Origin: Chloroflexota bacterium
GTDB taxonomy: Bacteria; Chloroflexota; UBA11872
Reading direction: 5' to 3'
Length of the DNA stretch: 64,000 nucleotides
NCBI GenBank assembly: GCA_022825895.1
Contig: JAJDVX010000042.1
Span: 6,525 to 70,524, forward strand
Part shown: piece after piece, positions 1 to 64,000 of the stretch
Position numbering within the stretch: position 1 is the first letter of the stretch
Layout: every line of letters starts with the position of its first letter
Made by a program: the position numbers and the translations under genes
The notes under the pieces: model-generated
The model's database searches: none
What the model was told of the DNA's origin: nothing
The model's input: the letters and a program-made list of their open reading frames with translations, nothing else

Positions 1-401
1 CGCTCTTCCTGGTCCGCGAATCTGGCCCCGAGGAAGGCTTCGACGAGTTCCTCGATGAGGGAGAGGCCGACGATGCCGGAGCCGAGGCAGAGGACGTTCA
101 TGTCGTCGTGCTGGACGCCCTGGCGGGCGGAGTAGGTGTCGTGGCACATGCCGGCGCGAGCGCCCGCGACCTTGTTGGCGGCCACGCAGGCGCCGACGCC
201 GCTGCCGCAGACGATGATGCCGCGGTCGGCCCGGCCGGAAGCGACGGCCTCGGCGACGGCGGCGGCGTAGTCGGGGTAGTCCACGGATTCATCGGAATGG
301 GCGCCGAAGTCGATGACCTCGCAGCCGGCGCCGCGCAGGATCGCGACGAGGTCGGATTTGATGGCATAGCCACGGTGGTCCACGCCGATGGCGACATTCA
401 T
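1..401 (-). CDS. rpiB: Ribose-5-phosphate isomerase B (RpiB/LacAB family), 3' end runs off the window
   Basis: Manual translation of the minus strand from the ATG at ~399-401 gives MNVAIGVDHRGYAIKSDLVAILRGAGCEVIDFGAHSDESVDYPDYAAAVAEAVASGRADRGIIVCGSGVGACVAANKV..., a typical RpiB N-terminus. It is absent from the ORF track because it is partial. Confidence 0.8.
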   Translation of the reverse strand, partial: MNVAIGVDHRGYAIKSDLVAILRGAGCEVIDFGAHSDESVDYPDYAAAVAEAVASGRADRGIIVCGSGVGACVAANKVAGARAGMCHDTYSARQGVQHDDMNVLCLGSGIVGLSLIEELVEAFLGARFADQEE

Positions 402-479
402 TCCTGGCTCCAGGGGTTCGCCTTGCTTTGGCTCAGTTTCCGCGACTGGGCGAGGCTTTGCACGCGGCGTTGGCGCATC

Positions 480-1991
480 TCAGGCGAGATCCAGGCCGCC
501 TGCGCCGGCCATCCGTTGGTACAGGCGACGCTGGCGGGCTCTGGCTTCCTGGTAGACGGCGTGGTTGGCCGGGTTGGGGTCGAATGGCTGGTCGCCATCG
601 GTCCCCTGGTCGGAAGGGACGGAATGGCCGAGTGCCTGCAGCGCCCAGATGGCGGCGCCGCGGCTGGTGGGTTCGGCGACGGCGGAGCGGATGACGGGGC
701 GGCCGAGGACGTCGGCGAGGATTTGGGTCCAACGATCGGAGCGCTGGGGCGCCCCGCCCGATACGTGGACGACGTGGGGTTCGCCGATGACCGGGACAAG
801 CAAGTCGTAGATGGCGGCGAGGCGGAAGGCGACGGCTTCCATGCCGGCCAGCAGCAGGTCGGCGGGCTGGGTGTTGAGGCGGGCGCCGTGGATGGTGGCG
901 CGGGCGGAGTCGTCCCAGCCGGGACTGCGTTCGCCGGCCAGGAAGGGAAGCACGGTGAGGCCGTGGCCGTCGGGCGGCAGGTGGGCAATGGCGTCGTCGG
1001 GATCGTCGCCCTGGAGTCCGCGCAGAAAGTCTCGCAGCCAGGCGACGACGATGCCGCCGTTGCTTTCGGCGCCGCCCAGCAGCGATCTTGCGCGGTCGAC
1101 CCGGTATTCCCAGAGGCCGGCGGGGACGGAGCGGACCGGTCCGGGCACGAGGGCGCGGACCGCGGCGCTGGTGCCGATGTTGAAGACGATGGCGTCGGCC
1201 TCGCCGGGGGCGGTGCCGAGGTTGCTGCAGAGGCCGTCGCCGAGGGCCGGGAACCAGGGGATGTCGGCGATGGTGGGCCAGCGTTGCCGCCAGGGATCGG
1301 CGAGTCCGCACAGCGGCTCGCCGGCCGGGTCGATGGCGCCCAGCGAGCCTGGATCGACGTTGAGGGCGCCGAGGGTGGCGAGGTCCCAATCCAGCTCGCG
1401 GCGGTTCAACATGCCGGACCAGGCGGCGAGGCTGAGTCCCAAGCCGCAGGGGCGGCCGAACAGACGCTGATAGGCGTACTCGCCGAAAGTGATCCAACGG
1501 GCGACCTGGCGGACACCGTGGGGTTGGGTCCGCCTGAGCCACCGAAAGCGGGCCGGCAGGTAGCTGGCGTGGATGGGCGCGCCGGTGCGGTCGTAGGAGG
1601 CCGCCACGTCCCACTCCTGGCGGAGCACGGCGGCGTCGGCGGCGCAGCGGGTGTCGGCGTAGGTGTAGACGGGGGTTCGGGGCTCGCCGGCGGCGCTGAC
1701 GCCGAGCACGCTGGAGGCGAAGACACTGGCGCCCACGCCCTGAAGGTCCGCCGCTTGCGGCCCAAGGCGCTGGAGGGTGACGTCAATCGCTTGCGCCAGG
1801 CGGTCGAACAGGGCGTCCGCGTCGATCTGCACGCCGCCGTCGGGCGTGGTGTCGAAGCCGGAGGCGATCTGGGCGTCGCTGCCGGGGAGCGGATCCCCGT
1901 CGGCGGTGTGCGCGGCGGCGCGGACGGACGAGCTGCCGACGTCGATGCTGAGCACGAGGGGAGCACTCTCGCCGGAGGCGGCGCGCGCCAT
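480..1991 (-). CDS. FGGY-family carbohydrate kinase (gluconokinase/xylulokinase-like)
   Basis: 503 aa. N-terminal LVLSIDVGSSSVRAA sugar-kinase ATPase motif and FGGY-like C-terminal half. Adjacent to rpiB. Confidence 0.8.
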   Translation of the reverse strand: MARAASGESAPLVLSIDVGSSSVRAAAHTADGDPLPGSDAQIASGFDTTPDGGVQIDADALFDRLAQAIDVTLQRLGPQAADLQGVGASVFASSVLGVSAAGEPRTPVYTYADTRCAADAAVLRQEWDVAASYDRTGAPIHASYLPARFRWLRRTQPHGVRQVARWITFGEYAYQRLFGRPCGLGLSLAAWSGMLNRRELDWDLATLGALNVDPGSLGAIDPAGEPLCGLADPWRQRWPTIADIPWFPALGDGLCSNLGTAPGEADAIVFNIGTSAAVRALVPGPVRSVPAGLWEYRVDRARSLLGGAESNGGIVVAWLRDFLRGLQGDDPDDAIAHLPPDGHGLTVLPFLAGERSPGWDDSARATIHGARLNTQPADLLLAGMEAVAFRLAAIYDLLVPVIGEPHVVHVSGGAPQRSDRWTQILADVLGRPVIRSAVAEPTSRGAAIWALQALGHSVPSDQGTDGDQPFDPNPANHAVYQEARARQRRLYQRMAGAGGLDLA

Positions 1992-2081
1992 GCGTCGGTT
2001 TCCGCTCTGTCGATGTGACGGCAGTTTAGGCGCAGGGCGTCTCTATACTTCGCGGCGCCCGGCGGCGGGGGAGCACAGAGC

Positions 2082-3278
2082 GTGAATACCCGAGCGTGCG
2101 ACCTGCTGGTGGTTGGAGGCGGTCCGGCGGGGTCGGCCGCGGCGATTGCGGCACGGCGGGCTGCGCCGGAGCTCGAGACGGTGGTGCTGGACCGGCAGCG
2201 GTTTCCGCGGGACAAGGCCTGCGGGGACGGATTGGGCCCCGGGGTCGTAGCGCGGCTGTCGGACCTTAACGCCACTGAGATTGTGCGGGGTCGTCGGCCA
2301 GTCGAACGGCTGAAGATCGTGGCGCCGTCGGGGGCCGAGGTGGTGGGCGACCTGCCGGCGATTGGGAAAGCGGCGCGGGGTTACGTGGTGCCGCGGGCGG
2401 AGTTCGATGACGCCCTGCTGACGCGCGCTCGAGAGGCGGGCGCGGACGTATGGACCGAAAGCCGGCTCGAAGGATTGGCCTCGCCCGGCGGTGGGTCGGT
2501 TCGAGTCGAGGCGAGCGGGCCCAACGGACTGGTTACCGTCAGTGCGAGGGCCGTGATCGCGGCCGATGGGGCGCGGTCGGACGTGCGGCGGTTGCTTGGA
2601 GTGCCTTATAACGACTCGGCGCATACCGGGGTGGCGATCCGGGCGTACGTGGAGCGGCCCGGCGGATTCGATCACATGACGTTCTACTTCAAGCGCGAGT
2701 TGCTGCCGGCGTATGGCTGGGTGTTCCCGATCGACGCGCGGGGCGCGAACGTGGGGGTGATGATCGACGCCGCTCGCTTCCGGCGGCAGGAGCGGAGCTT
2801 GCCGGAACTGCTAAGCGATTTCCTGCGATCCAGCGGGCACGTCAGCCTGGAACCCGAGCGGTCGCGGGCCTACATGCTGCCCTTCGCCAGCTACGTGCCG
2901 CCGCTGGTGCAGGGCCGGGTGGCGCTGGTGGGCGACGCCGGGTCGATGATCAACCCGTTTTCGGGCGAGGGCATTGCCTACGGCATGGCGGCGGGCATCG
3001 AGGCGGCTCGGCGGGCAGTGCGGGCGGTGCGGGCGGGAGCGGACGACCGGCCGTTCGATGGATTCGATGCGTGGTTTCGGGAGCGATTTGGCGAGCACTT
3101 TCGGGCATCGGCGCGAGCCAAGCGGCTGGCGCAGCGGGCCTGGATTGCGGACTTTGGGGTGCGGGCGGCGCGGCGACGGCCGGAGTTCGTGCGGGAAGGC
3201 ATCGAACTGCTGGTGGGCGAGGGCACGGCGCTGTCGTGGCGGAGCCTGGCGCGGTTGCTGCTGCACGGGCGCGGCTAG
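2082..3278 (+). CDS. FAD-dependent oxidoreductase, geranylgeranyl reductase family
   Basis: 398 aa. GTG start. LLVVGGGPAGSAAA Rossmann dinucleotide-binding motif, DRQRFPRDKACGDGL, GDAGSMINPFSGEGI. Confidence 0.75.
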   Translation: MNTRACDLLVVGGGPAGSAAAIAARRAAPELETVVLDRQRFPRDKACGDGLGPGVVARLSDLNATEIVRGRRPVERLKIVAPSGAEVVGDLPAIGKAARGYVVPRAEFDDALLTRAREAGADVWTESRLEGLASPGGGSVRVEASGPNGLVTVSARAVIAADGARSDVRRLLGVPYNDSAHTGVAIRAYVERPGGFDHMTFYFKRELLPAYGWVFPIDARGANVGVMIDAARFRRQERSLPELLSDFLRSSGHVSLEPERSRAYMLPFASYVPPLVQGRVALVGDAGSMINPFSGEGIAYGMAAGIEAARRAVRAVRAGADDRPFDGFDAWFRERFGEHFRASARAKRLAQRAWIADFGVRAARRRPEFVREGIELLVGEGTALSWRSLARLLLHGRG

Positions 3279-3315
3279 CTCATCGCTGCCGACGCTCCGC
3301 GCTAACGGGACGATG

Positions 3316-3801
3316 TCAGGCTTGCCTGGAGGTTGTTTCGTCCTCGCCGTTCGAGGTAACGACGGGTGATACGTCACCGGTACCGGGCGACGCATCGGTT
3401 GCCGCGGCTGTCTCGCCGGCTTCGGCGACCGGTTCTTCCGATTGAGCAGCAGCTCGAGCTTTCGGGGTCGGCGCGGCCGTTGGGGATTCCGCGTGCTCGC
3501 CGCGCAGGCGGTCGCCGATTTCGGTGAGCGTGGCGTCCACTCGCTTGACGACCTGCTGCGTGCGCTCGTGCCGGAGGGCGTCGTCCACGCGCTCCATGGC
3601 CTTGTCGCCAATCGCCATCATTTCGCCGCGGACTCGGCGGGCCTCTTCACTCTCCAGTCCGGCTTCGACTCGCGACTTGGCTTGCGCCAGGCGCACACGG
3701 ACCTTCTCCCCGCGTTCGCCGCCGACTTCGTCGCCGACCCGCTTGATCAGGCCGTCGATGCGACGGCCCCACCCCTTGTTGTCCTGGTCCTCTGCGCTCA
3801 C
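3316..3801 (-). CDS. Hypothetical charged/coiled-coil protein
   Basis: 161-aa ORF rich in E/R/K with a plausible start. No recognisable domain. Confidence 0.45.
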   Translation of the reverse strand: MSAEDQDNKGWGRRIDGLIKRVGDEVGGERGEKVRVRLAQAKSRVEAGLESEEARRVRGEMMAIGDKAMERVDDALRHERTQQVVKRVDATLTEIGDRLRGEHAESPTAAPTPKARAAAQSEEPVAEAGETAAATDASPGTGDVSPVVTSNGEDETTSRQA

Positions 3802-3891
3802 GGCGTCACCTCGTTCGGCAGTTTCTTCGGTTAGAGCTTACTGCGACGGCTCGTGCTACCGTCCCGCTGTTGGACCCGGGAGTCGTCGCCC

Positions 3892-4896
3892 ATGAGCACG
3901 CCGCGCCGCATCGCCGTCATTGAAGTCAACCACTGGCATTCCACCTACGACGCCGCCTACCTGACGGTTCTGCAGAACCTGGACCTGGACATCGAGTTGG
4001 TAGGCGTCTCGGACAGCGACGCCGCGATCGCGGAGGACCGGGCGAGTCGCTACGAGACCACGTCGTTCACCGACTACCGCGAGATGGTCGACGCCACGAA
4101 GCCGGACTTCGTGATCGCGCTGGGCCGGCACGTGGAGATGCCCGAGATCGCGCGGTTCCTGATCGAGGCGGACATTCCATTCATGATGGAAAAGCCGATG
4201 GGGACGAGCGCGGACGTGGTCAGCGGCCTGGCGGACCTGGCGGAAGCGCGCGGCGCCTGGGTGTCGGTGCCGTTTCCCAACCGACAATCGCCGTGGGCGG
4301 AGAAGGCTCGGGAGATGATTGCGGCGGACGAGTTCGGGCCGATTTCGCACATCGTGTTCCGGATCATCCGGCCGACCATGCAGCGTTATGTCGAGTGGGA
4401 CTCGCCCTGGATGCTGGACCGCGCGCAGGCCGGCGGCGGCGCGCTGACCAACCTGGGCGGGCACGGCATGGACATGTCCAGATTCCTGCTGGGCGAGGAC
4501 GTGCAGGTGGCGTCGGCCGTCATCAGCAACATCGTCCACGCCTCGGAAGTCGAGGATTACGCCCTGGCTACCCTGCGCAGCTCGAGCGGGACGCTGGTCC
4601 ACGTGGAGGTGGGCTACACGATGCCTACCTGGCCCGCGAACGAATCCGACTCCGAGATGAAGGTGGCCGGCTCGAACGCCATGCTCAGCGCGGTTGCGGA
4701 CGGCCTGCAAATCCTGGCGCCGGGACGCAACGAGCACCTGGACACGCCGGTAACCGTCTTGTCGGCCTACCCGGGATTCGTGCGGGACTGCCTGGAGCGG
4801 GTGGGTCGCGGAGATCCGCCGGCGATCACGCCGCGGGACTGCGCGAACGCGGTGCAGCTGATTGACGACGCCTACCGGGCGGCCGGTCGGGTCTAG
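3892..4896 (+). CDS. Gfo/Idh/MocA family oxidoreductase
   Basis: Starts at MSTPRRIAVIEVNHWH (internal ATG of ORF 3853..4896). GFO_IDH_MocA-like N-terminal NAD-binding region and C-terminal alpha/beta domain. Confidence 0.75.
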   Translation: MSTPRRIAVIEVNHWHSTYDAAYLTVLQNLDLDIELVGVSDSDAAIAEDRASRYETTSFTDYREMVDATKPDFVIALGRHVEMPEIARFLIEADIPFMMEKPMGTSADVVSGLADLAEARGAWVSVPFPNRQSPWAEKAREMIAADEFGPISHIVFRIIRPTMQRYVEWDSPWMLDRAQAGGGALTNLGGHGMDMSRFLLGEDVQVASAVISNIVHASEVEDYALATLRSSSGTLVHVEVGYTMPTWPANESDSEMKVAGSNAMLSAVADGLQILAPGRNEHLDTPVTVLSAYPGFVRDCLERVGRGDPPAITPRDCANAVQLIDDAYRAAGRV

Positions 4897-5663
4897 GCGC
4901 CAGGTTCGAGCCGGCGGACGATCGACAGGCTGCTGGCGGCGGAGGTTCGGGGATCCGGCAGCGCCATGTTGACTTCGACGCTGACCGGGCCGTCATAGTC
5001 GGATTCGACCACCGCGCGGAGCGCATCGCTGACCCAGGCTTCGTCCTGGACGCCTTCCAGCAGGCCGAGGTGCAGGTCGCTCTGGGCGTCGTTGTCGTTG
5101 ACGTGGACGTACTGGAGCCGGTCGCCGGCGGCGTCAATCGACCCGGCGACGGACTCGCCGGCGATCTGGTTATGGCCGACGTCCAAGAGCAAATGCAGGT
5201 TGGCGTGGCCGCAGGCCGTGATGAAGTCGAGGGTTTCGCGGACCGTCGGCAGACCGCGCCCGGGAAAGTGCTCGATGCCGAGGCGGACGCCGGCGCGGTG
5301 GGCATCGTCGGCCAGGGTGAGGGCCGATTCGCGGTAGGCAGCTAGCGCCAGGGCGTCAGGCGTGACGGGCGGCGCGAGGTAGACGTCGGATATGCCCAGG
5401 CTCTGGGCTTCGCGGATGCCGGCGCGGACGTGGTCCACAGCGAGCTGGCGGGCCGAGTCCTCGGTCGCGTCCAGGAGCGCACCTTCCGGCATGAGGTGAG
5501 CGACAGCCATGCAGGTGATCGGAAGCGTGCGCTCGGTGAGTTCCAGGTTGGCGTAGCCGGGGCGCACGTCGACTGACTGGAAGCCGGCTTCGGCGGCGAA
5601 GGCGGTGGCGGTGGCGGGGTCATCGGCCAGGCCCCAGAGGCAGAAGGCGACGTGCAGGCTCAT
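4893..5663 (-). CDS. Sugar phosphate isomerase/epimerase (xylose isomerase-like TIM barrel)
   Basis: Internal start MSLHVAFCLWG... of ORF 4893..6140. AP-endonuclease-2/xylose-isomerase-like TIM barrel pattern (LHLLLDVGHNQIAGE, QYVHVNDND). Ends 14 nt before the glpK stop. Confidence 0.7.
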   Translation of the reverse strand: MSLHVAFCLWGLADDPATATAFAAEAGFQSVDVRPGYANLELTERTLPITCMAVAHLMPEGALLDATEDSARQLAVDHVRAGIREAQSLGISDVYLAPPVTPDALALAAYRESALTLADDAHRAGVRLGIEHFPGRGLPTVRETLDFITACGHANLHLLLDVGHNQIAGESVAGSIDAAGDRLQYVHVNDNDAQSDLHLGLLEGVQDEAWVSDALRAVVESDYDGPVSVEVNMALPDPRTSAASSLSIVRRLEPGA

Positions 5664-5676
5664 GGGCGGCAGTCTC

Positions 5677-7149
5677 TCACGCGTCGTTCGGAGTCGCCGC
5701 CCAGCCGCGGGCGCGCTGGACGGCTCGACGCCAGGTGGGGCGATCGATGGCGAGGGTCTCCAGGCCAGGCTCGAACAGCGCTGGTGCGGGGCGAAGCGAG
5801 CGCAGCTCGTCCAGACCGGACCAGACGCCCTCGGCCAGGCCGGCCAGGTACGCGGCGCCAAGGGCGGTGGTTTCGATGTCCGCCGGCCGGGCGACCGTGC
5901 GGGCGGCGCTGGCGGCCTGGAGTTGCAGGAGCAGGTCGTTGGCGGCGGCGCCGCCGTCGACGAGCAGTTGGCCGGTGAGCGCGGGCATGAGTTCCAGGAC
6001 GTCCTGAACCTGGTGGACGATGGCTTCGAGGGCGGCGCGGGCCAGGTGAGGAGCGGTGACACCGCGCGTGAGACCAAGAATTGCGCCGCGAGCGTCGGGA
6101 TCCCAGTAGGGTGCGCCCAGGCCAGTGAAGGCGGGGACAATCACCGCGCCTCCTGTATCGGGCACGGCGCGCGCCAGGGTCTCGATTTCGGGGGCGGACT
6201 CTATCAATCCCAGTTCGTCTCGCAGCCATTGCACCAGCGCGCCGCCGGTGAACACGCTGCCCTCGTAGGCGTAGGTCAAGCCGTCGGGCCGCCCCAGCGC
6301 GACGGTGGTGAGCAGGTGGTCAATGTCCGGCGGGCGCGTGTCGCCGGCGTGCTGGAGGAGAAAACAGCCGGTGCCGTACGTCACCTTGGCGGCGCCGGGC
6401 GCTACGCCGAGGTGGCCGAAGAGGGCGGCTTGTTGGTCTCCGGCAATGCCACTGATGGGTGTCCCCGGGGCGACCGGGGCGTCGACGCCGGCGACGGAAC
6501 ACCGGCCACTTGAGGGCACGATCTCGGGCAGGGACCGCGCGGGGATTCCGAGTAGCTGGAGCATATCGTTCGACCAGCAACCGGTCTCCACGTCCATCAG
6601 CAGGGTCCGCGAGGCGTTGGTGGCATCGGAGAGATGCGCGCCGCCCGACAGGCGAGCAATCAGCCAGGCGTCCACGGTTCCGAAGCGCAGGCGGCCGGCG
6701 TCGCGGGCCGCGGCGACCTCGGGCACGTGATCCAGCATCCAGGCAAACTTGCCGGCACTGAAATAGGGGCTGGGGCGCAGGCCGGTGACGGCGCGAACAG
6801 CGTCGCCGTGGCCGGTAGTTTCCAGTTCGGTCATCCGGGGCGCGGTGCGGACGTCCTGCCAGACGATGGCCGGTCCCAGCGGTTGGAGCGTTGCGGAGTC
6901 CCAGGCGACGGCGGTCTCGCGCTGGTTGGTGATGCCAACAGTGGCGACCGCGCCGGGGGGCGTCGCGGCGAGCGCCTGGCGCGCGCTTCGGCACACGCCC
7001 TCCCAGATCTGGTTGGGGTCGTGCTCAACCCAGCCGGGCCGGGGATAGCCCTGGTTCACCGGGGCGTAGGCGCGTCCGACGATGCGGGCCTGGGCGTCGA
7101 CAACCAGGGTGGTGGTGCCGGTGGTGCCCTGGTCGATGGCGAGAATCAC
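5677..7149 (-). CDS. glpK: Glycerol kinase
   Basis: 490 aa. MILAIDQGTTGTTTLVVD, FGTVDAWLIARLSGG, full FGGY architecture typical of GlpK. Confidence 0.9.
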   Translation of the reverse strand: MILAIDQGTTGTTTLVVDAQARIVGRAYAPVNQGYPRPGWVEHDPNQIWEGVCRSARQALAATPPGAVATVGITNQRETAVAWDSATLQPLGPAIVWQDVRTAPRMTELETTGHGDAVRAVTGLRPSPYFSAGKFAWMLDHVPEVAAARDAGRLRFGTVDAWLIARLSGGAHLSDATNASRTLLMDVETGCWSNDMLQLLGIPARSLPEIVPSSGRCSVAGVDAPVAPGTPISGIAGDQQAALFGHLGVAPGAAKVTYGTGCFLLQHAGDTRPPDIDHLLTTVALGRPDGLTYAYEGSVFTGGALVQWLRDELGLIESAPEIETLARAVPDTGGAVIVPAFTGLGAPYWDPDARGAILGLTRGVTAPHLARAALEAIVHQVQDVLELMPALTGQLLVDGGAAANDLLLQLQAASAARTVARPADIETTALGAAYLAGLAEGVWSGLDELRSLRPAPALFEPGLETLAIDRPTWRRAVQRARGWAATPNDA

Positions 7150-7232
7150 GGAGGTGCGACCGCCAGGCTGGCGAGGCAGGGGTACGGTAGCATCGGGCCC
7201 GCGCGTCCGTACGGGGCGCCAAAGGGGGGCGA

Positions 7233-7817
7233 GTGGTCCTGAGCGATCGGGCTCTACGCGAGGCGATCGCGTCAGGCCGTCTGGAAATCAAGCCGCTCGA
7301 CGCAACCGCGATTCAGCCTTCGAGCATCGACCTGCGGCTTGGGCATGTGTTCCGGGTCTTCGTGAATCAGACCGAGACACACATCGATCCGAAGCTGAGC
7401 CAGCCGGACCTCACCGAGGAAGTCGAAGTATCCGCAGGCTCCAGCTTCGTCCTCCATCCGGGTGAATTCGTACTCGCGGGAACCGTGGAGACCATCCAGA
7501 TGCCGAACGACCTCGTGGGCCGCATTGAGGGCAAGAGTTCACTGGGGCGGCTAGGATTGATGGTGCACAGCACCGCGGGCTACGTGGACCCAGGATTTCG
7601 GGGCAGTTTGACGCTGGAGTTGTCGAATCACGCCAACCTGCCCATCCTGCTGTGGCCCGGCATGCGGGTCAGTCAACTTTCGGTCATGCAGCTCACGAGC
7701 CCGGCGGAACGTCCGTACGGCTCGCCCGGGCTGAACAGCAAGTATCAGGACCAGCAGGGGTCGACCCCCAGCCGGTCGCATCTTGGATTCGCCGTCCGCG
7801 ACACCCGCACGGTTTAG
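7233..7817 (+). CDS. dcd: dCTP deaminase
   Basis: 194 aa. SSIDLRLG...VLHPGEFVLAGTVE...GRIEGKSSLGRLGLMVH are diagnostic of Dcd/dUTPase-fold deaminases. Confidence 0.9.
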   Translation: MVLSDRALREAIASGRLEIKPLDATAIQPSSIDLRLGHVFRVFVNQTETHIDPKLSQPDLTEEVEVSAGSSFVLHPGEFVLAGTVETIQMPNDLVGRIEGKSSLGRLGLMVHSTAGYVDPGFRGSLTLELSNHANLPILLWPGMRVSQLSVMQLTSPAERPYGSPGLNSKYQDQQGSTPSRSHLGFAVRDTRTV

Positions 7818-7826
7818 GAGTAACCC

Positions 7827-8312
7827 ATGGCAGAAGCCGCCGATCAGTCCGTAGCAGCCACCGGTAGCGAGGAACCCTTCCTCGAGTCGTCTGGGGGCGT
7901 GATCTATCGCCAGAAGAACGGCCAGGTTCAGGTGGCCGTGGTCCAGACGCAGCGCGGGGCCTGGGTCTTGCCCAAAGGCGCCGTCGAGCCGGGCGAAGCG
8001 CCGAAAGACGCGGCGGTGCGCGAGGTGTTGGAGGAAACCGGCATCGTGGGCGAAGTCGTGGACGACCTTGGCGAGATTCGCTACGAAGTCCGACCGGATC
8101 TCTGGACGGGGTTTGTGCCGAAGGTCGTGCATCAGTACCTGCTGCGGTCCACCGGCGGGAGCATTCGTCCGGACCCGGCCGAGCACGTGGAAGCGCGCTG
8201 GGTCCCGATGCCGGACGCGGTGCGCATGCTGCATCACGTGAACGAACGGACCATCATGCTGCGCGCGGAAGATCTGCTGAGTCGCGGCGAACCCGGGAGC
8301 GCGGGTGCCTGA
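7827..8312 (+). CDS. NUDIX hydrolase
   Basis: 161 aa. Nudix box GAVEPGEAPKDAAVREVLEETGI. Confidence 0.8.
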   Translation: MAEAADQSVAATGSEEPFLESSGGVIYRQKNGQVQVAVVQTQRGAWVLPKGAVEPGEAPKDAAVREVLEETGIVGEVVDDLGEIRYEVRPDLWTGFVPKVVHQYLLRSTGGSIRPDPAEHVEARWVPMPDAVRMLHHVNERTIMLRAEDLLSRGEPGSAGA

Positions 8313-9918
8313 GGCCCGCGGCAGGCGGCCACCCGGCCGCCTGTTGTCGTTGGTTGCCGCGTTCGGGCTCGCGTTTGTCTTTCTCGGCGGCGGCGACGCC
8401 GGACCAGCCAAGCCGTCGGCACATGGAACGCTGCGGATTGAGGGTTCGGAACCAGTCTCCCTGGATCCGGTGCACGTGCGAGACACAGGGGCCGGCGCGT
8501 ACGTCCAGGAGATCTTTGCCGGGCTGACGCGGATTGGACCGGATCTGTCGGTGAGTCCCGACCTGGCTTCGGGTTGGACGGTGAGTTCGGACGGTCTGGT
8601 CTATACGTTTACGATTCGTCCCGAGGCCAGGTTTCACGACGGACGACCGCTGACGGCGGACGATGTGCTGTGGTCGTGGGCCAGGGCGCTCAGTCCAGAC
8701 ACGGGATCACTTGCAGGGCCCGTGTTTCTGGGAGACATCCAGGGAGCGGCGGCCTACGCGGCCGGCGAGGCAGCCACCGTCTCAGGACTGCGCGTCGTCG
8801 GATCGCACGGGATCGAAGTCACGCTGGAATCCGCCCGCTCGTTTTTTCCGAGCAAGCTGAGCGCCGGTCCGACCCTCATCGTGGATCGACACAACGTCGC
8901 GAAGGGCGATGCGTGGTGGCGGTCGCCGAACGGGTCGGGTCCCTACAGGCTCGAGGCGTGGCAACCGGAATCGCGCATCACGCTGCGGCGCGCCGACACG
9001 GCATCCTGGCTGTCGGGCGGACCGGCGGTGGTGGAGTTTCATCAGCTGGACGTGGGCGAGGACCTGCTGCTGTTCGAACGCGACGAGCTTGATCTGGTCG
9101 CTATTGGCGGATCGGACCTGGATCGGTTTCGGGATCCCAATGAGCCGCGCGGCGGGCAACTCGTGAGTACGCCGGATCTGGCCTTTCACTACGTCGGGTT
9201 CAACACGACGCTCGCGCCGCTGCACGACGAGCACGTGCGGCGGGCCCTGGCGTTGGCGACCGATCGAGCCTTCATCAATGAGGTGGTGCTGACCGGCACG
9301 CAACGGGAGGCGAAGGGTGTCATTCCGCCAGGCTTGCCGGGGCATCGACCCGACTTCGAGGGGCTTTCGTTTAACATAGCGGCGGCGGAGGCGGAACTGG
9401 CGAAGTCACGGTACGGCGACGCCGACGCCGTGCCGCAGATCACCGTCGTCGCGCCCGGGGAGGGTCTCTCCGGAAATCCGTTCCTGGAGTTTGTGATCCG
9501 TCCATGGCGAACGGACCTGGGCCTGGATGTGGTGATCGAGGTGCGCTCGTTCGACGATCTGGTTGAGACGCTGGACGACCCGGGCCACGACATTCAGGCG
9601 TTCTTCCTGGGGTGGTCCGCGGACTTTCCCGACGCCTCCAACTTCACCGACGAGTTGTTCGGATCAGACCGGCCCGACAATGCGTGGCGATTTACGGATG
9701 CGCTGGTTGACGACCTGATCACGAAGGCGCGACTGGCCACGTCGGACGAGGAGCGGCTTCGCCACTACGGGGCCATCGAGGAACGCGTGATTTCGCAGGC
9801 GGTGCTGATTCCGCTTATGTTCTACGTGTCGCACGAACTCGTGCAGCCCTGGGTGGAAGGCTATGTCGGACGTCCGATGACCCGCGAATGGCTTACCGAA
9901 CTGACCATCACCAACTAG
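8305..9918 (+). CDS. ABC transporter substrate-binding protein, family 5 (peptide/nickel type)
   Basis: 537 aa. N-terminal hydrophobic signal region, SBP_bac_5-like body (GTLRI, LDPVHVRDTGA, GLTRIGPDLSVSPDLASGWTVSSDGLVYTFTIRPEARFHDG). Confidence 0.8.
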   Translation: MPEARGRRPPGRLLSLVAAFGLAFVFLGGGDAGPAKPSAHGTLRIEGSEPVSLDPVHVRDTGAGAYVQEIFAGLTRIGPDLSVSPDLASGWTVSSDGLVYTFTIRPEARFHDGRPLTADDVLWSWARALSPDTGSLAGPVFLGDIQGAAAYAAGEAATVSGLRVVGSHGIEVTLESARSFFPSKLSAGPTLIVDRHNVAKGDAWWRSPNGSGPYRLEAWQPESRITLRRADTASWLSGGPAVVEFHQLDVGEDLLLFERDELDLVAIGGSDLDRFRDPNEPRGGQLVSTPDLAFHYVGFNTTLAPLHDEHVRRALALATDRAFINEVVLTGTQREAKGVIPPGLPGHRPDFEGLSFNIAAAEAELAKSRYGDADAVPQITVVAPGEGLSGNPFLEFVIRPWRTDLGLDVVIEVRSFDDLVETLDDPGHDIQAFFLGWSADFPDASNFTDELFGSDRPDNAWRFTDALVDDLITKARLATSDEERLRHYGAIEERVISQAVLIPLMFYVSHELVQPWVEGYVGRPMTREWLTELTITN

Positions 9919-9922
9919 CGCC

Positions 9923-11524
9923 GTGCCGCTGAACCGTCGACGGTTTGTACGGATGGCCAGCGGCGGCATTGCGTTGGCGGCCGTCGCGTCCTGCGACGTT
10001 CCCGGATCGGAGACGGGCGGCGGCGACGGGCAGCGCCTGGAGCTGCTGCTGGACGAACCGGCGACGATCGACCCGGCGCTGGTCGCCCAGCCGCAGGAAG
10101 CGACGATCGCGGATGCCCTGTTCGAGCCGTTGCTGCGCGTGGGCGAGGGCGGCGCGACGTACCCGGCCGCGGCGGACTCATGGCAGATCACGGACGCGGG
10201 GCATGCCTATCAGTTCACGCTGGCGGGCGGCGGCCGTTGGACCACGGGCGAGGCGGTGTCCTCGGACGATTTCGTATGGGCGTGGCGACGCAACCTGGCG
10301 CCGGAATTGGGTGCGACGTTCAACTACCTGCTGTTCCCGATCCGAGGCGCGGAGAGCTATGCCGGCGGCGGTCGCAATCGCGACGTGCCGGAGGTTCGGG
10401 CGCCGGATACGTCAACGCTGCGGGTGCACCTTGACGCCCCAACGCCGGGATTCCTGGCGCGGGTGGCGACTTCGACCTTCGTACCACTGCCACGCGCGGA
10501 AATTGAAGGCACCGGGGCATCGTGGACCGAGCCGATCCGAATTCGAAGCAATGGTCCGTACAAACTGGCGCAGTGGGACCGCAGCCTGGGCATGACGCTG
10601 CACCGGAATGACCACTACGGCGGACCCTTGCCGCCTCGCTTCCGCGACGTGGTTGTCCGGTTTCCCCGATCAGCCGACTCCCGGCTCCAGGACTTTCACG
10701 CAAGTCCCGCGCACGCCGCCAGCGTGAGTGGCCCGGACTATCAATCGGCACTGGCCAATGCGGACCTGCGGCCGCAGGTGCGGCTCTTCGCGCGTGCCGG
10801 CACCTGGTTCATCGTGTTCAACACGCGCAAGGCGCCGTGGGACTCGGCGGACGTTCGACGGGCGCTGTCGCTGGCTCTCGACCGCGAGGCGTTGACCGCG
10901 GCGGTGTTTGACGAGCCCACGCTTCCGGCGCAGCGCGTGACGCCTGAGACCATCCTGGCGGCCGAGTCCAATCCCGCCCCAGGGGCTGACGAGGCACGCG
11001 CGCTGCTGGCCGGCGCCGGATACCCAAACGGTGAAGGCCTGCCGCCGCTGCGCTTTACCTATCACCGCACCGACCAGTGGGACCGGCTTGCCGCGGAACT
11101 CACCCGGGTATGGAGCGATGTCCTTGGCCTGGACGTCCAGCCCGACGTCCGCGAGTGGCGCGACTTCCTGGACTTTTCGAACGCGCCCGGCGATTTTGAC
11201 GCCTACCGCGCCGGGTGGACGTCCGAGTACCGTCATCCGTCGAACTGGCTGGACGATCTGTGGCGATCGGACGTGGACTTCTTCCGATCAGGCTGGGCGA
11301 ACGCCGAGTTTGACCGGCACCTGGACACGGCGGCGGCCAGCACGGACCCGGAGGCTCAGCGCGCGGCCTACGCGGCCGCCGAAGGCCTGCTGGAAGCCGA
11401 GGCGCCGGCCATAGCCATCGGCCAGCATGCGTCGGCTTTCCTGCTCAAGCCCACCGTGAGCGCCTTCGGGATCGAGCCGGTAAGCGGTGCGATCGACCTG
11501 GCACAGGTACGGCTGGACGCCTAA
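9923..11524 (+). CDS. ABC transporter substrate-binding protein, family 5 (paralogue)
   Basis: 533 aa. Signal-like N-terminus (IALAAVASC lipobox-like), SBP_bac_5 pattern (LDPALV, SWQITDAGHAYQFTLAGGGRWTTGEAVSSDDFVWAW). Confidence 0.8.
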   Translation: MPLNRRRFVRMASGGIALAAVASCDVPGSETGGGDGQRLELLLDEPATIDPALVAQPQEATIADALFEPLLRVGEGGATYPAAADSWQITDAGHAYQFTLAGGGRWTTGEAVSSDDFVWAWRRNLAPELGATFNYLLFPIRGAESYAGGGRNRDVPEVRAPDTSTLRVHLDAPTPGFLARVATSTFVPLPRAEIEGTGASWTEPIRIRSNGPYKLAQWDRSLGMTLHRNDHYGGPLPPRFRDVVVRFPRSADSRLQDFHASPAHAASVSGPDYQSALANADLRPQVRLFARAGTWFIVFNTRKAPWDSADVRRALSLALDREALTAAVFDEPTLPAQRVTPETILAAESNPAPGADEARALLAGAGYPNGEGLPPLRFTYHRTDQWDRLAAELTRVWSDVLGLDVQPDVREWRDFLDFSNAPGDFDAYRAGWTSEYRHPSNWLDDLWRSDVDFFRSGWANAEFDRHLDTAAASTDPEAQRAAYAAAEGLLEAEAPAIAIGQHASAFLLKPTVSAFGIEPVSGAIDLAQVRLDA

Positions 11525-11548
11525 GCCGTCGCGACCGACCCGCGCGGA

Positions 11549-12391
11549 CTAGCGCTCGATCGGCTGGCCGATCATGGAACCCCACTCGGTCCAGGAGCCG
11601 TCGTAGTTGCGGACGTTGCCGACGCCGAGCAGTTCGTGCAGCGCGAACCAGGTGTGGGCGGAACGTTCGCCAATCCGGCAGTAGGTGATGACGGGGGCAT
11701 CGCCGGTCGCGCCGAGCGGGCCGTAGATCTCCAGTAGCTCATCGGCCGACTTGAAGGTGCCGTCCGCTTCGTTGACGGCGGTGAGCCAGGGAACGTTGTC
11801 GGCGCCGGGAATGTGTCCGCCGCGCTGTGACAGTTCCTGGAGGCCTGGCGGCGCCAGGATCTCGCCGGTGAACTCGGCGGGCGAACGCACGTCGACCAGC
11901 ACGGTGGAGCCGTCGCCAAGTGCGGCGCGGACGTCGGGCTGGAGGACGCGGAGCGAGGGGTCGGCCGTGCCGGCCTCATAGGCGGTGCGCTCGACCACGG
12001 TCTCGTCGGTGGTCAGTTCGCGGCCTTCCTGCTCCCACTTGAGCCGGCCGCCGTTCATCAGGCTCACGCGCTCGTGGCCGGCCATCTTGAACTGCCAATA
12101 GGCGAACGCGGCGAACCAGTTGTTGTTGTCGCCGTAGAGGATGACGTGGGTGTCCGCGGCGATGCCGGAGGCTTCCAGCAAATCCTTCCACTGATCCGGC
12201 GAGGCGATGTCACGCCGGACGCCATCGGAGAGCTGCGTCTCCCAATTCCAACCCACGGCGCCGGGAATGTGCCCGGAGTCGTACGAGGACGTGTCGACGT
12301 CCACCTCGACCAGGCGAACGTTGTCATCGCCGCCGTGGGCGGCGACCCAATCAGTGTCGACGAGGACGTCTGGATTCACATATTCGGCCAT
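11549..12391 (-). CDS. Thiosulfate/3-mercaptopyruvate sulfurtransferase (tandem rhodanese domains)
   Basis: 280 aa. Two rhodanese modules. Active-site CRIGERS in the second domain. Confidence 0.85.
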   Translation of the reverse strand: MAEYVNPDVLVDTDWVAAHGGDDNVRLVEVDVDTSSYDSGHIPGAVGWNWETQLSDGVRRDIASPDQWKDLLEASGIAADTHVILYGDNNNWFAAFAYWQFKMAGHERVSLMNGGRLKWEQEGRELTTDETVVERTAYEAGTADPSLRVLQPDVRAALGDGSTVLVDVRSPAEFTGEILAPPGLQELSQRGGHIPGADNVPWLTAVNEADGTFKSADELLEIYGPLGATGDAPVITYCRIGERSAHTWFALHELLGVGNVRNYDGSWTEWGSMIGQPIER

Positions 12392-12531
12392 TGAGGCTAC
12401 CTACCTGGGGAAAGCTGACGTGCCCGCGCGGATGCGGGGCCAATTCTTGCATGAAAACGAAGTCGTACTACATTCGAAATCGCAGGGGTGGGCTACAGTG
12501 CCCGCCGCCACCCTCTCGGTTTAGGCCGCCC

Positions 12532-14109
12532 ATGCCGACTCGAGCAAAACGCCAGCAGGCGATTCGGATCGCGGTCCTGGCACTGACGATCCTGGGCGCG
12601 GCGTTTCTCGCGCCGGCCGGGCTTGCCCATGCAGAGTCGCCGCCGGATTCCGCCATTGCCGACGGGTGGTTCTTTTCGCAGGCCGGGCCGGATGAGGGGT
12701 TGGGGTTTGAAGTCACGGACGCCGACGACGTGCCGTTCTGGACATTCTTCCAGGAAGCCGGCGGCGTCGCGCGACTGGGCTATCCGATCGCCAATCGCTG
12801 GACGCAGGGCGACCTGACCTACCAGGCGTTCCAGCGGGCCGTGTTGCAGGGGAGCGCAGGCGCCGGGGTGACGTTTGTGAACATCTATGACGAGCTGAGC
12901 CAGGCTGGACGGGACGACTGGCTGGCCTCGGAACGCGGCGTGCCCCGGCCGCCAACGTCCACGACACCCGACCAGCGGCCCTTTGCTGAAATCCTGGCCG
13001 AGCGGCTTGAACTGCTGGCACGGCATCCCGACATCGAGCGCTTTTGGTTCCGCGACGAACACTGGCTCGAGACGTATGGATTGCCCATTGCCACCGAGGA
13101 TCGCGGCCACGTGGTGGTACTGCGGGCGCAGCGCGCGGTCTTCTGGCAACTGCAAACCGACGCGGAACTGGCCACCGGGCCAGCCATGGTGGGGGTCTCG
13201 TTCAGCGGCATTCACTTCCGCGACGGCGGTCTAATCCCGACGGCGGCAACCGCCGGCGTTGCGGATCCGGCGCTGGCCGGGACGACCGGGCAACTGGCAT
13301 TCCTGAGCAACCGCGACGGGGCCTGGAACCTGTGGGCCATGACGCCGACCGGGACCGAGTTGACGCAACTCACGCAGACGGGCGGCCTGACGAGCCGTCC
13401 GAACTGGTCGCTGGACGGGCGGCGGATTGCCTACTCGGCGTTTGCGAGCGGGGGGTACCAGGTTTTCGTGGCCGACGGCGACGGGAGCAATCCGCGGCAA
13501 CTCACCAATACACCCGCCACGGACTGGGAGGCCTGGTGGTCGCCGGACGGCGAGCGGCTGGTGTTTGCCAGCACCCGCAGCGGCGAGAGCGAGATCTACA
13601 CGATGCTGGCGGACGGTTCCGAGCAGCGGATCATCGGCGACCAGGCCGGGTTTCTCTGCTATCCCGCGTGGTCGCCCGATGGCTTGCAGCTCATCTTCAC
13701 CAGCGGGTCGGACATAGTGACCGTGGATCTTGACGATCCGCAGGGTTCGCGCGCCGTGATTAGCAGCGGCCGCGATCCGTCGTTCTCGCCGGACGGCACG
13801 CGTATTACGTTTGCGCGCTGGATCGGGGATGCCTTTGATGTGTTCGTTGCCGACGCCGACGGATCGAATGAAGTCCGCCTGACCACGCACCCCGCTCCGG
13901 ATTGGAACCCGGTGTTTTCGCCGGACGGCGCCAAGATCGCCTTTGCCAGCTACCGGGACGCCAACTGGGAGATTTATACGGTCAGAGTGGATGGCACGGA
14001 CTTGCAGCGGATAACCGACAACCCGGCGTCGGACTACCTGCCGGCCTGGGGCAATCCGCTACGCGCCACCGACCAGCCGCGAGCGAGCGGCGGCAGCCGC
14101 CCCAAGTAG
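12532..14109 (+). CDS. Secreted TolB-like PD40 beta-propeller repeat protein with an uncharacterised N-terminal domain
   Basis: Internal start MPTRAKRQQAIRIAVLALTILGAAFLAPAGLAHA (signal peptide). C-terminal half has repeated PD40-type units (S.S.DG..IAF, SPDG..L.F.S.R.G..EIY). Confidence 0.7.
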   Translation: MPTRAKRQQAIRIAVLALTILGAAFLAPAGLAHAESPPDSAIADGWFFSQAGPDEGLGFEVTDADDVPFWTFFQEAGGVARLGYPIANRWTQGDLTYQAFQRAVLQGSAGAGVTFVNIYDELSQAGRDDWLASERGVPRPPTSTTPDQRPFAEILAERLELLARHPDIERFWFRDEHWLETYGLPIATEDRGHVVVLRAQRAVFWQLQTDAELATGPAMVGVSFSGIHFRDGGLIPTAATAGVADPALAGTTGQLAFLSNRDGAWNLWAMTPTGTELTQLTQTGGLTSRPNWSLDGRRIAYSAFASGGYQVFVADGDGSNPRQLTNTPATDWEAWWSPDGERLVFASTRSGESEIYTMLADGSEQRIIGDQAGFLCYPAWSPDGLQLIFTSGSDIVTVDLDDPQGSRAVISSGRDPSFSPDGTRITFARWIGDAFDVFVADADGSNEVRLTTHPAPDWNPVFSPDGAKIAFASYRDANWEIYTVRVDGTDLQRITDNPASDYLPAWGNPLRATDQPRASGGSRPK

Positions 14110-15030
14110 TCCCACGTCTTCGCCGAGCGACCAGGGTTCGAGCCGCAGGTTGGGCGCGGTGCTCTCCAGGAGATGCTCGCGGACGGTGGCCCGCAGCGGA
14201 TCGAAGAGTAGGTCGCCGGCGTTGGCGATGCCGCCTCCGACAACGACGACATCCAGGTTCACGAGATGCGCGACGTTGATGATGCCAAAGCCGACGGCGC
14301 GTCCCGCGCGATGCAAAGCGCTGATCGAAAGTTTGTCGCCCCGTCGCGCCGCTTCGACCACGTCGCGGCCGGAAAGGTCGGCCTGGCCGCTGATACTGCT
14401 GGCGCGGCCCGCCGCGATTTGTTCGCCTACCCAGGCCGCGATGTCGGGCCCGGCGGCGATGGCCTCAATGCAGCCGCGGTTGCCGCAGTCGCAGAGCGGA
14501 CCTTCGAAATCGACGGTCATGTGGCCGAACTCGCCGGCGCTTCCGTAAGCGCCGTGCCAGAGTTGGCCGTCCAGGATCAAGCCGCCGCCGACGCCCGTGC
14601 TGACGGTGATGTAGAGCATGTTCATGGCACCCCGACCCGCCCCGTATTGGCGTTCGGCTAGCGCGGCGGCGTTGGCGTCGTTTTCGAGGAATGCCGGGAG
14701 ACCAACGGCATCGGCGATCCGCGCCGCCAACGGGACTTCCTTCCAGCCCGGCAGGTTGGGAGCCTCGTGAATGACGCCGGTGTCCCAGTCGAGCGGCCCG
14801 GGGGCGCCAATCCCAACGGCTACGAGGTCCGAGACGTGGACGGACGCGCGGGCCAGCGAGTCCTGCAGCACGGCAACGGTGCGATCAATCACCGCATCGG
14901 GTCCCCGGGACGCTTCCGTAGCGCCGGTTGCAAAGCCCGTAATGCCACCGTTCACAGCGACGACAGCCGCGCGCACGCTGGTCCCGCCAAGGTCGATGGC
15001 GCCGACCGGCCCGGACAGGTCAGGCATCAC
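14059..15030 (-). CDS. ROK family sugar kinase (glucokinase-like)
   Basis: 323 aa. AIDLGGTSVRAAVV ATPase motif, ROK signature with zinc cysteines (CDCGNRGCIE). Confidence 0.85.
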   Translation of the reverse strand: MMPDLSGPVGAIDLGGTSVRAAVVAVNGGITGFATGATEASRGPDAVIDRTVAVLQDSLARASVHVSDLVAVGIGAPGPLDWDTGVIHEAPNLPGWKEVPLAARIADAVGLPAFLENDANAAALAERQYGAGRGAMNMLYITVSTGVGGGLILDGQLWHGAYGSAGEFGHMTVDFEGPLCDCGNRGCIEAIAAGPDIAAWVGEQIAAGRASSISGQADLSGRDVVEAARRGDKLSISALHRAGRAVGFGIINVAHLVNLDVVVVGGGIANAGDLLFDPLRATVREHLLESTAPNLRLEPWSLGEDVGLLGAAAAARSRLVGGA

Positions 15031-16192
15031 TGGGGCCCCTGACGGGCGGCGCCGTCAGTCCGGCCGAATCGCGCGCGCCTCGGCGTCGCAGCGCCTGGAC
15101 GATTTCGAACAGCAGCATGGCCGCCAGGATGAAGGCCGGCGCGAGCAGCATGCCACCTCGCGGTCCGGCGGCGTCGGACGCGGCGCCAATCATCGGTGCA
15201 AGCAGCGCCCCGCCGACACTGGCCATGGCGGTGAGGGCCCCGGCGAGGGAACCTGCGATTCCGGGTCGAATGCGCAGGCCGATACCGAGCGCGGTGGGGA
15301 AGACCCCGCCGATCGCCGCGCCCGTCAGGACGAATCCCAGGACGGCCAGCGGCGCGGAACCCGCCAGCGCCGCCAGTATCGACGTGCCCAGCGCCAGCAC
15401 GAGCGACCAGCGAACAATGTTGGACGCCCGCCAGGAGTCAGCCAGGCGGTAGACGACTAAGCGCCCGAGCAGGACGCCGATCCAGAAGGCGGTGACCGAA
15501 GCCGCCGCCGCCGCTCGCGGAATCCCCTGCGTGCGCTCCATGAAGGCCGCGCCGAAGTCGCCAAAGGCGATTTCGACGCCGACGTACAGCATCAACACCA
15601 GCCCCAGGAGGAGCGAAACCGGCGAGCCAAGCCCACGAACGATGCTCCGAAACGGTGGGACTGAACCGCGACGAGGCGGATACGACAGGCGCGTGAACAT
15701 GAGGCCGCTGGTCGCGAACCATACGGCCACGACGACGTAGGCGACGCGCCAGCTTGCCAAGGCGGCCAGGCCGACGGCCACGAGCGGCGGAGCCGCGATG
15801 GCGCCAAGCGCGAAGGCCGAGTTGAAGAGGTTGAGCGCCCGCGTGCTGCGTTGGCGCGCGAGGTCCGCAATCAGCGCCGTGGCGGCGGCAAGACCGGGTC
15901 CGAAGGATGCCCCGATGCAAAATCCGGCCGCCAGCAGCGAGCCGAACGTGAGACTGGCGGCGAACCAGAACATGGACAGCGCGGCTCCGGCCGCGGACGG
16001 GACCAATACCGCACGGCGCCCCCAGCGGTCGGACGCCGCACCGCCGGCCAGCGATCCGGCGATGAATCCGATCGAGATGACGGTGATGATCAGGCTGATC
16101 TGGCTGTAGGTAAGGCCGAAGTCCTCGCTAATCGACTCGACCGACGGCCCGAAGACGCTGATGGCGGCGCCGCCGGCGGCATAGAACCACAT
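15020..16192 (-). CDS. MFS transporter
   Basis: About 12 predicted TM helices. Start taken at internal MWFYAAGGAAI of ORF 15020..16303. MFS motif-A-like DRWGRR. Confidence 0.7.
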   Translation of the reverse strand: MWFYAAGGAAISVFGPSVESISEDFGLTYSQISLIITVISIGFIAGSLAGGAASDRWGRRAVLVPSAAGAALSMFWFAASLTFGSLLAAGFCIGASFGPGLAAATALIADLARQRSTRALNLFNSAFALGAIAAPPLVAVGLAALASWRVAYVVVAVWFATSGLMFTRLSYPPRRGSVPPFRSIVRGLGSPVSLLLGLVLMLYVGVEIAFGDFGAAFMERTQGIPRAAAAASVTAFWIGVLLGRLVVYRLADSWRASNIVRWSLVLALGTSILAALAGSAPLAVLGFVLTGAAIGGVFPTALGIGLRIRPGIAGSLAGALTAMASVGGALLAPMIGAASDAAGPRGGMLLAPAFILAAMLLFEIVQALRRRGARDSAGLTAPPVRGPSDA

Positions 16193-16244
16193 GCTGGCCG
16201 CCAGGATCACGGGGCATGCCCGGGGTCCGACGATCCGGAAGCCG

Positions 16245-17411
16245 TCAACGTCGGAGTTCGGCCATGTGCAGCCGGCGGGCAAGCAGCAAGCACAGAAGCG
16301 CAATGCCCAGGGTCATCGGCAGCATGGTGACGGCCGCGCGAACGGAGAATGCGTCTGCCACGGCGCCGGAGAGCAGGGAGAGTCCGGCGAATCCGGTGCC
16401 GCCCATGGCAAGCATGAACCCGGCAATCATGCCGGAATCTGCCGGTCGGTAGCGCACTCCAATCCCGACCACCGTGGTGAATACCGGACCCGCGGCCAGA
16501 CCGGAGAGCGACGCCGCCGCGAGGATAGCCATGGGCTGGGGAGCGCCAGCCACAATGACCGCGCAAAGCAGCGAGAGTCCCAGGCTGCCAAGGGCCAGGT
16601 TGTACGCCTGTACCCGCAGCGCCAGCCATGCGCCGATCATCCGTCCCAGCGAAAGGCCGACCCAAAAGGCCGCGACCAGGGCGGCCGCCACGGAGCGCGT
16701 GACGCCGTGGTCGGTCTCCAGGTACGCGGCCAGGAATCCGCCAAGTCCGAGTTGCATGCCGAAGTAGCCCACCACCACGGCGCCGAGCAGGATTGGCACG
16801 GGCCGGATGATGGCGGAGAAACGTGACTCACCGCTGGCGCGCTGCGCGGTCGCGGACGGAATGCGCGCCGACAGCAGCACGACCGACGCGAGCCCGACGA
16901 GCAACGCCGCGGCGAGATACGCGCCGCGCCAGCCGACCGGCGTCTGCAGGAGCACACCAACCATGGGCGGGGCCATGAGGGCGCCGAAGCCAAACGGCAT
17001 CTGGGAGATCGTCATGGCGCGCCCGGTGGCATCGCCCGCCACGTCCGATACGGTCGCGGTGAGCGGGGCCTCCGTGAGTCCGAATCCGAATCCGTTCAAG
17101 CAGGAACCGAGCAGCAGTATCCCCAGAGCCGGCGAAAAACCGGCGATCAGCAGTCCGATCACCAGGAGCGTCACTCCCGCGGTGAGCGTGGGCCGGCGGC
17201 CGAGCCGATCCGCCACCAGCCCGCCCACGCTCGTTCCGGTGGCATACGAGATTGCGGGCACGATCAGGGTCAGGACGACCACGAGATACGTGAGATCGAA
17301 GTCAGCCCGCACGGCCTCAAGCGAAGGGCCCGGCACCGCGAGCAAAAAGCCGATGGTGAAATAGAACGGCATGGAGCGCGGGACGACCGAGCGCCGTCCG
17401 CCAATGTTCAT
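16245..17411 (-). CDS. MFS transporter (paralogue)
   Basis: 388 aa, polytopic. ADRLGRRPTLT motif A. The true start may be the internal MPFYFTIGF. Confidence 0.7.
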   Translation of the reverse strand: MNIGGRRSVVPRSMPFYFTIGFLLAVPGPSLEAVRADFDLTYLVVVLTLIVPAISYATGTSVGGLVADRLGRRPTLTAGVTLLVIGLLIAGFSPALGILLLGSCLNGFGFGLTEAPLTATVSDVAGDATGRAMTISQMPFGFGALMAPPMVGVLLQTPVGWRGAYLAAALLVGLASVVLLSARIPSATAQRASGESRFSAIIRPVPILLGAVVVGYFGMQLGLGGFLAAYLETDHGVTRSVAAALVAAFWVGLSLGRMIGAWLALRVQAYNLALGSLGLSLLCAVIVAGAPQPMAILAAASLSGLAAGPVFTTVVGIGVRYRPADSGMIAGFMLAMGGTGFAGLSLLSGAVADAFSVRAAVTMLPMTLGIALLCLLLARRLHMAELRR

Positions 17412-17444
17412 GCCGAAGCCAAGCGCCGGGCTGTAGGCGAAGCG

Positions 17445-18704
17445 CTAGGCGCGCGGTTCAAACGCGCAGGTCTCGACGATGGCGTCGTCCGCATCGAAGC
17501 CGAACGGAGTCGTCGGTTCAATCACCTGGCAGTTCCCGGGCAGGTCGCCAAGCGCGCTCTCGCTGACCCAGAAGGTCTCAAGGTCGAGGGTGTTGCGAAT
17601 CCGACCGATACGTATGGGCTCACTGGTCGAGCGAGCGGCCAGGTTGAGCACCGTCTGGTAGCAGGCACGGTCGCTGGGCAGCGTCAGCGGCACCTTGGCC
17701 GCGTGCAGCGCCATGGCCGTAAGGGTGTTCATGGCCAGGGCTTCGTGGTCGATGGCGTCGGCCAGCTTGCGGCTGCAGAGATCCGCCAGCCCGATGCCGA
17801 CGGCGTTGCCGTGGGACTCGGGGGTGAGGCCGAGCACGGCGAGCCAGCCGTAGTCGGGCGTGCGCTCCAGTTCGCCCAGGCGACGCCACATGCCGACGAC
17901 GTTCGGATCCATGCCGGAGCCTGAGATGTTCTTCCCCATGCGGTCGATGACCAGGCCATCCAGCTTCTCGAGCGGAAGACGGGGCATGAGCTCGCGGGCG
18001 AGCTTGAGGAGGGCTTCATCGGTGACGTGGAACGCCTCGGGTGGAACGACTTCGGCCCGGGCCGGCCGGTCGAAGGCGTTCTCCACCAGGGCCACGCCGC
18101 AGAGCAGATGGCCGGAAGCCACCGTCAGGGCCGCCGCCTCGGGAATCCCCGTGGCCAGCGGATGCGCGTGCAGCGACTCGGCGCCGCGGCGATTGCCCAG
18201 ACCGATCACGCTCATCTTGCAAAGGCCGCTCTCGATCGGCCCGCGGAATCCGGTGTGGGGCTTGACGCGACCGATGACGATGACGCCATCGGCGGCCGCC
18301 GCTTCGGCGTCCAGGTGGACCGTAATGCCTGAAGCGGTTGTGCCGAGAATGACCGTGTCCATGGTGGCCCGGACGGGGGCGCCAACGCTCCGCTCGTGGA
18401 CCCCGTAATCGGCCAACACCGATGCCTGCCCCTCGGCGGTGCCGCCCCCGTGACTGCCCATGGCGGGAACGACGAACGGCCGTAGCCCAGCTGCCTTAAG
18501 CCCACGCACGAGGGTTTGCACGACCTGGACCACCGGCGACACGCCTCGCGAGCCAACGGCGATGGCTACTGAAGCGCCGCGCGGCAGGCCGGCTCGGTCG
18601 AGTTGCCGGTTCAGCCCGGCGGCCAGGTGTCCTTCGAGATCGTCGAGTTCAGCGGTCGTGAAGGCCTGGCGGACCAGGTGCATGCGGGGCGCGGCGGCTG
18701 GCAT
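17445..18704 (-). CDS. LarA-like (DUF2088) lactate-racemase-family domain protein; function uncertain
   Basis: 419 aa with no TM segments. Size and motifs (AVGSRGV..., PAMGSHGG) resemble nickel-pincer LarA-family proteins. The assignment is tentative. Confidence 0.4.
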   Translation of the reverse strand: MPAAAPRMHLVRQAFTTAELDDLEGHLAAGLNRQLDRAGLPRGASVAIAVGSRGVSPVVQVVQTLVRGLKAAGLRPFVVPAMGSHGGGTAEGQASVLADYGVHERSVGAPVRATMDTVILGTTASGITVHLDAEAAAADGVIVIGRVKPHTGFRGPIESGLCKMSVIGLGNRRGAESLHAHPLATGIPEAAALTVASGHLLCGVALVENAFDRPARAEVVPPEAFHVTDEALLKLARELMPRLPLEKLDGLVIDRMGKNISGSGMDPNVVGMWRRLGELERTPDYGWLAVLGLTPESHGNAVGIGLADLCSRKLADAIDHEALAMNTLTAMALHAAKVPLTLPSDRACYQTVLNLAARSTSEPIRIGRIRNTLDLETFWVSESALGDLPGNCQVIEPTTPFGFDADDAIVETCAFEPRA

Positions 18705-18778
18705 GAGCGCAGTCTAGCCAAGCAAGGACAGCGACCAGGCTGCGGCGCCTGGACGACCCGCCGATGCAGCAGTCCGCG

Positions 18779-19492
18779 TCAGCCGGACGTTTCCACGCGC
18801 CACGGTTGACAGCCCTTGGTACTCAGGGTGACCGGCAAATCGCGGAAGTGGGGACTCTCGCGGATTCCGTCGCTGAAGGCCAGGTCGCGAATACTGAGCC
18901 GGTCGGGACTTTGAATCACGCGGCTCTGATTGCGGCTGCCGCCCGACTCGATCCAGATGAGCTTGACCGTGCACGGGAGACCGGCATTGCCCGGCTCCCG
19001 AGCTACCAGCGTCATCTGCGTGGTGAGGTATTCGGGCAGGTTCTCTGCTCCATCCGAGATGCTGTGCATGACCCGAAACTCGCGCCGTTCCGCCAGGATA
19101 TTCAGCCAGAGGTTATAGCCGAGGATCGCCACGCCGATGAGCGCGATTCCGAGAGCCAGCGCCCCAAGCATGCGGCGACTGCGACGCTGGCGATCCTCCA
19201 TGGCCTGCGCGGCTCGTGCTCGTACGGCCGGGTCGCGGCGGACTGGCGGCGCGCGACTGGACACGGGCTCTTGAACGGTGCCCTGCGCGTCCGGAAGCTC
19301 AGGTTCTCGACCGCCGATCACATAGTGAAGCCAGTGAAACGCCCCCTTAACGAAGTGAATCGCGGCGTTTACCGCCAAGACAGCAGCGGCCCCGAAGAGC
19401 ACCCATCCAACGACAACGGCCAGCAGCGCGATTACAACAAGAACCGCGGCAACGACAAAGGCAGGCCCGGTAAAGTCCAAGATATTCGCCAA
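18779..19492 (-). CDS. Hypothetical membrane protein
   Basis: 237 aa. Two N-terminal TM helices, a third TM, and a C-terminal extracytoplasmic region. Preferred over the overlapping arginine-rich + strand ORF 18764..19708. Confidence 0.45.
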   Translation of the reverse strand: MANILDFTGPAFVVAAVLVVIALLAVVVGWVLFGAAAVLAVNAAIHFVKGAFHWLHYVIGGREPELPDAQGTVQEPVSSRAPPVRRDPAVRARAAQAMEDRQRRSRRMLGALALGIALIGVAILGYNLWLNILAERREFRVMHSISDGAENLPEYLTTQMTLVAREPGNAGLPCTVKLIWIESGGSRNQSRVIQSPDRLSIRDLAFSDGIRESPHFRDLPVTLSTKGCQPWRVETSG

Positions 19493-19648
19493 TTCGCCGC
19501 TTGGGGTTGCTCGATACGTCGGGTCAGCGGCGGCAGGCCCTCAAACTACCAAAGCAGGCCTGAAACCAAGCGGAAGCCGTCGAGCGAGAAACTGTCGGGC
19601 CGCGATCGGAGACCGGCCTGGACGGGCGCCAAGCCACGCCAGATCAGG

Positions 19649-19984
19649 CTAGTTGGTGAGTTGAACGATCAGCGTCACGATGGCCGCGCCCGCCGCGCTG
19701 AGTGCTGATACGAGACACGCAATTAGCAGACCGGCGGCCCAACGCGTGAGCGAGGCCTTCAGTTCTTGCAGGTCGGCTTTGGTCGCAAGGTGCGCGTAGT
19801 TGGCCTCAAGGCGAGTCACGCGCTCCTCGATGGGAATGGTCGCCACGGCGGGCGCTCCTTTCGCACGGCCACGCCCGGTTGCGACCATGCAACACCACCG
19901 CGCATGACCACGGTACCAGTCGTTCGAGATCTCATGTGAATGGGGGAAAGTGGTCGGCGACGGACCAACGTATCGGGCACCCAC
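19649..19984 (-). CDS. Small coiled-coil/TM protein (XhlA-like architecture)
   Basis: C-terminal 60 aa: coiled coil (RVTRLEANYAHLATKADLQELKASL) followed by one TM helix. The start may be the internal MVATGRG. Confidence 0.3.
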   Translation of the reverse strand: MGARYVGPSPTTFPHSHEISNDWYRGHARWCCMVATGRGRAKGAPAVATIPIEERVTRLEANYAHLATKADLQELKASLTRWAAGLLIACLVSALSAAGAAIVTLIVQLTN

Positions 19985-20034
19985 CGGGGAGCCGCTGGCA
20001 GAGTCACGACCGGTAGGGCACGCTGACCGGCACG

Positions 20035-20772
20035 ATGCGGGTCGCAGTCGTTACGGACATTCACGGCAACCGCCACGCCATGTTCGCGGTCCTGGCGGAC
20101 TTACGACGCGTTGGAGCGGACGAGGTCGTGTTTGGCGGCGACGCGGCCTTGTTCGGATCACGGCCACGCGAGTGCTGGGAGCGGGTACTGGACCTGGGCT
20201 GGCGCTGCGTGCAGGGCAATACCGACCGCTACATCGCCGACCTGCCGTCCAAGCTGGCCGCGCTCGGCGATCCCGACGGCGCGCAAGCGAGGTTTCTGCG
20301 AGCCAACGTGGCCTGGGCGGCCGAGCGGCTGGGTCCGGCCCTGGTTCGCAAGCTGGGCGCAATGCCGCGGCAGGTAAGCATCCAGTCGCCGGCCGGCGCC
20401 TTGCTGGTCGTCCACGGCTCGCCCGGCGACGACGAGACCGGCTGGAGCAGCCGCGACGACGAGGCAACCGTGGCTGCCGTAATCGGTCCCACCGAGGCGG
20501 CGGCCGTGGCGAGCGGACACACCCACACCGCCATGATCCGGCACGCCGGCCGCGTGCTGGCCGTGAACTGCGGCGCCGTGGGGCGTTCGCACGACGGACA
20601 ACCCGGCCTGGCGACCTATGCGGTCCTCGACGACGCCGCCGGCCGCTGGTCGGCCGAACTGCGGCGCGTCGACTACGACTTCAGGAGCGCCTACGCCGAG
20701 GTGAAGGCGTTTGGGGTTCCGATTCCCGATGCGTTTGCGAACACCCTGCTAACCGGCATCGCGCCAGACTGA
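20035..20772 (+). CDS. Metallophosphoesterase (calcineurin-like, YfcE/MPP family)
   Basis: 245 aa. MRVAVVTDIHGN...GDAALFG...GNTD...VVHGSPGDD...SGHTHT phosphoesterase motifs I-VI. Confidence 0.8.
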   Translation: MRVAVVTDIHGNRHAMFAVLADLRRVGADEVVFGGDAALFGSRPRECWERVLDLGWRCVQGNTDRYIADLPSKLAALGDPDGAQARFLRANVAWAAERLGPALVRKLGAMPRQVSIQSPAGALLVVHGSPGDDETGWSSRDDEATVAAVIGPTEAAAVASGHTHTAMIRHAGRVLAVNCGAVGRSHDGQPGLATYAVLDDAAGRWSAELRRVDYDFRSAYAEVKAFGVPIPDAFANTLLTGIAPD

Positions 20773-20782
20773 GCGCGCGGGT

Positions 20783-22546
20783 TTGACGCAAGAGACATCC
20801 GCGTCGGGAGGCGCCGCCGGGGAGGCAAGCGCCACGGAAAACGCGGGCTATCCGGCGTTGCGATGGCGCGGGGTCTCCGCCCTGGTCGTCACTTTGGCGC
20901 TGGCTGCCGGGCTCGCCCTCTTTATCGCCCTGATGCGCGAAGGGCGTACGACGCTGAGCGACCTGAGCGCAGCCTGGGCGATTGTGTTCGGGGTCACCTG
21001 TGCGGCCACCATGGGCTGGAACCTGGCGGTCGTGTTGCTGGTGTCGTTCGCGGCGCAGCGCCGGGTGGACGACGTGCTGACCAGCAATCTGTGGACCCAT
21101 TGGCCGCTGCTGGCGCCGGCGACGCTTGCCGTCATGGCGTTTGCCTCGGACGCCGTGAACCACCGCCTGGTCGAGACGGACGATTTGCGCTGGCTGTGGG
21201 CGGCGCCCATTGGCGTGTGGATCGCCGGCCAGGTGCTGTGGCTGCCGCTCAGTCTCGACCAGGTGCGACTCAATCCAGTGCGGGTCGTGCGCGACGCCGT
21301 GGCGGCGCTTGCCGGCGGGCGCTTCACCCGGCTGACGTTCGGTCTGATCCTGGTCCAGTTCGTCCTGCTGCGGCTGGGGCTGGCGCTGTTGTGGCGGCCA
21401 GTCGGACTGTTCGAGCGCGGCAGTGATGTTGGCGCCTACGAGCAGCGCGCCCGACTGGCGCTGCAAGGCTTGCAGCCGTACCTGGACTACTGGGTCGAAT
21501 ACCCACCCTTGTTTCCATGGATGGCTTCGGGCCTGAAGCTGCTGAGCGTGCCGCTGGGCGGCGACGAGGCCGCGTTCCAGATCTTGTTCAGCCTGGTGAT
21601 GGTCGTATTCGAGACCGGAATCCTATGGCTGATCCACGCCATCGCCGTGCGCGTGTGGGACGAGCCGCGTGGGCTGGTTACGGCCGCGGCCTACGCCGCG
21701 CTGTTCTACCCGATCTACATTGCCAACCGGCACTTCGAGTCCATTGCCGTGTTCTTCCTGCTGCTCGGGGTGTACCTGGTGATCCGGGAACGCCGGCACA
21801 CCGCCACGCTGGCCGTCGCGCTGGGCATGTTGACAAAGTTGTTCCCCGCCGCGGCGCTGCCCGGGCTCCTGGCGGGACAGTCGTGGAGATCGCGCATGCG
21901 GTATGCAGGTCTGCTGGTCGCGGCGGTAGTCGGCGCGCTTGCCCCGCTGGCCGTGGTCGGGCGCGAGTTCTTTGTGGCTTCGCTGCAAAATATGCTCCAC
22001 CGGCCGGCCTGGGAAACCCTGTGGGCCCTGGCCGACGGCTACTTTGGATTCGGCTGGATACACCGCTACCGCCAGACGCCGGAAACCGCGCTTGAGTTCA
22101 ACTACACGCCGGATATTCCAGGGGCCGCCTGGTGGGCCGCCGCCGGGCTGGTGGCGGCGCTGTACGCCGGATTGGCCCTGCGACGGTCACCGCCGAGTCC
22201 GGCGGGCGTCGTGTGGACGACGGGACTGGCCCTTGTGGCGTTTAGTCTCTATCTGCGGGGCTGGTCGCCGCAATTCATGGTCTGGCTCTTGCCGTTCGCG
22301 CTGCTGGCCTTTCCTGGTGGGCGCGGTTTTTTGATCGCGACCGGGCTGTCGGGCCTGGCCCTGCTGGAGTACCCGGTGTACTTCGTGTTGTGGTCGTACT
22401 TTCACCCGTGGTCGCTCTGGATCGTCGTCGTTCTGCGAACCCTCGCCGTGCTGGCGCTCGGCGTCGTGTTTGCGCGCCGATTGTGGCTTGAGGGGCGCTC
22501 GGCAACGCACGAATCAGCCGGCGGCTTGGATTCCGCGCATGCGTAG
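20783..22546 (+). CDS. Polytopic membrane protein, DUF2029/GT87-like (probable lipid-linked glycosyltransferase)
   Basis: 587 aa with more than 12 predicted TM helices. Central region resembles the DUF2029/GT-C fold (YPPLFPW..., LTKLFPAAALPGLLAG). Confidence 0.55.
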   Translation: MTQETSASGGAAGEASATENAGYPALRWRGVSALVVTLALAAGLALFIALMREGRTTLSDLSAAWAIVFGVTCAATMGWNLAVVLLVSFAAQRRVDDVLTSNLWTHWPLLAPATLAVMAFASDAVNHRLVETDDLRWLWAAPIGVWIAGQVLWLPLSLDQVRLNPVRVVRDAVAALAGGRFTRLTFGLILVQFVLLRLGLALLWRPVGLFERGSDVGAYEQRARLALQGLQPYLDYWVEYPPLFPWMASGLKLLSVPLGGDEAAFQILFSLVMVVFETGILWLIHAIAVRVWDEPRGLVTAAAYAALFYPIYIANRHFESIAVFFLLLGVYLVIRERRHTATLAVALGMLTKLFPAAALPGLLAGQSWRSRMRYAGLLVAAVVGALAPLAVVGREFFVASLQNMLHRPAWETLWALADGYFGFGWIHRYRQTPETALEFNYTPDIPGAAWWAAAGLVAALYAGLALRRSPPSPAGVVWTTGLALVAFSLYLRGWSPQFMVWLLPFALLAFPGGRGFLIATGLSGLALLEYPVYFVLWSYFHPWSLWIVVVLRTLAVLALGVVFARRLWLEGRSATHESAGGLDSAHA

Positions 22547-24287
22547 GTTCCCCGCCGGCATCTCGCGGCTTCGGCTGGTGCTCGGCGCGCTGGGATGGGC
22601 CAGTCTTGTTGGCATGGCGCTCGCCATGGCGAGTTCTTCGATTGGGCGAGCCGACCTCTCCGCGCCGAGCGCAGCCTGGGCGGCCGCGGCCTTCGGCAGC
22701 CTTGGCGGCGCCATCCTGGTCTGGTTCGCGATGGGCTGGCTTCGACACCGAGCCGGCCACGGGACGGACTGGAGTGGCGCCGGCCTTCCGCTGCTGGCGA
22801 CGCTGGACGGCTGGCTCATCGTGGCGTTTCAGTACGCCCATGAGCCAACCAACCATCTCCTGACCGTTGGCCTGGTGACGCCGGAACTGTTCGCTCGGCC
22901 GTCCGTGACCGAATGGCTGGCCGTCAAGTTTGTCGCCGTAGCCCTTCTGTGGGTTAGCTGGCCGTCGTTGGCCGCGCGCACGCCGCGGCGCGGACGGACG
23001 TCTCCCGTCACGTTCGGGCAGGATTACGGGATTGGCGCGCTGCCGAGCGGTGGGCTGATCGCTATCGCCGCGGTGGGAGCGCTGGCCTACCTGCGGCTGG
23101 CGCTCCTGGATGTCCTGGGCATCGAGGTGCCCTCGGATCTTCGCGTCAACTACATCGGCGCACTGGCGCTGCGAGATGGACTCAACCCCTACGACAACAC
23201 GGTTGCGCTGCAAGTTGCCGGCCGCGAGGCGATTCCCTACGTGGGCACGCGACTCTGGGCGCTGGTGACCAATCCACCGACGGCCATGCTCTACTTTGCG
23301 CCCTACACGACCATGCCGCTGGCGGCCGCACGGCTGGCATTCCTGGCCGTGAACCACCTGGCGCTGCTGGCGACCGCGGCGCTGACCTGGCGAATGGTGC
23401 GGCCGGGACTGCCCGCCCCGGTGTGGTTGGGACTCGTCCTGGGCGTCGTGGCCCTGCTCGATCCATTCTTGCTGGCGTTCCGCCTGGGGCAGGTCGACCT
23501 GGTCATCGGCCTGGCACTGGCGGCGGCGGCCTACCGACTGCGCGGCGGCGACGATGCGTGGGCCGGGGCTCTCATCGGAGTCGCGGCGATGCTGAAAATC
23601 GCGCCGGGTCTGCTGGCCCTCTACCTGCTGTGGCGCGGTCGCTGGAAGGCGCTGGCCGGCCTGGTTGTCGCGGTGGCCGCGCTTGGACTGCTGAGCCTGG
23701 GGCTCGCCGGCCCGGAGACGTGGCGCTATTACCTGACCGATCGGCTGCCCGATCTCCTGGCGGGCAGCGCGCTGTTCAACAATCTCTCGCTGCCAGGACT
23801 GATTCTGCGCGTGTTCATGGGACCCGAACTCGCCCAGGGCTTTCTGGATATGCAGCCCGAGATCGCGGTGTCGCGGATTCTGAGCGTGGTTGCCGTGCTC
23901 GCCGCGCTGGCCGTTGCGGCGAAGGCCCTGGGGCGCTCGGCGCACACCGGACGGGCGTACGTGCTGGAGTTCAGCCTGGCCGTGGTGACCGCGCTGGTGA
24001 TCAGCGGCGTCACCTGGCCGCACTACCTGGCCTGGCTGCTGCCGCTGGTCGGTCTGAGCCTCGCGTTGAGCTGGCCGACTGGCGCCAGCCGCTGGACGGC
24101 GGTCCTGTGCGGAGCCGGGCTGGCGCTGGCCTCGCTGCCGCTGGACGCCTACGGCGGGCTTTTTGGGACTATCTTTGATGTATCCATGACTGCACAATCC
24201 GTCCGCAGCCTGGGACTGCTGATGCTGTTCCTGGGACTGTTGCTGGCCGTACGCGGCGCCCGCCCGGGGTCTGAAAGCACTCCGTGA
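22539..24287 (+). CDS. Polytopic membrane protein, DUF2029/GT87-like (paralogue)
   Basis: Internal ATG at 22539 (MRRFPAGISRL...). Overlaps the upstream gene by 8 nt. DGLNPYD...LKIAPGLLALYLLWRGRW typical of DUF2029/GT87. Confidence 0.55.
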   Translation: MRRFPAGISRLRLVLGALGWASLVGMALAMASSSIGRADLSAPSAAWAAAAFGSLGGAILVWFAMGWLRHRAGHGTDWSGAGLPLLATLDGWLIVAFQYAHEPTNHLLTVGLVTPELFARPSVTEWLAVKFVAVALLWVSWPSLAARTPRRGRTSPVTFGQDYGIGALPSGGLIAIAAVGALAYLRLALLDVLGIEVPSDLRVNYIGALALRDGLNPYDNTVALQVAGREAIPYVGTRLWALVTNPPTAMLYFAPYTTMPLAAARLAFLAVNHLALLATAALTWRMVRPGLPAPVWLGLVLGVVALLDPFLLAFRLGQVDLVIGLALAAAAYRLRGGDDAWAGALIGVAAMLKIAPGLLALYLLWRGRWKALAGLVVAVAALGLLSLGLAGPETWRYYLTDRLPDLLAGSALFNNLSLPGLILRVFMGPELAQGFLDMQPEIAVSRILSVVAVLAALAVAAKALGRSAHTGRAYVLEFSLAVVTALVISGVTWPHYLAWLLPLVGLSLALSWPTGASRWTAVLCGAGLALASLPLDAYGGLFGTIFDVSMTAQSVRSLGLLMLFLGLLLAVRGARPGSESTP

Positions 24288-25132
24288 GAGAGGTCGTTCG
24301 CTCACGCGTACTGTGGGCTGCCATCGGTTCGATCACACTGGCTGTGGTTTTGCTCATCACCGTGGCCCCGGCGCGAGACATCACGCACACCGCGTTGGGC
24401 TGGCTGCGGGTGTCGCCGCTGGAGCTCGATGACGGCGACAGCCAGGCCGACGCAACGGCGCCAACCGAGGCCGCGACGCCGGCGCCGACCCTGGCCGACG
24501 TTGTTGAGATCGTGAGCGTGGATCCGACGACGTCGATCCCCGACGCAACCTCGGCGGACCTCGACGAACTTCCATTTGCGGTCATCGAGATTGATCCACC
24601 GACCACATTCGCGGACGACCCCGCGCGCAGCGTGACGAGATTCGGGACATTGACCCTGGGCCTGGACACGGCCGACCTGGCCGCGGCGCTGGCGCCCGGG
24701 TTTCCCTCGCGACGGCTCGCGCGTCGACTCGGAACGGATGAGATCACGGTCGCTGGCGGCGCCCTGGTGGTGAGCACCTGGCCGGCGAATGGAAGCGACC
24801 CGGGCGCGATAACCCTGTACCAGGTCGAGGCGCCGCTCGTCACCGGTCTTCCGCCGCGCGAATTGGAGCTGCTGGCCGAACTGATCACCCAGGCCTTCCT
24901 CCCGCCGATCATCAGCCGGGAGACCGAGGTGTTGGACATTCCCCTGGTTCGAATGGCGCTGGGACTCGAGATTGACGATGAATCGAGCCCTGCCGAACCG
25001 ACCCTCACGGAGATCCCGAGCGGGGATCCAGCCGTCATGTGGATGCGGGATCGATCGCAACTGGTCCTGACCGGCCCGCTGGCGCCCGAGGATCTGCTGC
25101 AACTGGCCGAGACTGCGAAGGTCCAGCGTTGA
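24284..25132 (+). CDS. Hypothetical membrane-anchored protein (acidic, Pro/Thr-rich)
   Basis: 282 aa. Single N-terminal TM (VLWAAIGSITLAVVLLITVA). Operonic with the ABC-2 exporter genes. Confidence 0.45.
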   Translation: MREVVRSRVLWAAIGSITLAVVLLITVAPARDITHTALGWLRVSPLELDDGDSQADATAPTEAATPAPTLADVVEIVSVDPTTSIPDATSADLDELPFAVIEIDPPTTFADDPARSVTRFGTLTLGLDTADLAAALAPGFPSRRLARRLGTDEITVAGGALVVSTWPANGSDPGAITLYQVEAPLVTGLPPRELELLAELITQAFLPPIISRETEVLDIPLVRMALGLEIDDESSPAEPTLTEIPSGDPAVMWMRDRSQLVLTGPLAPEDLLQLAETAKVQR

Positions 25133-26040
25133 GCCAGCCGGCGGCGATTTACCTGTCCGGCGTCAGCAAGCGCTACGGCGACACGCTGGCCGTCGATGAC
25201 GTCAGCCTGTCGGTTGCGCACGGCGAGGTATTCGGATTCCTCGGTCCCAACGGGGCAGGCAAGAGCACCCTGGTCAAGATGATTCTTGGCCTGACGCATC
25301 CGACCGCGGGAGAAATTGAGGTCCTGGGCCAACCGGTCGGCAGCCTGGCGGCGAGGGCGGAGGTCGGGTACCTGCCCGAGACCTTCCGGTTCCACGACTG
25401 GCTGACAGCGTCCGAGTTGCTGCACTTTCACGCACGGTTGGCGCGCGTGTCCGCTGACGTGCGAAGCCAACGTGCGCGGGAACTGCTGGAACTTGTGGGG
25501 CTGAAGGACCGGGCGAACGACCGGATTTCCACGTTTTCCAAGGGCATGATGCAGCGCGTCGGCCTGGCGCAGGCCCTGGTCGGCGAGCCGCGGCTGGTGA
25601 TCCTGGACGAGCCAACCTCGGCGCTCGATCCGATCGGTCGCCGCGACGTGCGGGACCGAATCCGGGAACTGGGCGAGCACGGCGTGACCGTCTTCCTGAA
25701 CTCCCACCTGCTGTCCGAGGTCGAGCAAGTTTGTGACCGGGTCGCCATCATCGATCACGGCTCGATCGTGGCCGAGGGCAAGCTGGACGAGCTCCTGAAC
25801 GCGCAGGAAATCGAGCTTCGCGCCGGCCAGGGCGCCGAGGCGGCTGCCCGGGAAATACTCGGCGAGGGTGGCGTACGACAGGTCAACGGACGGCTTCGCG
25901 TGCGCGTGGCCAACGATGACGAAATCGCCGGGCTCATCCGCCGCATGGTCGAAACCGGCGTGCCGGTCTACGACGTCCGGCAAATCGGCGACTCACTGGA
26001 AGACCTGTTCGTACGCGTAGCCGAACGGGGCGACGTGTGA
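25129..26040 (+). CDS. ABC transporter ATP-binding protein
   Basis: TTG start overlapping the upstream stop. Walker A GPNGAGKST, signature LSGGM-like FSKGMMQRV, Walker B LVILDEPTSALD. Confidence 0.85.
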   Translation: MSQPAAIYLSGVSKRYGDTLAVDDVSLSVAHGEVFGFLGPNGAGKSTLVKMILGLTHPTAGEIEVLGQPVGSLAARAEVGYLPETFRFHDWLTASELLHFHARLARVSADVRSQRARELLELVGLKDRANDRISTFSKGMMQRVGLAQALVGEPRLVILDEPTSALDPIGRRDVRDRIRELGEHGVTVFLNSHLLSEVEQVCDRVAIIDHGSIVAEGKLDELLNAQEIELRAGQGAEAAAREILGEGGVRQVNGRLRVRVANDDEIAGLIRRMVETGVPVYDVRQIGDSLEDLFVRVAERGDV

Positions 26041-26873
26041 GCGCCCACCTGATCGCGTTCTTCACGCTCCGGGAGGCCCTGCGGCGCCGCGTGGTACTGG
26101 CGGCCGCATTGCTGACGCTCGGCTACCTGGTGCTCTACGGGGTCGGGGTGTGGTTCGGGTACCGCGACCTGCAAGAGACCCAGGGCGGGCCGCCGGGACT
26201 GACTGAAGGCGTCGTAAGCCTGATGCTGGTGGGCGGCTTGTGGAGCCTCAACTTCATCGCCTCGGTGCTCGCCGTCTTTCTCTCCGTAGGCGCCCTGTCG
26301 GGCGAAGTGGACCAGGGCACCCTGCACGCCATTGCCGCCCGACCGGTCCGCCGCAGTGAGATCGTGCTCGGAAAGTTCGTCGGATTCACGTTGATGCTCG
26401 CGGTTTTCATCGGCGTGTCGGCAAGCCTGATGATCCTGATCGTGGCCGTGATCACCGGCGAGATCGTCGGCGGCAGTTGGGCCGGTCCGTTCCTGATGCT
26501 GCTGGCCGCGATGCTGCTGATCGGCCTGGCGCTGGCGGGAAGCTCGCGACTGAGCGCGCTGCCGAATGGCGTGATCGTGTTCACGCTCTATGCCACCGCG
26601 TTGATCGGCGGCGTGATCGAGCAGATCGGCGACGTGCTCGAAAGCGCCGTGATGTTCAACATCGGCGTCTTCAGCAGCGTGCTCGTGCCGACCCGGGCCA
26701 TGTGGGACATGGCCAGCGCCCAACTGGCAACCGGCGGATTCGCCGGCGAACTCAGCGCGGGGCCGTTCGGCGCCAGCAACCCGCCGTCCGGCTGGATGCT
26801 GCTGATCGCCTTTCTTCACCTCGCGCTGACTCTCGGATTCGCCCTGCGAGCCTTTGAGCGCCGCGACTTCTAG
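26037..26873 (+). CDS. ABC-2 family transporter permease
   Basis: 278 aa, about 6 TM helices. Overlaps the ATPase stop. Confidence 0.7.
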   Translation: MSAHLIAFFTLREALRRRVVLAAALLTLGYLVLYGVGVWFGYRDLQETQGGPPGLTEGVVSLMLVGGLWSLNFIASVLAVFLSVGALSGEVDQGTLHAIAARPVRRSEIVLGKFVGFTLMLAVFIGVSASLMILIVAVITGEIVGGSWAGPFLMLLAAMLLIGLALAGSSRLSALPNGVIVFTLYATALIGGVIEQIGDVLESAVMFNIGVFSSVLVPTRAMWDMASAQLATGGFAGELSAGPFGASNPPSGWMLLIAFLHLALTLGFALRAFERRDF

Positions 26874-26918
26874 CGTCGCCTAGAATGCGGCGACGACTCG
26901 CCCGGGCCCCGATCTCCA

Positions 26919-28190
26919 ATGGCAGCTGACCTGCGTATCGCGCTGATCGGGTGTGGAAGTCACGGATCGACCCGCCTGGCGCCGGCGGTCTGGCATACAG
27001 CCGGCGTAGCCCTGAGCGCCTGCGTCGATGTGAACACGGAAGCCGCACGCAAGACGGCCCACGGCGCGGCCGACGTGCTGACCAGCGTCGAAGCCTTGAC
27101 GGCCGAGTCGTACGCCGACGCGGCAGTTATCGCCGTTCCGCACGACGAGTTGGTCCCAACCACGCGGGCCTGCATTGAAGCCGGCCTGCACGTCTTGGTT
27201 GAGAAGCCCGCAGGTCTGAATGCGGCCGAAGTGACCGAAGTCGTTGAGACCGCGCACGCCCGAGACGTGACCTTTATGCCCGCGTACTGCCTGCGCTTCA
27301 ACCAGGTGCGCACCCGCGCACGCAACCTGGTTCAACGTGGCGTGGTCGGCAACATCCGTACCCTGGCAGCCGCCAAGGGCAGCCCACCGCTGCCGGGCTG
27401 GCTGGCCGATCCGGAGCGCGGCGGCGGGCAGTTGCTGTTCCTTGGCTCCCACCTGGTCGACCAATTGCTGTGGTTGCACCGCCAACCGGTCGTTCGCGCC
27501 TACGCTCACATGACGTTTCGCGACGACACCGGCAGCGACGAGTCGATTTCCGGCGTCATCGAGTTCGCCGACGGCGTCAGCGCCACCATCAGCTTGAGCC
27601 AGGCGGCCGGCGTTGCCTACGACCACCTGGAGATCACCGGCGACCGCGGGCGGATCCGTTCCGACTGGAAGACCGGCCAGATCGACGTTGAAAGCTCCAG
27701 CGCTCACGAGTACCGGCTTCCCACCACTGAGTTTGTGCAGTCGGACCTGCTGCAGCCGATGTACGACGCCGAGATGGCGGAATTCGCCGCCGCGGTGCAC
27801 ATGGGCCGCCCGCCCAGCGTGGACGGGCACGATGCCGTCCGCACCCTGCGGGTTCTGGACGCGCTTCGAGAGTCCGCCGCGCGTGGAGCGCCGGTGGCTG
27901 TTGAGGATGAGGTGCACGGCGTCGCCCGACGACTGGCCGACCACGGCCCGGCGCGGATTCGAATCCAGCTCACGTACCCGTCCGATCGCATTCAGGAGCC
28001 GATCCTCTACGAATTAGCGCGCCGCTTTCACTTGAAGTTCAACGTTCGTCGGGCCGACATCGACGCCGGCATCGGCTGGGTTCAGCTGATGTTGGAAGGC
28101 GAACGCTCCGAAATCGAAGCCGCCATCGAATGGGTCGAGGCACAGGGCATTCGCGCCGATCCGGTTGAAGGCGACGTCGTCAGCGGCTGA
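26919..28190 (+). CDS. Gfo/Idh/MocA oxidoreductase fused to a C-terminal NIL domain
   Basis: N-terminal IALIGCGSHG Rossmann region plus Gfo/Idh/MocA C-domain. The last ~80 aa (RIRIQLTYPSDRIQEPILYELARRFHLKFNVRRADIDAGIGWVQLMLEGERSEIEAAIEWVEAQGI) align well with the MetN C-terminal NIL domain. Confidence 0.75.
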   Translation: MAADLRIALIGCGSHGSTRLAPAVWHTAGVALSACVDVNTEAARKTAHGAADVLTSVEALTAESYADAAVIAVPHDELVPTTRACIEAGLHVLVEKPAGLNAAEVTEVVETAHARDVTFMPAYCLRFNQVRTRARNLVQRGVVGNIRTLAAAKGSPPLPGWLADPERGGGQLLFLGSHLVDQLLWLHRQPVVRAYAHMTFRDDTGSDESISGVIEFADGVSATISLSQAAGVAYDHLEITGDRGRIRSDWKTGQIDVESSSAHEYRLPTTEFVQSDLLQPMYDAEMAEFAAAVHMGRPPSVDGHDAVRTLRVLDALRESAARGAPVAVEDEVHGVARRLADHGPARIRIQLTYPSDRIQEPILYELARRFHLKFNVRRADIDAGIGWVQLMLEGERSEIEAAIEWVEAQGIRADPVEGDVVSG

Positions 28191-28195
28191 GCGGC

Positions 28196-29293
28196 CTAGC
28201 TGCCGACGCCCGCGATCCGGCGGTAAAAGGCGGCCGTAGCGTTGGCGACGGCCCGGGTGGTGTAGCGCCGGACCACGTGAGCCCGACCGGCCTGTGCGAG
28301 TTGCTCGCGGCGAGCCCGGTCGGCGCGCAGACCCATGAGAACGTCTGCCAGCGCATGCGCGTCCGCCGGCGGCGTCACCAGGCCAGCCTGGGCGACCACG
28401 TGCGGAAGCTCGCCGCTGGCGGACACGACCGTCGGCACGCCGCAGGCCATGGCCTCAACCGCGGCGCGGCCGAACTGCTCGGTCCAGCCGGGCCGACCCA
28501 CCGTCGGCAGCACAAACACATCCAGGCCGTTGTAGAACGCCGGCATGTCGGCGCTGGGAATCACGCCCTCGAACGCGACGCCCGCCATGGCGGCTGACAT
28601 GCGGCGCAGGTCGGGCTCGGCGGGTCCGGTTCCGGCAAGCCGCAGCGTCACGTCGCCGCCAATGGATCCAACCGCCCGGATCAGGACGTCCACGCCTTTG
28701 GCCTCGACCAGCCGGCCCGCGTAGCCAACCACGAACCGGTCCGGGTCCCGCGGCCGCGAGCGAGGCGCGAACAGCTCCGGATCAACGCCAAATTGCGGGA
28801 TCACCTCGATTCGGCGCGTGTGACCCTTGCGCCGCAGCACATCGCCCGCGGCCTCGCTTCCCACGATGGCGTCGGCCCGCGCAAGCACATAGCGCTCCAG
28901 CCAGCGAAACGGCGGCGGATAGCGCCGGTACAGGTTCTGCCAGGCGAAGAAGACCGGACGAATCCCGTAGCGCTCGGCGTCCCGGCAGGCAATGGCCGTG
29001 GCCAGGTTGTAGGGCTCCTCGTCGATGTGGAGCACGTCCGGGCGAAAGCGGCGCACAATCTGGCGCAGCCGGCGGAACCAGAACAAGTGGTAGCGCCCAT
29101 TCAGGGCCAGCGGGGTGTAGCTGATCTCGTAGCCACGGGGAGGTGGACGCTCGGCAATCTGTGAGCGACCCTGCTCAATCCAGCGGTCCGGCGAGACCGC
29201 CAGCAGGTCCAGATCCGGGTTGGCCCCCAGCGCGCGGAGTTTGTCGTGATGCGCGCCAACAACCAGCGCCTTGGACGCAAGCAGGATTCTCAT
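28196..29293 (-). CDS. Glycosyltransferase family 4
   Basis: Internal start MRILLASKALVVG. GT4 C-domain EGFG-like motif (VLPTVGRPGWTEQFGRAAVEAMACGVPTV). Confidence 0.85.
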   Translation of the reverse strand: MRILLASKALVVGAHHDKLRALGANPDLDLLAVSPDRWIEQGRSQIAERPPPRGYEISYTPLALNGRYHLFWFRRLRQIVRRFRPDVLHIDEEPYNLATAIACRDAERYGIRPVFFAWQNLYRRYPPPFRWLERYVLARADAIVGSEAAGDVLRRKGHTRRIEVIPQFGVDPELFAPRSRPRDPDRFVVGYAGRLVEAKGVDVLIRAVGSIGGDVTLRLAGTGPAEPDLRRMSAAMAGVAFEGVIPSADMPAFYNGLDVFVLPTVGRPGWTEQFGRAAVEAMACGVPTVVSASGELPHVVAQAGLVTPPADAHALADVLMGLRADRARREQLAQAGRAHVVRRYTTRAVANATAAFYRRIAGVGS

Positions 29294-30201
29294 GCCGCCA
29301 CCTGCCGATAGACGGCGTGGGTGAGTTCCGCCGTGTGCGACCAGGGAAACAACGCGGCCCGCGCAAGACCGCGCTCGCGCAGGTCGCTGGCCAGTCCGGG
29401 GTTGGTGGCGATGGCCGTAATGGCTTCCGCCCACGCCGCCGAATCGACGGGGGAGAGCAGGCGACCTGCGTCGCCGACCACTTCCGGCAGGGACGTGGCG
29501 TTGGCCGCGACGACCGGCACGCCGCTGGCCAGGGCTTCGAGCGGGTCGAGTCCAAAGCCCTCATAGCGAGAGGGAAACACAAACACGTCCGCGGCCCGAT
29601 AGAGATCCGGCTTGTCGCGCTCGTCGACCGGACCAACGATGCGCAGCCAGGAGTCGGAACTCGGATCGAGATCACGGAACCAGTCCACGTAGACCCGGCT
29701 GCCCGGCCGGGGAGCGCGTCCGGCAACCACCAGGGGCAGACGGCAAGCGCGCCAGACGGCGGGCCACGCCTCCAACACCACTCCCAGATTCTTGCGCAGG
29801 TCTCGAGTGCTCAGGAAGAGCGCGAAGCGGTCCGGGAGGCCGAGCCGCTGGCCCGCCGCCGCCCGCGCCGCCGCGTCGCCGGGCCGAAACCGATCATCGA
29901 CGCCCAGCGGAATTACGCGGACTCGATCCGAGGGCACGCCTGCCAGCCTGGCGAGATCGTGACGGGTCCATTCGGAGTCGGCAATCAAGGTCCGGGCGCG
30001 CTGCAGGGCCGCCTTCACCAACCAGAAGTAGAGAACCTGGCCTCGACCCGAGGCGTACGCCGGCAATGCCAGCGGAATCAGGTCGTGTACCGTCACCACG
30101 GCCCGCGGAGCGATCAGCGGCGGCGCCAGATAGGGCACATGCCCCAGCGCTCCGCGTATCCGCCTGGGCCACACGGCCTGCTCCCACGCCACCTTGCCCA
30201 A
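29290..30201 (-). CDS. Glycosyltransferase family 4, N-terminally short; no canonical start upstream
   Basis: 303 aa from a TTG. Has VVTVHDLIPL and EGFGLDPLEALASGVPVV. The frame stays open a further 55 codons upstream to the plsY stop. See findings. Confidence 0.65.
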   Translation of the reverse strand: MGKVAWEQAVWPRRIRGALGHVPYLAPPLIAPRAVVTVHDLIPLALPAYASGRGQVLYFWLVKAALQRARTLIADSEWTRHDLARLAGVPSDRVRVIPLGVDDRFRPGDAAARAAAGQRLGLPDRFALFLSTRDLRKNLGVVLEAWPAVWRACRLPLVVAGRAPRPGSRVYVDWFRDLDPSSDSWLRIVGPVDERDKPDLYRAADVFVFPSRYEGFGLDPLEALASGVPVVAANATSLPEVVGDAGRLLSPVDSAAWAEAITAIATNPGLASDLRERGLARAALFPWSHTAELTHAVYRQVAA

Positions 30202-30366
30202 CTGGCCGCTCAGCGCCTGCGGCGGTTCGATCTCGTTGACCGCGAGGTTGGGATATCCGTTCCGCAGCGCGTGAACCAGTGAATCCAGGTATTGGCCCGA
30301 GCCCGTGTCCGGGAAGCGCCGGAAGTAGGCGTTGAATGCGACGCGCAGCGCCTGGGCCTCGCGCCG

Positions 30367-31005
30367 TTACTCGTGCACGTTGACGCCGAAACGTCGATAC
30401 AAGCCGAGCGCCATGGCGTCGTCCGGGCTGGTTCGCCGCTTCAACTCAAGCAGCCCGCCCAAGACCGCGCCCCAGATCGCGTAGATCCACCACAAGTCGG
30501 GCTGCCCGAACAGCGCGTAGAGACCAAAGACGGCCGGGAGCAGCGCGTGTACCGTGGGAGTTGCGTCGGTCGTCCGGCGTCGCGGCAGCAACGCCACCAG
30601 CCAGATCCCCAGGCAAACGGCCCAGATGGCGGGTTGCGCCACGAGCAGCCCGAAGCCCATGGTCGTCGTTCCGCGGCTCCCACGAAAACGCACGAAGACC
30701 TGCCACATGCTCCCCGTGGTCACCGCGGTGATGGCGATAAGTTCGACCACCGGTTCGTTGGGCGCCAGCGCCCGCGCCAGCAGCACCGACGAGGCGGCGG
30801 CGGCCACGTTCCACAGCAAGGCAATGACGGCTGGCAGCTTGCCGGCTCGGAAGAAGGTGTTCTGAATGCCCAGGTTGCCCGATCCGGTGTTGCGCAAGTC
30901 CGATCGCTTGAGAATTGCGGTGGCGAGCAGCGCCGCCGGTACGCTGCCAATCAGGTAGGCGATCACGCCTACGAGGGCGTACGTTGGGATGTGTTCAGGG
31001 TTCAA
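30367..31005 (-). CDS. plsY: Glycerol-3-phosphate acyltransferase PlsY
   Basis: 212 aa. GSGNLG motif and VFVRFRGSRGTTT (the FKGGKGVAT equivalent). About 5 TM helices. Confidence 0.8.
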   Translation of the reverse strand: MNPEHIPTYALVGVIAYLIGSVPAALLATAILKRSDLRNTGSGNLGIQNTFFRAGKLPAVIALLWNVAAAASSVLLARALAPNEPVVELIAITAVTTGSMWQVFVRFRGSRGTTTMGFGLLVAQPAIWAVCLGIWLVALLPRRRTTDATPTVHALLPAVFGLYALFGQPDLWWIYAIWGAVLGGLLELKRRTSPDDAMALGLYRRFGVNVHE

Positions 31006-31029
31006 CGCGGGCGCTCCGCCGCATTCTAG

Positions 31030-32205
31030 CTAGCAGCCTCGGCTCGCGCCGCCGACCACCGGCTGGGGCGGTCCGGCCGCGGCCTCCCGGTAGACGCCGA
31101 TCAGGCGCTGCGCGGACCGGCGCCAGGAAAAGTCCCACCGTCGCTTGTGTCCTCGCTCGACCAGGTCTTTTCGAATCGCCTCGTCCGTCAACAACCTGAC
31201 CAGACCCTCGGCAACCGCCTCCGGATTCTTCTGATCCACAACCAGGGCGGCGCGAGCCGCCACTTCCGTTGTGGCCGGCGTATCGGACGTCAGCACGGGA
31301 CATCCGCAGGCGAGAGCTTCCAGGATCGTGATACCAAAGCCCTCGCCATGGCTTGGATAGGCGTAAACGGACGCCAGGGAATAGAGCGCCCGGAGGGTCC
31401 GGTCGTCAACTCGTCCCAGGAATCGGACGCGGTCGCCGGCCTGCGCAATGGCCGAATAGACGCCGTCGCAGAGCCAGCCTTCGGCGCCGGCGTGCACGTG
31501 CTGGATGGCGGGACTACCAACTCGCTGTGAAGCGAGGGCCACGGCTCGCGCCAGGCCTTCGATGTTCTTGCGCGGCTGGATGGTGCCGACGGAAAGCACG
31601 AAATGTTCCGGCAACTCCAATTGCCTCCGCACCGCGCGCAGTTCGTCCGGATCAGCGATTGGACCGAACCAGTCCGGTACGGCGTTTGGTACCACGCGAA
31701 TCCGATGGGGGCGCACCCCGTAGCGCTGCATCAGGTCGCGCTTGGTGGCCTCCGAGACGGCGATGACCAGTCGGGCGCGATCAATCGACCTGGGCACGGC
31801 GCGTTCCAGGAAGCGGCGCTGCCGCGGATGCGCGTCCTGCGGGCGCACGACGTACGAAAGATCGTGCACGGTGAGCACGCCGTGGGCAGCCAGCAGCGGC
31901 GGAAGGGTGAAGTCGGGACCGTGGAATACCCGGGCCCGGCCGGCAATCGCCTCGGCCGGCAGCGGAGCTCGCGCCTTGAACCAGGTCGCCAGCGCAACGC
32001 GCGGTGACACCGGAATGCGGCGAACCCGGACGCGTTCATGCACGGCCAGGGCATCCGCTTCCCGCGACGGCCCGCGACGCGTATAGACGAGCGTGAGGTC
32101 GGGGCGGTCGGGTTCAACCACCAGCGCGTTGACCAACTCACGCACCGAGCGGCCAATCCCGGCCTGCTGCGTCGCGGCGGCGGTGATGTCGATCGCGACG
32201 CGCAT
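31030..32205 (-). CDS. Glycosyltransferase family 4
   Basis: Internal start MRVAIDITAA. GT4 C-domain SHGEGFGITILEALACGCPVLTSD. Confidence 0.85.
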   Translation of the reverse strand: MRVAIDITAAATQQAGIGRSVRELVNALVVEPDRPDLTLVYTRRGPSREADALAVHERVRVRRIPVSPRVALATWFKARAPLPAEAIAGRARVFHGPDFTLPPLLAAHGVLTVHDLSYVVRPQDAHPRQRRFLERAVPRSIDRARLVIAVSEATKRDLMQRYGVRPHRIRVVPNAVPDWFGPIADPDELRAVRRQLELPEHFVLSVGTIQPRKNIEGLARAVALASQRVGSPAIQHVHAGAEGWLCDGVYSAIAQAGDRVRFLGRVDDRTLRALYSLASVYAYPSHGEGFGITILEALACGCPVLTSDTPATTEVAARAALVVDQKNPEAVAEGLVRLLTDEAIRKDLVERGHKRRWDFSWRRSAQRLIGVYREAAAGPPQPVVGGASRGC

Positions 32206-32207
32206 GG

Positions 32208-33233
32208 CTAGCGGCGCTTGAGGCGCGTGAGGGCGAACAACAGGCCGCCGGTCAGGATGACCGACCAATACGTGATGACCCTATCGACAATCGCCACCGC
32301 CCCGGCCACGCCGCCGCCCACGCCAATCAGCCGCATCAGCCCCAGCAGACCGCCCTCAACCGCACCCAGGCCACCTGGGGTCGGGACGGCAAGCAGCAAT
32401 GATGCCGCCGTACCCACAAATACGATCTCGGCCGGATTCAGCTCCAGTCCAAGCGCCCGCATCACGATGGCCAGACGCACCATCTCAATCGACCAGATCG
32501 CAAAGCTGGCCAGCCACAGGAATGGCCCCGTGCGCCAGGTCCAGCTGTCAAAGACGCCGCTGTGAAAGCGTTCGTAGATCGCCGCAGCCGACTGTGGCAA
32601 CCGCGCGAAAATCGGCGTGCCGAATCCCAGCAGAAACAGCACGCCCAACGCCAGCACCGCCAGCGCCAGCGCCGCGACGGCCAGGATGCGTCCCACCTCC
32701 TCGCTGGTCTCGGGTGACCTGGCAATCCAAGCCGCCGACGCCATGACCATGACGATCAGTGCGCCTACGTCGAACACGCGCTCCGAAAAGATGGTGCCCA
32801 GCGTGCGGGTGAGCGACGTTCCATAATTCGCTCGCGCCATATAGGCCCGATAAATGTCGCCCAGCTTGGCTGGCACCACGCCGTTCACGAACCACGAGAT
32901 GTAGAGAATCTGCGCCAGATCGCGCATTCGGTAGTTCGGGGTCACGTCTTCCCGGTGCGCCGCGTTGGTCAGCAGGATTCGCCACCGGAGCGTGCGAATC
33001 GGGAAGGTGAGCGCAAAGGCGATGTAGGCCAGGACGATCAGCCACGGATCGGCTGACCGGATCCGCGCCACGATGTCCTCGAGCCGCAGGTCGGCCAGAA
33101 TCCAGGCAAGCGCCAGCAGCACTCCGGCCACCAGGAAGCTGCCAAGGGTTCGCGCACTGAGAAACCGCCGACGCAGATCAGTCCGCGAGGGGTCCACGAC
33201 CGACTCGGCTGCTTCTGGTCGGGTGTCGGTCAC
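32208..33233 (-). CDS. Flippase-like / lysylphosphatidylglycerol-synthase TM-region family membrane protein (UPF0104)
   Basis: 341 aa, about 8 TM helices. PIRTLRWRILL motif characteristic of the LPG_synthase_TM/flippase-like family. Confidence 0.6.
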   Translation of the reverse strand: MTDTRPEAAESVVDPSRTDLRRRFLSARTLGSFLVAGVLLALAWILADLRLEDIVARIRSADPWLIVLAYIAFALTFPIRTLRWRILLTNAAHREDVTPNYRMRDLAQILYISWFVNGVVPAKLGDIYRAYMARANYGTSLTRTLGTIFSERVFDVGALIVMVMASAAWIARSPETSEEVGRILAVAALALAVLALGVLFLLGFGTPIFARLPQSAAAIYERFHSGVFDSWTWRTGPFLWLASFAIWSIEMVRLAIVMRALGLELNPAEIVFVGTAASLLLAVPTPGGLGAVEGGLLGLMRLIGVGGGVAGAVAIVDRVITYWSVILTGGLLFALTRLKRR

Positions 33234-35092
33234 GCCACGGCCCGTTCGACACCAGGGGCCGAATCGCGCGGCTGTCCGGGAACGACCAGCGCCAGCGCAA
33301 GCAGCAGAGCAAACACTATTCCCATTCCGCTCACGTAGAGACTGTCAACCAGATTGTGGATGGCAAAGCCGACCAGGGCGCCCAGCGCGCCAACGGCGCT
33401 CCACTCGAACGCCGTGCCGCGCGCTCGGCGGACCGCGGCCACGGCGCTTCCAAACGCCCACAGGCTGAGGCCGGCAAACATGAGCATGCCAGGCAAACCG
33501 GCCTCGGCGCCGAAGTTCAGCGGGACATTGTGCGCATGGCCAAGCGGTTCGTCGAAGGGTTGCACCGCGAAGGCGCGATAGGCATCGTCAAAGTTCCCGG
33601 CGCCGACGCCGAGCAGCGGCCGGTCCTGGAACATCCGCCAGCCGGCCGCCCAGTGTGCCGTGCGCTGGGCGATGGCGAAGTCGTCATGGGCGCGGTGACG
33701 CACGACGTCGTCTACCGGATGTTCGCCCTGCAACGTTCGTTCAACGTCCGGCGGCAACAGGCGATCGAACTCTCCGCCGAAGGACGCGACCACCGCGACC
33801 AGCACCGCGGCGGCGCCAAGCGCCAGAAGGCCGCGCTTCCAAGGCGTCTCCAGGCGTCCGGCCGCCAGCGCCACCACCAGTGAACTGGCGCCAATGCCAA
33901 TCCAGGCGCCTCGTGATCGGCTGGCGACGATCGCCATCAATATGACAATTCCCAACAGAACCAGCCAGCGCCGCCGCGAACCGCGCGCATAAACCGCCGC
34001 GGCCAGAATGAGCGGTACGTGGACTCCGAGATACCCCCCAAAGGGGTTCGGCTGATCAAAGGTCCCGAATGCGCGCAGGACACCGCCGACGACGAGTCCG
34101 GCCGGGCCGACCGCGGCCGCTGTTTGCACCAGTCCCAGACCAGCCTGAAGCAGCAAGGCCGCGGCGACAGCCCAGGCCACGATTCGGCGGCTGGAGGAAT
34201 CGCGCATGAGGTCGGTGAGGATCAGCAGCGCCACGGCAATCTGGATCCACTTCAGGACTTCCTTGAGCACCAGCGCCGGATTCACCGCCGCCACGGCTGT
34301 CACCACCAGCCAGCCGGCAAAGACCAGCAGGCCAAGCGTGTACGTCGGGAGGTGCGCGCGGGCTCGGGCGCCGCGTCCAAAGATCCAGACCGACAACGCA
34401 CCGAGCAGCAGGACGTCAGTCGCCCCGAAGGCAACGCCGCTGATCTGCACCTCGGCCAGTCCGCGAAACGGTACGGCAGCCAGGGCCAGCGCGGTCAGCA
34501 CAGCCGCGACCACTCGCGCGTCGAACACGGGAACGACCAGGCGAATGATTGCCGCCGCGACGGCCGCGAGCAGGATCAACGCGAGCGCGAGCGTCGGCAA
34601 CGGACCCGCGGTCACGGCGGCCAGGGCAAGTCCCACGACAGCCAGGCAGACTGCCGCCGATCCAGGCCCGGCGGACCAGATCACCCGACCGGGCGCGAAA
34701 CGCGGAGAATCGACCAGGCGGCTTGCGCCCGACGGCGCCCCTCGAGCGCGCCACAGCACTGCCGCGACTGTCAGGGGACCGACCAGCACGAGGCACGCGG
34801 CCGCAACGAGAAGCCCGACCTGCACCAGAACGCCGGTGATACCCAGCGTCAGCGCGGCGGCCGCCAGCGCAAGTTCCAGCCGGCGCCGACGGGCGCGCCG
34901 CAGTCCAAGCCCCAGCAAGGCGGCGGCGGCCAGCAGCGCCGCGGCGGCCAGCGGGATCACGCGGACCCAAGGCACGTCATGCGCGGCCAGCGCCATCGGC
35001 ACAATGACCGGAAGCGCGACGAGCGACAGGGCGCCGCCGAACATCGCGGGTCGCAAGCCAGAGCTCGAACGCGTCCGGTTCAATGCGGTCAC
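33230..35092 (-). CDS. O-antigen ligase/polymerase family membrane protein (Wzy_C)
   Basis: 620 aa, polytopic. FDQPNPFGGYL...ASRSRGAWIG periplasmic-loop motifs of the Wzy_C family. About 200 extra N-terminal TM residues. Confidence 0.75.
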   Translation of the reverse strand: MTALNRTRSSSGLRPAMFGGALSLVALPVIVPMALAAHDVPWVRVIPLAAAALLAAAALLGLGLRRARRRRLELALAAAALTLGITGVLVQVGLLVAAACLVLVGPLTVAAVLWRARGAPSGASRLVDSPRFAPGRVIWSAGPGSAAVCLAVVGLALAAVTAGPLPTLALALILLAAVAAAIIRLVVPVFDARVVAAVLTALALAAVPFRGLAEVQISGVAFGATDVLLLGALSVWIFGRGARARAHLPTYTLGLLVFAGWLVVTAVAAVNPALVLKEVLKWIQIAVALLILTDLMRDSSSRRIVAWAVAAALLLQAGLGLVQTAAAVGPAGLVVGGVLRAFGTFDQPNPFGGYLGVHVPLILAAAVYARGSRRRWLVLLGIVILMAIVASRSRGAWIGIGASSLVVALAAGRLETPWKRGLLALGAAAVLVAVVASFGGEFDRLLPPDVERTLQGEHPVDDVVRHRAHDDFAIAQRTAHWAAGWRMFQDRPLLGVGAGNFDDAYRAFAVQPFDEPLGHAHNVPLNFGAEAGLPGMLMFAGLSLWAFGSAVAAVRRARGTAFEWSAVGALGALVGFAIHNLVDSLYVSGMGIVFALLLALALVVPGQPRDSAPGVERAVA

Positions 35093-35299
35093 GTCACGAG
35101 TCGCCGGGATCGTGGACGCGGCGCGCGCATTCGCGGGTTAGACGTGCGAAAGATCAACCTGGGGTGGCCATGTCCGGTAAACGGCCCAAAGCGTACGTTG
35201 TTCCGCAAACCGGTGAGCCTAACCAGTCATGGGTCGATTGGCACTCGCCGGCGCGGGAGAATCGGCGCGTGCCGAACCAGGAAGTGACGGGCTGACCGC

Positions 35300-35803
35300 G
35301 TGCCGGACGTACTGATCGGGCTCGGCTCGAACGTAGGCGATCGACTGTTGAATCTCCGTACGGCCGTGGCAGGCCTTCGGGTGGTGCTGCGAAAGGTCGA
35401 GGTTTCCTACGTGTACGAGACAACGCCGCTCGGGGTGCTCGACCAGCCACCATTTCTCAATGCGGCGGTTCGCGGAGTATCCCGCGTCGGTCCTCAGCGG
35501 CTGTTTTTCTGGGCGAAGTCGCTTGAGTCTGGCGCTGGCCGCCGGCCCGGCGCGAGGCTGGGGCCGAGGCAATTGGACCTGGACATCATCGCCTTCGGAG
35601 ACCTCGAGGCGGAAACGCCGCGCCTGCGGATTCCGCACGTGGCCTTTGCCGAGCGGGGGTTCGTGCTTGCGCCGTTGGCGGACCTGGCGCCCGACCTGAC
35701 CCTGCCGGGCGCCTCGGCGCCGGTCCGCGTGCTGGCTGCACGAGTTGGACGAGCCGGGGTCGAGCGAGCGAATCCGCCACACGCCCTGTTGCCCCCGAGA
35801 TAA
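35300..35803 (+). CDS. folK: 2-amino-4-hydroxy-6-hydroxymethyldihydropteridine diphosphokinase
   Basis: 167 aa. VLIGLGSNVGDR and DLDII motifs classic for HPPK. Confidence 0.9.
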   Translation: MPDVLIGLGSNVGDRLLNLRTAVAGLRVVLRKVEVSYVYETTPLGVLDQPPFLNAAVRGVSRVGPQRLFFWAKSLESGAGRRPGARLGPRQLDLDIIAFGDLEAETPRLRIPHVAFAERGFVLAPLADLAPDLTLPGASAPVRVLAARVGRAGVERANPPHALLPPR

Positions 35804-35810
35804 TCGGCCA

Positions 35811-37166
35811 ATGTCAGATACGTATACCGACGCGCTGACGTGGCTCTACGGGTACGCCGACTTCGAACGCGCTACGGGCCTGGGGGGCGGGCCACCATTC
35901 GAACGAGGGCTGGAACGCACTTCGCGGCTGCTTGCCGATCTCGGCGACCCGCACGATGACCTGCGAATCGTTCACGTAGCCGGCAGCAAGGGCAAGGGCA
36001 GCGTCTGCGCGCTTATCGCCTCGGCCGCGGAGGCCGCCGGTCTGCGCACCGGCCTGTACACCCAGCCGCACCTCCACAGTTTTCGCGAACGCTTTCAGAT
36101 CGACGCACAACCCATCGACCCGCCGTCGTTTACGCGCCTCGTTGATCGCATGCGAGTGGCTGTGGAACGGACCGGCGACGAAACGCTGGGCCTTCCCACC
36201 ACGTTTGAGATCAGCACGGCAATGGCCCTGGTCTGGTTTCGAATGGAAGAGGTGGATCTGGCAATCCTGGAGGTCGGGCTTGGTGGGCGGCTCGACGCCA
36301 CCAATGTCGTGACGCCCGACGTCACGGCCGTCACCACCATCGTGCGCGAGCACACGCGCCTGCTCGGCGACTCGCTGCCCGATATCGCCAGGGAAAAAGC
36401 CGCCATCGCCAAGCCGGGGATACCAATGCTGGTCAGCGACCAGTCGCCCGAGATCTTGGAGGCCATTCGCGGCGTGGCAACGGAGGCCGGGGCTGCCGTC
36501 CAGGTTGTTCCAGCCCTGGCAACCGACCGATCGGCCAACTGGCGCGACGGTCGCGCCGTGACGGTGACCCGGGATCCGCTGTCTGGCGATGCCCTCCCGC
36601 TGGGCCTCGCGGGGCCGCACCAGGCGCGGAACGCCGGGCTGGCCTACGCCCTTTGCCGGACGCTCGCCGACCGTGGCGTCGCGATTCCCCGTGACGCCAT
36701 CCGCGCCGGCTTTGGCGCCGCGCGCTGGCCGGGCCGCCTGGAGTTGGTCGCCAACGATCCGCCGGTGGTCGTGGACGGGGCGCACACCGTTGAGGCCGTT
36801 GACGTCGTGGTGGAGACGCTGCGCCGGCAACTCAACCTGCCTCGCGGCCCGGTCATCTTCGGCGCCTTGCGTGACAAGTCGGTCCGACACATGGCGGAGG
36901 CGCTGCGACCCTTCGCGACATGTCTCGTGGTTTTCGAACCGGGACATCCACGCGGGATGCCCTCGGGTGACGTGCTGGCCCAGCTTGACGGCATGCACAA
37001 CGCGACCGTGGCCCCGAGCGCGGCGCAGGCGCTGGCCCTGGCGCGCGACGCCGCCCGACCCGGACAGGCCGTGCTCGCCATCGGGAGCCTGGCGGTCGCC
37101 GCCGACGTTCGAGCGGCCGCCGGAGTGCCGGTCGAGAGCGACCCGCCCGTACCGGTTGCCGGTTAA
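35811..37166 (+). CDS. folC: Bifunctional folylpolyglutamate synthase / dihydrofolate synthase
   Basis: Internal ATG (MSDTYTDALTWLYG). P-loop VAGSKGKGSV, Mur-ligase fold. Confidence 0.9.
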   Translation: MSDTYTDALTWLYGYADFERATGLGGGPPFERGLERTSRLLADLGDPHDDLRIVHVAGSKGKGSVCALIASAAEAAGLRTGLYTQPHLHSFRERFQIDAQPIDPPSFTRLVDRMRVAVERTGDETLGLPTTFEISTAMALVWFRMEEVDLAILEVGLGGRLDATNVVTPDVTAVTTIVREHTRLLGDSLPDIAREKAAIAKPGIPMLVSDQSPEILEAIRGVATEAGAAVQVVPALATDRSANWRDGRAVTVTRDPLSGDALPLGLAGPHQARNAGLAYALCRTLADRGVAIPRDAIRAGFGAARWPGRLELVANDPPVVVDGAHTVEAVDVVVETLRRQLNLPRGPVIFGALRDKSVRHMAEALRPFATCLVVFEPGHPRGMPSGDVLAQLDGMHNATVAPSAAQALALARDAARPGQAVLAIGSLAVAADVRAAAGVPVESDPPVPVAG

Positions 37167-37168
37167 CC

Positions 37169-37681
37169 ATGGACACGCCCCCGGACCGAAGAGCCCGCCG
37201 CAAGCTCGACGAGGCCGCGGCCGCTGGACTGTTCGAACGCACCGCCGGGCGCGGCAAGCCGCTCAGGCTGACGCCGGACGATCCCAACGTGCCGGCCGAC
37301 CTGCGGCTGGCCTTCCGCGTCATGCGCGACGCGAACATGTCGCCGCCCTGGATCGCCCTGGCGGGCGAGGTGGAGCAGGCGCTGGAAGACCTGCGCCGCC
37401 AGCTCGCGCGACACGAGCGCCGCATGCGTGACCTGCGGGAAACCCTGGTGTCCGGACGAGCGGCGGACTTCAAGGACGCCTTCAAGAGCGCCAGGACGAT
37501 GCACCTTCGGCAGCGACGCGAATTCCAACAACGGCTTGACGAAACTCGACAGAAGGCCGACCAGCTGGCGGCCACGGCGCCGGACGGGGCGCAGCGCGTG
37601 ATGTTTCGGGCGTCCGCTTTTCTCGAGCGCTTCGATGCCGCCTGGCCCTGGCCCGAGCGCGCCGAGGACGATCACGACTGA
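37169..37681 (+). CDS. DUF1992 (DnaJC28-like) domain protein
   Basis: 170 aa. GRGKPL motif and overall pattern typical of DUF1992. Confidence 0.55.
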   Translation: MDTPPDRRARRKLDEAAAAGLFERTAGRGKPLRLTPDDPNVPADLRLAFRVMRDANMSPPWIALAGEVEQALEDLRRQLARHERRMRDLRETLVSGRAADFKDAFKSARTMHLRQRREFQQRLDETRQKADQLAATAPDGAQRVMFRASAFLERFDAAWPWPERAEDDHD

Positions 37682-38793
37682 TGAAGCGGCGAACTCGAAC
37701 CTGGCTGGGACAGGGACTATGGCTGCTGCTGAGCCTCGGCTTCGGGCTGCGACGGCTGATTGGCGGTCGGCGAAGCTTGCCCACGGACCCCCAAAGCGTG
37801 CTGATCGTGCGCTTCGACCTGATGGGCGACGTGGTGAACGCCCTTTCCGCTGTTGCGGCCGCGCGTAAGCGCTGGCCGCGGGCCCACCTCGTGTTCATGG
37901 GACCGCCGGCCTGGCGGCCCATCGCGCGGCGCTGCCCGGCCGTCGACGAGCTGATCCCGTTCGACGGCGGCGCCGTCACACACTGGCCGGCCGTGCTTGA
38001 TCCAAAGGCTTGGATAAGGGCTTGTAGCGTCTTGCGAACAGTCCGCGCGCGCGAATTCGACGTCGCCGTGAGCGTCTACGGGCCGATCGCGGGCGCCGTG
38101 GTTGCGCTCAGCGGGGCGCGCTGGCGCGTCGGCTACCGCGCCGAAGCCCCGGCCTGGAGCTTCGACCAGGCGTTGCCCGGCCGTCGTCGCAACGGAGGGC
38201 CGCACGAGGCCGAACTGGCAACCCGGCTCATCCGGCACACGGACCCGGCCTGGCAAACCATCGAAGCGGAGACCGAGTCGGAACTAGTGGCGCACGTGCC
38301 GCGCCCGCTGGTCGTTCTGCACCCCGGCGCGACACACGGTGAAGCCAAGTGCTGGCCGGACGAACATTGGGCAACCCTGGCTCGGTTGCTTGAGCCTGAA
38401 GTCGGCGCACTGGCCGTCGTCGGCCTCACCGACACGCGCCCGACGGCCGACCGAATAGCAAAGTCCGCGGCCATCCACGACCTGAGCGGTCGCACCTCGC
38501 TCGACGAACTCATCGGCGTCCTGGCCCAGGCTGACGTCGTGGTTTCGACGGACAGCGGACCCGGACACCTGGCTCGGGCACTGGGACGACGCGTGGTCAT
38601 GCTACACGGACCCACGGACATCGCCATTCACGGACCCGGCGATCCCAATTCGCGGGCCTTGCGCGTCGACTTGCCCTGCGGTCCCTGCTACAACTTCGAC
38701 CGGCCGGCGGAGTGCCGCTTCGGCGACGTGCTGTGCATGCATTGGCTGGAGCCGCAGCGGGTGCGCGACGCGGTATTGGAACTGCTGGCGTAG
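37681..38793 (+). CDS. Glycosyltransferase family 9 (heptosyltransferase-like)
   Basis: 370 aa. VLIVRFDLMGDVV N-terminal motif and C-terminal GPTD...CGPC pattern of GT9. Confidence 0.75.
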   Translation: MKRRTRTWLGQGLWLLLSLGFGLRRLIGGRRSLPTDPQSVLIVRFDLMGDVVNALSAVAAARKRWPRAHLVFMGPPAWRPIARRCPAVDELIPFDGGAVTHWPAVLDPKAWIRACSVLRTVRAREFDVAVSVYGPIAGAVVALSGARWRVGYRAEAPAWSFDQALPGRRRNGGPHEAELATRLIRHTDPAWQTIEAETESELVAHVPRPLVVLHPGATHGEAKCWPDEHWATLARLLEPEVGALAVVGLTDTRPTADRIAKSAAIHDLSGRTSLDELIGVLAQADVVVSTDSGPGHLARALGRRVVMLHGPTDIAIHGPGDPNSRALRVDLPCGPCYNFDRPAECRFGDVLCMHWLEPQRVRDAVLELLA

Positions 38794-38847
38794 CGGCCCG
38801 ATGGCACTTCGTCGTTATGTCAACATGAGCGTCGCCAAACCCGCCGT

Positions 38848-39633
38848 ATGAGTTCCCGGATGGTCGACGCCACGGATTCCTTCGTCCACGAGCTTGAAAC
38901 TCGCATCCTCGGCGTGCGCGTCCATGCCATCGGTCGGGCGCTGACCGTGGCCTGGATCGATGCCTGGCTCGCTTCGGGACAAAGCGCCCAGGTCGTGACC
39001 GTGAACCCGGAGATCGTCATGCGCGCGCGCCGTGACCCGGCGTACGGCGAACTGCTGGAGCGGACGAGACTGAACGTCCCCGACGGCGCGGGCATCGTCG
39101 CCGCGGCCCGCCTGCGACGGCTGTCCATCTCGGAACGCGTCATCGGGGTCGACGTGGCGGACGACCTCGCCGGCCTGGCCGCCGTCCACGGCTACCGCCT
39201 GCTGCTCGCGGGCGCGGCCCCCGGTGTCGCCGACCGGGCCGCCGCTGAACTCCAACGACGCTATCCGGCCCTTACGCCTCCAGCCACGCTGGTCGGGGAG
39301 CCAGGACCTGTCGGCGACCCCGAGGCCCGGGCCCTGATCGATGAGTTTCGCCCGCACATCGTCCTGGCCGCCTACGGCGCGCCGGCCCAGGAATTCTGGA
39401 TCGACCGCAATCTTCGCGACCTGACTCCGGTCGTCGGCATGGGCGTCGGTGGCACCCTGGACTATCTGGCGGGCCGCATTCCGCGTGCCCCCGAGCCGAT
39501 GCGCCACCTCGGCCTGGAGTGGACCTTCCGCCTCGCCCGGGAGCCCTGGCGCTGGCGTCGCATGCGCGCGTTGCCGGAATTCGCTCGGCTCGCCATCCTC
39601 GAGGCGCTGGGCATCGAGAGACCGAACCAATGA
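38848..39633 (+). CDS. WecB/TagA/CpsF family glycosyltransferase (GT26)
   Basis: 261 aa. VTVNPEIVM, VPDGAGIV, GVGGTLDYLAGRIPRAPEPMRHLGLEW are hallmarks of the family. Confidence 0.8.
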   Translation: MSSRMVDATDSFVHELETRILGVRVHAIGRALTVAWIDAWLASGQSAQVVTVNPEIVMRARRDPAYGELLERTRLNVPDGAGIVAAARLRRLSISERVIGVDVADDLAGLAAVHGYRLLLAGAAPGVADRAAAELQRRYPALTPPATLVGEPGPVGDPEARALIDEFRPHIVLAAYGAPAQEFWIDRNLRDLTPVVGMGVGGTLDYLAGRIPRAPEPMRHLGLEWTFRLAREPWRWRRMRALPEFARLAILEALGIERPNQ

Positions 39634-40529
39634 CCCGCATCGCCGTGGTTGGCGGCATCAACCAGGACATCGTCATCCATGTCCCGCGCATCCCCCAGCC
39701 CGGTGAAACGGTCCATCACGGCCGCCTGGGCCGCTATGCCGGCGGCAAGGGCGCCAACCAGGCCGTGGCCGCCGCCCGCGCCGGCGCGGCAGTTAGCATG
39801 CTCGGAGCCGTGGGAACCGATGCCGCCGGCGACGATCTGCTCCAGGGCATGGCCGCCGACGGCGTGGACACCACCCACGTCGCCAGGGTCGACTCCGCCG
39901 CCACCGGCACGGCCCTGATCGCGGTGGACGCCGCTGGAACCAACTCGATAGCCGTGGCCGAAGGCGCCAACTTCAGAATCGATCCCGAAGCTGTGACAAG
40001 CGCAATCGCCGCCATTCAACCGGTCGCCGTGATCGGACAGCGCGAAGTCCCGGACGAAGCCACCCTGGCCGCCTTCCGGGCCGCGCCACCCGGCCTGCGC
40101 GTGCTCAACGTATCGCCCGTCGATGAGGTTGGAACGATTGACCTCACCGCGGTCGACATTGCGGTCGTCAACGAAATCGAAGCCGCGCAGCTCGCTGGAG
40201 GCGACGCCGAACCGGCAGCGATGGCCGAGACCCTGTCCCGGCGCACGTGCCGCGGTTGCGTCGTCACGCTGGGCGGTGCGGGCCTCGTCGCCCACATCGA
40301 CGGCCAAACCCACGTCCAGCCTGCGTTTCCCACGATCGTCGTGGACACCACCGGCGCCGGCGACGCCTTCTGCGGCGTATTCGCCGCGTCGCTGGCTTTC
40401 GGACACCCCGTCGAAACCGCCCTCCGCTGGGGCCAGGCCGCCGGCGCCCTCGCCGCCGCCACACCCGGCGCGCAACCCTCGATGCCGCGGGCGGAGGACA
40501 TCCGTCGGCTGGCAGCCGACGCGGCGTGA
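39630..40529 (+). CDS. rbsK: Ribokinase
   Basis: Internal ATG (MTRIAVVGGINQD) overlapping the upstream stop (ATGA). PfkB motifs GGKGANQAVAAARAGA and DTTGAGDAF. Confidence 0.85.
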   Translation: MTRIAVVGGINQDIVIHVPRIPQPGETVHHGRLGRYAGGKGANQAVAAARAGAAVSMLGAVGTDAAGDDLLQGMAADGVDTTHVARVDSAATGTALIAVDAAGTNSIAVAEGANFRIDPEAVTSAIAAIQPVAVIGQREVPDEATLAAFRAAPPGLRVLNVSPVDEVGTIDLTAVDIAVVNEIEAAQLAGGDAEPAAMAETLSRRTCRGCVVTLGGAGLVAHIDGQTHVQPAFPTIVVDTTGAGDAFCGVFAASLAFGHPVETALRWGQAAGALAAATPGAQPSMPRAEDIRRLAADAA

Positions 40530-40572
40530 GCCTTCCCACTCCTGTAAAATCGGCCATTGAACGGAGGTTCTT

Positions 40573-40830
40573 TTGTTTGACAAGCGCAACGCGCTGCGCA
40601 CGCCGATACGGTATGCGCGGCCGTCGTTCTGGACCGGGGTTGCGAGCATCTTTGACTTTGGCGGCGCGTTGAATCGATACAACGCCACCGCCTCCGGTGC
40701 ACGGGCGGATGCGCTTGCCATGTGGGCGGACTGGCAGGCGGTAGGTGACGACATGCGGGCGGCGCTGCAGGCATACGAAGCCGAGCGTGAAAAAGGTCCC
40801 GCGTGTCCGAAGACCAAAGCCAGCGGCTAA
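40573..40830 (+). CDS. Small hypothetical protein
   Basis: 85-aa ORF with a TTG start 4 nt after GGAGG. Overlaps the downstream DUF2335 gene. No known domain. Confidence 0.3.
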   Translation: MFDKRNALRTPIRYARPSFWTGVASIFDFGGALNRYNATASGARADALAMWADWQAVGDDMRAALQAYEAEREKGPACPKTKASG

Positions 40831-41309
40831 GCGACGCGTCAGCCGCCGATAACCCGTCCGACGCAGCGGGCGTTGGAAACCCTGACACCCGCTCCGCGGG
40901 TCGTGTAGTTCGGGCTGTACAGACGTCGCTGTATGCCGGGCCGATTCCACCGCCGTCGACTCTGGCCCAGTACAAGGATGTCCAGTCCGATGCACCGGAG
41001 CGAATCCTGGCCCTGGCCGAGCGACAGCAGGCCCATCGACAGAAGCTCGAGACTCTGGATGCTTGGCGCAGCATTGTCGGAGTCTTCGCGGGTCTGGCCG
41101 TCGTCCTGGCAGCATTTGCCTTTGCCTGGGGCCTGGCCACACTCGGTCAACACGGTCTGGGCACGGCCACCGTCATCGGGGCTATCGCCTCGGCCGCAGG
41201 CGTGTTCATCTACGGGACCCTGCGCCAAAGCAGGCAGCAGGAGCCGCAGCTGGATGAAATGGCGGACTCAGGCGCGGAAACCCGGGAGGAAACGCCGGAG
41301 TTGCGCTAG
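40803..41309 (+). CDS. DUF2335 domain membrane protein
   Basis: 168 aa. GPIPPPSTLAQYKDVQSDAPERILALAERQQAHRQKLE matches the conserved DUF2335 core, followed by two TM helices. Confidence 0.6.
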   Translation: MSEDQSQRLSDASAADNPSDAAGVGNPDTRSAGRVVRAVQTSLYAGPIPPPSTLAQYKDVQSDAPERILALAERQQAHRQKLETLDAWRSIVGVFAGLAVVLAAFAFAWGLATLGQHGLGTATVIGAIASAAGVFIYGTLRQSRQQEPQLDEMADSGAETREETPELR

Positions 41310-41408
41310 CCGTCGCCTGCCGCGCCTGACTGATCACGCCTCCTAGAGCAGACGCAGAGCTTCGGATGCTGAGGTTACGCTGACTATGAACTCACCCCCA
41401 GACTGCTC

Positions 41409-42176
41409 ATGCCCATCCTCGAACGATTCCGCCTCAACGGCCGTCGCGCCTTCGTCACCGGCGCCAGCCGCGGCATCGGGCGGGCCATCGGCCTGGCGCT
41501 GGCCGAGGCCGGGGCCAACGTCGCGCTGGCCGCCCGGGACGAGTCGCGGCTCACCGAACTCGCCGCCGAGGTCGAGGCTCTCGGCCGGAAGGCAGTTGTC
41601 GTTCCGCTGGACCTGGGCAACCTCGAAGCCATTGGACCCGCCATCGACGCCGCCGCCGATGCGCTCGGTGGGTTGGACATCCTGGTCAACAACGCCGGCG
41701 TCACCTATCGCGGCGGGTTCGGAATCGACGACCCGGCCGAGTTCGACCGCATGTTCGACGTCAACCTCGGCGCCGTGCTTTTCGGCTGCCAGGCGGCGCG
41801 CCCGCACCTGGCGGCGGCCGGCGGAGGCGTGATCGTCAACATCGGATCCATCGCCGGAACCAAGGGCGCCGGCCTCTACGGGGCAAGCAAGCAGGGGGTA
41901 CACGCGCTGACCAGGGGGTTCAGCCGTGAGTACGCCAACGACGGCATCCGCGTCGTGGCCCTGGCGCCCGGGCAGGTCCACACCGACATGACCGCCCGCG
42001 TGCGGGCGAATCCGACCGAGTTGAACACCATGCTGCATCACACGGCGCAGCGGCGGGTTGCCGACCCGGCGGAAATCGCCGCGGCCGTCGTCTACCTGGC
42101 CTCGCCCGCGGCCGACTTCATAACAGGCACGACCATCGCCATCGACGGCGGCCGCGACTTCTTCGCCAGGCGATGA
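41409..42176 (+). CDS. SDR family oxidoreductase
   Basis: 255 aa. TGASRGIGRA glycine motif, NNAG, YGASK catalytic motif. Confidence 0.85.
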   Translation: MPILERFRLNGRRAFVTGASRGIGRAIGLALAEAGANVALAARDESRLTELAAEVEALGRKAVVVPLDLGNLEAIGPAIDAAADALGGLDILVNNAGVTYRGGFGIDDPAEFDRMFDVNLGAVLFGCQAARPHLAAAGGGVIVNIGSIAGTKGAGLYGASKQGVHALTRGFSREYANDGIRVVALAPGQVHTDMTARVRANPTELNTMLHHTAQRRVADPAEIAAAVVYLASPAADFITGTTIAIDGGRDFFARR

Positions 42177-42928
42177 CCGCCCCCGATCCCTTCAGCCTCG
42201 ACGGTCGCCGAGCCCTCGTAACCGGCGCCAGCCGCGGCATCGGACGCGGCATCGCCGAGGCGTACGCGCGGGCCGGCGCGCGCCTTGCCCTGGCCGCGCG
42301 CACAACCGCAGGTCTGTCGGAGGTCGCGGTCTCAGTCGCTCAATGCGGCGCCGAGGTCCACACGTTCGCCGCCGACCTGGAGGACGCCGAGGCTCCGACC
42401 CGGCTGGTCAAGCGCGCCGCCGAGGCCCTGGGCGGCCTGGACATCGTGGTCAACAACGCAGGCGACGGCGGCCACGACGGACTGACACTCGAGGGCTATC
42501 GCCGGCTCCTGCACCTGAACCTCCGCGCCCCCGTGCTGATTGCCCAGGCCGCACGGCCGTATCTGCTCGAGTCCCAGGCCCCGGTGGTCATCAACGTCTC
42601 GTCGGTCTCGGCCAGGCTGGGCGGCGCAGAGCCCTACGGCCCGCTCAAGGCCGCGGTGTCGTCCTACACCGTCGGGCTGGCGCGTGAGTGGGGCAAGGAC
42701 GGCATCCGCGTGGTCGCCATCGCGCCCGGCGTGATCGAAACCGACATGACCGCCGGCTATACCGATGCCGATTGGTGGACCGGGAACCTGGCCGAGCGCG
42801 TGGCCCTGGGTCGCAACGGGCAGGTCGACGACATTGCCGGTGTTGCCCGCTTCCTCGCGTCCGACGCCGCCGCCTACATCACCGGCGCCGTCATCCCCGT
42901 CGACGGCGGCTGGGTGCACCAATTCTAG
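42173..42928 (+). CDS. SDR family oxidoreductase
   Basis: 251 aa. TGASRGIGRG, NNAG, Y..LK catalytic motif. Overlaps the upstream stop. Confidence 0.85.
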   Translation: MTAPDPFSLDGRRALVTGASRGIGRGIAEAYARAGARLALAARTTAGLSEVAVSVAQCGAEVHTFAADLEDAEAPTRLVKRAAEALGGLDIVVNNAGDGGHDGLTLEGYRRLLHLNLRAPVLIAQAARPYLLESQAPVVINVSSVSARLGGAEPYGPLKAAVSSYTVGLAREWGKDGIRVVAIAPGVIETDMTAGYTDADWWTGNLAERVALGRNGQVDDIAGVARFLASDAAAYITGAVIPVDGGWVHQF

Positions 42929-42936
42929 GCGTTGTC

Positions 42937-44010
42937 CTAAGTCCGATCGACGAGTTCCAGCCAGCGCAAGTCGATAATCCCGTCGGCGTCGGCGGACGGC
43001 GCCAGCACGCAGCCCAGGTGACCGTTTCCTAGCCGCGCCATGTCCGGGTAGCCGCAGCGCACGTCGCCGGCGGCCGGCGGCGGGCCGTATCTCGGGCTGG
43101 CCAGCCAGCCGATGCGTCGCCAGGACGCGCCGTCGTCCTCGCTCACGCTGCACCCGACCCCGGAGCGGTTTCTCTGCTCGTCGCGGTAGGCGCACAGCAA
43201 CGCCCCCGAGCGCAGTCGCTGCAGCTTGATGTTCGCGCCCCAGAACTCGATCGGCCGCGGTTCGGTCCAACTCAACCCGTCGGCACCCGAATACGCGATC
43301 ACGCTCGGATGCCCGTCGAACACCCGCGCCACGGCCAGGTACCGTCCGTCCGCCAGCCGGATGATGTCCATGTCCCCGAATCCCAGCGTCGGGTGCGACG
43401 CAACGATCACCGGCGCCGAGAAGCTCTCACCCTCGTCATCCGTAAAGCAGACCCCCGCCTGCCAGCCCGTGTCGCGCCCCGTGGTCCCGATCACCGCCAG
43501 CATGTGCCGGCCGTCGTCCAGCAGGTGGGGATTGCTGGCCCCATACAGCTCCGACCATTCGGGAAATAGCCTGATCTCCGGTCCCTCCGGCCCCCATGTC
43601 TCGCCCCCGTCCGCCGAACAGGTCGTCGACATGTACCAACCCGTGCAGGGCTCGTCACCCGGCAGGCTCGGATCCATCTGGATGCGCCCAAGCCCCAGCA
43701 GCAGCCGCGTGTCCGAGAACGCCATCAACCCGCCCAGGTGCATGCAGTCCCAGCCGGGCTTCGCGTAAATCGCCTCCGGCGTCGTCCACGTCGCGCCGTC
43801 ATCGTCCGAACGCGACGTCAACATGACTCCGTTGTTCTGGCGCTGCACCCCTCGCGACCAGCTGAACACCATCACCAGCCGCCCGCTCCCAAGCTGCGCC
43901 AGGCTGGCCGAGTAATGGGCATGCGGCTCGCCGCTGCTAAACAGCCGTCGCGAACTACGGACCGCGACTGGCGCGTCGTTGTAGAGGTCCGGCTCGCCTG
44001 TCATGACCAT
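42937..44010 (-). CDS. BNR-repeat exo-alpha-sialidase-like glycoside hydrolase
   Basis: 357 aa with three Asp-box/BNR motifs (SDDDGATW, SADGGETW, SEDDGASW). Confidence 0.7.
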   Translation of the reverse strand: MVMTGEPDLYNDAPVAVRSSRRLFSSGEPHAHYSASLAQLGSGRLVMVFSWSRGVQRQNNGVMLTSRSDDDGATWTTPEAIYAKPGWDCMHLGGLMAFSDTRLLLGLGRIQMDPSLPGDEPCTGWYMSTTCSADGGETWGPEGPEIRLFPEWSELYGASNPHLLDDGRHMLAVIGTTGRDTGWQAGVCFTDDEGESFSAPVIVASHPTLGFGDMDIIRLADGRYLAVARVFDGHPSVIAYSGADGLSWTEPRPIEFWGANIKLQRLRSGALLCAYRDEQRNRSGVGCSVSEDDGASWRRIGWLASPRYGPPPAAGDVRCGYPDMARLGNGHLGCVLAPSADADGIIDLRWLELVDRT

Positions 44011-44185
44011 TGCGGTTCACCTCGGTGACGTTGCAGGAATCCTACGCCGGATGGCCGCACATGCGCGCTTGCGCAACTGGGGATTAGACGACTGTCTGAT
44101 CGCCAGCTGCATGGCTGGGCCGCGCTCCTACACTTGAGGAAGTCAATCCGACGGCCTGTCCAAGAGCACTTCAAGGGGAAGCACC

Positions 44186-44779
44186 GTGACCGTTCCGACC
44201 GACCTACAGGCAGAGTTGACCGAGGCCTGGGCCGACCTGGAGAAGGCGCAAAAGCGCTTAAAGGAACTCCGCCGCCGCGTGCCCTCGGAGCCTGTCCAGG
44301 ACTACGAGCTCCACGGACCCGATGGGCCGGTCCGGCTCTCCGAGGTCTTCGGCGACAAGTCGGACTTGATCCTCATCCACAACATGGGCACGGGTTGTCC
44401 CTACTGCACCATGTGGGCCGACGGCTTCAACGGCGTGCTCCATCACCTGGAGGACCGCTCGGCCTTCGTTGTTGTTTCGCCCGACAGCGTCGAAGCCCAG
44501 CAGCGATTCCGGCGGAAACGCGGCTGGCGGTTCCGTATGTACTCGGCGGGCGGCACCACCCTGTTCAAGGACATGGGCTTCGAGTCTGACGACGAGCACT
44601 ACGGCTCCAACGCCATGCCAGGCGTCTCCGTCTTCCACAAGACCGACGACGGATCGATCGTCCGCGTTGCCTCCGACTTCCTCGGACCCGGCGACTCCTA
44701 TTGCAGCGTCTGGAACCTCTTCGACCTGCTCCGCGACGGTGTCGGCGACTGGGAAGCAAAGTTCGACTATTCGACCTGA
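44186..44779 (+). CDS. DUF899 thioredoxin-like domain protein
   Basis: 197 aa. LILIHNMGTGCPYCTMWADGFNG is characteristic of DUF899. Confidence 0.75.
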   Translation: MTVPTDLQAELTEAWADLEKAQKRLKELRRRVPSEPVQDYELHGPDGPVRLSEVFGDKSDLILIHNMGTGCPYCTMWADGFNGVLHHLEDRSAFVVVSPDSVEAQQRFRRKRGWRFRMYSAGGTTLFKDMGFESDDEHYGSNAMPGVSVFHKTDDGSIVRVASDFLGPGDSYCSVWNLFDLLRDGVGDWEAKFDYST

Positions 44780-44806
44780 GCGCCAGGCCGCCCCGCCCTC
44801 TCTCCA

Positions 44807-44812
44807 TATAAT
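44807..44812 (+). promoter_or_regulatory. Candidate -10 element (TATAAT) ~35 nt upstream of the gatC start
   Basis: Exact TATAAT in the 65-nt gap before gatC. The -35 region is weak, so this is tentative. Confidence 0.25.
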
Positions 44813-44844
44813 CCCCCCGGCCGTCCATACTCCCGAGCAGCCTC

Positions 44845-45138
44845 GTGTCCATTGATCGTTCCCAGGTCGACCACGCCGCCGACCTCGCGCGTCTCGAACT
44901 ATCCGACGACGAGCGCGAGAGGCTGCGGGGCGAACTGGGGCAAATCCTCCAGGCCTTCGAGGCGCTGAACACGCTGGACACCAAGCACATTCCCCCCACC
45001 GCCCAGGTCATCCCCCTGGGCAACGTCGAGCGCGACGACCGCGTTGCCGACTCGCTCCCGCTCGACGCCGTGCTCCACAACGCACCGCGCGTCGAGGACG
45101 GCCAGATCCGCGTGCCTCCGGTCCTGGACGAGTCCTGA
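44845..45138 (+). CDS. gatC: Asp-tRNA(Asn)/Glu-tRNA(Gln) amidotransferase subunit C
   Basis: 97 aa. GTG start. [16 protein letters not shown]...L...I...L..LD typical GatC. Confidence 0.9.
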
Positions 45139-45142
45139 ATCA

Positions 45143-46615
45143 GTGCCCGACCAGCTCCACCGCCTCACCCTTCACGCGGCCTCGGACGGCCTGCGCTCGG
45201 GGCAGTTCAGTTCGGTCGAACTCACCCAATCCCTGCTCGATCGCATCCAGGCCGTGGACGGCCGCATCGGCGCCTACCTCACCGTTACGCCTGACATCGC
45301 ATTGGAACAGGCCTCCGCAGCCGACCAGCGTCTCGCGGCGGGCGACAACTGCCCGCTCCTCGGTCTGCCCATCGCCCTTAAGGACGTACTCACCACCGCC
45401 GGCGTCGAAACCACCTGCGCCTCCCGCATCCTGCAGGGCTTCATCCCGCCCTATGACGCCACTGCCGTCACCCGCTTGAAGCGGGCCGGCGCCGTCACGC
45501 TCGGCAAGACCAACATGGACGAGTTCGCCATGGGCTCCTCCAACGAGCACTCCGCCTACAAGCCCGTGCGCAACCCCTGGGACCTGGACAAGGTGCCCGG
45601 CGGCTCCAGCGGCGGCTCCGCGGCCGCCGTGGCCGCCGACGAGTGCCTGGCCGCCCTGGGATCGGACACCGGCGGCTCGGTCCGACAACCCGCCGCCCTC
45701 TGCGGCTGCGTAGGCCTCAAGCCCACCTACGGCCGCATCTCGCGCTTCGGCCTTATTGCCTTTGCCTCCTCGCTGGACCAGATCGGCGTGCTCACCAAGG
45801 ACGTCACCGACGCCGCTCTCCTGCTGGGCGCCCTGGCCGGCCACGATCCGCGCGATTCCACGTCCGCTGAGGAGCCTGTGCCCGACTACGCCGGCGAGCT
45901 GAATCGGGATATCGGCGGCCTGCGCATAGGCGTGGCGCCCGAGTACTTCGGCGAGGGCCTCGACCCACAGGTCGGAGACTCCGTCCGCGCGGCTATCAAC
46001 GACCTGCGAGACCTCGGGGCCACCGAGCGCGAAGTCTCGCTGCCCCACACCGAGTACGCCCTGCCCACCTACTACGTCATCGCCCCGTCCGAGGCCAGCG
46101 CCAACCTGGCCCGCTACAACGGCGTCAAGTACGGCCTCTCCGACCCCCAGGCCACCGACGTCGACGAGATGATGGCCCGCATCCGCGGCCGGGGCTTCGG
46201 ATCCGAAGTCAAGCGCCGCATCATGATCGGCACCTTCGCCCTCTCCTCCGGCTACTACGACGCCTACTACGTCCGCGCCCAGAAAGTCCGCACCCTCATC
46301 AAGTCCGACTTCGAAACTGCCTTCCGGGATGTGGACGTCATCGCCGCCCCCGTCGTCCCCGCGCCCGCGTTCGACCTGGGCGCCAAGCTCGACGACCCCG
46401 TGGCCATGTACCAGTCCGACATTATGACCCTCCCCGCCTCGCTGGCCGGCCTGCCCTGCCTGAGCATCCCCTGCGGATTCGTGGACGGCCTGCCGGTCGG
46501 CCTGCAGCTCATCGCCCCGCCCTTCGCCGAGTCCCGCCTCCTCCAAACCGCCCGCGCCTACGAACGCGACCGCGGCCCCCTCCCCACCCCCACCAAAGCC
46601 ATCGACTCCCAATGA
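45143..46615 (+). CDS. gatA: Glu-tRNA(Gln) amidotransferase subunit A
   Basis: GTG start 5 nt after the gatC stop. Amidase signature [13 protein letters not shown], catalytic K/S/S context. Confidence 0.9.
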
Positions 46616-46732
46616 CCACCGTGTATCACGTCCCCTCTCTCCCCGGAAAGCACGCCTTCTCTTCCCCTCTCCTGAGACCGTTACGTAATTCGAGGGACGG
46701 CTGCGCGGTAGCAAACCTGTTGCGGGGGCGCC

Positions 46733-46852
46733 ATTCTTCCCCTCTCCAAGGGGAGAGGCAGATTCGGGCGTCTTCGGCCGAAATCGGTGAGGGGTCTTCC
46801 GGGCAACCAGGCCTGGGTTGCGCAAAGGTCTCTCAGGAGACCTTTGAACAGC
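46733..46852. repeat. Repeat copy A (divergent) of a MITE-like element family
   Basis: Shares ggtgaggggtcttccgggcaacca..cctgggttgcgcaaaggtctctc and the gagacctttgaacagc tail with copies B-D. Confidence 0.6.
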
Positions 46853-46875
46853 GTCCCGCGTCCCCCAAGCCGCGT

Positions 46876-46958
46876 CCGCTCTTCCTCCCTCTCCCCGTGG
46901 GAGTGGGTTGGGGTGTGGGTCTTCCGGGCACCCAACCCAGGGTTCCGCGAAGCTCTTT
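46876..46958. repeat. Repeat copy B of the MITE-like element (gatA-gatB spacer)
   Basis: ccgctcttcctccctctccccgtgggagtgggttggggtgtgggtcttccgggcacccaacccagggttccgcgaag. It contains a CCCTCTCCC/GGGAGnGGG inverted repeat. Confidence 0.7.
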
Positions 46959-47032
46959 TCTAGCGGAAGGCGGAGCCTTCCTTGAGCTTGTCGAAGGGCC
47001 ACTCAAAGCAGTCGAAAGCCCCTCTTAAACCC

Positions 47033-48646
47033 ATGCCTACCGCCTACCGCACCGTCATCGGTCTGGAAACCCACGTCCAACTCCGCACCCGCAGCAAGAT
47101 GTTCTGCGGCTGCGCCGCCGACTACGCCAACGCCCGGCCCAACACCCACGTCTGCCCCGTCTGCCTGGGCATGCCCGGCGTCCTGCCCGTCATCAACCGC
47201 GAAGCCGTGGACCACACCATCCGCACCGGCCTGGCCCTCAACTGCGAGATTCCCGAATACGCCAAGTTCGACCGCAAGAACTACGCCTATCCCGACCTGA
47301 TGAAGTGGTACCAGATTTCCCAGTACGACCTCCCGCTCTGCATCGACGGCCACTTCGACGTCGAGGTGAACGGCGCAACCACCCGCGTTGGCATCACCCG
47401 CGTCCACCTGGAAGAGGACACCGCCCGCCTGACCCACGTAACCTCCGCCGACGGCGCCCCGGCCAGCCTGATCGACGTCAATCGCTCCGGCGCGCCGCTC
47501 ATGGAAATCGTCTCCGAGCCGGACATCCAGACGCCCGTCGAAGCCATGGCCTACGGCGAGAAGCTGCGCGCCCTGCTTCGCTGGATCGGCGTTTCTACCG
47601 CCAATATGGAGGACGGCGCCCTGCGCATCGACGCCAACATCTCAGTCTGGCCCCAGGGCGAACCGATCGGCGACGTCAAGGTCGAAGTCAAGAACATGAA
47701 CTCCTTCCGGTCGCTGGGCCGCGCCCTGGCCTTCGAAATCGAGCGCCAGACCGCCCGGCGCGAGCGCGGCGAACCGATCGAGCAGGAAACCCGCGGCTGG
47801 GACGAGACTTCAGGCACAACCCGCTCCCAGCGAACCAAGGAATACGCCCACGACTATCGCTACTTCCCCGAACCCGACCTGCCGCCCCTACACGTCACAC
47901 GTCAACGCGTCGACACCCTTCGCGCCGCCCTCCCCCGCATGCCCGACCAGGTCGCCGCCGACCTGCTCCAACAAGGCGCCCCCGAGGCCGACATCGCCGA
48001 ACTCGTCCAGGACCGTCCCCTCACCGACTACACCCTCGCCGTCATCGAAGCTGGCGCTTCCGCCGGCGAGGCCGTCACCTGGATCGTCCACGAACTCCGC
48101 CGCGCCCTCAACGCCCACACCGCCACCCGCCGTTCCCGCGAAAGCGGGAGCCCATCCGCTCTTCCTCCCTCTCCTGGGGGAGAGGGTTGGGGTGAGGGGT
48201 CTTCCGAGCAACCAACGCTCGGGTTAGGCAAAGGCCTCCAGGAAGGAAAGGACGGGAGTCAGGGTCGGCCGCCCCCCAACCGCCCAAGCGCAGGAACCAT
48301 CATCCCCATCCCTCCAGCTGAAATCGCCTCGCTCCTAGAATTCCGCGCCCAGGGCGCCGTCAGCAGCACCATGGCCGGCGAAGTCCTCGACGAAATGTTC
48401 GCCACCGGCAAGTCAGCACGGGCCATCGTGGAGGCCCGCGGCCCCCAGATCAGCGGCCAGGACGAACTCCTCGCCATCGCCCGCCAGGTCATTGAAGAGA
48501 ATCCCCAGGCCGTCCAGGACTACCGCGACGGCAAGGGCCGCGCCATCCAGTACCTCATGGGCCAGGTCATGCGCATCACCCGCGGCAAAGCCAACCCGGG
48601 CGCCGTAAGCGCGCTCATCCGTACCGAACTCGACGGCGCCAAATAA
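47033..48646 (+). CDS. gatB: Asp-tRNA(Asn)/Glu-tRNA(Gln) amidotransferase subunit B, with a ~55-aa repeat-derived in-frame insertion
   Basis: Internal ATG ([17 protein letters not shown]). GatB catalytic core and C-terminal YqeY-like tail. An extra segment in the linker before the tail is encoded by repeat copy C. Confidence 0.88.
48156..48238. repeat. Repeat copy C of the MITE-like element, located inside the gatB reading frame
   Basis: ccgctcttcctccctctcctgggggagagggttggggtgaggggtcttccgagcaaccaacgctcgggttaggcaaaggcctc. More than 85% identical to copies B and D. Read in frame as ...[33 protein letters not shown]... Confidence 0.75.
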
Positions 48647-48698
48647 TCGCTGCAGGCCCTCGCCTTGGCGGCCAGGATCGAGCCTGCGCTCCCGCACC

Positions 48699-48823
48699 AG
48701 AGACCTTTGCAGAACAGCCCCGCGCCCTCGAAAGTGGGGCCTCTCTTGCTCCCTCTCCCCGTGGGAGAGGGCTGGGGTGAGGGTCTTCCGCGCAACCAAC
48801 CCTGGGTTACGCAACGGTCTCTC
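48699..48823. repeat. Repeat copy D of the MITE-like element (downstream of gatB)
   Basis: agagacctttgcagaacagcc...gcctctcttgctccctctccccgtgggagagggctggggtgagggtcttccgcgcaaccaaccctgggttacgcaacggtctctc. Confidence 0.7.
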
Positions 48824-48904
48824 ACCAAGGGCTGTCGCGCCGAGCGCCTGCGAGCGACCTGGTCTAAAATAGACCAATCTAAACCTCCCACAGGAGCATC
48901 CGCG

Positions 48905-49183
48905 ATGGAGCACACCACATCGCAACGCACCTGGACCGTCGCCGAGGCCAAGGCCAAGCTGTCCGAGGTCCTGCGGCTCGCCGAGGAAGAAGGGCCCCAA
49001 CGCATCGGCCTGCGCCGGCCCTTCGTTGTCGTGCCCGAAGCGCTTTGGGACGCCAGGCAAGCGCGCGACAGGCACTTGGGCCGGTGGCTGCTTGAAAACG
49101 TGCCAAGGGGCCTGAACTGGGAAGTCCCCCGTGACCGGCGATCCGATAGGGCGGTTCCCTTTTCGGAAGAAGACGAACGGTGA
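48905..49183 (+). CDS. Type II antitoxin, Phd/YefM-like (VapB partner)
   Basis: Internal ATG with AGGAG 8 nt upstream. MEHTTSQRTWTVAEAKAKLSEVLRLAEEEGPQRI... Stop overlaps the vapC GTG start. Confidence 0.7.
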   Translation: MEHTTSQRTWTVAEAKAKLSEVLRLAEEEGPQRIGLRRPFVVVPEALWDARQARDRHLGRWLLENVPRGLNWEVPRDRRSDRAVPFSEEDER

Positions 49184-49599
49184 CGGGGTTTCTCCTGGAC
49201 ACGAACGTCATTTCCGAATTGACCAGGGACGAACCCGATTCGCGAGTGGTCCGGTTTCTCGACGACGAAGGCGACTTATGGCTGTCGTCCGTCGTCGTGT
49301 ACGAGATGGAATATGGCCTTGCGACCCTTCCCCAGGGGCGCCGCGCGGCAAGGTTGCGCGCTTTGCAAGCGAATATCCTCGCCGCCTTTGCAGGCCGGCT
49401 CCTGTCCTTGGATCAATCCGGCGCCCGCTGGTCAGCCGAGCTCCGAGCGCAGGCACGCCACGTCGGGCGGACCATCGACGTCGGTGACGCCCTCATCGCC
49501 GGCACTGCCAGAGCGCACGGCCTGGCCCTCGCCACCCGCAACATCCGCGACTTCCAGGGAATGGACATCCACCTCGTCAACCCCTGGGACTACCCATAA
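49180..49599 (+). CDS. vapC: Type II toxin VapC (PIN domain ribonuclease)
   Basis: 139 aa. GTG start. LLDTNVISEL...D...acidic PIN residues...ATRNIRDF. Confidence 0.85.
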   Translation: MTGFLLDTNVISELTRDEPDSRVVRFLDDEGDLWLSSVVVYEMEYGLATLPQGRRAARLRALQANILAAFAGRLLSLDQSGARWSAELRAQARHVGRTIDVGDALIAGTARAHGLALATRNIRDFQGMDIHLVNPWDYP

Positions 49600-49966
49600 C
49601 GGTCTTCGCCCACGCGCACTCCCAGAACGCCGCCACCCGCCCTTCGTCCGCGCCCCCCGTTCGTGGTCAGCCTGTCCTGAGCTTGTCGAAGCGGACGGGC
49701 CAGAGTCTTCGGCGGCCCGTGTCGAACCACAAAGGCCCAGCATCCAACCCTCCCAGACAGTCCCCTCCGTCATTCCGGAGGCTTCACCCGGAGTCCAGGG
49801 CCCTCAACCTGCAACCTGTGCCTCGGCGCCCGTCAGACGTCCGAGCGAACTAGTTAGACCATTCCTGGTACCGCGCCATTCCGCCCCGCGTATCGCTCCA
49901 CGCTCCAACGCCTTCCTCCGACCAGCCCACGTATCATGCCCGCGCCAACAGTGAGGGCGGATCACG

Positions 49967-52588
49967 ATGGCTAGACGGGCAGGTTGCGAACCGGCCTACG
50001 ACGCTGCCCAACGCTGGGTCGACGCAGCCTTACGCAAGGACGACTCGCTCTTCACCCCTGGCCACCCAATCTGGTCACTGCACAACCTCTATGACTTCCG
50101 CAAGCGAATATTCGATGACTCCGGACCGTCTCACGGAGGGTTTTATCGTCGATTCGAGCACCAACTCAGAGATGCACCATCCGATACTATTCAAATTGCC
50201 GCCGAAATCCTCTACGTGTACTTTCTGATCGCCGACCAGCGTGCCATACGAGGAACCACAAAGAGGCAACGGATCCGGGAAGTCATTAGCTGGGCTCCCA
50301 CTGCCCTGGAGGTCCCTGCCAATCTAATCGAGTCCGATATCGCAATCGATTCTGGAATAATGAATCCAGGAGCCGCGTCCCAGACGACTATCCACGCCCA
50401 AGTCCATATGATTGCTGAATTTGTATTGCACTGGAAGCAGCTTCCTGAAAGCGATCGTAGAGACTCCCTATCAGATCCTTGGGGTTTCTTGCAGGCCGTC
50501 CGATCGGTCCAAGTTCCCAGAGCCCAACCACAAGCGGAAGCGTTGCTGCATCTCGTCCATCCAGATTCATTCGAACCAAGTATGAGGAATGATAAGGGAC
50601 AGATTAGATCATCGTTTAACGATTCCTTGATTGCTCAGGCTGATGACGTTGATAGAGATTTATTCACAATACGTGAGCAACTGACCGGCATATCAAGCAT
50701 TTACAGAGAAGGTTTCGACTTTTACTCGCCTGAGATACATTTCGTTTGGAGTTCAGGATGGACCAAATTAGAACAATTCGTTCGCTGGGGAAATCGTTTC
50801 TTGGAGCATCCCAGCTTTGTTGAACTCGAGATTGACATCAAGCTCAGTCCTGCAGACCGCCTCAAACAGGCTCGATCTGCACTGGAATCTGGAGCAGACA
50901 ATTGGCTTGCCCTGCTAGAGGAAGCCTTCAAGAATCATGCTCTAGTGAGGTTTGACTCACGTGACGCATTTATCAAGTGGTGTAAGGAGAATGAGTCTGA
51001 CGCAAAGTCCGCTCTTCGGGAATTATGGAACGATCAAGCCGGCATCGTCGAATCAGTTCGATCTTTCTCGTCGCAGTTTCCAATGAGCGTCGTTCGCGGA
51101 GTAGGCACACGGACAAGGTTGATTTCGTTTCTAGCGATGGCCATTGATCCACGCCGATACCCTATATACGGGTACTCGCTCTTCCAGAATGCATACAACC
51201 TGGTCGGACACGATCCACCGGAAGATAGTGCTGACGAGGCTGACGTCTACTCCCATGCCCTCAGATTCCTGGACACCGTGCTGGACGAAGCAAAGAAGCA
51301 TGAACTTCACTTGCCGGATCGTCTGTACGCCCAGTCGGTGCTCTGGTCAATCACACGACCCGACCGATACGAGACGATCCTCCAGAAGGCTGAGCACGAA
51401 GCTTTTCGTCGATACCGTGGCGACGTTATAGCCCCGAGTCTCACGTTTGAGGAGCTTGTAGAAAATCAACGATTCGTCCAGAACCGCGAAATCACGGCCA
51501 TTAGCCTGCCCAACGCAAGCGACGGAAGCGGGGATCTGACATATGCGCTTACTCCACCACCCCCCGCCGGACTCAACTTCGATTCAATTGCCCGCACCCT
51601 GACCGGTACACCATCGGCAACGCAGCCAGCCACGACCTACATCTACACGGCAGTCGACGGGGACGGTGCCAGCGCCACGCAGGATTTCTCGATTACGGTG
51701 TCCGCTGAGACGCTTCATGACCTCGCTGCCCGGCTCTATTGGGACGCCGAGCACCTCCAAAACATCCAGCGCCTGATCGAGGACAAGGGCCAAATCGTCT
51801 TCTACGGCCCGCCGGGCACCGGCAAGACCTTCGTCGCCCAGGAACTCGCCAGTCACTTCGCCCGCGCCGAAGGCTCAACCGACCTCGTCCAATTCCACCC
51901 GTCGTACGCCTACGAAGACTTTGTGGAGGGCTTCCGTCCAGACACGATCAGGGACCAACCAGGCTTCAAACTACGCGAAGGCCCCCTCAAGCGCATTGCC
52001 GACAAAGCCCGCGCCAATCCCAACGCAACCCACGTCCTGGTCATCGACGAAATCAACCGCGGCAACGTCGCCCGGGTCTTCGGCGAGCTCTACTTCCTGC
52101 TCGAATACCGCGACCGCGAGATATCGCTCCAATACTCCGAGCAACAATTCGCACTCCCCAAGAATCTTTGGTTCATCGCCACCATGAACACCGCCGACCG
52201 ATCCATCGCCCTGGTGGACGCCGCCCTCCGCCGCCGCTTCCACTTCGTCGAGTTCTCACCGCACACGCCGCCCGTCCAGGGCCTGCTAACCCGCTGGCTT
52301 GAAACGAGAGAGTCCGACCTTCAATGGGTCGCCAGGTTGCTGGACCTGGCCAACGACAAACTCAGCGACCGCCACCTGGCCATCGGCCCCAGCCACTTCA
52401 TGCAAAAGAATCTTGACGAAACATGGGTCGAGTTGATCTGGAACCACTCGATCTACCCGTATGTTGAAGAACAACTCTTCGGGGATTACGACCGCCTCCA
52501 AGATTTTAAGTTCGAGAATCTCAAGCGTGCGGCGCAGCGGCAGGATCGGAGTCCAGGCAGCGGCGATGACACGCCTGACGCTGACTGA
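49967..52588 (+). CDS. mcrB: McrB-family AAA+ GTPase with a ~570-aa uncharacterised N-terminal region
   Basis: 873 aa. The C-terminal 300 aa (GPPGTGKTF Walker A, VLVIDEINRGNVARVFGELYFLLEYR, FIATMNTADRS, RRRFHFVEF) are an McrB-type GTPase. The N-terminal region has no confident match and has lower GC. Confidence 0.8.
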   Translation: MARRAGCEPAYDAAQRWVDAALRKDDSLFTPGHPIWSLHNLYDFRKRIFDDSGPSHGGFYRRFEHQLRDAPSDTIQIAAEILYVYFLIADQRAIRGTTKRQRIREVISWAPTALEVPANLIESDIAIDSGIMNPGAASQTTIHAQVHMIAEFVLHWKQLPESDRRDSLSDPWGFLQAVRSVQVPRAQPQAEALLHLVHPDSFEPSMRNDKGQIRSSFNDSLIAQADDVDRDLFTIREQLTGISSIYREGFDFYSPEIHFVWSSGWTKLEQFVRWGNRFLEHPSFVELEIDIKLSPADRLKQARSALESGADNWLALLEEAFKNHALVRFDSRDAFIKWCKENESDAKSALRELWNDQAGIVESVRSFSSQFPMSVVRGVGTRTRLISFLAMAIDPRRYPIYGYSLFQNAYNLVGHDPPEDSADEADVYSHALRFLDTVLDEAKKHELHLPDRLYAQSVLWSITRPDRYETILQKAEHEAFRRYRGDVIAPSLTFEELVENQRFVQNREITAISLPNASDGSGDLTYALTPPPPAGLNFDSIARTLTGTPSATQPATTYIYTAVDGDGASATQDFSITVSAETLHDLAARLYWDAEHLQNIQRLIEDKGQIVFYGPPGTGKTFVAQELASHFARAEGSTDLVQFHPSYAYEDFVEGFRPDTIRDQPGFKLREGPLKRIADKARANPNATHVLVIDEINRGNVARVFGELYFLLEYRDREISLQYSEQQFALPKNLWFIATMNTADRSIALVDAALRRRFHFVEFSPHTPPVQGLLTRWLETRESDLQWVARLLDLANDKLSDRHLAIGPSHFMQKNLDETWVELIWNHSIYPYVEEQLFGDYDRLQDFKFENLKRAAQRQDRSPGSGDDTPDAD

Positions 52589-53795
52589 GCACCAACCGCG
52601 CGAGAATGTTCGTCTCACGTCCGAGCAACTTGACACGCTCCTGCGCTTGGTGCGCTCGGTCGACGTGTCGCCAACGTCCACGAGCAACACCTGGATTCTG
52701 AGGCCTGGCTCCCAGGTAGGCGTCGTTCGCCTGCCCGATCTCACCGTCGAAATCCGGCCCAAGCTCCCCATCCACCGCGTCCTCTTCCTGGCCTCGTACG
52801 CCCTCGGCGCCTTCAAGCTCAAGCCCGACATCGCGGACATCGATCGATCACCCGACCTGGTGGAAGCCATGGTCCAGCTATTTCACGCCGCCGTCCGGCA
52901 GGCCACTGGGCGCGGCTTATTGCAGGGCTATAGGACTCACGAGGAAACGCTGAACGTCGTCCGCGGGCGCATTCGCATTGAGGAGCAACTGCGTCGGCGC
53001 TTCGGCATCCCCGTCCCCATTGAGGTCCGCTACGACGAATTCACGCCTGACATCCCGGCCAACCGCATCCTCAAGGCCGCCGTGGGCCGGCTGGCCTGGC
53101 TGCCGCACCGCTCCCGCGACACGCGCCGGCTGCTGAGTGTCATGCGCGCCGTCTTGGCCAACGTGTCGGACGTCGAATATCGCTCGAACGATATCCCCAA
53201 CATTCCCATCACCCCGCTGAACACCCACTACCGGCCCGCTCTGGCCCTGGCCCGACTCATCCTCAAGTCGGGCGCTGTCGAACTCGCGGCTGGCAAGGTC
53301 GAATCCGCCTCGTTCCTGATCGACATGAACAAAGTGTTCGAAGATTTCGTGGTCGTCGGCCTGCGCGAAGCGCTCGGTCTGACGGAATACACCTTTCCCC
53401 AGGAAGCACACGGCCGCGAACTCTGGCTGGCTGCGGGCCAGAAAGTACGGCTAAAGCCGGACATCTCCTGGTGGCAAGACAACCGTTGCATATTCGTCGG
53501 CGACGCCAAGTACAAGCGCACCACCGCTCACGGCGCCCAGAACCACGACATCTATCAGGCCCTCGCCTACGCCGTCGCCGCCGGCCTGCCTGGCGCCCTC
53601 CTTATCTACGCTCACGACGAACAGGAACGCGTCGCCCCTGCCGTCTACGACATCCCGCACGCCAACAAGCGCATTGAGGTCATGGTCCTGGACCTACGCG
53701 GCTCGCGGGATGAACTCATGCAACGCATTCACGCCCTCGCCCACAAGGTTCGCGCAAACGTGGCGCCGGTCACGGCTGCCCACCTCGCCGCCTGA
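52566..53795 (+). CDS. mcrC: McrC-family nuclease subunit (PD-(D/E)xK)
   Basis: Internal ATG overlapping the mcrB 3' end by 23 nt. D...IFVGDAKYK PD-(D/E)xK core. Typical McrC length and position. Confidence 0.8.
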   Translation: MTRLTLTEHQPRENVRLTSEQLDTLLRLVRSVDVSPTSTSNTWILRPGSQVGVVRLPDLTVEIRPKLPIHRVLFLASYALGAFKLKPDIADIDRSPDLVEAMVQLFHAAVRQATGRGLLQGYRTHEETLNVVRGRIRIEEQLRRRFGIPVPIEVRYDEFTPDIPANRILKAAVGRLAWLPHRSRDTRRLLSVMRAVLANVSDVEYRSNDIPNIPITPLNTHYRPALALARLILKSGAVELAAGKVESASFLIDMNKVFEDFVVVGLREALGLTEYTFPQEAHGRELWLAAGQKVRLKPDISWWQDNRCIFVGDAKYKRTTAHGAQNHDIYQALAYAVAAGLPGALLIYAHDEQERVAPAVYDIPHANKRIEVMVLDLRGSRDELMQRIHALAHKVRANVAPVTAAHLAA

Positions 53796-54121
53796 GCCAG
53801 CCACGGCCTCGGGCGCGTCGATGCCCAACAGCGGCAGGCAACTCCTAAGGATTCCTTAGTTGTTCGAACCGCGGGCACACCCAGTCAAACGACACCTCGG
53901 CCACGACAGCTCGAATCCGTCGTCGCGATTGGTCTCGGGATCAGAGCCCGAGGCCACCTGCCCTGGCGCCGCTAGACTCCGGCAACTTGTGCAGAATCTG
54001 CACAAGTTCGAACCGAGAGCGGTTGAGTCCATCTCCCGCGAGATCCAACTACCGAGGAATCCTCGGTAGTTGCAAACGACGCCGACCGGCTCGCCCACCG
54101 CCCCTCATCGTCGCCGCTACC

Positions 54122-54439
54122 TCAGATCGGGACTTCCCTCAGTTCCCCGGGGCCTATGTGGTCAAGCGCCGTACGGATCTCCTCCACGCGCAGCTGCACC
54201 TTGGGCCACGCGGTAGAAAGCAGAACCACCACGGCCAGCCTTCGGCCGGCAAGGTTCTGCTGATATCGCAAATTCTGATCGGTAGTGATCAGGACGTCGT
54301 AGCCCGCCTGTTCGGCGCTGTCGATCAGGTCCCCGTTATCCATATCCGACCAGCCGCGCTCCGCTGCCGTGTCCACGACATGACTGTCCAAGTGACGACG
54401 CAGCGGCGCCGGTGTGCCCTGATCGAACAGAATCCTCAC
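54122..54439 (-). CDS. DUF5615 PIN-like domain protein (putative toxin partner of DUF433)
   Basis: 105 aa. MRILFDQGTP...DSAEQAGYDVLITTDQNL pattern typical of DUF5615. Confidence 0.7.
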   Translation of the reverse strand: MRILFDQGTPAPLRRHLDSHVVDTAAERGWSDMDNGDLIDSAEQAGYDVLITTDQNLRYQQNLAGRRLAVVVLLSTAWPKVQLRVEEIRTALDHIGPGELREVPI

Positions 54440-54663
54440 GGTTGCGCGGGAACTCGCAGAGCCTCCGCTTCGTGTTCCAGCACCGCTCGAACCTGCCAGG
54501 CTTCAACGCCCGGGAACCATTCCAGAAACTGGCCAACCGTAGCGCCGCTCTCCAGGTTCTCGAAGAGGGCGGAAACCGGCACCCGCGTTCCGGCGAACGT
54601 CCACGCCCCGCTGAGCTTTCCGGGACGACATTCCACCGCCGGGCACCTCTCCCAGTCGGTCAC
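54436..54663 (-). CDS. DUF433 domain protein (putative antitoxin)
   Basis: 75 aa. PGKLSGAWTFAGTRVPVSALFENLESGATVGQFLEWFP matches the DUF433 core. Stop overlaps the downstream DUF5615 start. Confidence 0.7.
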   Translation of the reverse strand: MTDWERCPAVECRPGKLSGAWTFAGTRVPVSALFENLESGATVGQFLEWFPGVEAWQVRAVLEHEAEALRVPAQP

Positions 54664-54880
54664 GCTGTCACCTCCGTACCTCAGCTAAGTCTCCAATCCC
54701 ATCTTCCGTGTCGCACAGGCAGCCGTCCATAACCATCAGCCAACCTGCCGCCCGTTCCTACCCAATGCGGCTCCCCGTGCCGCATAGCGGCCGAGTCCCT
54801 CACCAACCTCTTCCGCCCCCGCCCCCTCCTGCGTACGGACCGGTTCCTAACCGGCCTCTTCTCCGACGCTAAACTTCACC

Positions 54881-56041
54881 ATGGCCAGCCGCGAATCCCA
54901 TTTCGCGGCCGACCGCTTACCTGCGCCCTCGGGGCGCACGCCGGAAGACCTGGCCGCGTGGGTGGCGCTGAGTTCGGTTCCCGGGCTTGGGTCGGCCACG
55001 TTGTGGAACCTCATCCGCGCCTTCGGCGACCTCAGCCAGGCGTGGACTGCCAGCGCCGCCCGGCTCCAAGCCGCCGGCGCTTCGCCCGCCGTCGCCAGAG
55101 GCGTTGAGACCGCCCGTCGCGAAAAATCAGCCGACCACGCCTTGGAAGAGCTCGCCAAGCACGACGGCCGCGCCATCGCCTGGCACGACCCGGCCTATCC
55201 GGCCCAACTGCGCGAGATTCCCGACCCACCGCCGTTGATTTATGTCAAGGGCGACCTCGCCTGCGCCGGCTACCAGCGCAGCGTCGCCATCGTCGGCACC
55301 CGCCGCATGACCGCCTACGGCAAGCAAGTCACCGCCCAACTGGCCGGAACCCTGGCCCGCGCGGGCATCTGCGTCGTCAGCGGTATGGCCGCCGGCGTCG
55401 ATGGCGAAGCCCACCGCGCCGTGCTGGAATCCGAAGGCGCCACGGTCGCCGTTTGGGGCACCGGCCTGCACGAGATCTATCCCCGCGCCAACCGCCGCCT
55501 CGTCCCCCGCATTCTCGAGCGCGGCGCCATCGTCACCGAGTACCCCGTCGGCGTGCGCGGACTCCCCGAGAACTTCCCCCAGCGCAACCGCATCATCAGC
55601 GGCCTCTCGCTCGCCACCATCGTCGTCGAGGCCCCGCTCGAAAGCGGCGCCCTTCACACCGCCCGCTACGCCATCGAGCAGAACCGCGAGATCCTGGCCG
55701 TCCCGGGCAGCGTCTTCGCCGCCGCCAGCCGCGGAACCAACCGGCTCATCAACCGCGGCGAAGCCCGCGCCGTCACCTCCGCCGAGGACGTCCTCGAAGC
55801 CCTGCAAATCGCCGTCAGCCCCGAGCAGTTGGCAATGCCCCAACTCGTCAAACCCACCGCCGAGGAACGCGCCGTTCTTCGCCACCTCACTACCGACCCC
55901 ATGCACATCGACGAACTGGTGCGCCTGGCCGCCCTGCCCGCCTTCCGCGTTTCCGCCCTGCTCGCCGTCATGGAAGTCAAGGGCCTCGTCCGCAACCTCG
56001 GCAGCGCCCACTACGTCACCGCCCGCCCACATGCCAACTGA
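54881..56041 (+). CDS. dprA: DNA-processing protein DprA (Smf)
   Basis: 386 aa. SAM-like N-terminus, Rossmann-like core (VAIVGTRRMTAYG...VVSGMAAGVDGEAH...AVWGTGL), C-terminal winged-helix region. Confidence 0.85.
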   Translation: MASRESHFAADRLPAPSGRTPEDLAAWVALSSVPGLGSATLWNLIRAFGDLSQAWTASAARLQAAGASPAVARGVETARREKSADHALEELAKHDGRAIAWHDPAYPAQLREIPDPPPLIYVKGDLACAGYQRSVAIVGTRRMTAYGKQVTAQLAGTLARAGICVVSGMAAGVDGEAHRAVLESEGATVAVWGTGLHEIYPRANRRLVPRILERGAIVTEYPVGVRGLPENFPQRNRIISGLSLATIVVEAPLESGALHTARYAIEQNREILAVPGSVFAAASRGTNRLINRGEARAVTSAEDVLEALQIAVSPEQLAMPQLVKPTAEERAVLRHLTTDPMHIDELVRLAALPAFRVSALLAVMEVKGLVRNLGSAHYVTARPHAN

Positions 56042-56078
56042 TACCCCCGCCCTATACCCGCCGCGGGGCGACGGGGTG

Positions 56079-56190
56079 GACACATTCGGCGCAAAACTGA
56101 ACACATTCGCCGGAAAACTGAACACATTGGGCGCAAAACTGAACACATTCGCCAGAAAACTGAACACTTCGCACGATTCCGCTGAACAGG
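56079..56190 (+). repeat. Tandem direct repeat, 21-bp unit (g[c/g]aaaactgaacacattcgcc), about 4.5 copies
   Basis: gacacattcggc|gcaaaactgaacacattcgcc|ggaaaactgaacacattgggc|gcaaaactgaacacattcgcc|agaaaactgaacacttcgcac|gattccgctgaaca. Begins 38 nt after the dprA stop. Confidence 0.85.
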
Positions 56191-56265
56191 TGTCTACCTT
56201 GGTCGCGATCCGCGCAGTGCCCCGCCCCGACGCCCGAGGAACCGTACGCCAGTCCGCGCACGGCC

Positions 56266-56294
56266 TTGCCATGCGTACGCTGACGGTGTACAAT
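56266..56294 (+). promoter_or_regulatory. Candidate sigma-70-type promoter (TTGCCA-17 bp-TACAAT) for secDF
   Basis: Near-consensus -35 and -10 hexamers with a 17-bp spacer, ~440 nt upstream of the secD start. Confidence 0.45.
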
Positions 56295-56542
56295 CGCGGA
56301 CACCGACACGCGGCGCAACCTGTCATGGCTTCCGTTACCGGCCGCAGCACCCGGCCATCCCCTTGTTTCCCGAGTCCCGGATCCTTGTATGCGCCGCCCG
56401 CCGCGGACTCTTGCTTGACGTCCCCGCATCTGCACGTCAGCAACCATCAGCCCGCGACCCGTACCCTCCCCGCTACCCGCCCCCGCCTCCTCCTGTGCAT
56501 GGCCCGCCCCGCCGTCGGCCAGCACAACGAGATTCCGCGCCA

Positions 56543-56597
56543 AACTGTCTCTGGCCAGCCCGGTCCCAAGAGGGACCGGGCTGGCCAGAGACAGTTC
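56543..56597 (+). promoter_or_regulatory. Perfect 25-bp inverted repeat (hairpin) in the secD 5' leader
   Basis: aactgtctctggccagcccggtccc-aagag-gggaccgggctggccagagacagtt. 25/25 complementary with a 5-nt loop, followed by cccccctt rather than a T-tract. Confidence 0.6.
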
Positions 56598-56735
56598 CCC
56601 CCTTCACCCCCACGAATGCGCTCACAACCTGCCGTCCCGCCTGGCGACCAAACCGCCGATGCGAACAGGCACGGCCAGTCGACGAAACGCCGCCGCGTAT
56701 GATCAGCGCTGGTTTTCCGGGAGATTGCTAAGTCC

Positions 56736-58043
56736 GTGCGCAGACGTCAGTGGGCCACGCTTGCCGCCATCGCCGTCATCTTCGGCTTTGCCTTGTACGT
56801 ATCGCTGCCCGGCACGCCTGGCCTGCCTTTTGAAGTGGCGGGGCGCGATCTGTCGGACCTGCGCTTCCGACAGGGCCTGGACTTGCAGGGCGGCCTGCAC
56901 GTGCGCTTCCAGGCCAGTCCGCCGCCCGGCCAGCAGTTGCAGGACGGCGACATGGACGCCGTCAAGCGCATCATCGAAAACCGCGTCAACGCCCTCGGCG
57001 TGGCCGAGCCGCTCATCCAGATCGAAGGCGATAACCGTCTGATTGTCGAGCTCCCCGGCGTCGACGACCCCGAAGAAGCCATCCGCGTCTTCCGCCAGAC
57101 CGGCCAACTGCTCGTCATCAATACCGGCTTCGACTTCATCGACGAGGGAACCATCCTCCCCGCCGACCCATCCCAGACCGTGCTCCGCGGCCGCGACCTG
57201 CGCGACGCCCGCGTCGGCTTTGATTCCCTGGGCGCGCCCATGATCGAGTTCGACTTGCAGCCCGATGCCGCCAACCGCTTCCAGACCTACACCGCCAGCC
57301 ATCTCAACGAAGTTCTGACCATCACGGTTGACGACGTGGTCATCAGTTCAGCGCGCATCGAGGCGGCCATCCGCGAGAGCGGCGTCATCCGCGGCTCGTT
57401 TACGGCCGACGAGGCCCGCAACGTCGCCATCCAGCTTCGCTACGGCGCCCTGCCCGTCCCGTTGGAAGTGGTGGAGACGCTCAGTGTCCGCCCGACCCTG
57501 GGCCGGGAGTCCCTGGAGTTGAGCCTGCGAGCCGGCGTTGTCGGCGCGCTGCTTGTGCTGATCTTCATGGTCGCCTTTTACCGCGTGCCGGGCCTCGTGG
57601 CGGCCCTGGCGCTGGCGGTCTACGCCTCAGTCGTCTTCGCCGTCTTCAAGCTGATTCCCGTAACCCTCACACTGTCGGGCCTGGCCGGATTCATCCTGTC
57701 CGTCGGCGTGGCCGTCGACGCCAACATCCTTATTTTCGAACGCACTCGTGAGGAATTACGCTCCGGCCGAGCCATCCGCGGCGCCGTCGAGTCGGGCTTC
57801 AACCGCGCCTGGACGTCCATCCGCGATTCCAACATCTCCACCCTCATCATCTGCGCCGTGCTCTTCGGCTTTGGCAGCGGCGGCGTGCGCGGCTTTGCCG
57901 TCACCCTCGCCATCGGCGTCGCCGTCAGCATGTTCAGCGCCATCACCGTCAGCCGAAATCTGCTGCGCCTCGCCATCACCTGGCCGGCCCTCACCCGGCC
58001 GCGCCTCTTCGGCGCCGGCGCTCCCGCAGGTTCCGAAGCCTGA
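56736..58043 (+). CDS. secD: Protein translocase subunit SecD
   Basis: 435 aa. Periplasmic domain plus six C-terminal TM helices. GxxxD...AIFERTREEL motifs. Confidence 0.9.
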   Translation: MRRRQWATLAAIAVIFGFALYVSLPGTPGLPFEVAGRDLSDLRFRQGLDLQGGLHVRFQASPPPGQQLQDGDMDAVKRIIENRVNALGVAEPLIQIEGDNRLIVELPGVDDPEEAIRVFRQTGQLLVINTGFDFIDEGTILPADPSQTVLRGRDLRDARVGFDSLGAPMIEFDLQPDAANRFQTYTASHLNEVLTITVDDVVISSARIEAAIRESGVIRGSFTADEARNVAIQLRYGALPVPLEVVETLSVRPTLGRESLELSLRAGVVGALLVLIFMVAFYRVPGLVAALALAVYASVVFAVFKLIPVTLTLSGLAGFILSVGVAVDANILIFERTREELRSGRAIRGAVESGFNRAWTSIRDSNISTLIICAVLFGFGSGGVRGFAVTLAIGVAVSMFSAITVSRNLLRLAITWPALTRPRLFGAGAPAGSEA

Positions 58044-58981
58044 TGTTTGCCATCACCTCCCGTCGCGGCTGGTGGTATCTACTGTCGCTGGCGTTGCTCT
58101 TGCCAGGCGTCATCGCCTTGCTCACCGGTGGACTGAAACCGGGCATCGACTTCACCGGAGGCTCGCTGATTCAACTTCGATTCGACGAGACCGTGACCCA
58201 ACAGGCAGTCCAGGCAGCCGCGGTGGAGCGCGGCTATCCCGGTGCGACCGTCCAGCTAACTGAAGATCGCGGCGCCCTCGTGCGAACGCCACCCCTCGAA
58301 GTTGAAGCCAAGGACGCGTTGGTGTCCGCAATCTTCGATCACGTCGGTCCTGGCCAGGAACTCAGCTTCTCCACCATCGGTCCGGTGGTTGGCGCCGAAC
58401 TCACCCGCGCGGCGGCTATCGGCGTGGCCGTGGCCTCGGCTCTCATCCTGCTCTACGTCATGTGGGCCTTCCGCCGCATGGAACGGCCCGTCGTGCTCGG
58501 CCTCGCCGCCATCGGTGCGCTCCTGCACGACGCGCTGTTCCTGCTGGGCGTTTTTGCCCTGCTGGGGCACGTAATCGACGTTCAAGTGGACGCGCTTTTC
58601 GTTACCGCCATCCTCACGGTCATCGGCTTCTCGGTAAACGACACCATCGTCGTGTTCGACCGTATTCGCGAGAACCGGCAGCGCCATCTCCGGCTGCCCG
58701 ACGCCCAGCGCCCGGACTTCGAGCAGACGGTCAACTTCAGCGCCAACCAGAGCCTCTCCCGCTCCCTCAACACCTCGCTCACGGCGCTGCTGGTGTTGCT
58801 CGCTCTCATCGTGCTGGGCGGTCCCACCATCCGCCTCTTCGTCGTCGCCCTGGCTGCCGGCTTCATGATCGGAACCTATTCGTCGATCTTCGCCGCCTCG
58901 TCAGCCCTTGTTTCGTGGGATCGGCGCGATGTGCCGCGGGCCTGGGAGCGATTTCGAAGCCGGCTGACGTTGGTTCGCTAG
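58043..58981 (+). CDS. secF: Protein translocase subunit SecF
   Basis: 312 aa. GIDFTGG, SecF TM bundle, DTIVVFDRIREN. Confidence 0.9.
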   Translation: MFAITSRRGWWYLLSLALLLPGVIALLTGGLKPGIDFTGGSLIQLRFDETVTQQAVQAAAVERGYPGATVQLTEDRGALVRTPPLEVEAKDALVSAIFDHVGPGQELSFSTIGPVVGAELTRAAAIGVAVASALILLYVMWAFRRMERPVVLGLAAIGALLHDALFLLGVFALLGHVIDVQVDALFVTAILTVIGFSVNDTIVVFDRIRENRQRHLRLPDAQRPDFEQTVNFSANQSLSRSLNTSLTALLVLLALIVLGGPTIRLFVVALAAGFMIGTYSSIFAASSALVSWDRRDVPRAWERFRSRLTLVR

Positions 58982-59427
58982 CTCGCGTCGGCGCTCCGGC
59001 GCAACTCCGCCAGCAACTGTCCGTACTCCACGATCTCACCGTCGTGAACCAGCAATCGCTCGACAACGCCGTCCTCGGATGCGCTGACCTCGTGCGCCAC
59101 GCCCAACACGTCCACGTAGCCGATGATCTGGCCCTCAACCACCGCATCGCCAACCCGCACCAGCGGAGGCGCACCGGGCTCCGTCAGTGCCATGAACACG
59201 CCAACTTGCTCCGACCTAACGTCCACCAGTCCCTCGTCCGCTGATTCCGTGTCGTCAACGGCTGCAGTTTCAGCGGCCAGGACTCCCGAACCACTCGACC
59301 GCCGCACCCGAATCGTCCGCGCGGCGTCTCCAATCTCGATCTCCTCCGCGCCCGTCTCCCGCAGCAACCGGGCCAGACGCGGAACGTCCTCGTCGAGCGC
59401 TGCTTGCCAATCAGGGTCCGTGGTCAT
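58978..59427 (-). CDS. Biotin carboxyl carrier protein-like (biotinyl/lipoyl hybrid-barrel domain) lacking the biotinylation lysine
   Basis: 149 aa. C-terminal 75 aa follow the BCCP hybrid-barrel pattern (VGVFMALTEPGAPPLVRVGDAVVEGQIIGYVDVLGVAHEVSA...GEIVEYGQLLAEL), with EAMKM replaced by DVLGV. The whole protein contains no lysine. Confidence 0.6.
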   Translation of the reverse strand: MTTDPDWQAALDEDVPRLARLLRETGAEEIEIGDAARTIRVRRSSGSGVLAAETAAVDDTESADEGLVDVRSEQVGVFMALTEPGAPPLVRVGDAVVEGQIIGYVDVLGVAHEVSASEDGVVERLLVHDGEIVEYGQLLAELRRSADAS

Positions 59428-59444
59428 CGACGCCCACCTGACCG

Positions 59445-60002
59445 TCAGACGCGCGTCTGGTACTCGCCGCTACGCGAGTCGATGCGCAGCACGTCGCCCG
59501 TCTCAACAAACAGCGGCACCTGGACTTCCAGACCGGTCGCCACCCGCGCCATCTTGGTGGCGCCGGTCGCCGTATCGCCACGCACGCCCGGCTCGGTCTC
59601 GACAACCTCGATGTCCACGTTGATCGGCAGTTCCACGCCCAGCGGCACACCCTCGAAGGCCGTGATTTCCAAGTCCAGCCCGTCGGTGAGGTACTGGGCA
59701 GCCTCGCCGACCGCGTCCGCAGACAGCGTCATGTCTTCGTACGTCTCCATGTCCATGAAGTGATAGCCGGAAGCGTCCTGATAGAGGTACTGCACCTTGT
59801 GCGTATCCAGGATCACGCGCTCGAACCGCTTCGAGGCCTGGAACGAGCGGTCCGTCGTCGTCCCGCGACGCACGTCGCGCACCTTAATCCGCACGTTGGC
59901 CGATCCGCGGCCGATCTTCTGGTGCTGAAAGTCGATGATCTGGCAGAGATCGCCGTCCATCCGCAACACCCATCCACGTCTCAGTTCGCCCGCGTCAATC
60001 AC
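59445..60002 (-). CDS. efp: Elongation factor P
   Basis: 185 aa. Three OB/KOW-like domains, conserved ...HQKIGRGSANVRIKVRDV... loop region. Confidence 0.9.
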   Translation of the reverse strand: MIDAGELRRGWVLRMDGDLCQIIDFQHQKIGRGSANVRIKVRDVRRGTTTDRSFQASKRFERVILDTHKVQYLYQDASGYHFMDMETYEDMTLSADAVGEAAQYLTDGLDLEITAFEGVPLGVELPINVDIEVVETEPGVRGDTATGATKMARVATGLEVQVPLFVETGDVLRIDSRSGEYQTRV

Positions 60003-60058
60003 GCAGCGGCCTCCTTAGCCATGAGTTCTCAGATTGCGAGTCAGGTTTTCCGTTCCGG

Positions 60059-61096
60059 TCACTTTCGGGCCTGGGTCAATACGTCCACTCCCTCGAATCC
60101 AATCACTACCAGGTCCTCGATCCGCACACCGCCCCAGCCCGGCAGGTAAATGCCCGGCTCGACCGACACCACTGCTCCGGCGTCCAGCACATTAGTGCCT
60201 CGCGGAGAGAGCGTGGGCGCTTCATGAATCTCAAGTCCTACGCCGTGGCCGGTGCCGTGACCGAAATACCCTCCGTAGCCCGCGTCGGTGATCACCTGGC
60301 GAGCCAGCCCATCGGCTTCGCGCCCCGTCATCCCGGCGCATGTTCCGGCCTCCGTCGCGACCTGCGCCTCCAGCACGATCGCGTATATCTCATCGAAACG
60401 GCCGTCGGCTTCGCCCGCCGTAAACGTCCGCGTGATGTCCGAGCAGTAGCCATCCAGCCGCACGCCGAGGTCAACGATCACCGGCTCGCCAGAGCCAATC
60501 GGTCGTGCGCCGGGCGAATGATGCGCCATCGCCGCGTTCGGCCCGCCGGCCACGATTGTCGGAAACGAGGGCCCATCGCCGGCCTCGCGAATCAGTCGTT
60601 CCAGCTCCAGCGACAACTCCCGCTCGGTCACTCCGGGTGAGACGGTCTCGCCCGCGGCCGCCATCACGTCGTCGGCCAGCCGCACCGCCTCACGCAGAGT
60701 GGCGAGTTCTGCGTCGTCCTTCACGACGCGCTGATCCTCAACCACACCGTCGAGCGGAATGACTGGCAATTCGCGCCCTTCATCGGCCAGTCGATCCACC
60801 AACTCACGGTGCTGCTTCAGCGACGTGTGCTCGGACTCGACACCCAGGCGTGCGATCGCCCTTTCGCCAATCCAGGCCGCAACCACTCCCAGCGTGTCCA
60901 CGTTTTCGATCACGTCGAATCCGGGAGCCTGTCGCGTCGCCTGCTCCGTGTAGCGAGCGTCCGTCACCAGCCGCCTGTCGTCCGCCGAGATCAGCAGCGT
61001 GGCGGCCGTCCCCGTAAAGCCACTCAGGTAGCGCCGATTTGCCTCGCCTGTCACCAACAGGGCGTCCACGCCTGATTCGTCCAGACGCGACGCCAA
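60059..61096 (-). CDS. M24 family Xaa-Pro aminopeptidase (PepP-like)
   Basis: 345 aa. Creatinase-N-like domain plus pita-bread fold with metal ligands (HGTGHGVGLEIHE, VVSVEPGIYLPGWGGVRIED). Confidence 0.85.
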   Translation of the reverse strand: MASRLDESGVDALLVTGEANRRYLSGFTGTAATLLISADDRRLVTDARYTEQATRQAPGFDVIENVDTLGVVAAWIGERAIARLGVESEHTSLKQHRELVDRLADEGRELPVIPLDGVVEDQRVVKDDAELATLREAVRLADDVMAAAGETVSPGVTERELSLELERLIREAGDGPSFPTIVAGGPNAAMAHHSPGARPIGSGEPVIVDLGVRLDGYCSDITRTFTAGEADGRFDEIYAIVLEAQVATEAGTCAGMTGREADGLARQVITDAGYGGYFGHGTGHGVGLEIHEAPTLSPRGTNVLDAGAVVSVEPGIYLPGWGGVRIEDLVVIGFEGVDVLTQARK

Positions 61097-61116
61097 CCGC
61101 TCGGTCCGAGCGGCCG

Positions 61117-62169
61117 TTAGTTCAGATAACGCTCGATGTTGCGTGTGTGTTCCTCCAGCGTCTCGGAAAAGGCGTGCGAACCATCGCCGCGAGCGACAAA
61201 GAAAATGTACGGGGTGGATTCGGGTCTGGCGGCCGCGATGATCGAGGCCAGCCCGGGTGCGGCAATTGGCCCCGGAGGCAACCCGTTGACCACATACGTA
61301 TTGTACGGAGACTGCGTCCGCAGGTCGTCACCGTCAATGTCCGGCTTCCACCAGCGCCCGCCCGGACCCGTGCGCCCAATCGCGTATTGGGCGGTCGGAT
61401 CCGCCTGCAGCGGAATCCCGCGCGCGAGGCGGTTGTGGAACACGCCAGAGATCACGGGTCGCTCCTCATCCAATACGGCCTCCCGCTCAATAATTGACGC
61501 GAGGGTGAGCAGATCATGGACCGACAAGCCGTTTCCCGCCGCATCCGCCCGGATTTCGGGTGTCACAACCTCGTCGAAGCGCCGCAGCATGCGTCGGATC
61601 AGATTGCTCGCGTTTGACGATCCGTCAATCTGGTACGTGTCGGGAAACAGATAGCCCTCCAGCGACTGACCCGCCGGCAGGCTGGCCAGGAAGTCGAAGT
61701 CCGACGCGAAGGCCGGTGCGCCCTCGCGTGCCAGTCGCAGGAACTCCAGATCGTCAATCTCGGTCTGATCGGCCAATCGTTCGGCGATCTCTTCCAGCCT
61801 CCAGCCTTCGGGAAAGGTCACCGTCTGGTCCACCGCGGTTGCCGTGCTCAGCGCGCGCACAATCTCATCAAGAGTCATGTCCGACCGAAGGAGGAAGGTT
61901 CCCTGGCGAAACGCCCCCTCCAGTCCACGACGTTCCACCAGCACCTGGAACAGGAGATCGCTGCGTATCAAGCTCGCCTCGCGCAACCCCTGGGCAATGT
62001 CAGACGCTGTCGCCCCAATCGGGATCGTGAAGGGCACGGTGCGCGCCGCGACAGGGGACGGCGAGTCAGCAAACCGGGCCGCCGCCGAATAGCCCAATAG
62101 CAGTACGCCGGCCAGCGTCAACAGTCCGATGCCAAACGCCTGCGTGATCGCACTTACGCGGCTCAGCAT
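61117..62169 (-). CDS. mltG: Endolytic murein transglycosylase MltG (YceG family)
   Basis: Internal start MLSRVSAIT. Single N-terminal TM, YceG motifs (LTLASIIEREA, LQADPT.QYA). Confidence 0.85.
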   Translation of the reverse strand: MLSRVSAITQAFGIGLLTLAGVLLLGYSAAARFADSPSPVAARTVPFTIPIGATASDIAQGLREASLIRSDLLFQVLVERRGLEGAFRQGTFLLRSDMTLDEIVRALSTATAVDQTVTFPEGWRLEEIAERLADQTEIDDLEFLRLAREGAPAFASDFDFLASLPAGQSLEGYLFPDTYQIDGSSNASNLIRRMLRRFDEVVTPEIRADAAGNGLSVHDLLTLASIIEREAVLDEERPVISGVFHNRLARGIPLQADPTAQYAIGRTGPGGRWWKPDIDGDDLRTQSPYNTYVVNGLPPGPIAAPGLASIIAAARPESTPYIFFVARGDGSHAFSETLEEHTRNIERYLN

Positions 62170-62561
62170 GTGGTCTGGCTCCTGAGGTAATCGAGCAACA
62201 GAATCTCGGCGGCACGCGCATCCACATCCGCGTCTCCCGCGCCATCCCGCCGGGCGGCCTGCGTGGTCAGACTCTCGTCCCGCCAAACAACAGGCTCGCT
62301 GCGGCCTTCAAGCAGTTTGGTTGCCCAACGCCGATTACGTACGGCCTGCGGGCTTTCGGATCCGTCAGTATTCAACGGCACGCCAATCACTATTGTTGCG
62401 CCAGGGTATGCGTCCAGAACGGCCTTGAGGGCGGTTGCGTCACGTATTCCGCCACGGCGGGTCACGACCTGTCGCACCGCCACAAACGCGCCGCTCGCAT
62501 CGGTCATAGCCACGCCGATTCGGCGTTCCCCCAGATCCAGCGCGCCCACCCGGCGGCCCAT
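62163..62561 (-). CDS. ruvX: Putative pre-16S rRNA nuclease / Holliday-junction resolvase-like RuvX (YqgF)
   Basis: Internal start MGRRVGALDLGERRIGVAMTD. RNase-H-like YqgF pattern (DERLTT, D...AAEILLLDY). Overlaps the mltG start by 7 nt. Confidence 0.85.
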   Translation of the reverse strand: MGRRVGALDLGERRIGVAMTDASGAFVAVRQVVTRRGGIRDATALKAVLDAYPGATIVIGVPLNTDGSESPQAVRNRRWATKLLEGRSEPVVWRDESLTTQAARRDGAGDADVDARAAEILLLDYLRSQTTC

Positions 62562-62583
62562 TGCCGCGGGGGGCCGCTCCGGC

Positions 62584-63984
62584 TCATGGGGCCTCGATCG
62601 GACGCGGCGCCTCGACCTTGACATCAATACGAAAACCAATTCTTGGAAAGTTGGCTGTGTCGGGTGGATCGTGGGTCACAGTCACTTCGTCCACGCCCGG
62701 CAGCGCTCGGAGCGCCTGCAATCCCTCACCCAGCGACCGTCCGGTGGCCGCGCCGCGCACCGAGCTGTGGTCAATCGAATCCACGGCCTCCGCAATTGCC
62801 TGCACTCGCAAGTCCAGCACGCCTTGACGCTCACCGAGCACTTCAGTATCGAGTACGCGAACTTCGTCAATTTCAAACGCCTGGCCCTCCAGCGAGTCCC
62901 GCAGACGCTGCAGCAGCACAGCCTCCAGATCTTCCGTGGCGAAGGACGTTCCCAGAGCCCGGATCTCCATGGCCAGGGAGAGTTCGGAGGCATGTTCGTC
63001 GGGCCTGGCGCTGAACTCGCGCCGCAAAACCTGTGGATTGCCGCTTGCCGGCGACCACACGATCAGTGTCTGGTTTTCCGGACGGTCCCGGCGCAGGCGC
63101 TCAATGGCCGCGCTCTGCAACCGCTCGGTCAAGAGGGCATCCAGTTCGGTGAAGTCGCGCTGAGACACCAGGGCCACTTCGCGCTCCGAACCGCCCTGCA
63201 GCGGCTGCGGGTTGAAGGCCTCCAGCGCACCGCCAAACGGTCCAGCCACCGTCGTAATGGCAAGCGCCGGCGCGTTGCCCGAGAGACCCGGCACCTCGGC
63301 CGTCACCGCCGCGATGGCCTCCCCCGGCACATCGCGGCCGCCGACCTGCAGCGTTGGCGGCACCAGAAACTCTGCGTCGGTCAGGAATCCAGTCCCGTCG
63401 GCCGTCAATACTCGAGTCCCGGCCGGCAGTACCACGGCCTGGCGCGTGCGATTGCGAATCGTGACAAAGCCCCTGGCCACGCCCTGAGCCTCGCGCTGTC
63501 GTCCCGTCGTGGGCTTGGTTAGCGAGTCCTGGACCGTAGCGTCCATCACCGTCCCGGGCACGACGCCGCGCGCGACGTCGAGCGAGCCGGCGTCGGGATC
63601 GATTCGCACCGTCGCGTCAATTGGTAGCCGCTTAGCCTGAGGGATCACCGCGATCGTGCTCGTGGGAACCACGAAGTACTGAAAGGCGAACACGACAATC
63701 AACGCTGCCAAAAGCCCAATCACGATTGTCGCGACCGAGAGCCGGGACATTGGCTCCCGCCAGATCCGCGTCGGAACAACCGGCGAGCGTGGAAGGCGCC
63801 ACGATCCCGTTCGCGACTCGGTGTCGTTTGATGGAAGGCGCTCGAAGACGACGTTGCGACTTGCGCGGGCGGATCTTTCGAACGTCGGCCGCGGCGGGCT
63901 ATGAACACGTGGCCGGTTGATCCCAGCCTCCGGGATGTAGACCCGCCGCACCACGTCTGGTCTCCGCTCGCCAATGGCTCTCAC
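62584..63984 (-). CDS. Hypothetical membrane-anchored extracytoplasmic protein
   Basis: 466-aa ORF. The likely real start is the internal MSRLSVATIVIGLLAALIVVF (one TM), followed by a large soluble region with no recognised domain. Confidence 0.45.
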   Translation of the reverse strand: MRAIGERRPDVVRRVYIPEAGINRPRVHSPPRPTFERSARASRNVVFERLPSNDTESRTGSWRLPRSPVVPTRIWREPMSRLSVATIVIGLLAALIVVFAFQYFVVPTSTIAVIPQAKRLPIDATVRIDPDAGSLDVARGVVPGTVMDATVQDSLTKPTTGRQREAQGVARGFVTIRNRTRQAVVLPAGTRVLTADGTGFLTDAEFLVPPTLQVGGRDVPGEAIAAVTAEVPGLSGNAPALAITTVAGPFGGALEAFNPQPLQGGSEREVALVSQRDFTELDALLTERLQSAAIERLRRDRPENQTLIVWSPASGNPQVLRREFSARPDEHASELSLAMEIRALGTSFATEDLEAVLLQRLRDSLEGQAFEIDEVRVLDTEVLGERQGVLDLRVQAIAEAVDSIDHSSVRGAATGRSLGEGLQALRALPGVDEVTVTHDPPDTANFPRIGFRIDVKVEAPRPIEAP

Positions 63985-64000
63985 GGCGCGGCCACCGAGT

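Follow-up and report, generated by a model that had tools for sequence, protein, structure and literature searches.

The C2 domain of MetN, in the Escherichia coli methionine importer MetNI (PDB 3DHW, 3DHX, 3TUZ, 6CVL), belongs to the NIL family (PF09383) and is carried as a C-terminal appendage on an ABC ATPase. In MetN, residues N295 and A299 sit at the methionine/dimer interface, and NIL/C2 domains dimerize via their edge strands (PMC6233128). A NIL domain on a non-ABC protein has been described for the ferredoxin subunit of L-aspartate-semialdehyde sulfurtransferase (L-ASST), where methionine feedback was proposed (bioRxiv 10.1101/2025.02.10.637553). Outside the NIL family, ACT-regulated dehydrogenases such as E. 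coli SerA and homoserine dehydrogenase carry a C-terminal ferredoxin-like domain that binds a small molecule and pairs across subunits. Here we analyzed a 64-kb stretch of Chloroflexota DNA (the window) in which a NIL domain forms the tail of a GFO/IDH/MocA oxidoreductase.

The fusion gene (26919..28190, + strand, 423 aa), the final gene of a + strand operon, is defined by its open reading frame, its Pfam matches and a conserved architecture. Residues 5-122 (26931..27284) form the NAD(P)-binding Rossmann domain (GFO_IDH_MocA, PF01408, 61.7 bits), and residues 133-328 (27315..27902) the C-terminal alpha/beta domain for substrate binding and oligomerization, which is matched by GFO_IDH_MocA_C3 (PF22725, residues 133-247, 79.4 bits) and GFO_IDH_MocA_C (PF02894, residues 136-328, 66.2 bits) and by Foldseek. 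Both GFO/IDH/MocA domains lie above the Pfam thresholds and the GxGxxG motif is present. The oxidoreductase (residues 1-330) is followed by a flexible, weakly conserved linker at residues 331-345 (27909..27953), disordered in the AlphaFold model with a pLDDT below 50 at residues 333-343, and then by the NIL domain at residues 346-423 (27954..28187), which PF09383 matches over residues 348-412 with 50.0 bits against a cutoff of 24 (E 2.8e-13). The proposal of the first-pass annotation that a NIL domain is attached to a Gfo/Idh/MocA oxidoreductase is thus borne out by the Pfam matches to both parts and by the predicted NIL fold.

The same architecture is found well beyond the window. About 50 protein clusters (at 90% identity), 46-99% identical to the query, have it in common at a length of 417-427 aa, and the GFO body and the NIL share one reading frame in 33 of the 33 assessable species-representative Chloroflexota MAGs, closed chromosomes included. 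Because these clusters and genomes keep the architecture, the fusion is no gene-calling accident. In principle the fusion might be an artefact in which faulty sequencing or assembly, or loss of a stop codon, joined a GFO gene to an adjacent gene for a stand-alone NIL. Stand-alone NILs of almost identical sequence type are known, and one family member, P0054, has a frameshift, but the continuous open frame in all of these genomes and clusters already refutes such an artefact. P0054 had been a candidate for a NIL-less orthologue in the same operon and was rejected, as the frameshift is in a contig of 7x coverage and the NIL is intact in another frame. In the literature we found no paper describing a GFO/IDH/MocA plus NIL architecture. 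The domain combination is new, with precedents both for NIL on a non-ABC enzyme and for ACT-like domains on dehydrogenases.

The oxidoreductase body (residues 1-330) gave Foldseek matches to AFR, GFOR, GenD2, glucuronide 3-dehydrogenase and inositol dehydrogenases, and none of the 50 fold matches listed was longer than 386 residues or had a NIL tail. There was no NCBIfam equivalog match to the GFO body, with IolG (TIGR04380) the best at 123.5 bits against a cutoff of 355 and all other equivalogs likewise far under their cutoffs, which rules out a substrate assignment at this level. The Rossmann domain carries GCGSHG and EKP motifs, the latter including K96 (27204-27206), and the C-terminal domain contains GGGQLLFLGSHLVD, with H178 at 27450-27452. 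We take K96 (the EKP lysine) and H178 (the histidine of GGG...H) to be the catalytic pair of GFO/IDH/MocA enzymes. K96 is retained in 32 of 33 species and H178 in 33 of 34, and because the pair is kept in almost all members the enzyme is probably active. The position four residues before the catalytic histidine is Phe174, not Asp, throughout this clade and likewise in its NIL-less relatives P0055, P0057, P0062 and P0063. A first alignment had given the impression of widespread loss of catalytic residues, which we have toned down since only the L029 lineage of the 34 species representatives has changed both K96 and H178. The NIL is nonetheless intact in this lineage (P0052/P0053/L029), as it is in P0051, where K96 is replaced, and this hints at a role of the NIL that is independent of catalysis.

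In both the full-length and the NIL-only AlphaFold models (pLDDT 85 for the NIL-only AF2 model), residues 345-415 form a beta-alpha-beta-beta-alpha-beta domain. When the NIL-only model was searched against the PDB by fold, the top 11 matches were all MetN C2/NIL domains (TM 0.69-0.80), followed by ACT domains of regulated enzymes, among them those of 3-phosphoglycerate dehydrogenase and homoserine dehydrogenase. The top PDB match by sequence to the NIL region was Pcc1, which we rejected as it consisted of two weak 12-bit stretches and the fold search was led by MetN C2 domains instead. The resemblance to ACT is at the fold level only (E about 1e-3 to 1e-2), and the GFO-NIL protein has no Pfam ACT match at E <= 0.1. 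The NIL may therefore work like an ACT domain without being a member of the ACT family.

Mean pairwise identity is 71% in the NIL, the best-conserved part of the protein, 52-53% in the enzyme domains and 24% in the linker. Among distant species (L029-L041), moreover, no other segment of the operon is as well conserved: the NIL is 65-74% identical to the window, against 59-64% for the ATPase and 57-59% for the permease of the neighboring ABC module and 42-59% for the GFO body. Its core, RRADIDAGIGW in the window (residues 377-387, 28047-28079), is invariant as RRAD[IV]D[AG]GIGW across 34 species. N375 (28041-28043) and Ala379 are the equivalents of MetN N295 and A299, respectively; in the 35 sequences compared, one from the window and one from each of 34 loci, the first position is Asn 24 times and Asp 11 times, and the second is always Ala. 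Relative to MetN, 4 residues are missing from the beta2-beta3 hairpin, and for this reason the methionine site of MetN may not be preserved.

To place the domain among its relatives, we ran an exhaustive profile search and considered the best 149. None of the 149 carries an ABC_tran domain. The nearest NILs are instead stand-alone proteins of ~80 aa, tandem NIL-NIL proteins, or fusions to ThiS (for example P0160, a ThiS-NIL protein), to a JAMM-type partner (Prok-JAB) or to PALP, and relatives fused to ArsR/TetR HTH domains also occur; P0126 is located in a PALP-ThiS-NIL operon. Such a range of fusions is the behavior expected of a portable ligand-binding module. One apparent multidomain relative (P0180, 2530 aa with 10 NIL-like stretches) was a filamin and was discarded as a false positive. 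The E. coli MetN C2 domain scored 28.4 bits on the family profile as opposed to 56-126 bits for the 149 relatives, and when a profile was made solely of stand-alone-type NILs, the window NIL scored 101.7 bits on it. In pairwise alignments the window NIL has 27% identity to MetN C2, with gaps, and 41-43% to stand-alone and ThiS-fused NILs, without gaps, the gap-free alignment spanning the whole domain including the DP[VI]EGDVV tail, and a NIRRA.V...GW core is common to the window NIL and its stand-alone and fused relatives. We therefore regard the NIL as related to the free-standing NIL proteins of sulfur-amino-acid pathways and not as MetN-derived. Its earlier description as "MetN-type" holds at the level of the Pfam family but not by descent.

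The company kept by these relatives bears on what the domain might do. Clade NILs fused to ThiS, a JAMM protease and a PALP enzyme make a Rosetta-stone pattern, to which the PALP-ThiS-NIL operon adds, and GFO enzymes generate keto-sugars, as is known for the family and agrees with the fold matches. One could then envisage that the NIL docks a ThiS-type sulfur carrier, whose thiocarboxylate sulfur would pass to a keto-sugar made by the oxidoreductase to give a thiosugar of the envelope glycan. We consider this highly improbable, as neither the window nor the 20-kb loci examined contain a ThiS, ThiF, JAMM or PALP gene and a feedback sensor would explain the same fusions equally well. Such recruitment of the carrier thiocarboxylate to a keto-sugar intermediate would be the stronger version of a broader idea, itself very unlikely in our judgment, that the stand-alone-type NIL is an undescribed docking or sensing part of ThiS-type sulfur-carrier systems and that its capture by the GFO enzyme couples surface glycan to sulfur-amino-acid status. 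The 64-kb window also has no second NIL copy and no MetNIQ genes, and its only methionine or sulfur-carrier gene is a rhodanese 14.5 kb away. No riboswitch or other RNA in the window matched Rfam, a match that might have tied the operon to SAM or methionine. Counts from promoter and terminator scans were at chance level.

The same relatives were also weighed against a purely structural role, in which the NIL would be a ligand-independent oligomerization or scaffolding module, converting the enzyme from dimer to tetramer, for example, or anchoring it to a membrane glycan-assembly complex. The edge-strand dimerization of NIL/C2 domains (PMC6233128), the frequency of tandem NIL-NIL proteins in the clade, the flexible linker and the retention of the NIL where catalytic residues are lost would all suit such a module. 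The invariant, charged, surface-type RRADxD sequence and the Asn/Asp at the MetN N295 position, however, resemble a binding site more, and fusion of the same NIL clade to transcription-factor HTH domains is typical of sensors. A scaffolding role is for these reasons unlikely, if conceivable.

Immediately upstream of the fusion gene on the + strand lies a three-gene ABC-2 module. Its first gene (24284..25132) encodes a 282-aa protein, conserved with 30-95% identity in its place directly upstream of the ATPase gene, that has no Pfam or NCBIfam match; its hydrophobic N-terminal segment is read as a putative membrane anchor. The second (25129..26040), whose TTG start overlaps the upstream stop codon, encodes a 303-aa ABC ATPase of the NosF/DrrA class, matching TIGR01188 (drrA) with 233 bits over the full model length and aligning over residues 6-300 with NosF (7o0y_B, E 7e-52) and similarly with Rv1218c. 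The third (26037..26873) encodes a 278-aa ABC-2 permease (PF12679, 49.7 bits), the start of which overlaps the ATPase stop by 4 nt and whose sole PDB relative is NosY (full length, E 0.005). A gap of 45 nt separates the permease gene from the fusion gene, with no terminator predicted between them.

The first-pass annotation had described the neighboring ATPase as lacking a C-terminal regulatory domain and suggested that the regulatory module had moved from it onto a separate protein. The ATPase indeed has no NIL, but it does have a C-terminal domain of its own, with a weak DrrA1-3_C match in Pfam, which is typical of the NosF/DrrA class; homologues of the ATPase are 303-304 aa long. We know of no report of a NIL on ATPases of this class. 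The proposed transfer is not supported, in view of this domain, of the NIL kin that are without ABC_tran, and of loci that keep the NIL with no ABC genes. Although the module is directly upstream of GFO-NIL in 30 of 32 assessable species, it is missing from the otherwise syntenic loci L040, L041, L044 and L045 (two species), where the NIL is fully conserved, the whole glycan cluster is present and no ABC module occurs in 12-21 kb. The ABC-2 module, an optional insertion in the operon, is not the obligatory partner of the NIL. Nor does the fusion protein have the features of a MetN-type ATPase module: it contains no ABC_tran, MetN C2 is not its closest relative, and dependence on ABC genes is not seen; the transporter next to it is NosFY/DrrA-class, not MetNI-class.

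These observations also speak to whether the NIL acts in trans on the adjacent transporter, docking under the ATPase dimer to gate export in a ligand-dependent manner as a detached form of MetN trans-inhibition. The usual adjacency of the module, the short gap without a predicted terminator, the better conservation of the NIL than of the enzyme body and the persistence of the NIL in P0051, P0052 and P0053, which have lost at least the EKP lysine, could be explained in this way. An unchanged NIL at the four loci without the module, an ATPase whose own C-terminal domain fills the equivalent position, and the absence of ABC_tran from all 149 relatives nevertheless make such an action quite unlikely.

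The constant partner of GFO-NIL is an envelope-glycan cluster (GT87, GT4, PlsY, Wzy_C). Upstream in the same + strand operon, and syntenic in all clades, are two genes for GT87 or GT87-like membrane glycosyltransferases (20783..24287), at 20783-22546 and 22470-24287, which match PF09594 with 22 and 112 bits, respectively. Downstream is a convergent envelope-glycan operon on the - strand (28196..35092), in which Pfam identifies GT4 (28196-29434), GT4 (29290-30201), PlsY (30367-31005), GT4 (31030-32268), LPG_synthase_TM (32208-33233) and Wzy_C (33230-35092). This operon follows GFO-NIL at 31 of the 34 loci; the L027 locus ends at the NIL, and in L028 the operon was not detected. The synteny of the glycan cluster holds with or without the ABC module.

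From the architecture, fold, conservation, nearest relatives and genomic partners, we infer that the NIL is a captured stand-alone-type domain that serves as a cis sensor and dimerization module of a glycan-cluster oxidoreductase, plausibly with a sulfur amino acid as ligand, and we put the probability of this reading at about 0.45. The first-pass annotation had likewise raised reuse of the domain as a ligand sensor on an enzyme; reuse of this kind agrees with all the evidence and explains it best, sensing being the inferred part. In an uncultured Chloroflexota lineage, the protein would act in the cytoplasm as an NAD(P) oxidoreductase of the sugar or cyclitol type in the biosynthesis of an envelope glycan or glycolipid, and a stand-alone-type NIL was presumably attached to its C terminus through the flexible linker. 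Two NILs of the oligomeric enzyme would pair like MetN C2 domains, via the beta2 edge strands, with RRAD[IV]D, Ala379 and N/D375 as the conserved features. A small ligand at the NIL-NIL interface could then alter how the domains pair, and thereby the activity or quaternary state of the enzyme, in the manner of an ACT domain acting in cis. The ligand would most plausibly be methionine or a related sulfur amino acid, because of the company that the NIL clade keeps, and the supply of a keto- or modified-sugar precursor would be tied to metabolic status. With a linker that shows neither order nor conservation, tight allosteric coupling is not obvious.

Should the NIL tail prove to be a sensor, it would be the second case, after the L-ASST NIL-ferredoxin, of a NIL controlling an enzyme and not a transporter, and the first link of the domain to cell-envelope glycan synthesis. 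The practical impact is limited because the lineage is uncultured. The more useful by-product is that 80-aa proteins without a characterized function, together with forms fused to ThiS, JAMM or PALP, make up most of the close NIL relatives. We found no paper on the function of stand-alone NILs or of these fusions, which point to a component of amino-acid pathways dependent on sulfur carriers that has escaped study.

Set against the described systems, each part of the locus has a counterpart from which it departs. The gene order of the ABC-2 module (accessory protein, ATPase, permease) mirrors nosD-nosF-nosY of the NosDFY/DrrAB-type systems, yet the 282-aa accessory protein in the position of NosD has no NosD or other Pfam match, and in some species the module is dispensable at the GFO-NIL locus. 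With the sugar and cyclitol GFO/IDH/MocA oxidoreductases (1,5-anhydro-D-fructose reductase 2GLX, GFOR, GenD2, glucuronide 3-dehydrogenase and inositol 2-dehydrogenase) the window protein has in common the two-domain fold (TMt up to 0.88), GxGxxG, EKP and the GGG...H histidine, but identity is only 17-26% and Phe174 replaces Asp. The stand-alone, tandem and ThiS-, JAMM- and PALP-fused NILs are found in sulfur-carrier or amino-acid contexts, whereas the window NIL is GFO-fused and lies in an envelope-glycan cluster. It belongs to the same PF09383 family as MetN C2, with the same fold, retains the Asn and Ala of the interface strand at the N295 and A299 positions and is likewise a C-terminal appendage, although on an oxidoreductase with a long disordered linker and not on an ABC ATPase. 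As in the NIL-ferredoxin subunit of L-ASST (MA1822-type), the NIL is on a non-ABC redox protein, but its partner there is a 4Fe-4S ferredoxin and here a GFO Rossmann enzyme, and the pathways differ. The ACT-regulated dehydrogenases, whose ACT domains match the window NIL by fold (1yba and 1sc6, TM 0.65-0.67; 6dzs, TM 0.56), belong to another dehydrogenase superfamily, and the regulation known for them is what we would expect of the window protein.

The open reading frame at 26919..28190 (+) starts with ATG and encodes a 423-residue protein, GFO-NIL, in which Pfam profiles detect GFO_IDH_MocA (residues 5-122, 61.7 bits), GFO_IDH_MocA_C3 (residues 133-247, 79.4 bits), GFO_IDH_MocA_C (residues 136-328, 66.2 bits) and, at the C terminus, the NIL domain PF09383 (residues 348-412, 50.0 bits against a cutoff of 24, E 2.8e-13). 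The full-length AlphaFold model, for which 30 family members served as input, had a mean pLDDT of 86.9, with a confident oxidoreductase body, disorder at residues 333-343 and a beta-alpha-beta-beta-alpha-beta domain at residues 345-415. When the NIL region was folded alone (pLDDT 85), its 11 best PDB fold matches were all MetN C2/NIL domains (TM 0.69-0.80), followed by ACT domains. The fusion of an oxidoreductase to a NIL domain, claimed in the first-pass annotation and staked there on profile detection of NIL, is thus borne out by both profiles and fold, and the protein is a member of both Pfam NIL and GFO/IDH/MocA.

When ~5.8 billion proteins were searched, this four-domain Pfam architecture recurred in about 50 clusters (417-427 amino acids, 46-99% identity to the query), past which identity was 44% or less and the proteins were 331-353 amino acids long and lacked NIL. 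Scanning one genome per GTDB species gave 34 genomes with NIL domains of this clade, each a MAG labelled Chloroflexota or Chloroflexi, and NIL was in frame with the GFO body in 33 of the 33 loci having upstream sequence. The survey suggested earlier for this architecture therefore reveals a fusion that is real and conserved, yet restricted to one lineage; the chance that it is an artefact is negligible. One apparent NIL-less member in the same operon, P0054 (locus L005, 10001-11274, called as a 372-residue protein), was rejected, as its 7x-coverage contig carries a frameshift and NIL is intact in the other frame; low-coverage metagenome calls of this kind advise caution over domain-architecture counts. 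Genuine NIL-less relatives, P0062 (Actinomycetota) and P0055, lie in unrelated genomic contexts. Public names for the family are only "Gfo/Idh/MocA family oxidoreductase", "predicted dehydrogenase" or "hypothetical protein".

Sequence and fold searches group residues 1-330 with sugar/cyclitol oxidoreductases at 17-26% identity, including 1,5-anhydro-D-fructose reductase, GFOR, GenD2 and KanD2, as well as glucuronide 3-dehydrogenase, inositol dehydrogenases and DgpA. No NCBIfam equivalog was reached (IolG, with a cutoff of 355 bits, gave 123.5). Lys-96 of the EKP motif is retained in 32 of 33 species and His-178, the histidine of GGG...H, in 33 of 34, suggesting that the oxidoreductase is probably active in most members. 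Only the P0052/P0053/L029 lineage (L029 member at 4987-6234) is altered at both positions (EKP to ERP, GSHLVD to AVETID), and P0051 has ETP in place of EKP. NIL is intact in P0051, P0052 and P0053, which may be pseudo-enzymes; if so, its role would be independent of catalysis. Across 15 diverse members, mean pairwise identity was 53% for the Rossmann domain, 52% for the C-terminal enzyme domain, 24% for the linker and 71% for NIL, whose core RRAD[IV]D[AG]GIGW is invariant in 34 of 34 species. In the distant species L029-L041, NIL shares 65-74% identity with the window, above the GFO body (42-59%), the neighboring ABC ATPase (59-64%) and permease (57-59%) and a 282-residue protein (30-35%). An ordinary NIL-less paralogue of 347 amino acids at 3853-4896 (+), near FGGY sugar kinases at 480-1991 and 5677-7149, indicates that the genome also holds conventional GFO/IDH/MocA members.

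The domain had been described as "MetN-type", a reading explained by the solved structures: every NIL structure met in PDB searches is a MetN or MetN-like C-terminal domain. The closest sequence relatives do not sustain it. An exhaustive HMMER search of 1.84 billion representatives with a NIL-only profile of the family gave 697 matches at E ≤ 1e-3, among which the fusion family is a single representative, P0047. The best 149 other matches comprised 62 of up to 90 amino acids, 62 of 91-130, 21 of 131-200 (mostly tandem NIL-NIL), 3 of 201-330 and 1 above 400; none had the 331-400 amino acids expected of MetN. The longest, P0180 (2530 amino acids), was discarded as a filamin with CH domains, its E of 3e-13 being repeat-driven and drawn from 10 short stretches. 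In a Pfam census of the remaining 148 plus P0047, NIL was present in 149 of 149 and ABC_tran in none, the partner domains being ThiS (5), PALP, Prok-JAB, ArsR-type HTH_5, TetR_N and a few others. Escherichia coli MetN C2 scored 28.4 bits on the family NIL profile, as opposed to 56-126 bits (median 63) for the best NIL relatives, and the window NIL scored 101.7 bits on a profile made solely of 48 stand-alone NILs. Its pairwise identity was 27% with MetN C2 (four gap positions), 41% without gaps with the stand-alone P0126, which lies within a PALP-ThiS-NIL operon on three contigs (L050-L052, about 4100-6300), and 43% with the ThiS-NIL fusion P0160. Taken together, these comparisons place the window NIL, on sequence grounds, outside the ABC-ATPase branch, in a clade of portable modules tied to sulfur-carrier-protein/sulfur-amino-acid systems and transcription factors. 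This large clade (P0122-P0269), of ~80-residue stand-alone NILs, tandem NIL-NIL and ThiS-NIL, Prok-JAB-NIL and PALP-NIL fusions, is apparently unstudied, and amino-acid synthesis that depends on sulfur carriers may use its domain as a sensor or adaptor. That NIL in the fusion docks a sulfur carrier, or has a thiosugar role, we consider highly improbable.

Pfam assigns the listed operon, beginning with Metallophos (20035-20772, +), a GT87-like gene (20783-22546, +) and GT87 (22470-24287, +), followed by a 282-residue protein with a hydrophobic N terminus, a putative membrane anchor, that matched no Pfam or NCBIfam family (24284-25132, +), the ABC ATPase (25129-26040, +) and an ABC-2 permease (26037-26873, +). 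For both the ATPase and the permease, the start overlaps the stop of the preceding gene; GFO-NIL follows a 45-nt gap in which no terminator was predicted. A convergent operon encodes GT4, GT4, PlsY, GT4, LPG_synthase_TM and Wzy_C, with GT9 and WecG/TagA genes beyond, and the arrangement is kept down to 46% identity. From this context we infer that the oxidoreductase serves the synthesis of an envelope glycoconjugate, either by forming or reducing a keto-sugar or with a cyclitol as its substrate. Two GT4 frames, 28196-29434 (-) and 29290-30201 (-), overlap by 145 nt as listed; the true start of the former is probably internal to its 412-residue frame, since its homologues have 358-365 residues.

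The ATPase had been thought to lack a C-terminal regulatory domain. It gave a full-length match to the drrA model (233 bits), and residues 6-300 align with NosF (E 7e-52), as they do in much the same way with Rv1218c and 4yer; these matches indicate a C-terminal domain typical of the NosF/DrrA class. NosY is the sole PDB relative of the permease, and the order of the three genes (24284-26873, +), unknown protein, ATPase and permease, resembles nosD-nosF-nosY. In 30 of the 32 species that could be assessed, this module immediately precedes GFO-NIL, an arrangement in keeping with regulation of the transporter by NIL in trans. It is absent from L040, L041 and the related contigs L044 and L045 (P0042/UBA6622 clade), where GFO-NIL directly follows GT87, other synteny is intact over 21 kb and NIL is unchanged. 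The constant partner is thus the glycan cluster, not the transporter; the proposal that a regulatory module had shifted from the adjacent ATPase is not supported, and trans regulation is quite unlikely. The module behaves as an insertion/deletion cassette inside an otherwise syntenic cluster. Elsewhere in this high-GC window (about 0.68), a low-GC island at 49967-53795 (+; GC 0.54 at 50-52 kb, compared with about 0.67 outside it) encodes an 873-residue McrB-like AAA_5 ATPase with an N-terminal He_PIG Ig domain and a 444-residue McrC protein (PF10117, 201 bits), both (+); this is probably an McrBC-type restriction module gained by horizontal transfer.

ACT domains regulate dehydrogenases such as SerA. 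In MetNI, whose Asn-295 and Ala-299 lie at the methionine/dimer interface, ligand holds the antiparallel sheet formed between subunits around Ala-299 in one register, from which it slips by two residues when unliganded (PMC6233128). MetN Ala-299 corresponds to Ala-379 here, invariant in the family, and MetN Asn-295 to Asn-375 (Asn in 24 and Asp in 11 of 35 sequences). For a non-ABC enzyme, methionine feedback through NIL has been put forward before, on the ferredoxin subunit of L-aspartate-semialdehyde sulfurtransferase (bioRxiv 10.1101/2025.02.10.637553). These equivalences and precedents suggest that NIL would act as a cis-acting sensor and dimerization module of an oligomeric oxidoreductase, which a small ligand (a sulfur amino acid is the most plausible) would modulate through it; we put the probability of this reading at roughly 0.45. 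It is weakened by the disordered, unconserved linker, the Asn/Asp alternation at position 375, a beta-hairpin shorter than that of MetN, the absence of sulfur-metabolism genes nearby and the survival of NIL in members with altered catalytic residues. The alternative that NIL is a ligand-independent scaffold is unlikely. No sulfur-related gene was seen near the locus other than a two-domain rhodanese at 11549-12391 (-), about 14.5 kb upstream of GFO-NIL and beside SBP_bac_5 genes; one is similarly placed in L001 (1892-2734).

GFO-NIL is not of the MetN-type ABC_tran+NIL architecture, because it shows none of the three defining features tested. Full-text literature searches on the NIL domain found six papers that name it, none of them on the fusion or on stand-alone NIL proteins, and the architecture appears undescribed. 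It is very unlikely that the stand-alone-type NILs are an unrecognized component of sulfur-carrier systems to which the fusion links envelope-glycan synthesis. Both ingredients of the architecture have precedents in known systems: NIL on a non-transporter enzyme, and a ferredoxin-like regulatory domain at the C terminus of a dehydrogenase.

Follow-up and report, generated by a model that had tools for sequence, protein, structure and literature searches.

MITE copies with a BoxC/TM-type core and a probable IS5-family partner around gatB in an uncultured Chloroflexota bacterium

BoxC/TM motifs were first described in the 1990s. They are present in hundreds of genomes and accompany rearrangements, but no explanation of how they arose and spread is at hand. 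Formation of an intrastrand triplex has been demonstrated for the E. coli sequence (PMC4666352), and Holder et al. (2015, PMC4666352) found the TM motif of E. coli to be always intergenic and saw no connection with transposons or remnants of transposases. Bacterial MITEs descend from IS elements or are moved by them (reviewed in PMC10969869), and an IS5-related example is known from Porphyromonas gingivalis (PMC4596501). Furthermore, insertion sequences of five families, IS5 among them, target REP sequences (Tobes and Pareja 2006, PMC1525189), and the Rickettsia palindromic elements (RPEs) and the QMITEs of Coxiella are hairpin repeats that lie in frame in unrelated genes for functional proteins (PMC10969869, PMC5896051).

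Here, we analyzed a 64-kb stretch of DNA (the window) from a Chloroflexota bacterium, in which repeats cluster around gatB and vapBC. Our data make it highly probable that these repeats are copies of a non-autonomous transposon, a MITE of an uncultured Chloroflexota clade, with an IS5-family partner, a BoxC/TM core, hairpins as insertion targets and insertions at the gat genes. The mechanics are ordinary, a MITE and its IS partner; no prior description of this family was found in the literature searched.

Copies, ends and IS partner of the element

The original prediction, made from the letters of the window, described four copies of a MITE-like repeat within 2.2 kb. Indeed, the 28-nt core has four matches in the window, compared to 0.00 expected in shuffles, and nhmmer finds copies A to D with E-values of 1e-25 to 5e-34, all on the plus strand (Table 1). 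Beyond these four, core and nhmmer scans across the 64 kb gave no further MITE copy. All four predicted sites stand, but starts had to be shifted, such as that of copy A from 46733 to 46674 and that of copy C from 48156 to 48117. The CCCTCTCC/GGAGAGGG hairpin is present in the element as described. Two peptides had been assigned to spurious antisense ORFs; RNPGxVARKT is antisense, and LPLPVGEGWGEGLP turned out to be read in a sense-strand frame.

Table 1. Features around gatB (positions in the window)
Feature	Position	Strand	Evidence or remark
gatA (amidase)	45143-46615	+	Pfam Amidase 1e-156; start inferred from 490-aa orthologues
gatA/gatB wedge	46612-47042	+	Insert-free relatives keep ATGA overlap
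MITE copy A	46674-46834	+	nhmmer model 2-125, E=1.5e-25
MITE copy B	46837-46958	+	nhmmer E=1.1e-30; TM core 46887-46919 by pattern match
gatB, 537 aa	47033-48646	+	Pfam GatB_N, GatB_Yqey
MITE copy C, in frame within gatB	48117-48239	+	nhmmer model 3-124, E=1.5e-28
MITE copy D	48700-48821	+	nhmmer E=5.2e-34; TM core 48751-48783
vapB-like antitoxin	48905-49183	+	Pfam PhdYeFM_antitox 28.5 bits, just under cut-off of 29.8
PIN-domain toxin	49180-49599	+	Pfam PIN 63.8 bits
Copy of second, weaker, unrelated repeat family	49641-49780	+	Contains TGAGCTTGTCGAAG at 49678-49691

The canonical unit is ~121 nt long and is bounded by 12-nt terminal inverted repeats (TIRs), GAGACCTTTGCA at the start and CGCAAAGGTCTC at the end. 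A length of 121 nt is the mode (19 of 39 copies), with variants of 143 to 166 nt. The edges are sharp, since conservation rises from ~0.4 to ~0.9 exactly at GAGACC and drops after GGTCTC, and 87% of the TIR cells are paired in a hand-specified structure. The ends are flanked by duplicated target bases (TSDs) of variable sequence and 5 to 6 bp: exact 5-mers occur in 10 of 81 copies (0.7 expected) and exact 6-mers in 9 of 81 (1.1 expected), exact TSDs being limited to about one-fourth to one-third of the copies. Copy D is the best preserved in the window; it has the TIRs GAGACCTTTGCA and CGCAACGGTCTC and is flanked by CACCA at 48695-48699 and 48823-48827. At 161 nt, copy A represents a long variant, in which loop 2 of the triplex motif (see below) holds an additional hairpin, GATTCGGGCGTCTTCGGCCGAAATC. 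Copy C (TM core at 48167-48198) has degenerate termini (CACACC... ...GGCCTC).

The likely source of mobility is found outside the window, which has no transposase gene within its 64 kb. In locus L032, an insertion sequence of the IS5 family (1192 bp, at 28-1219) has its first 17 nt and its last 10 nt in common with the MITE. Its transposase, a DDE enzyme of 327 aa, matches NF033581 (IS5) with 285.5 bits (cut-off, 140) as well as the Pfam families DDE_Tnp_1 (PF01609) and DUF772 (PF05598). This complete copy was seen once and lacks a clean TSD; partial copies lie at L008 and L091. The IS5-family element may thus supply the transposase to the MITE in trans. Pairs of TIRs 0.4 to 5 kb apart gave 13 candidates for such elements, 12 of which were ordinary genes between separate copies, and only that of L032 was a true IS.

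Units that are short, GC-rich and hairpin forming, and that cluster and often adjoin one another, also resemble REP/BIME arrays, and the copies might be REP/REPIN palindromes spread by a RAYT, an IS200/IS605-like Y1 transposase, instead of a DDE transposase. However, the unit measures 121 nt, compared to the 20 to 40 bp of REP palindromes, has 12-nt TIRs and 5-6-bp TSDs, and is without the GTAG/CGTC head that, like REP size, is described in PMC3733652. The IS5-family element with the same ends is a further argument against RAYT. To our knowledge, REPs are not described as having TIRs or target duplications, and we regard a REP/REPIN origin as extremely improbable.

The family is dispersed. Among the matches listed, more than 104 exact core matches are spread over 18 genomes, of which 17 bear Chloroflexota or Chloroflexi in their titles, and they are scattered along whole chromosomes; in the sampled data, the family is almost entirely restricted to uncultured Chloroflexota. 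In 850 kb, nhmmer gave 285 matches, 82 of them full length; the loci were picked with a pattern from the 3' half of the MITE, which biases copy density, the conservation of that half and the fraction of TM motifs that lie in MITEs. The mean identity of copies is 83.1% within a genome compared to 74.6% between genomes, and 21 of 59 copies have their nearest neighbor in their own genome (5.7 expected). Dispersed copies within OZ253587 reach 99.2% identity, and near-identical copies are found megabases apart, which suggests recent movement of the MITE. The element is hence neither unique to this spot, with 18 genomes carrying it, nor devoid of defined ends, and dispersed copies, TIRs, TSDs and an IS partner with the same ends all speak for the mobile, MITE-like family that had been predicted.

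A triplex-type core as cargo and possible landing site

The core of the MITE has a pyrimidine block, a complementary purine block and a G/T third block with short loops, CCCTCTCCC - GGGAGAGGG - GGGGTGAGGG. We set the cores against Table 1 of PMC4666352; judged by this match, the core is the BoxC/PIT/TM intrastrand-triplex motif. In BLAST searches against plasmids and E. coli, including BoxC loci, only nt ~33 to 94 of the MITE matched, which comprise the TM core and adjacent bases, and never the TIRs. In total, 98 of 102 TM motifs in the selected loci lie inside MITE copies, some of them within genes. Neither this core nor the targeting of hairpins described below was part of the original prediction.

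As the TM core is present in many phyla without a mobile context (BLAST; PMC4666352), it is imaginable that the elements are immobile structural repeats of the BoxC/TM type, spread by recombination or local duplication, with TIRs and TSDs as by-products. The insertions at the gat genes, which seem to move between lineages as alleles (see below), would fit this picture. Sharp common ends flanked by direct duplications that vary in sequence, an IS that ends in the same way and near-identical copies megabases apart are, however, not what recombination alone would be expected to produce, and we give this explanation very little credence.

A structured small-RNA gene is another conceivable identity of the unit, the repeats then being paralogous sRNA genes similar to whalefall-1 (RF01762). 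Sub-threshold matches to this Rfam family (26.2, 21.2 and 26.9 bits) include one at 46738-46796 in copy A, and the core of the long variant aligns with it over a CUCUCC/GGAGAG hairpin, CAGA, a second hairpin and then GGUGAGG. In addition, 85.5% of the cells are paired, compared to 39 to 59% when the structure is slid (pairing was scored on the hand-specified structure, the automatic RNAalifold consensus of 7 pairs being discarded), and the DNA fold has a z-score of −3.3. On the other hand, the scores stay under the gathering score of 37, and the long-variant core is therefore not a member of whalefall-1; Rfam gave no match over the whole window at the gathering threshold. A single hairpin accounts for the modest covariation, promoter- and terminator-like signals at the copies are not above shuffled expectation, copies lie in ORFs in both orientations, and TIRs, TSDs and nesting are hallmarks of transposons. 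We thus consider a family of sRNA genes very unlikely. The alignment rather suggests that whalefall-1 itself may be a TM-type DNA repeat.

For the transposable MITE, the motif may be more than cargo. Flanks of the form CTCTCC...GGAGAG, with variable loops and TSDs, surround 18 to 24 of 81 MITE copies, so that about one-fourth of the copies sit in the loop of a pyrimidine/purine hairpin. All three IS ends seen also abut GGAGAGG arms, in such a hairpin loop. We propose that the transposase prefers the non-B DNA structure of the hairpin as a target. Each insertion would then import a new target, and copies would nest and cluster; a hairpin that is both cargo and preferred target would account for four copies in 2.2 kb. 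Some nested copies may have spread jointly, as composites, rather than through separate insertions.

Insertions at gatA/gatB, within gatB and near vapBC

The original gatB ATG shares bases with the stop codon of gatA, and a filler of 411 nt (46622-47032) holds copies A and B. A 10-bp duplication brackets the wedge (ATGACCACCG at 46612-46621 and ATGCCTACCG at 47033-47042); it is perfect in the related locus L001. The first duplicate includes the original gatB ATG, and the second forms the new gatB start. In our model, the wedge split the ancestral ATGA overlap, and the ATG-bearing duplication recreated the start of gatB. The filler ORF (46612-47028) stops 4 nt before the gatB ATG, and of the frames through the wedge only the coupling frame is open; the ORF kept open across the wedge probably relays translational coupling.

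Copy A, nested in the filler, has an orthologous copy in L001 (9785-9925). Copy B adjoins copy A and aligns to a gap in L001, where it is missing. Besides the window itself, the left and right non-MITE parts of the filler have matches in L001 alone. Presence and absence of the gat insertions do not track genome relatedness, and filled and empty sites, which differ by a linked 6-nt indel, both exist; it seems that lineages exchange the insertions as alleles. This state-linked indel and the non-MITE sequence common to both inserts make recurrent simple insertion, or exact excision, at the gat sites unlikely. As a closely related pair, the complete chromosomes OZ242271.1 and OY764080.1 are ~95% identical over 11 kb of compared sequence. 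In four-taxon site patterns, sites with the genome pattern extend up to the edges of the gat insertions, which rules out exchange of long tracts between the window genome and L001 and leaves imports from other donors unbounded.

Within gatB, a 53-codon insertion (~48119-48307) follows the helical domain and precedes the YqeY-like tail; it is also defined by comparison with insert-free orthologues. Residues 362 to 371 of PDB 3al0_B correspond to residues 362 to 426 of the window GatB, and the GatB_Yqey match begins at profile position 38 (residues 424-533), past the insert. Read in the gatB frame, copy C gives a 41-aa translation. The insert is rich in Gly, Pro and Ser and predicted to be disordered, and the AF2 pLDDT of residues 371-422 is ~27 (protein P0001 is identical to the window GatB). 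Copy C thus appears to be read as coding sequence of GatB, in a linker before the tRNA-binding tail. That a copy lies within gatB and in its reading frame, and that copies A and B part gatA from gatB, had escaped the original prediction.

gatB is usually essential. In-frame copies are found in GatB at three loci and also in Lnt, HsdR and DnaE-like genes of related genomes, with Pfam domains on both sides. The MITE length plus a 5-bp TSD is 126 nt, a multiple of three, so that the canonical insertion is frame neutral, and the consensus is without stops in four of six frames. Frame neutrality and open frames may let insertions in protein linkers survive, which would give tolerance in frame a simple arithmetic basis. 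The insertion in gatB has 159 nt, not 126, and the termini of copy C are degenerate; hence, further events are needed there. For annotation, it matters, not least for gene callers applied to MAGs, that the MITE gives rise to spurious ORFs, breaks up an operon junction and adds residues to genuine proteins.

vapBC lies after gatB within a variable islet (~48647-53839, ~5 kb) that is missing from a relative (L002), where synteny breaks. The 14-mer TGAGCTTGTCGAAG, thought to be a fragment of the MITE family, does occur twice, in the non-MITE part of the gat filler (46983-46996) and downstream of vapBC; the downstream occurrence, however, lies in a member of a second repeat family, unrelated to the MITE (Table 1), and the motif is not a MITE fragment. 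This second family has 13 weak nhmmer matches in other loci, and 19 of 108 sequences contain TGAGCTTGTCGAAG, with 22 occurrences in total. With the gatA/gatB overlap wedged open, an insertion in gatB and an islet missing in a relative, the description of the region as plastic proved apt.

It is tempting to combine these observations into a broader model, which we regard as possible but rather doubtful: BoxC/TM would serve an IS5-family transposase both as cargo and as a landing pad recognized by its structure, the frame-neutral MITE would have been repeatedly co-opted as disordered linkers (GatB, Lnt and DnaE-like proteins), and recombination would pass alleles with and without the insert from one lineage to another. 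If true, hitchhiking on a MITE explains the spread of TM motifs, and transposon targeting explains why the motifs mark unstable loci.

Comparison with known systems

Like IS-derived MITEs, the Chloroflexota element is small and non-coding, has TIRs, TSDs, many dispersed copies and a hairpin-forming body, and is common with its partner only at the ends. Unlike the known ones, it has a BoxC/TM body and inserts into the same motif. The apparent preference of a transposable element for a palindromic repeat as insertion site is shared with the REP-targeting insertion sequences; in the Chloroflexota, however, the site is a triplex-type hairpin that the element's own MITE derivative carries, which leads to self-nesting.

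The core has the same three blocks and short loops as BoxC/PIT/TM (compare CCCTCTCCCCGTGGGAGAGGGCTGGGGTGAGGGT of copy D with CCCTCTCCCTGTGGGAGAGGGCCGGGGTGAGGGC of E. coli TMECO type B), and both BoxC/TM and the MITE are associated with rearranged loci. In contrast to the E. coli TM, the Chloroflexota motif resides within a TIR-bounded, TSD-making element, can be intragenic and is itself an insertion target. A motif bounded by transposon ends that is at the same time an insertion target offers a testable route for the dispersal and instability of BoxC/TM.

Like RPEs and QMITEs, the MITE lies in frame in unrelated protein genes and adds a peptide segment. It occurs in a different phylum than RPEs, and for this reason and from composition no sequence relationship to RPEs is expected. 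We know of no RPEs with clear TIRs, TSDs, an identified IS partner or a length that together with the TSD is a multiple of three, whereas the Chloroflexota MITE has clear TIRs, TSDs, an IS partner and a length plus TSD divisible by three. In sum, the family represents an RPE-like case outside Rickettsia and Coxiella; core genes, gatB among them, apparently accommodate a hairpin repeat within their reading frames.

Ends, spread and partner of the repeat family

The four repeat copies that the original prediction had placed around gatB are genuine (their 28-nt core gave four matches against 0.00 expected), and a profile made from them recovered the window copies at E = 1e-25 to 5e-34, with none beyond A to D in the 64-kb window (Table). 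Their predicted extents were truncated; alignment with wider flanks placed the start at GAGACC and the end at GGTCTC. The motif TGAGCTTGTCGAAG, taken for a fifth fragment, lies at 46983 and 49678 but belongs to other sequence outside the MITE.

Table. MITE copies in the window and full-length in-frame copies in genes of related loci
Feature	Position	Strand	Basis or context
MITE copy A, long variant	46674-46834	+	profile search, refined ends
MITE copy B	46837-46958	+	profile search, refined ends
MITE copy C	48117-48239	+	profile search, refined ends
MITE copy D	48700-48821	+	profile search, refined ends
In-frame full-length MITE, Lnt-like gene	L056, aa 268-308		between Pfam domains
In-frame full-length MITE, HsdR-like gene	L095, aa 327-365		between Pfam domains
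In-frame full-length MITE, DnaE-like gene	L098, aa 1071-1118		between Pfam domains

An exact-pattern scan, sampling one genome per species, found the core in >104 matching stretches among the matches listed, and 17 of the 18 genomes with core matches, again among the matches listed, were titled Chloroflexota or Chloroflexi. We take the bin names RHO, COS and SB to suggest sponge-microbiome MAGs. Copies were scattered around complete chromosomes, and nhmmer returned 285 matches, 82 of them full length, in 850 kb of sequence. When 81 copies were aligned with 40-nt flanks, conservation rose from ~0.4 to ~0.9 at GAGACCTTTGC and fell after GCAAAGGTCTC, with a modal length of 121 nt. Just outside these ends, 10 of the 81 copies had exact 5-mer and 9 had exact 6-mer direct duplications (0.7 and 1.1 expected with shuffled partners). 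Thus, a search with the core for copy number, termini and target-site duplications (TSDs) supported the proposed, putatively mobile MITE-like family: many genomic copies, dispersed in 18 genomes among the matches listed, with sharp ends and TSDs.

MITE-like ends at wider spacing delimit one true insertion sequence (IS), at 28-1219 of locus L032 in OZ253587.1, which has the first 17 nt and the last 10 nt in common with the MITE. Its 327-aa product scores 285 bits against NCBIfam NF033581, "IS5 family transposase" (cut-off 140), and Pfam DDE_Tnp_1 and DUF772 match as well; two more copies of the IS are partial, at contig ends. MITE identity is higher within genomes than between them (83.1% versus 74.6%) and reaches 99.2% among dispersed copies in OZ253587, which points to recent activity in this genome with its complete IS. 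Taken together, spread, sharp ends, TSDs, partner IS and within-genome similarity make the family a MITE as usually defined, putatively mobile; with its IS5-family partner, it is undescribed in the literature searched.

Insertions in the gatCAB operon

The MITE family has reshaped the gatCAB operon. The gatB gene (47033-48646) is open through copy C without a stop, and residues 363-425 of its product have no counterpart in solved GatB structures: positions 362 to 371 of Thermotoga maritima GatB correspond to 362 to 426 here, between the helical domain and the YqeY-like tail. The Pfam GatB_Yqey match begins at profile position 38, after the insert, and orthologues without the insert are 53 codons shorter. 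The insert is Gly-, Pro- and Ser-rich, and AlphaFold, from a shallow alignment, gave it a pLDDT of ~27 and no secondary structure between confident domains. Judged from the sequence, copy C is coding sequence, predicted to be translated within GatB. The MITE consensus has no stops in four of six frames, 121 plus 5 nt makes 126 nt, a multiple of three, and copy C differs from the consensus by a −1/+1 indel pair that avoids the sole TGA of the entry frame. Other full-length copies are likewise in frame (Table). The family is a frame-neutral element predicted to be read as protein within core genes; MITE fusions that keep the frame have precedents in the Rickettsia RPEs and Coxiella QMITEs (PMC10969869, PMC5896051).

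In the gatB of locus L065 (JAPPFO010000237.1, ~4068-4201), the in-gene MITE carries a second element within its hairpin, with the frame kept and the linker longer. In four 498-aa GatB orthologues (P0028-P0031) the linker is extended by 13-14 residues at the insert site, and the extension starts with LNAH as in the insert-bearers; it may be an insertion remnant after internal deletion.

Upstream, gatA and gatB overlap by ATGA in relatives without insert. In the window and the related locus L001, the original gatB ATG remains on the gatA stop and is followed by a filler of 411 and 277 nt, respectively. The 10-bp duplication ATGACCACCG flanks the filler (perfect in L001, 8/10 in the window), and its second copy is the new gatB start. 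Within the filler, a pyrimidine/purine hairpin holds copy A; copy B, found in the window and not in L001, is a further insertion; and the outer filler parts, searched as a dispersed repeat, were not one. The reading frame from the old ATG is open across the entire filler in both genomes and ends 4 nt upstream of the new gatB ATG; stops interrupt both other frames, 4 and 4 of them in the window and 3 and 1 in L001. The difference in length between the two filler ORFs, 132 nt, is divisible by three, and the window ORF alone has a shuffle P of ~0.02. From the open frame in both genomes, the 4-nt spacing and the 132-nt difference, we infer that selection keeps the filler ORF open, so that translation is relayed through it from gatA into gatB.

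The predicted plasticity of the region is borne out downstream, where a ~5-kb stretch (48647 to ~53839) with copy D, a vapB-like/PIN pair, a second repeat family and an AAA_5 protein is missing from the related locus L002, whose dprA-secDF genes match the window from 54861 on. An 873-aa ORF (49967-52588) with He_PIG and AAA_5 (McrB-like) domains adjoins vapBC, and the stretch may represent a small islet of defence or toxin-antitoxin genes. The second repeat family (49641-49780) is unrelated to the MITE and has the 14-mer TGAGCTTGTCGAAG and a GGGCC...GGCCC hairpin; the 14-mer also occurs in the gatA/gatB filler (46983-46996), the motif 22 times in 19 of 108 sequences, and nhmmer gave 13 weak matches in other Chloroflexota loci. 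L002 has a 1.2-kb spacer (11456-12656) after its insert-free gatB, with a MITE copy at 12421-12523, and its genome, OY764080.1, also bears the in-frame HsdR copy.

Filled and empty gat alleles

None of 200 bootstraps made the insert-bearing GatBs monophyletic, and at least 5 state changes are needed. Across 11 kb of syntenic DNA, L001 (insert) and L002 (none) have 95.3% nucleotide identity, the window and L003 (none) 89.5%, and the window and L001, both with insert, 81.6%. The inserts of the latter two have diverged as much as their genomes (77.7-79.1% identity). Since 52 nt round the triplex-motif core of their in-gene copies (window 48156-48207) are nevertheless 100% identical, DNA-level constraint or conversion from other copies is indicated rather than protein-level selection. 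Both empty alleles have 6 nt in common that are absent from both filled alleles, and the left, middle and right variants of seven GatB inserts occur in incompatible combinations. This linked difference and these combinations are hard to reconcile with simple repeated insertion or with precise excision. Tentatively, and with slightly less than even confidence, we suggest that recombination has swapped old filled and empty alleles, to which other MITE copies may have contributed by conversion.

A triplex motif as cargo and probable target

Against plasmids and Escherichia coli genomes, BLAST matches of the consensus were limited to nt ~33-94, which comprise the TM core with neighbouring bases, and the MITE ends and terminal inverted repeats were never matched. 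The E. coli sequence, CTCCCTCTCCCTGTGGGAGAGGGCCGGGGTGAGGGC, is the BoxC/PIT element, studied as the intrastrand triplex motif TM (PMC4666352); of 5426 complete E. coli genomes, 3846 had BoxC loci matched by the TM core at this sensitivity (median, 2 places in each genome). TM forms a stable triplex in vitro, is known from >260 genomes, and shows more rearrangement at its loci than control loci do (Holder et al. 2015, PMC4666352). The core of copy D is CCCTCTCCCCGTGGGAGAGGGCTGGGGTGAGGGT.

Sub-threshold matches to Rfam whalefall-1 align with the long-variant core, TM with a second-loop hairpin; the RF01762 consensus aligned at window 46738-46796 and at 6629-6683 of locus L052. Whalefall-1 itself may represent a repeat at the DNA level or the core of a MITE, not an RNA gene. 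In 59 copies, 85.5% of cells were paired versus 39-59% with partners slid, and covariation was modest and mainly in the variable 5' hairpin, which does not argue for RNA function.

In the sequences sampled, which are biased toward MITE loci, 98 of 102 TM motifs lie inside MITE copies. Both arms of a TM-type hairpin flank 18-24 of the 81 aligned copies; the duplicated bases there are loop-derived, and loop and TSD sequence varies from case to case. IS ends abutted a GGAGAGG arm in all three cases seen. We infer that insertion prefers the hairpin loop. A MITE bringing its own target would lead copies to nest and cluster, which would explain the local pile-up originally noticed.

The BoxC/TM motif is tied to transposition, as cargo and probably as target. 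The loop preference would resemble that of REP-targeting ISs, known from five IS families including IS5 (PMC1525189). In E. coli, however, TM is always intergenic, and transposase remnants were never found near it (PMC4666352), whereas here it lies inside a MITE and also within genes.

Follow-up and report, generated by a model that had tools for sequence, protein, structure and literature searches.

An in-frame copy of a small dispersed repeat within gatB of uncultured Chloroflexota, probably tolerated as a disordered loop

The REPs of enterobacteria are single palindromes of 20-40 nt that are linked to RAYT transposases. Small repeats have also been described in frame within housekeeping genes, both for the Rickettsia palindromic elements (RPEs) and for several MITEs (PMC10969869), and intragenic copies are known for the MITEs ERIC, BOX, Coxiella QMITE1 and those of Anabaena (PMC10969869, PMC3184786, PMC5896051). 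Another element that has to be considered here, whalefall-1 (RF01762), is a candidate free-standing ncRNA known only from metagenomes (PMC2864571). We describe a repeat family around gatB, the gene for subunit B of the Asp/Glu-tRNA amidotransferase, in a 64-kb stretch of DNA (the window) from an uncultured Chloroflexota bacterium, with one copy lying in frame within gatB itself. By analogy, we regard the gatB case as a clear fresh example of the phenomenon known from Rickettsia, and not as a new phenomenon. An earlier note on this DNA had called an in-frame repeat in an essential translation gene unusual; the copy is indeed in frame, but with the Rickettsia and MITE precedents the word holds only in a relative sense. 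The case would extend to free-living uncultured Chloroflexota what is best known from the obligate intracellular Rickettsia, namely small repeats that settle in frame in essential genes.

The operon order in the window is gatC-gatA-gatB, and the same order was seen in all related loci examined (Table 1). Translation of gatB gave one uninterrupted frame, as the earlier note had read it, and the GatB product exceeds its closest insert-free orthologues (483-486 aa) by ~53 aa, within the excess of ~50-60 aa over typical GatB estimated there. Pfam matched GatB_N (PF02934) at residues 7-293 with 368 bits and GatB_Yqey (PF02637) at residues 424-533 with 113 bits, the latter over profile positions 38-148 only, and PDB GatB chains matched with E=1e-124. 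Since the GatB_Yqey match starts only at profile position 38, the domain is interrupted by extra sequence. A DNA alignment against empty-site orthologues placed this extra sequence at the insert bounds given in Table 1, close to the 48146-48300 of the earlier note, which had also correctly identified the extra peptide as a repeat copy in frame. On its + strand, the insert has stops in two frames and none in the frame that is used, and its in-frame survival is about a one-in-three coincidence and no rare event.

Table 1. Features of the gat operon and its repeat copies in the window. The nhmmer E-values are inflated and circular, because the profile was built from the same four window copies that are scored against it.
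Feature	Coordinates	Strand	Remarks
gatC	44845..45138	+	Pfam GatC, E=5e-18
gatA	45140..46615	+	Pfam Amidase, E=8e-157; stop overlaps ancestral gatB start, ATGA at 46612
138-aa bridging ORF	46612..47028	+	runs from ancestral gatB ATG through copies A and B; ends 4 nt before present gatB ATG
Repeat copy A	46700..46838	+	nhmmer E=3e-26; extra-hairpin subtype; right terminal inverted repeat 46817-46832
Repeat copy B	46838..46972	+	nhmmer E=1.5e-33; head-to-tail with A; left terminal inverted repeat 46837-46852
gatB	47033..48646	+	537 aa; intact, under purifying selection; fold match 3al0_B
Repeat copy C	48117..48250	+	nhmmer E=1.4e-31; inside gatB; family alignment
In-frame insert	48128..48286	+	159 nt = 53 codons, GatB residues 366-418; DNA and protein alignments
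Repeat copy D	48700..48821	+	complete 122-nt element; nhmmer 48701-48834, E=5e-36

The nhmmer profile made from the four local copies found exactly four matches in the window at E<=10, all on the + strand and within 2.2 kb around gatB. Independent support for the repeat came from the presence of the same family on other contigs and from the excess of its terminal motif GAGACCNTTGCANAAC, which matched five times in the window compared to 0.21 expected. In an alignment of 28 copies, taken from the window, orthologous loci and unrelated metagenome contigs, the repeat unit measures ~122 nt, with (G)AGACCnTTGCAnAAC at its start and the inverse of this, GCAAnGGTCTC, at its end; many copies on other contigs start AGACCnTTGC and finish GGTCTC. 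The family thus has terminal inverted repeats, GAGACCNTTGC...GCAANGGTCTC, which enclose three hairpins, and of these the central hairpin, CCCTCTCC-loop-GGAGAGGG, hardly varies across the 28 copies. The exact core pattern was present on 19 contigs of two metagenome assemblies, where the profile had 36 hits; these copies are often in tandem or at contig ends, and they occur on both strands of the records. On account of its terminal repeats, small size and multiple dispersed copies, we classify the repeat as dispersed and MITE-like. Neither the window nor the related gat loci showed a parent IS or transposase.

The copies in the window differ in how much of the unit they retain. Copy D, which lies 54 nt past the gatB stop, has both terminal inverted repeats (48700-48715 and 48806-48821). 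Copy C within gatB has hairpins at 48132-48151, 48167-48186 (CCCTCTCC/GGAGAGGG) and 48203-48223, and a remnant of the right terminal repeat at 48223-48238 with 2 mismatches; a search of the window for the terminal motif found no left terminal repeat for this copy. The 3' end of the insert (48239-48286, ~40 nt) is unmatched to the repeat family, and no clean target-site duplication was found at the internal gatB site in the DNA alignment with empty orthologues. With the left terminal repeat missing, no clean duplication and an unmatched 3' segment, classical transposition into gatB is only a putative mechanism.

Compared to the described systems, the gatB-region repeat is like the RPEs in being a palindrome-rich dispersed repeat of ~100-150 bp with an in-frame copy in a housekeeping gene, where it would add an extra peptide at a fold-compatible, structurally permissive site. 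It differs from them in its phylum, in having clear terminal inverted repeats and two structural subtypes, and in number, with one in-frame case in a Pfam-recognisable gene here and dozens in Rickettsia. As the host belongs to the Chloroflexota, neither a sequence relationship to the RPEs nor membership of one of their families is to be expected, and the likeness is one of analogy only. The family also resembles bacterial MITEs, being small, non-autonomous and multi-copy, with terminal inverted repeats, a ATGACCACCG duplication at its insertion between gatA and gatB, and copies that are often in tandem or between operon genes, although the gatB copy, unlike a typical MITE, lacks a left terminal repeat and a clean target duplication. 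With REP/BIME sequences it shares GC-rich hairpins that are located between operon genes, co-transcribed and often clustered, but its unit is different, with three hairpins between terminal inverted repeats over ~122 nt. The extra-hairpin subtype (copy A and the loci L085, L095, L098 and L099) spans the full 56-position model of whalefall-1, including both stems and the GGUGAGG tail, with 26.2 bits for copy A (46738-46796) and 21.2-29.8 bits over the window and the four other loci, all short of the gathering score of 37; the gatB copy differs in lacking the second hairpin.

We then located the insert within the protein. In alignments to PDB GatB chains, it falls between residues 362 and 371 of Thermotoga maritima GatB and between about 355 and 364 of S. 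aureus GatB. The latter consists of a cradle (1-294), a helical domain (295-407), an inter-domain loop (408-411) and a tail (412-475), and has been divided into rigid bodies comprising residues 293-363, 364-381 and 382-475 (PMC2811023). The AlphaFold model of the window GatB (pTM 0.76) has a helix at 344-371 followed by coil at 372-427, with a pLDDT of about 30-35 in the coil compared to 86-98 in the regions flanking it. After the coil, helices were modelled at 428-439, 445-458 and 462-469, followed by four tail helices. Since three helices of the helical domain thus come after the insert and before the tail, the insert lies inside the helical domain, as a predicted disordered loop at the hinge beside the 363/364 rigid-body break. 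The earlier note had placed it between the helical domain and the YqeY-like tail; the actual site is ~45-50 residues before that linker. The model matched 3al0_B with TM 0.74/0.81, and the cradle, helical and tail domains are predicted to still fold around the loop. AlphaFold, which the earlier note had proposed as a check for a disordered loop, thus predicted such a loop, with both flanking domains intact.

Among the closest GatB sequences, seven alleles with the insert (filled alleles, 516-538 aa) were found alongside many without it (empty alleles, 483-486 aa) at 81-83% identity. Of 86 Chloroflexota GatB, reaching down to about 50% identity, 75 have a stretch of 26 aa around the site, so the empty site is ancestral; the same stretch is 61-83 aa in filled alleles and 38 aa in a separate group with proteins of 498 aa. 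Empty sites have exactly the ancestral length, and their residues are like those of distant outgroups. The 498-aa group (P0028-31 and L003) carries a loop of 12 residues with a weak peptide resemblance to the insert (G.G.S..AL..P), for which no convincing DNA match was found. None of the three closest species representatives in the genome collection has the repeat insert, with two being empty (L001 and L002) and the third, L003, having the 12-aa version. The segment is therefore far from universal among orthologues and is absent from the closest ones, and the insert is lineage-specific, as the earlier note had proposed.

From these observations, we consider it highly probable that a selfish insertion of the repeat has been tolerated in gatB and is translated as a disordered loop in a functional GatB. 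A hairpin-rich, MITE-like repeat of ~122 nt with terminal inverted repeats would have entered a surface loop of the GatB helical domain in the ancestor of a group of uncultured Chloroflexota, as a copy without its left terminal repeat and with ~40 nt of extra 3' DNA. This copy would have come to lie in its only stop-free + strand frame with a length that is a multiple of three, and with these two properties it would be translated as a disordered loop of ~53 residues. GatB would have stayed functional, with the insert tolerated but not needed and shortened over time by in-frame deletions, while homologous recombination among related lineages would have carried filled and empty alleles alike into different backgrounds. 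The gatA/gatB junction would also have been invaded by this family, and in the surviving loci translation would run on there without a break, by way of a bridging ORF that has no stops and ends at the new gatB start.

At the junction, the stop of gatA and the start of gatB overlap in empty loci (ATGA). The window, L081, L083, L085 and L091 carry 244-421 nt of repeat DNA directly behind the first codons of the old gatB. A direct duplication of ~10 nt, ATGACCACCG, flanks this insertion in L081, L085, L091 and the window, and the present gatB start comes from its downstream copy. An ORF from the old ATG crosses the whole insert without a stop in all five loci and either overlaps the new ATG or stops 4 nt short of it; the other two frames have 1-4 stops each and only 3-14% of shuffles were open, statistics that are only indicative, as the five loci are not independent. 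In the window, the frame of the bridging ORF has no stops compared to four in each other frame, and 2.7% of shuffles were open; the ORF had no Pfam match. These results suggest that selection keeps translational coupling across the junction insertion, and they may show how the translational coupling of an operon can outlast repeat invasion.

A more far-reaching reading, which we think unlikely, is that the repeat family is adapted to translation and survives in the gat operon only where ribosomes keep moving, in frame within gatB and as a stop-free bridging ORF at the junction in five of five loci. If this held genome-wide, the family would be a translation-compatible coloniser, in Chloroflexota, of coding regions and of operons with tight coupling. 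The filled/empty polymorphism that several lineages share could then be maintained by selection instead of drift, and whalefall-1 would be a module of such a mobile element instead of a free-standing ncRNA. Of the stop-free frames around copies on metagenome contigs, only two had Pfam domains, one with the copy upstream of type ISP restriction enzyme domains (L096) and one with the copy in the C-terminal part of a FAD_binding_4 ORF (L103); as the gene limits are uncertain, we claim neither as an in-frame case. When a profile built on translated copies was run against 5.8 billion proteins, it matched only short orphan ORFs of 26-77 aa from many phyla with no Pfam domain, but it missed even the GatB alleles and says nothing about how often copies lie in frame in real proteins.

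The hairpins could also act at the RNA level, by tuning, as REP elements do, the stability, the processing or the ribosome speed of the gatCAB mRNA, so that the effect on the coding sequence would be a by-product. All copies in the window and all copies in orthologous gat loci point in the direction of transcription, and the hairpin stems are nearly invariant over 28 copies. Copies D and A were more stable than shuffled sequences (z=-3.0 and z=-2.7), and the extra-hairpin module resembles whalefall-1 at 24-30 bits. However, copies B and C were not significantly more stable than shuffles (z=-1.1 and z=-1.9), every Rfam score was under the gathering score, and, because the stems are near-invariant, the pair counts carry no covariation evidence. 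Metagenome copies also occur on both strands of the records, and sister strains without copies have an operon that is otherwise visibly unchanged. We hold an RNA-level role to be improbable.

To reconstruct the history of the insertion in gatB, filled and empty alleles were compared along the gene. The 10-kb loci fall into four clusters with ~84-86% identity between them, and each cluster has both filled and empty alleles. When the 5' 1067 nt of gatB were compared, an empty allele came out as a close or even the closest relative of every filled one (L081 and L002, 94.5%; L082 and L001, 93.9%; L084 and L090, 93.9%; L083 and L088/L089, 93%). Filled and empty alleles differ from each other by more than alleles of one class do only in the ~90-100 nt on either side of the insert, where identity between classes compared to within classes was 83.7 versus 89% upstream and 78.9 versus 83% downstream. 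Among the filled alleles, all four pairwise combinations of the extra loop segment, the type of hairpin loop and the type of 3' end are found, a pattern that suggests recombination inside the insert. L084 and L090, both from one sample, form a mosaic of 100% and ~90% identical blocks that could be partly due to assembly or polishing cross-talk (L084 is a 4x long-read contig). The junctions are the same in every filled allele, and so is the non-family 3' segment, GGTCGGCCG....

The simplest reading of these data is that one old insertion has given filled and empty alleles that were then reshuffled by homologous recombination, which would account for the patchy distribution, and ectopic conversion from other repeat copies may be part of this history. 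Separate insertions that hit a hot spot several times, or precise excision on several occasions, would be in line with the three operon positions that are occupied in the window and variably occupied in relatives, with the different internal structures of the filled alleles and with the 'filled-type' upstream flank of the empty allele L002. On the other hand, such events would have had to produce identical junctions and a shared GGTCGGCCG segment in every filled allele, alleles that are alike as against empty ones only next to the insert, and empty sites of exact ancestral length with outgroup-like residues; with the pairwise combinations of insert features pointing to recombination as well, we judge repeated insertion or excision to be quite unlikely, and assembly chimerism is likewise a less probable source of the pattern.

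The sequence of the insert was also compared to the rest of the gene. For the gatB body, filled alleles had mean pairwise differences at codon positions 1/2/3 of 0.064/0.034/0.229; this strong purifying selection indicates that the gene is functional and lends indirect support to its being essential. The corresponding values for the insert were 0.183/0.111/0.234, so that codon positions 1 and 2 are ~3 times more variable in the insert than in the body, and the insert evolves under weak amino-acid constraint. One internal segment of the insert is gone in L082 and the entire second module in L083-L086, in both cases by in-frame deletion, and the length of the first hairpin loop varies by 18-24 nt. 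Half of the insert is deleted in most filled alleles. Closely related strains with or without a predicted disordered GatB loop of 31-55 residues at a hinge of the tRNA-binding helical domain, in successive stages of in-frame decay, thus offer a natural experiment, which would show how well the site tolerates additions and by what route conserved enzymes acquire new disordered loops.

Throughout the filled alleles, the first hairpin has hardly changed; a constraint on the nucleic acid could be the reason, which would speak against pure neutrality. A core, ...(W/R)GEG, is common to all filled alleles, and this conservation could be taken as a sign that the insert has been co-opted, with the loop, at a hinge of the tRNA-facing helical domain, modulating tRNA binding or discrimination or the assembly of the transamidosome, and with selection keeping both alleles. 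The position of the site next to the 363/364 rigid-body break of S. aureus GatB would suit such a role, as would the intact insert in at least 13 alleles over lineages ~15% apart in DNA; filled and empty alleles occur together in at least four lineages, and their persistence there could reflect selection. However, the core coincides with the central hairpin, which is nearly invariant in non-coding copies too, and its conservation therefore need not be at the protein level. The variability at codon positions 1 and 2 and the loss of half of the insert in most alleles also argue against co-option, sister strains with empty alleles are evidently viable, and no structure was predicted for the loop (pLDDT about 30). 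A co-opted loop is therefore highly doubtful in our view, and we keep to the reading of a tolerated insertion.

Other explanations were rejected. An intein would carry splicing residues at its two junctions together with a Hint domain of ~130 aa or more; the insert has 53 aa of low complexity, is predicted to be disordered, has no Pfam domain and is a translated DNA repeat. Like the intein, translational bypass and excision at the RNA level were discarded, as every intact allele has the insert in an open frame and the insert is, again, a translated DNA repeat.

At least 13 intact filled alleles were found in independent assemblies from at least six samples, as short-read scaffolds and as long-read contigs, and six of them are the cluster members P0122 and P0125-P0129. 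The same in-frame insertion in diverged, independent assemblies shows that it is no assembly artefact. A repeat copy misjoined into gatB, or a true sequence that is frameshifted, is hardly conceivable, for although repeats break these assemblies, with many family copies at contig ends, and two database alleles (P0032/L087 and P0123) have frameshifts within the insert or close to it, the same site is occupied in frame in diverged sequences from at least six samples and two sequencing technologies, and the frameshifts of L087 look like read errors. P0032/L087 was likewise rejected as a true pseudogene, because it is a 7x long-read contig in which the gatC and gatA calls are truncated as well, making read errors likely. 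For annotation, these loci carry a warning, as the repeats give rise to longer orthologues, to orphan bridging ORFs of 79-138 aa and to frameshifted gene calls in metagenome assemblies.

At the gatA/gatB junction, repeat DNA was found inserted directly 3' of the codons with which the ancestral gatB began. In the window and in the related gat loci L081, L083, L085 and L091, which are not independent of each other, this DNA forms a stop-free ORF of 79 to 138 aa (five of five loci), while each other frame contains 1 to 4 stops. Its start codon lies in the old ATGA, where gatB overlapped gatA, and its end is either 4 nt before the new gatB ATG or overlapping it. Such an ORF in all five loci, running up to the new start codon, points to translational coupling from gatA to gatB having been preserved despite the insertion. 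The inserted DNA is bordered by a direct duplication of approximately 10 nt, ATGACCACCG, in the window and at the L081 and L091 junctions, and the present gatB start codon derives from its downstream copy. This looks like a target-site duplication. Another conserved module, containing CTTGAGCTTGTCGAAGGGCCACTCAAAGCAGTCGAAAGCCCCTC and translating to a 14-residue peptide stretch, was observed to the right of repeat copy B (window 46975-47025) and is common to the junction inserts of several loci (window, L081, L083, and L085); it resembles a repeat of another kind that has become joined to the first one.

Positions of the junction ORFs, the flanking duplication, the whalefall-1-like matches and the gatB gene with a 12-residue loop
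Feature	Locus	Positions
Junction ORF region	Window	46612-47033
Junction ORF region	L081	3712-4001
Junction ORF region	L083	3757-4001
Junction ORF region	L085	3663-4004
Junction ORF region	L091	3738-4004
Direct duplication ATGACCACCG	Window	46612-46621 and 47033-47042
Whalefall-1-like match	Window	46738-46796
Whalefall-1-like match	L085	3798-3856
Whalefall-1-like match	L099 (other contig)	8867-8928
Whalefall-1-like match	L098 (other contig)	8995-9053
Whalefall-1-like match	L095 (other contig)	2214-2272
gatB with 12-residue extra loop	L003 (related gat locus)	2106-3581

Copies of the subtype that has an additional hairpin matched the full Rfam model of whalefall-1 (RF01762) at 24 to 30 bits, under its gathering score (37 bits). 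Rather than a free-standing ncRNA, whalefall-1 may be a module of a mobile repeat. Translation of the central hairpin of the repeat gives the peptide motif LPLPxGEGWGEG, and the search returning P0130-P0249 found this motif in short orphan "hypothetical proteins", which number in the hundreds and come from many phyla, including those of Alysiella, Blastocatellia, Geomonas, Pseudomonas, and enterobacteria, indicating that related hairpin repeats, together with spurious ORF calls on them, are widespread.

At the site of the GatB insert, a more distant group of orthologues (P0028-P0031; 78% identity, 498 aa) carries a different extra loop of 12 residues. This loop, also encoded in L003, is weakly similar at the peptide level to the 5' part of the insert, of which it may be what is left after decay.

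The region directly 3' of gatB varies among relatives (window 48647-49600 compared with L081-L091). The window carries a Phd/YefM-like gene (28.5 bits, just below threshold) and a PIN toxin pair at 48905-49599. The other loci carry glutamate dehydrogenase, McrBC, or Fic/RhuM with DUF433. The repeat finder also reported two paralogous segments side by side at window 41409-42757 (spacing 764 nt, blocks 73 to 89% identical), which may be tandem dehydrogenase genes, since a gene for a short-chain dehydrogenase precedes the gat operon in orthologous loci. Four TGAACACATTCGCCGGAAAAC-like units of 21 nt, arrayed in tandem at window 56077-56181 according to the same repeat finder output, are unrelated to the gatB repeats.
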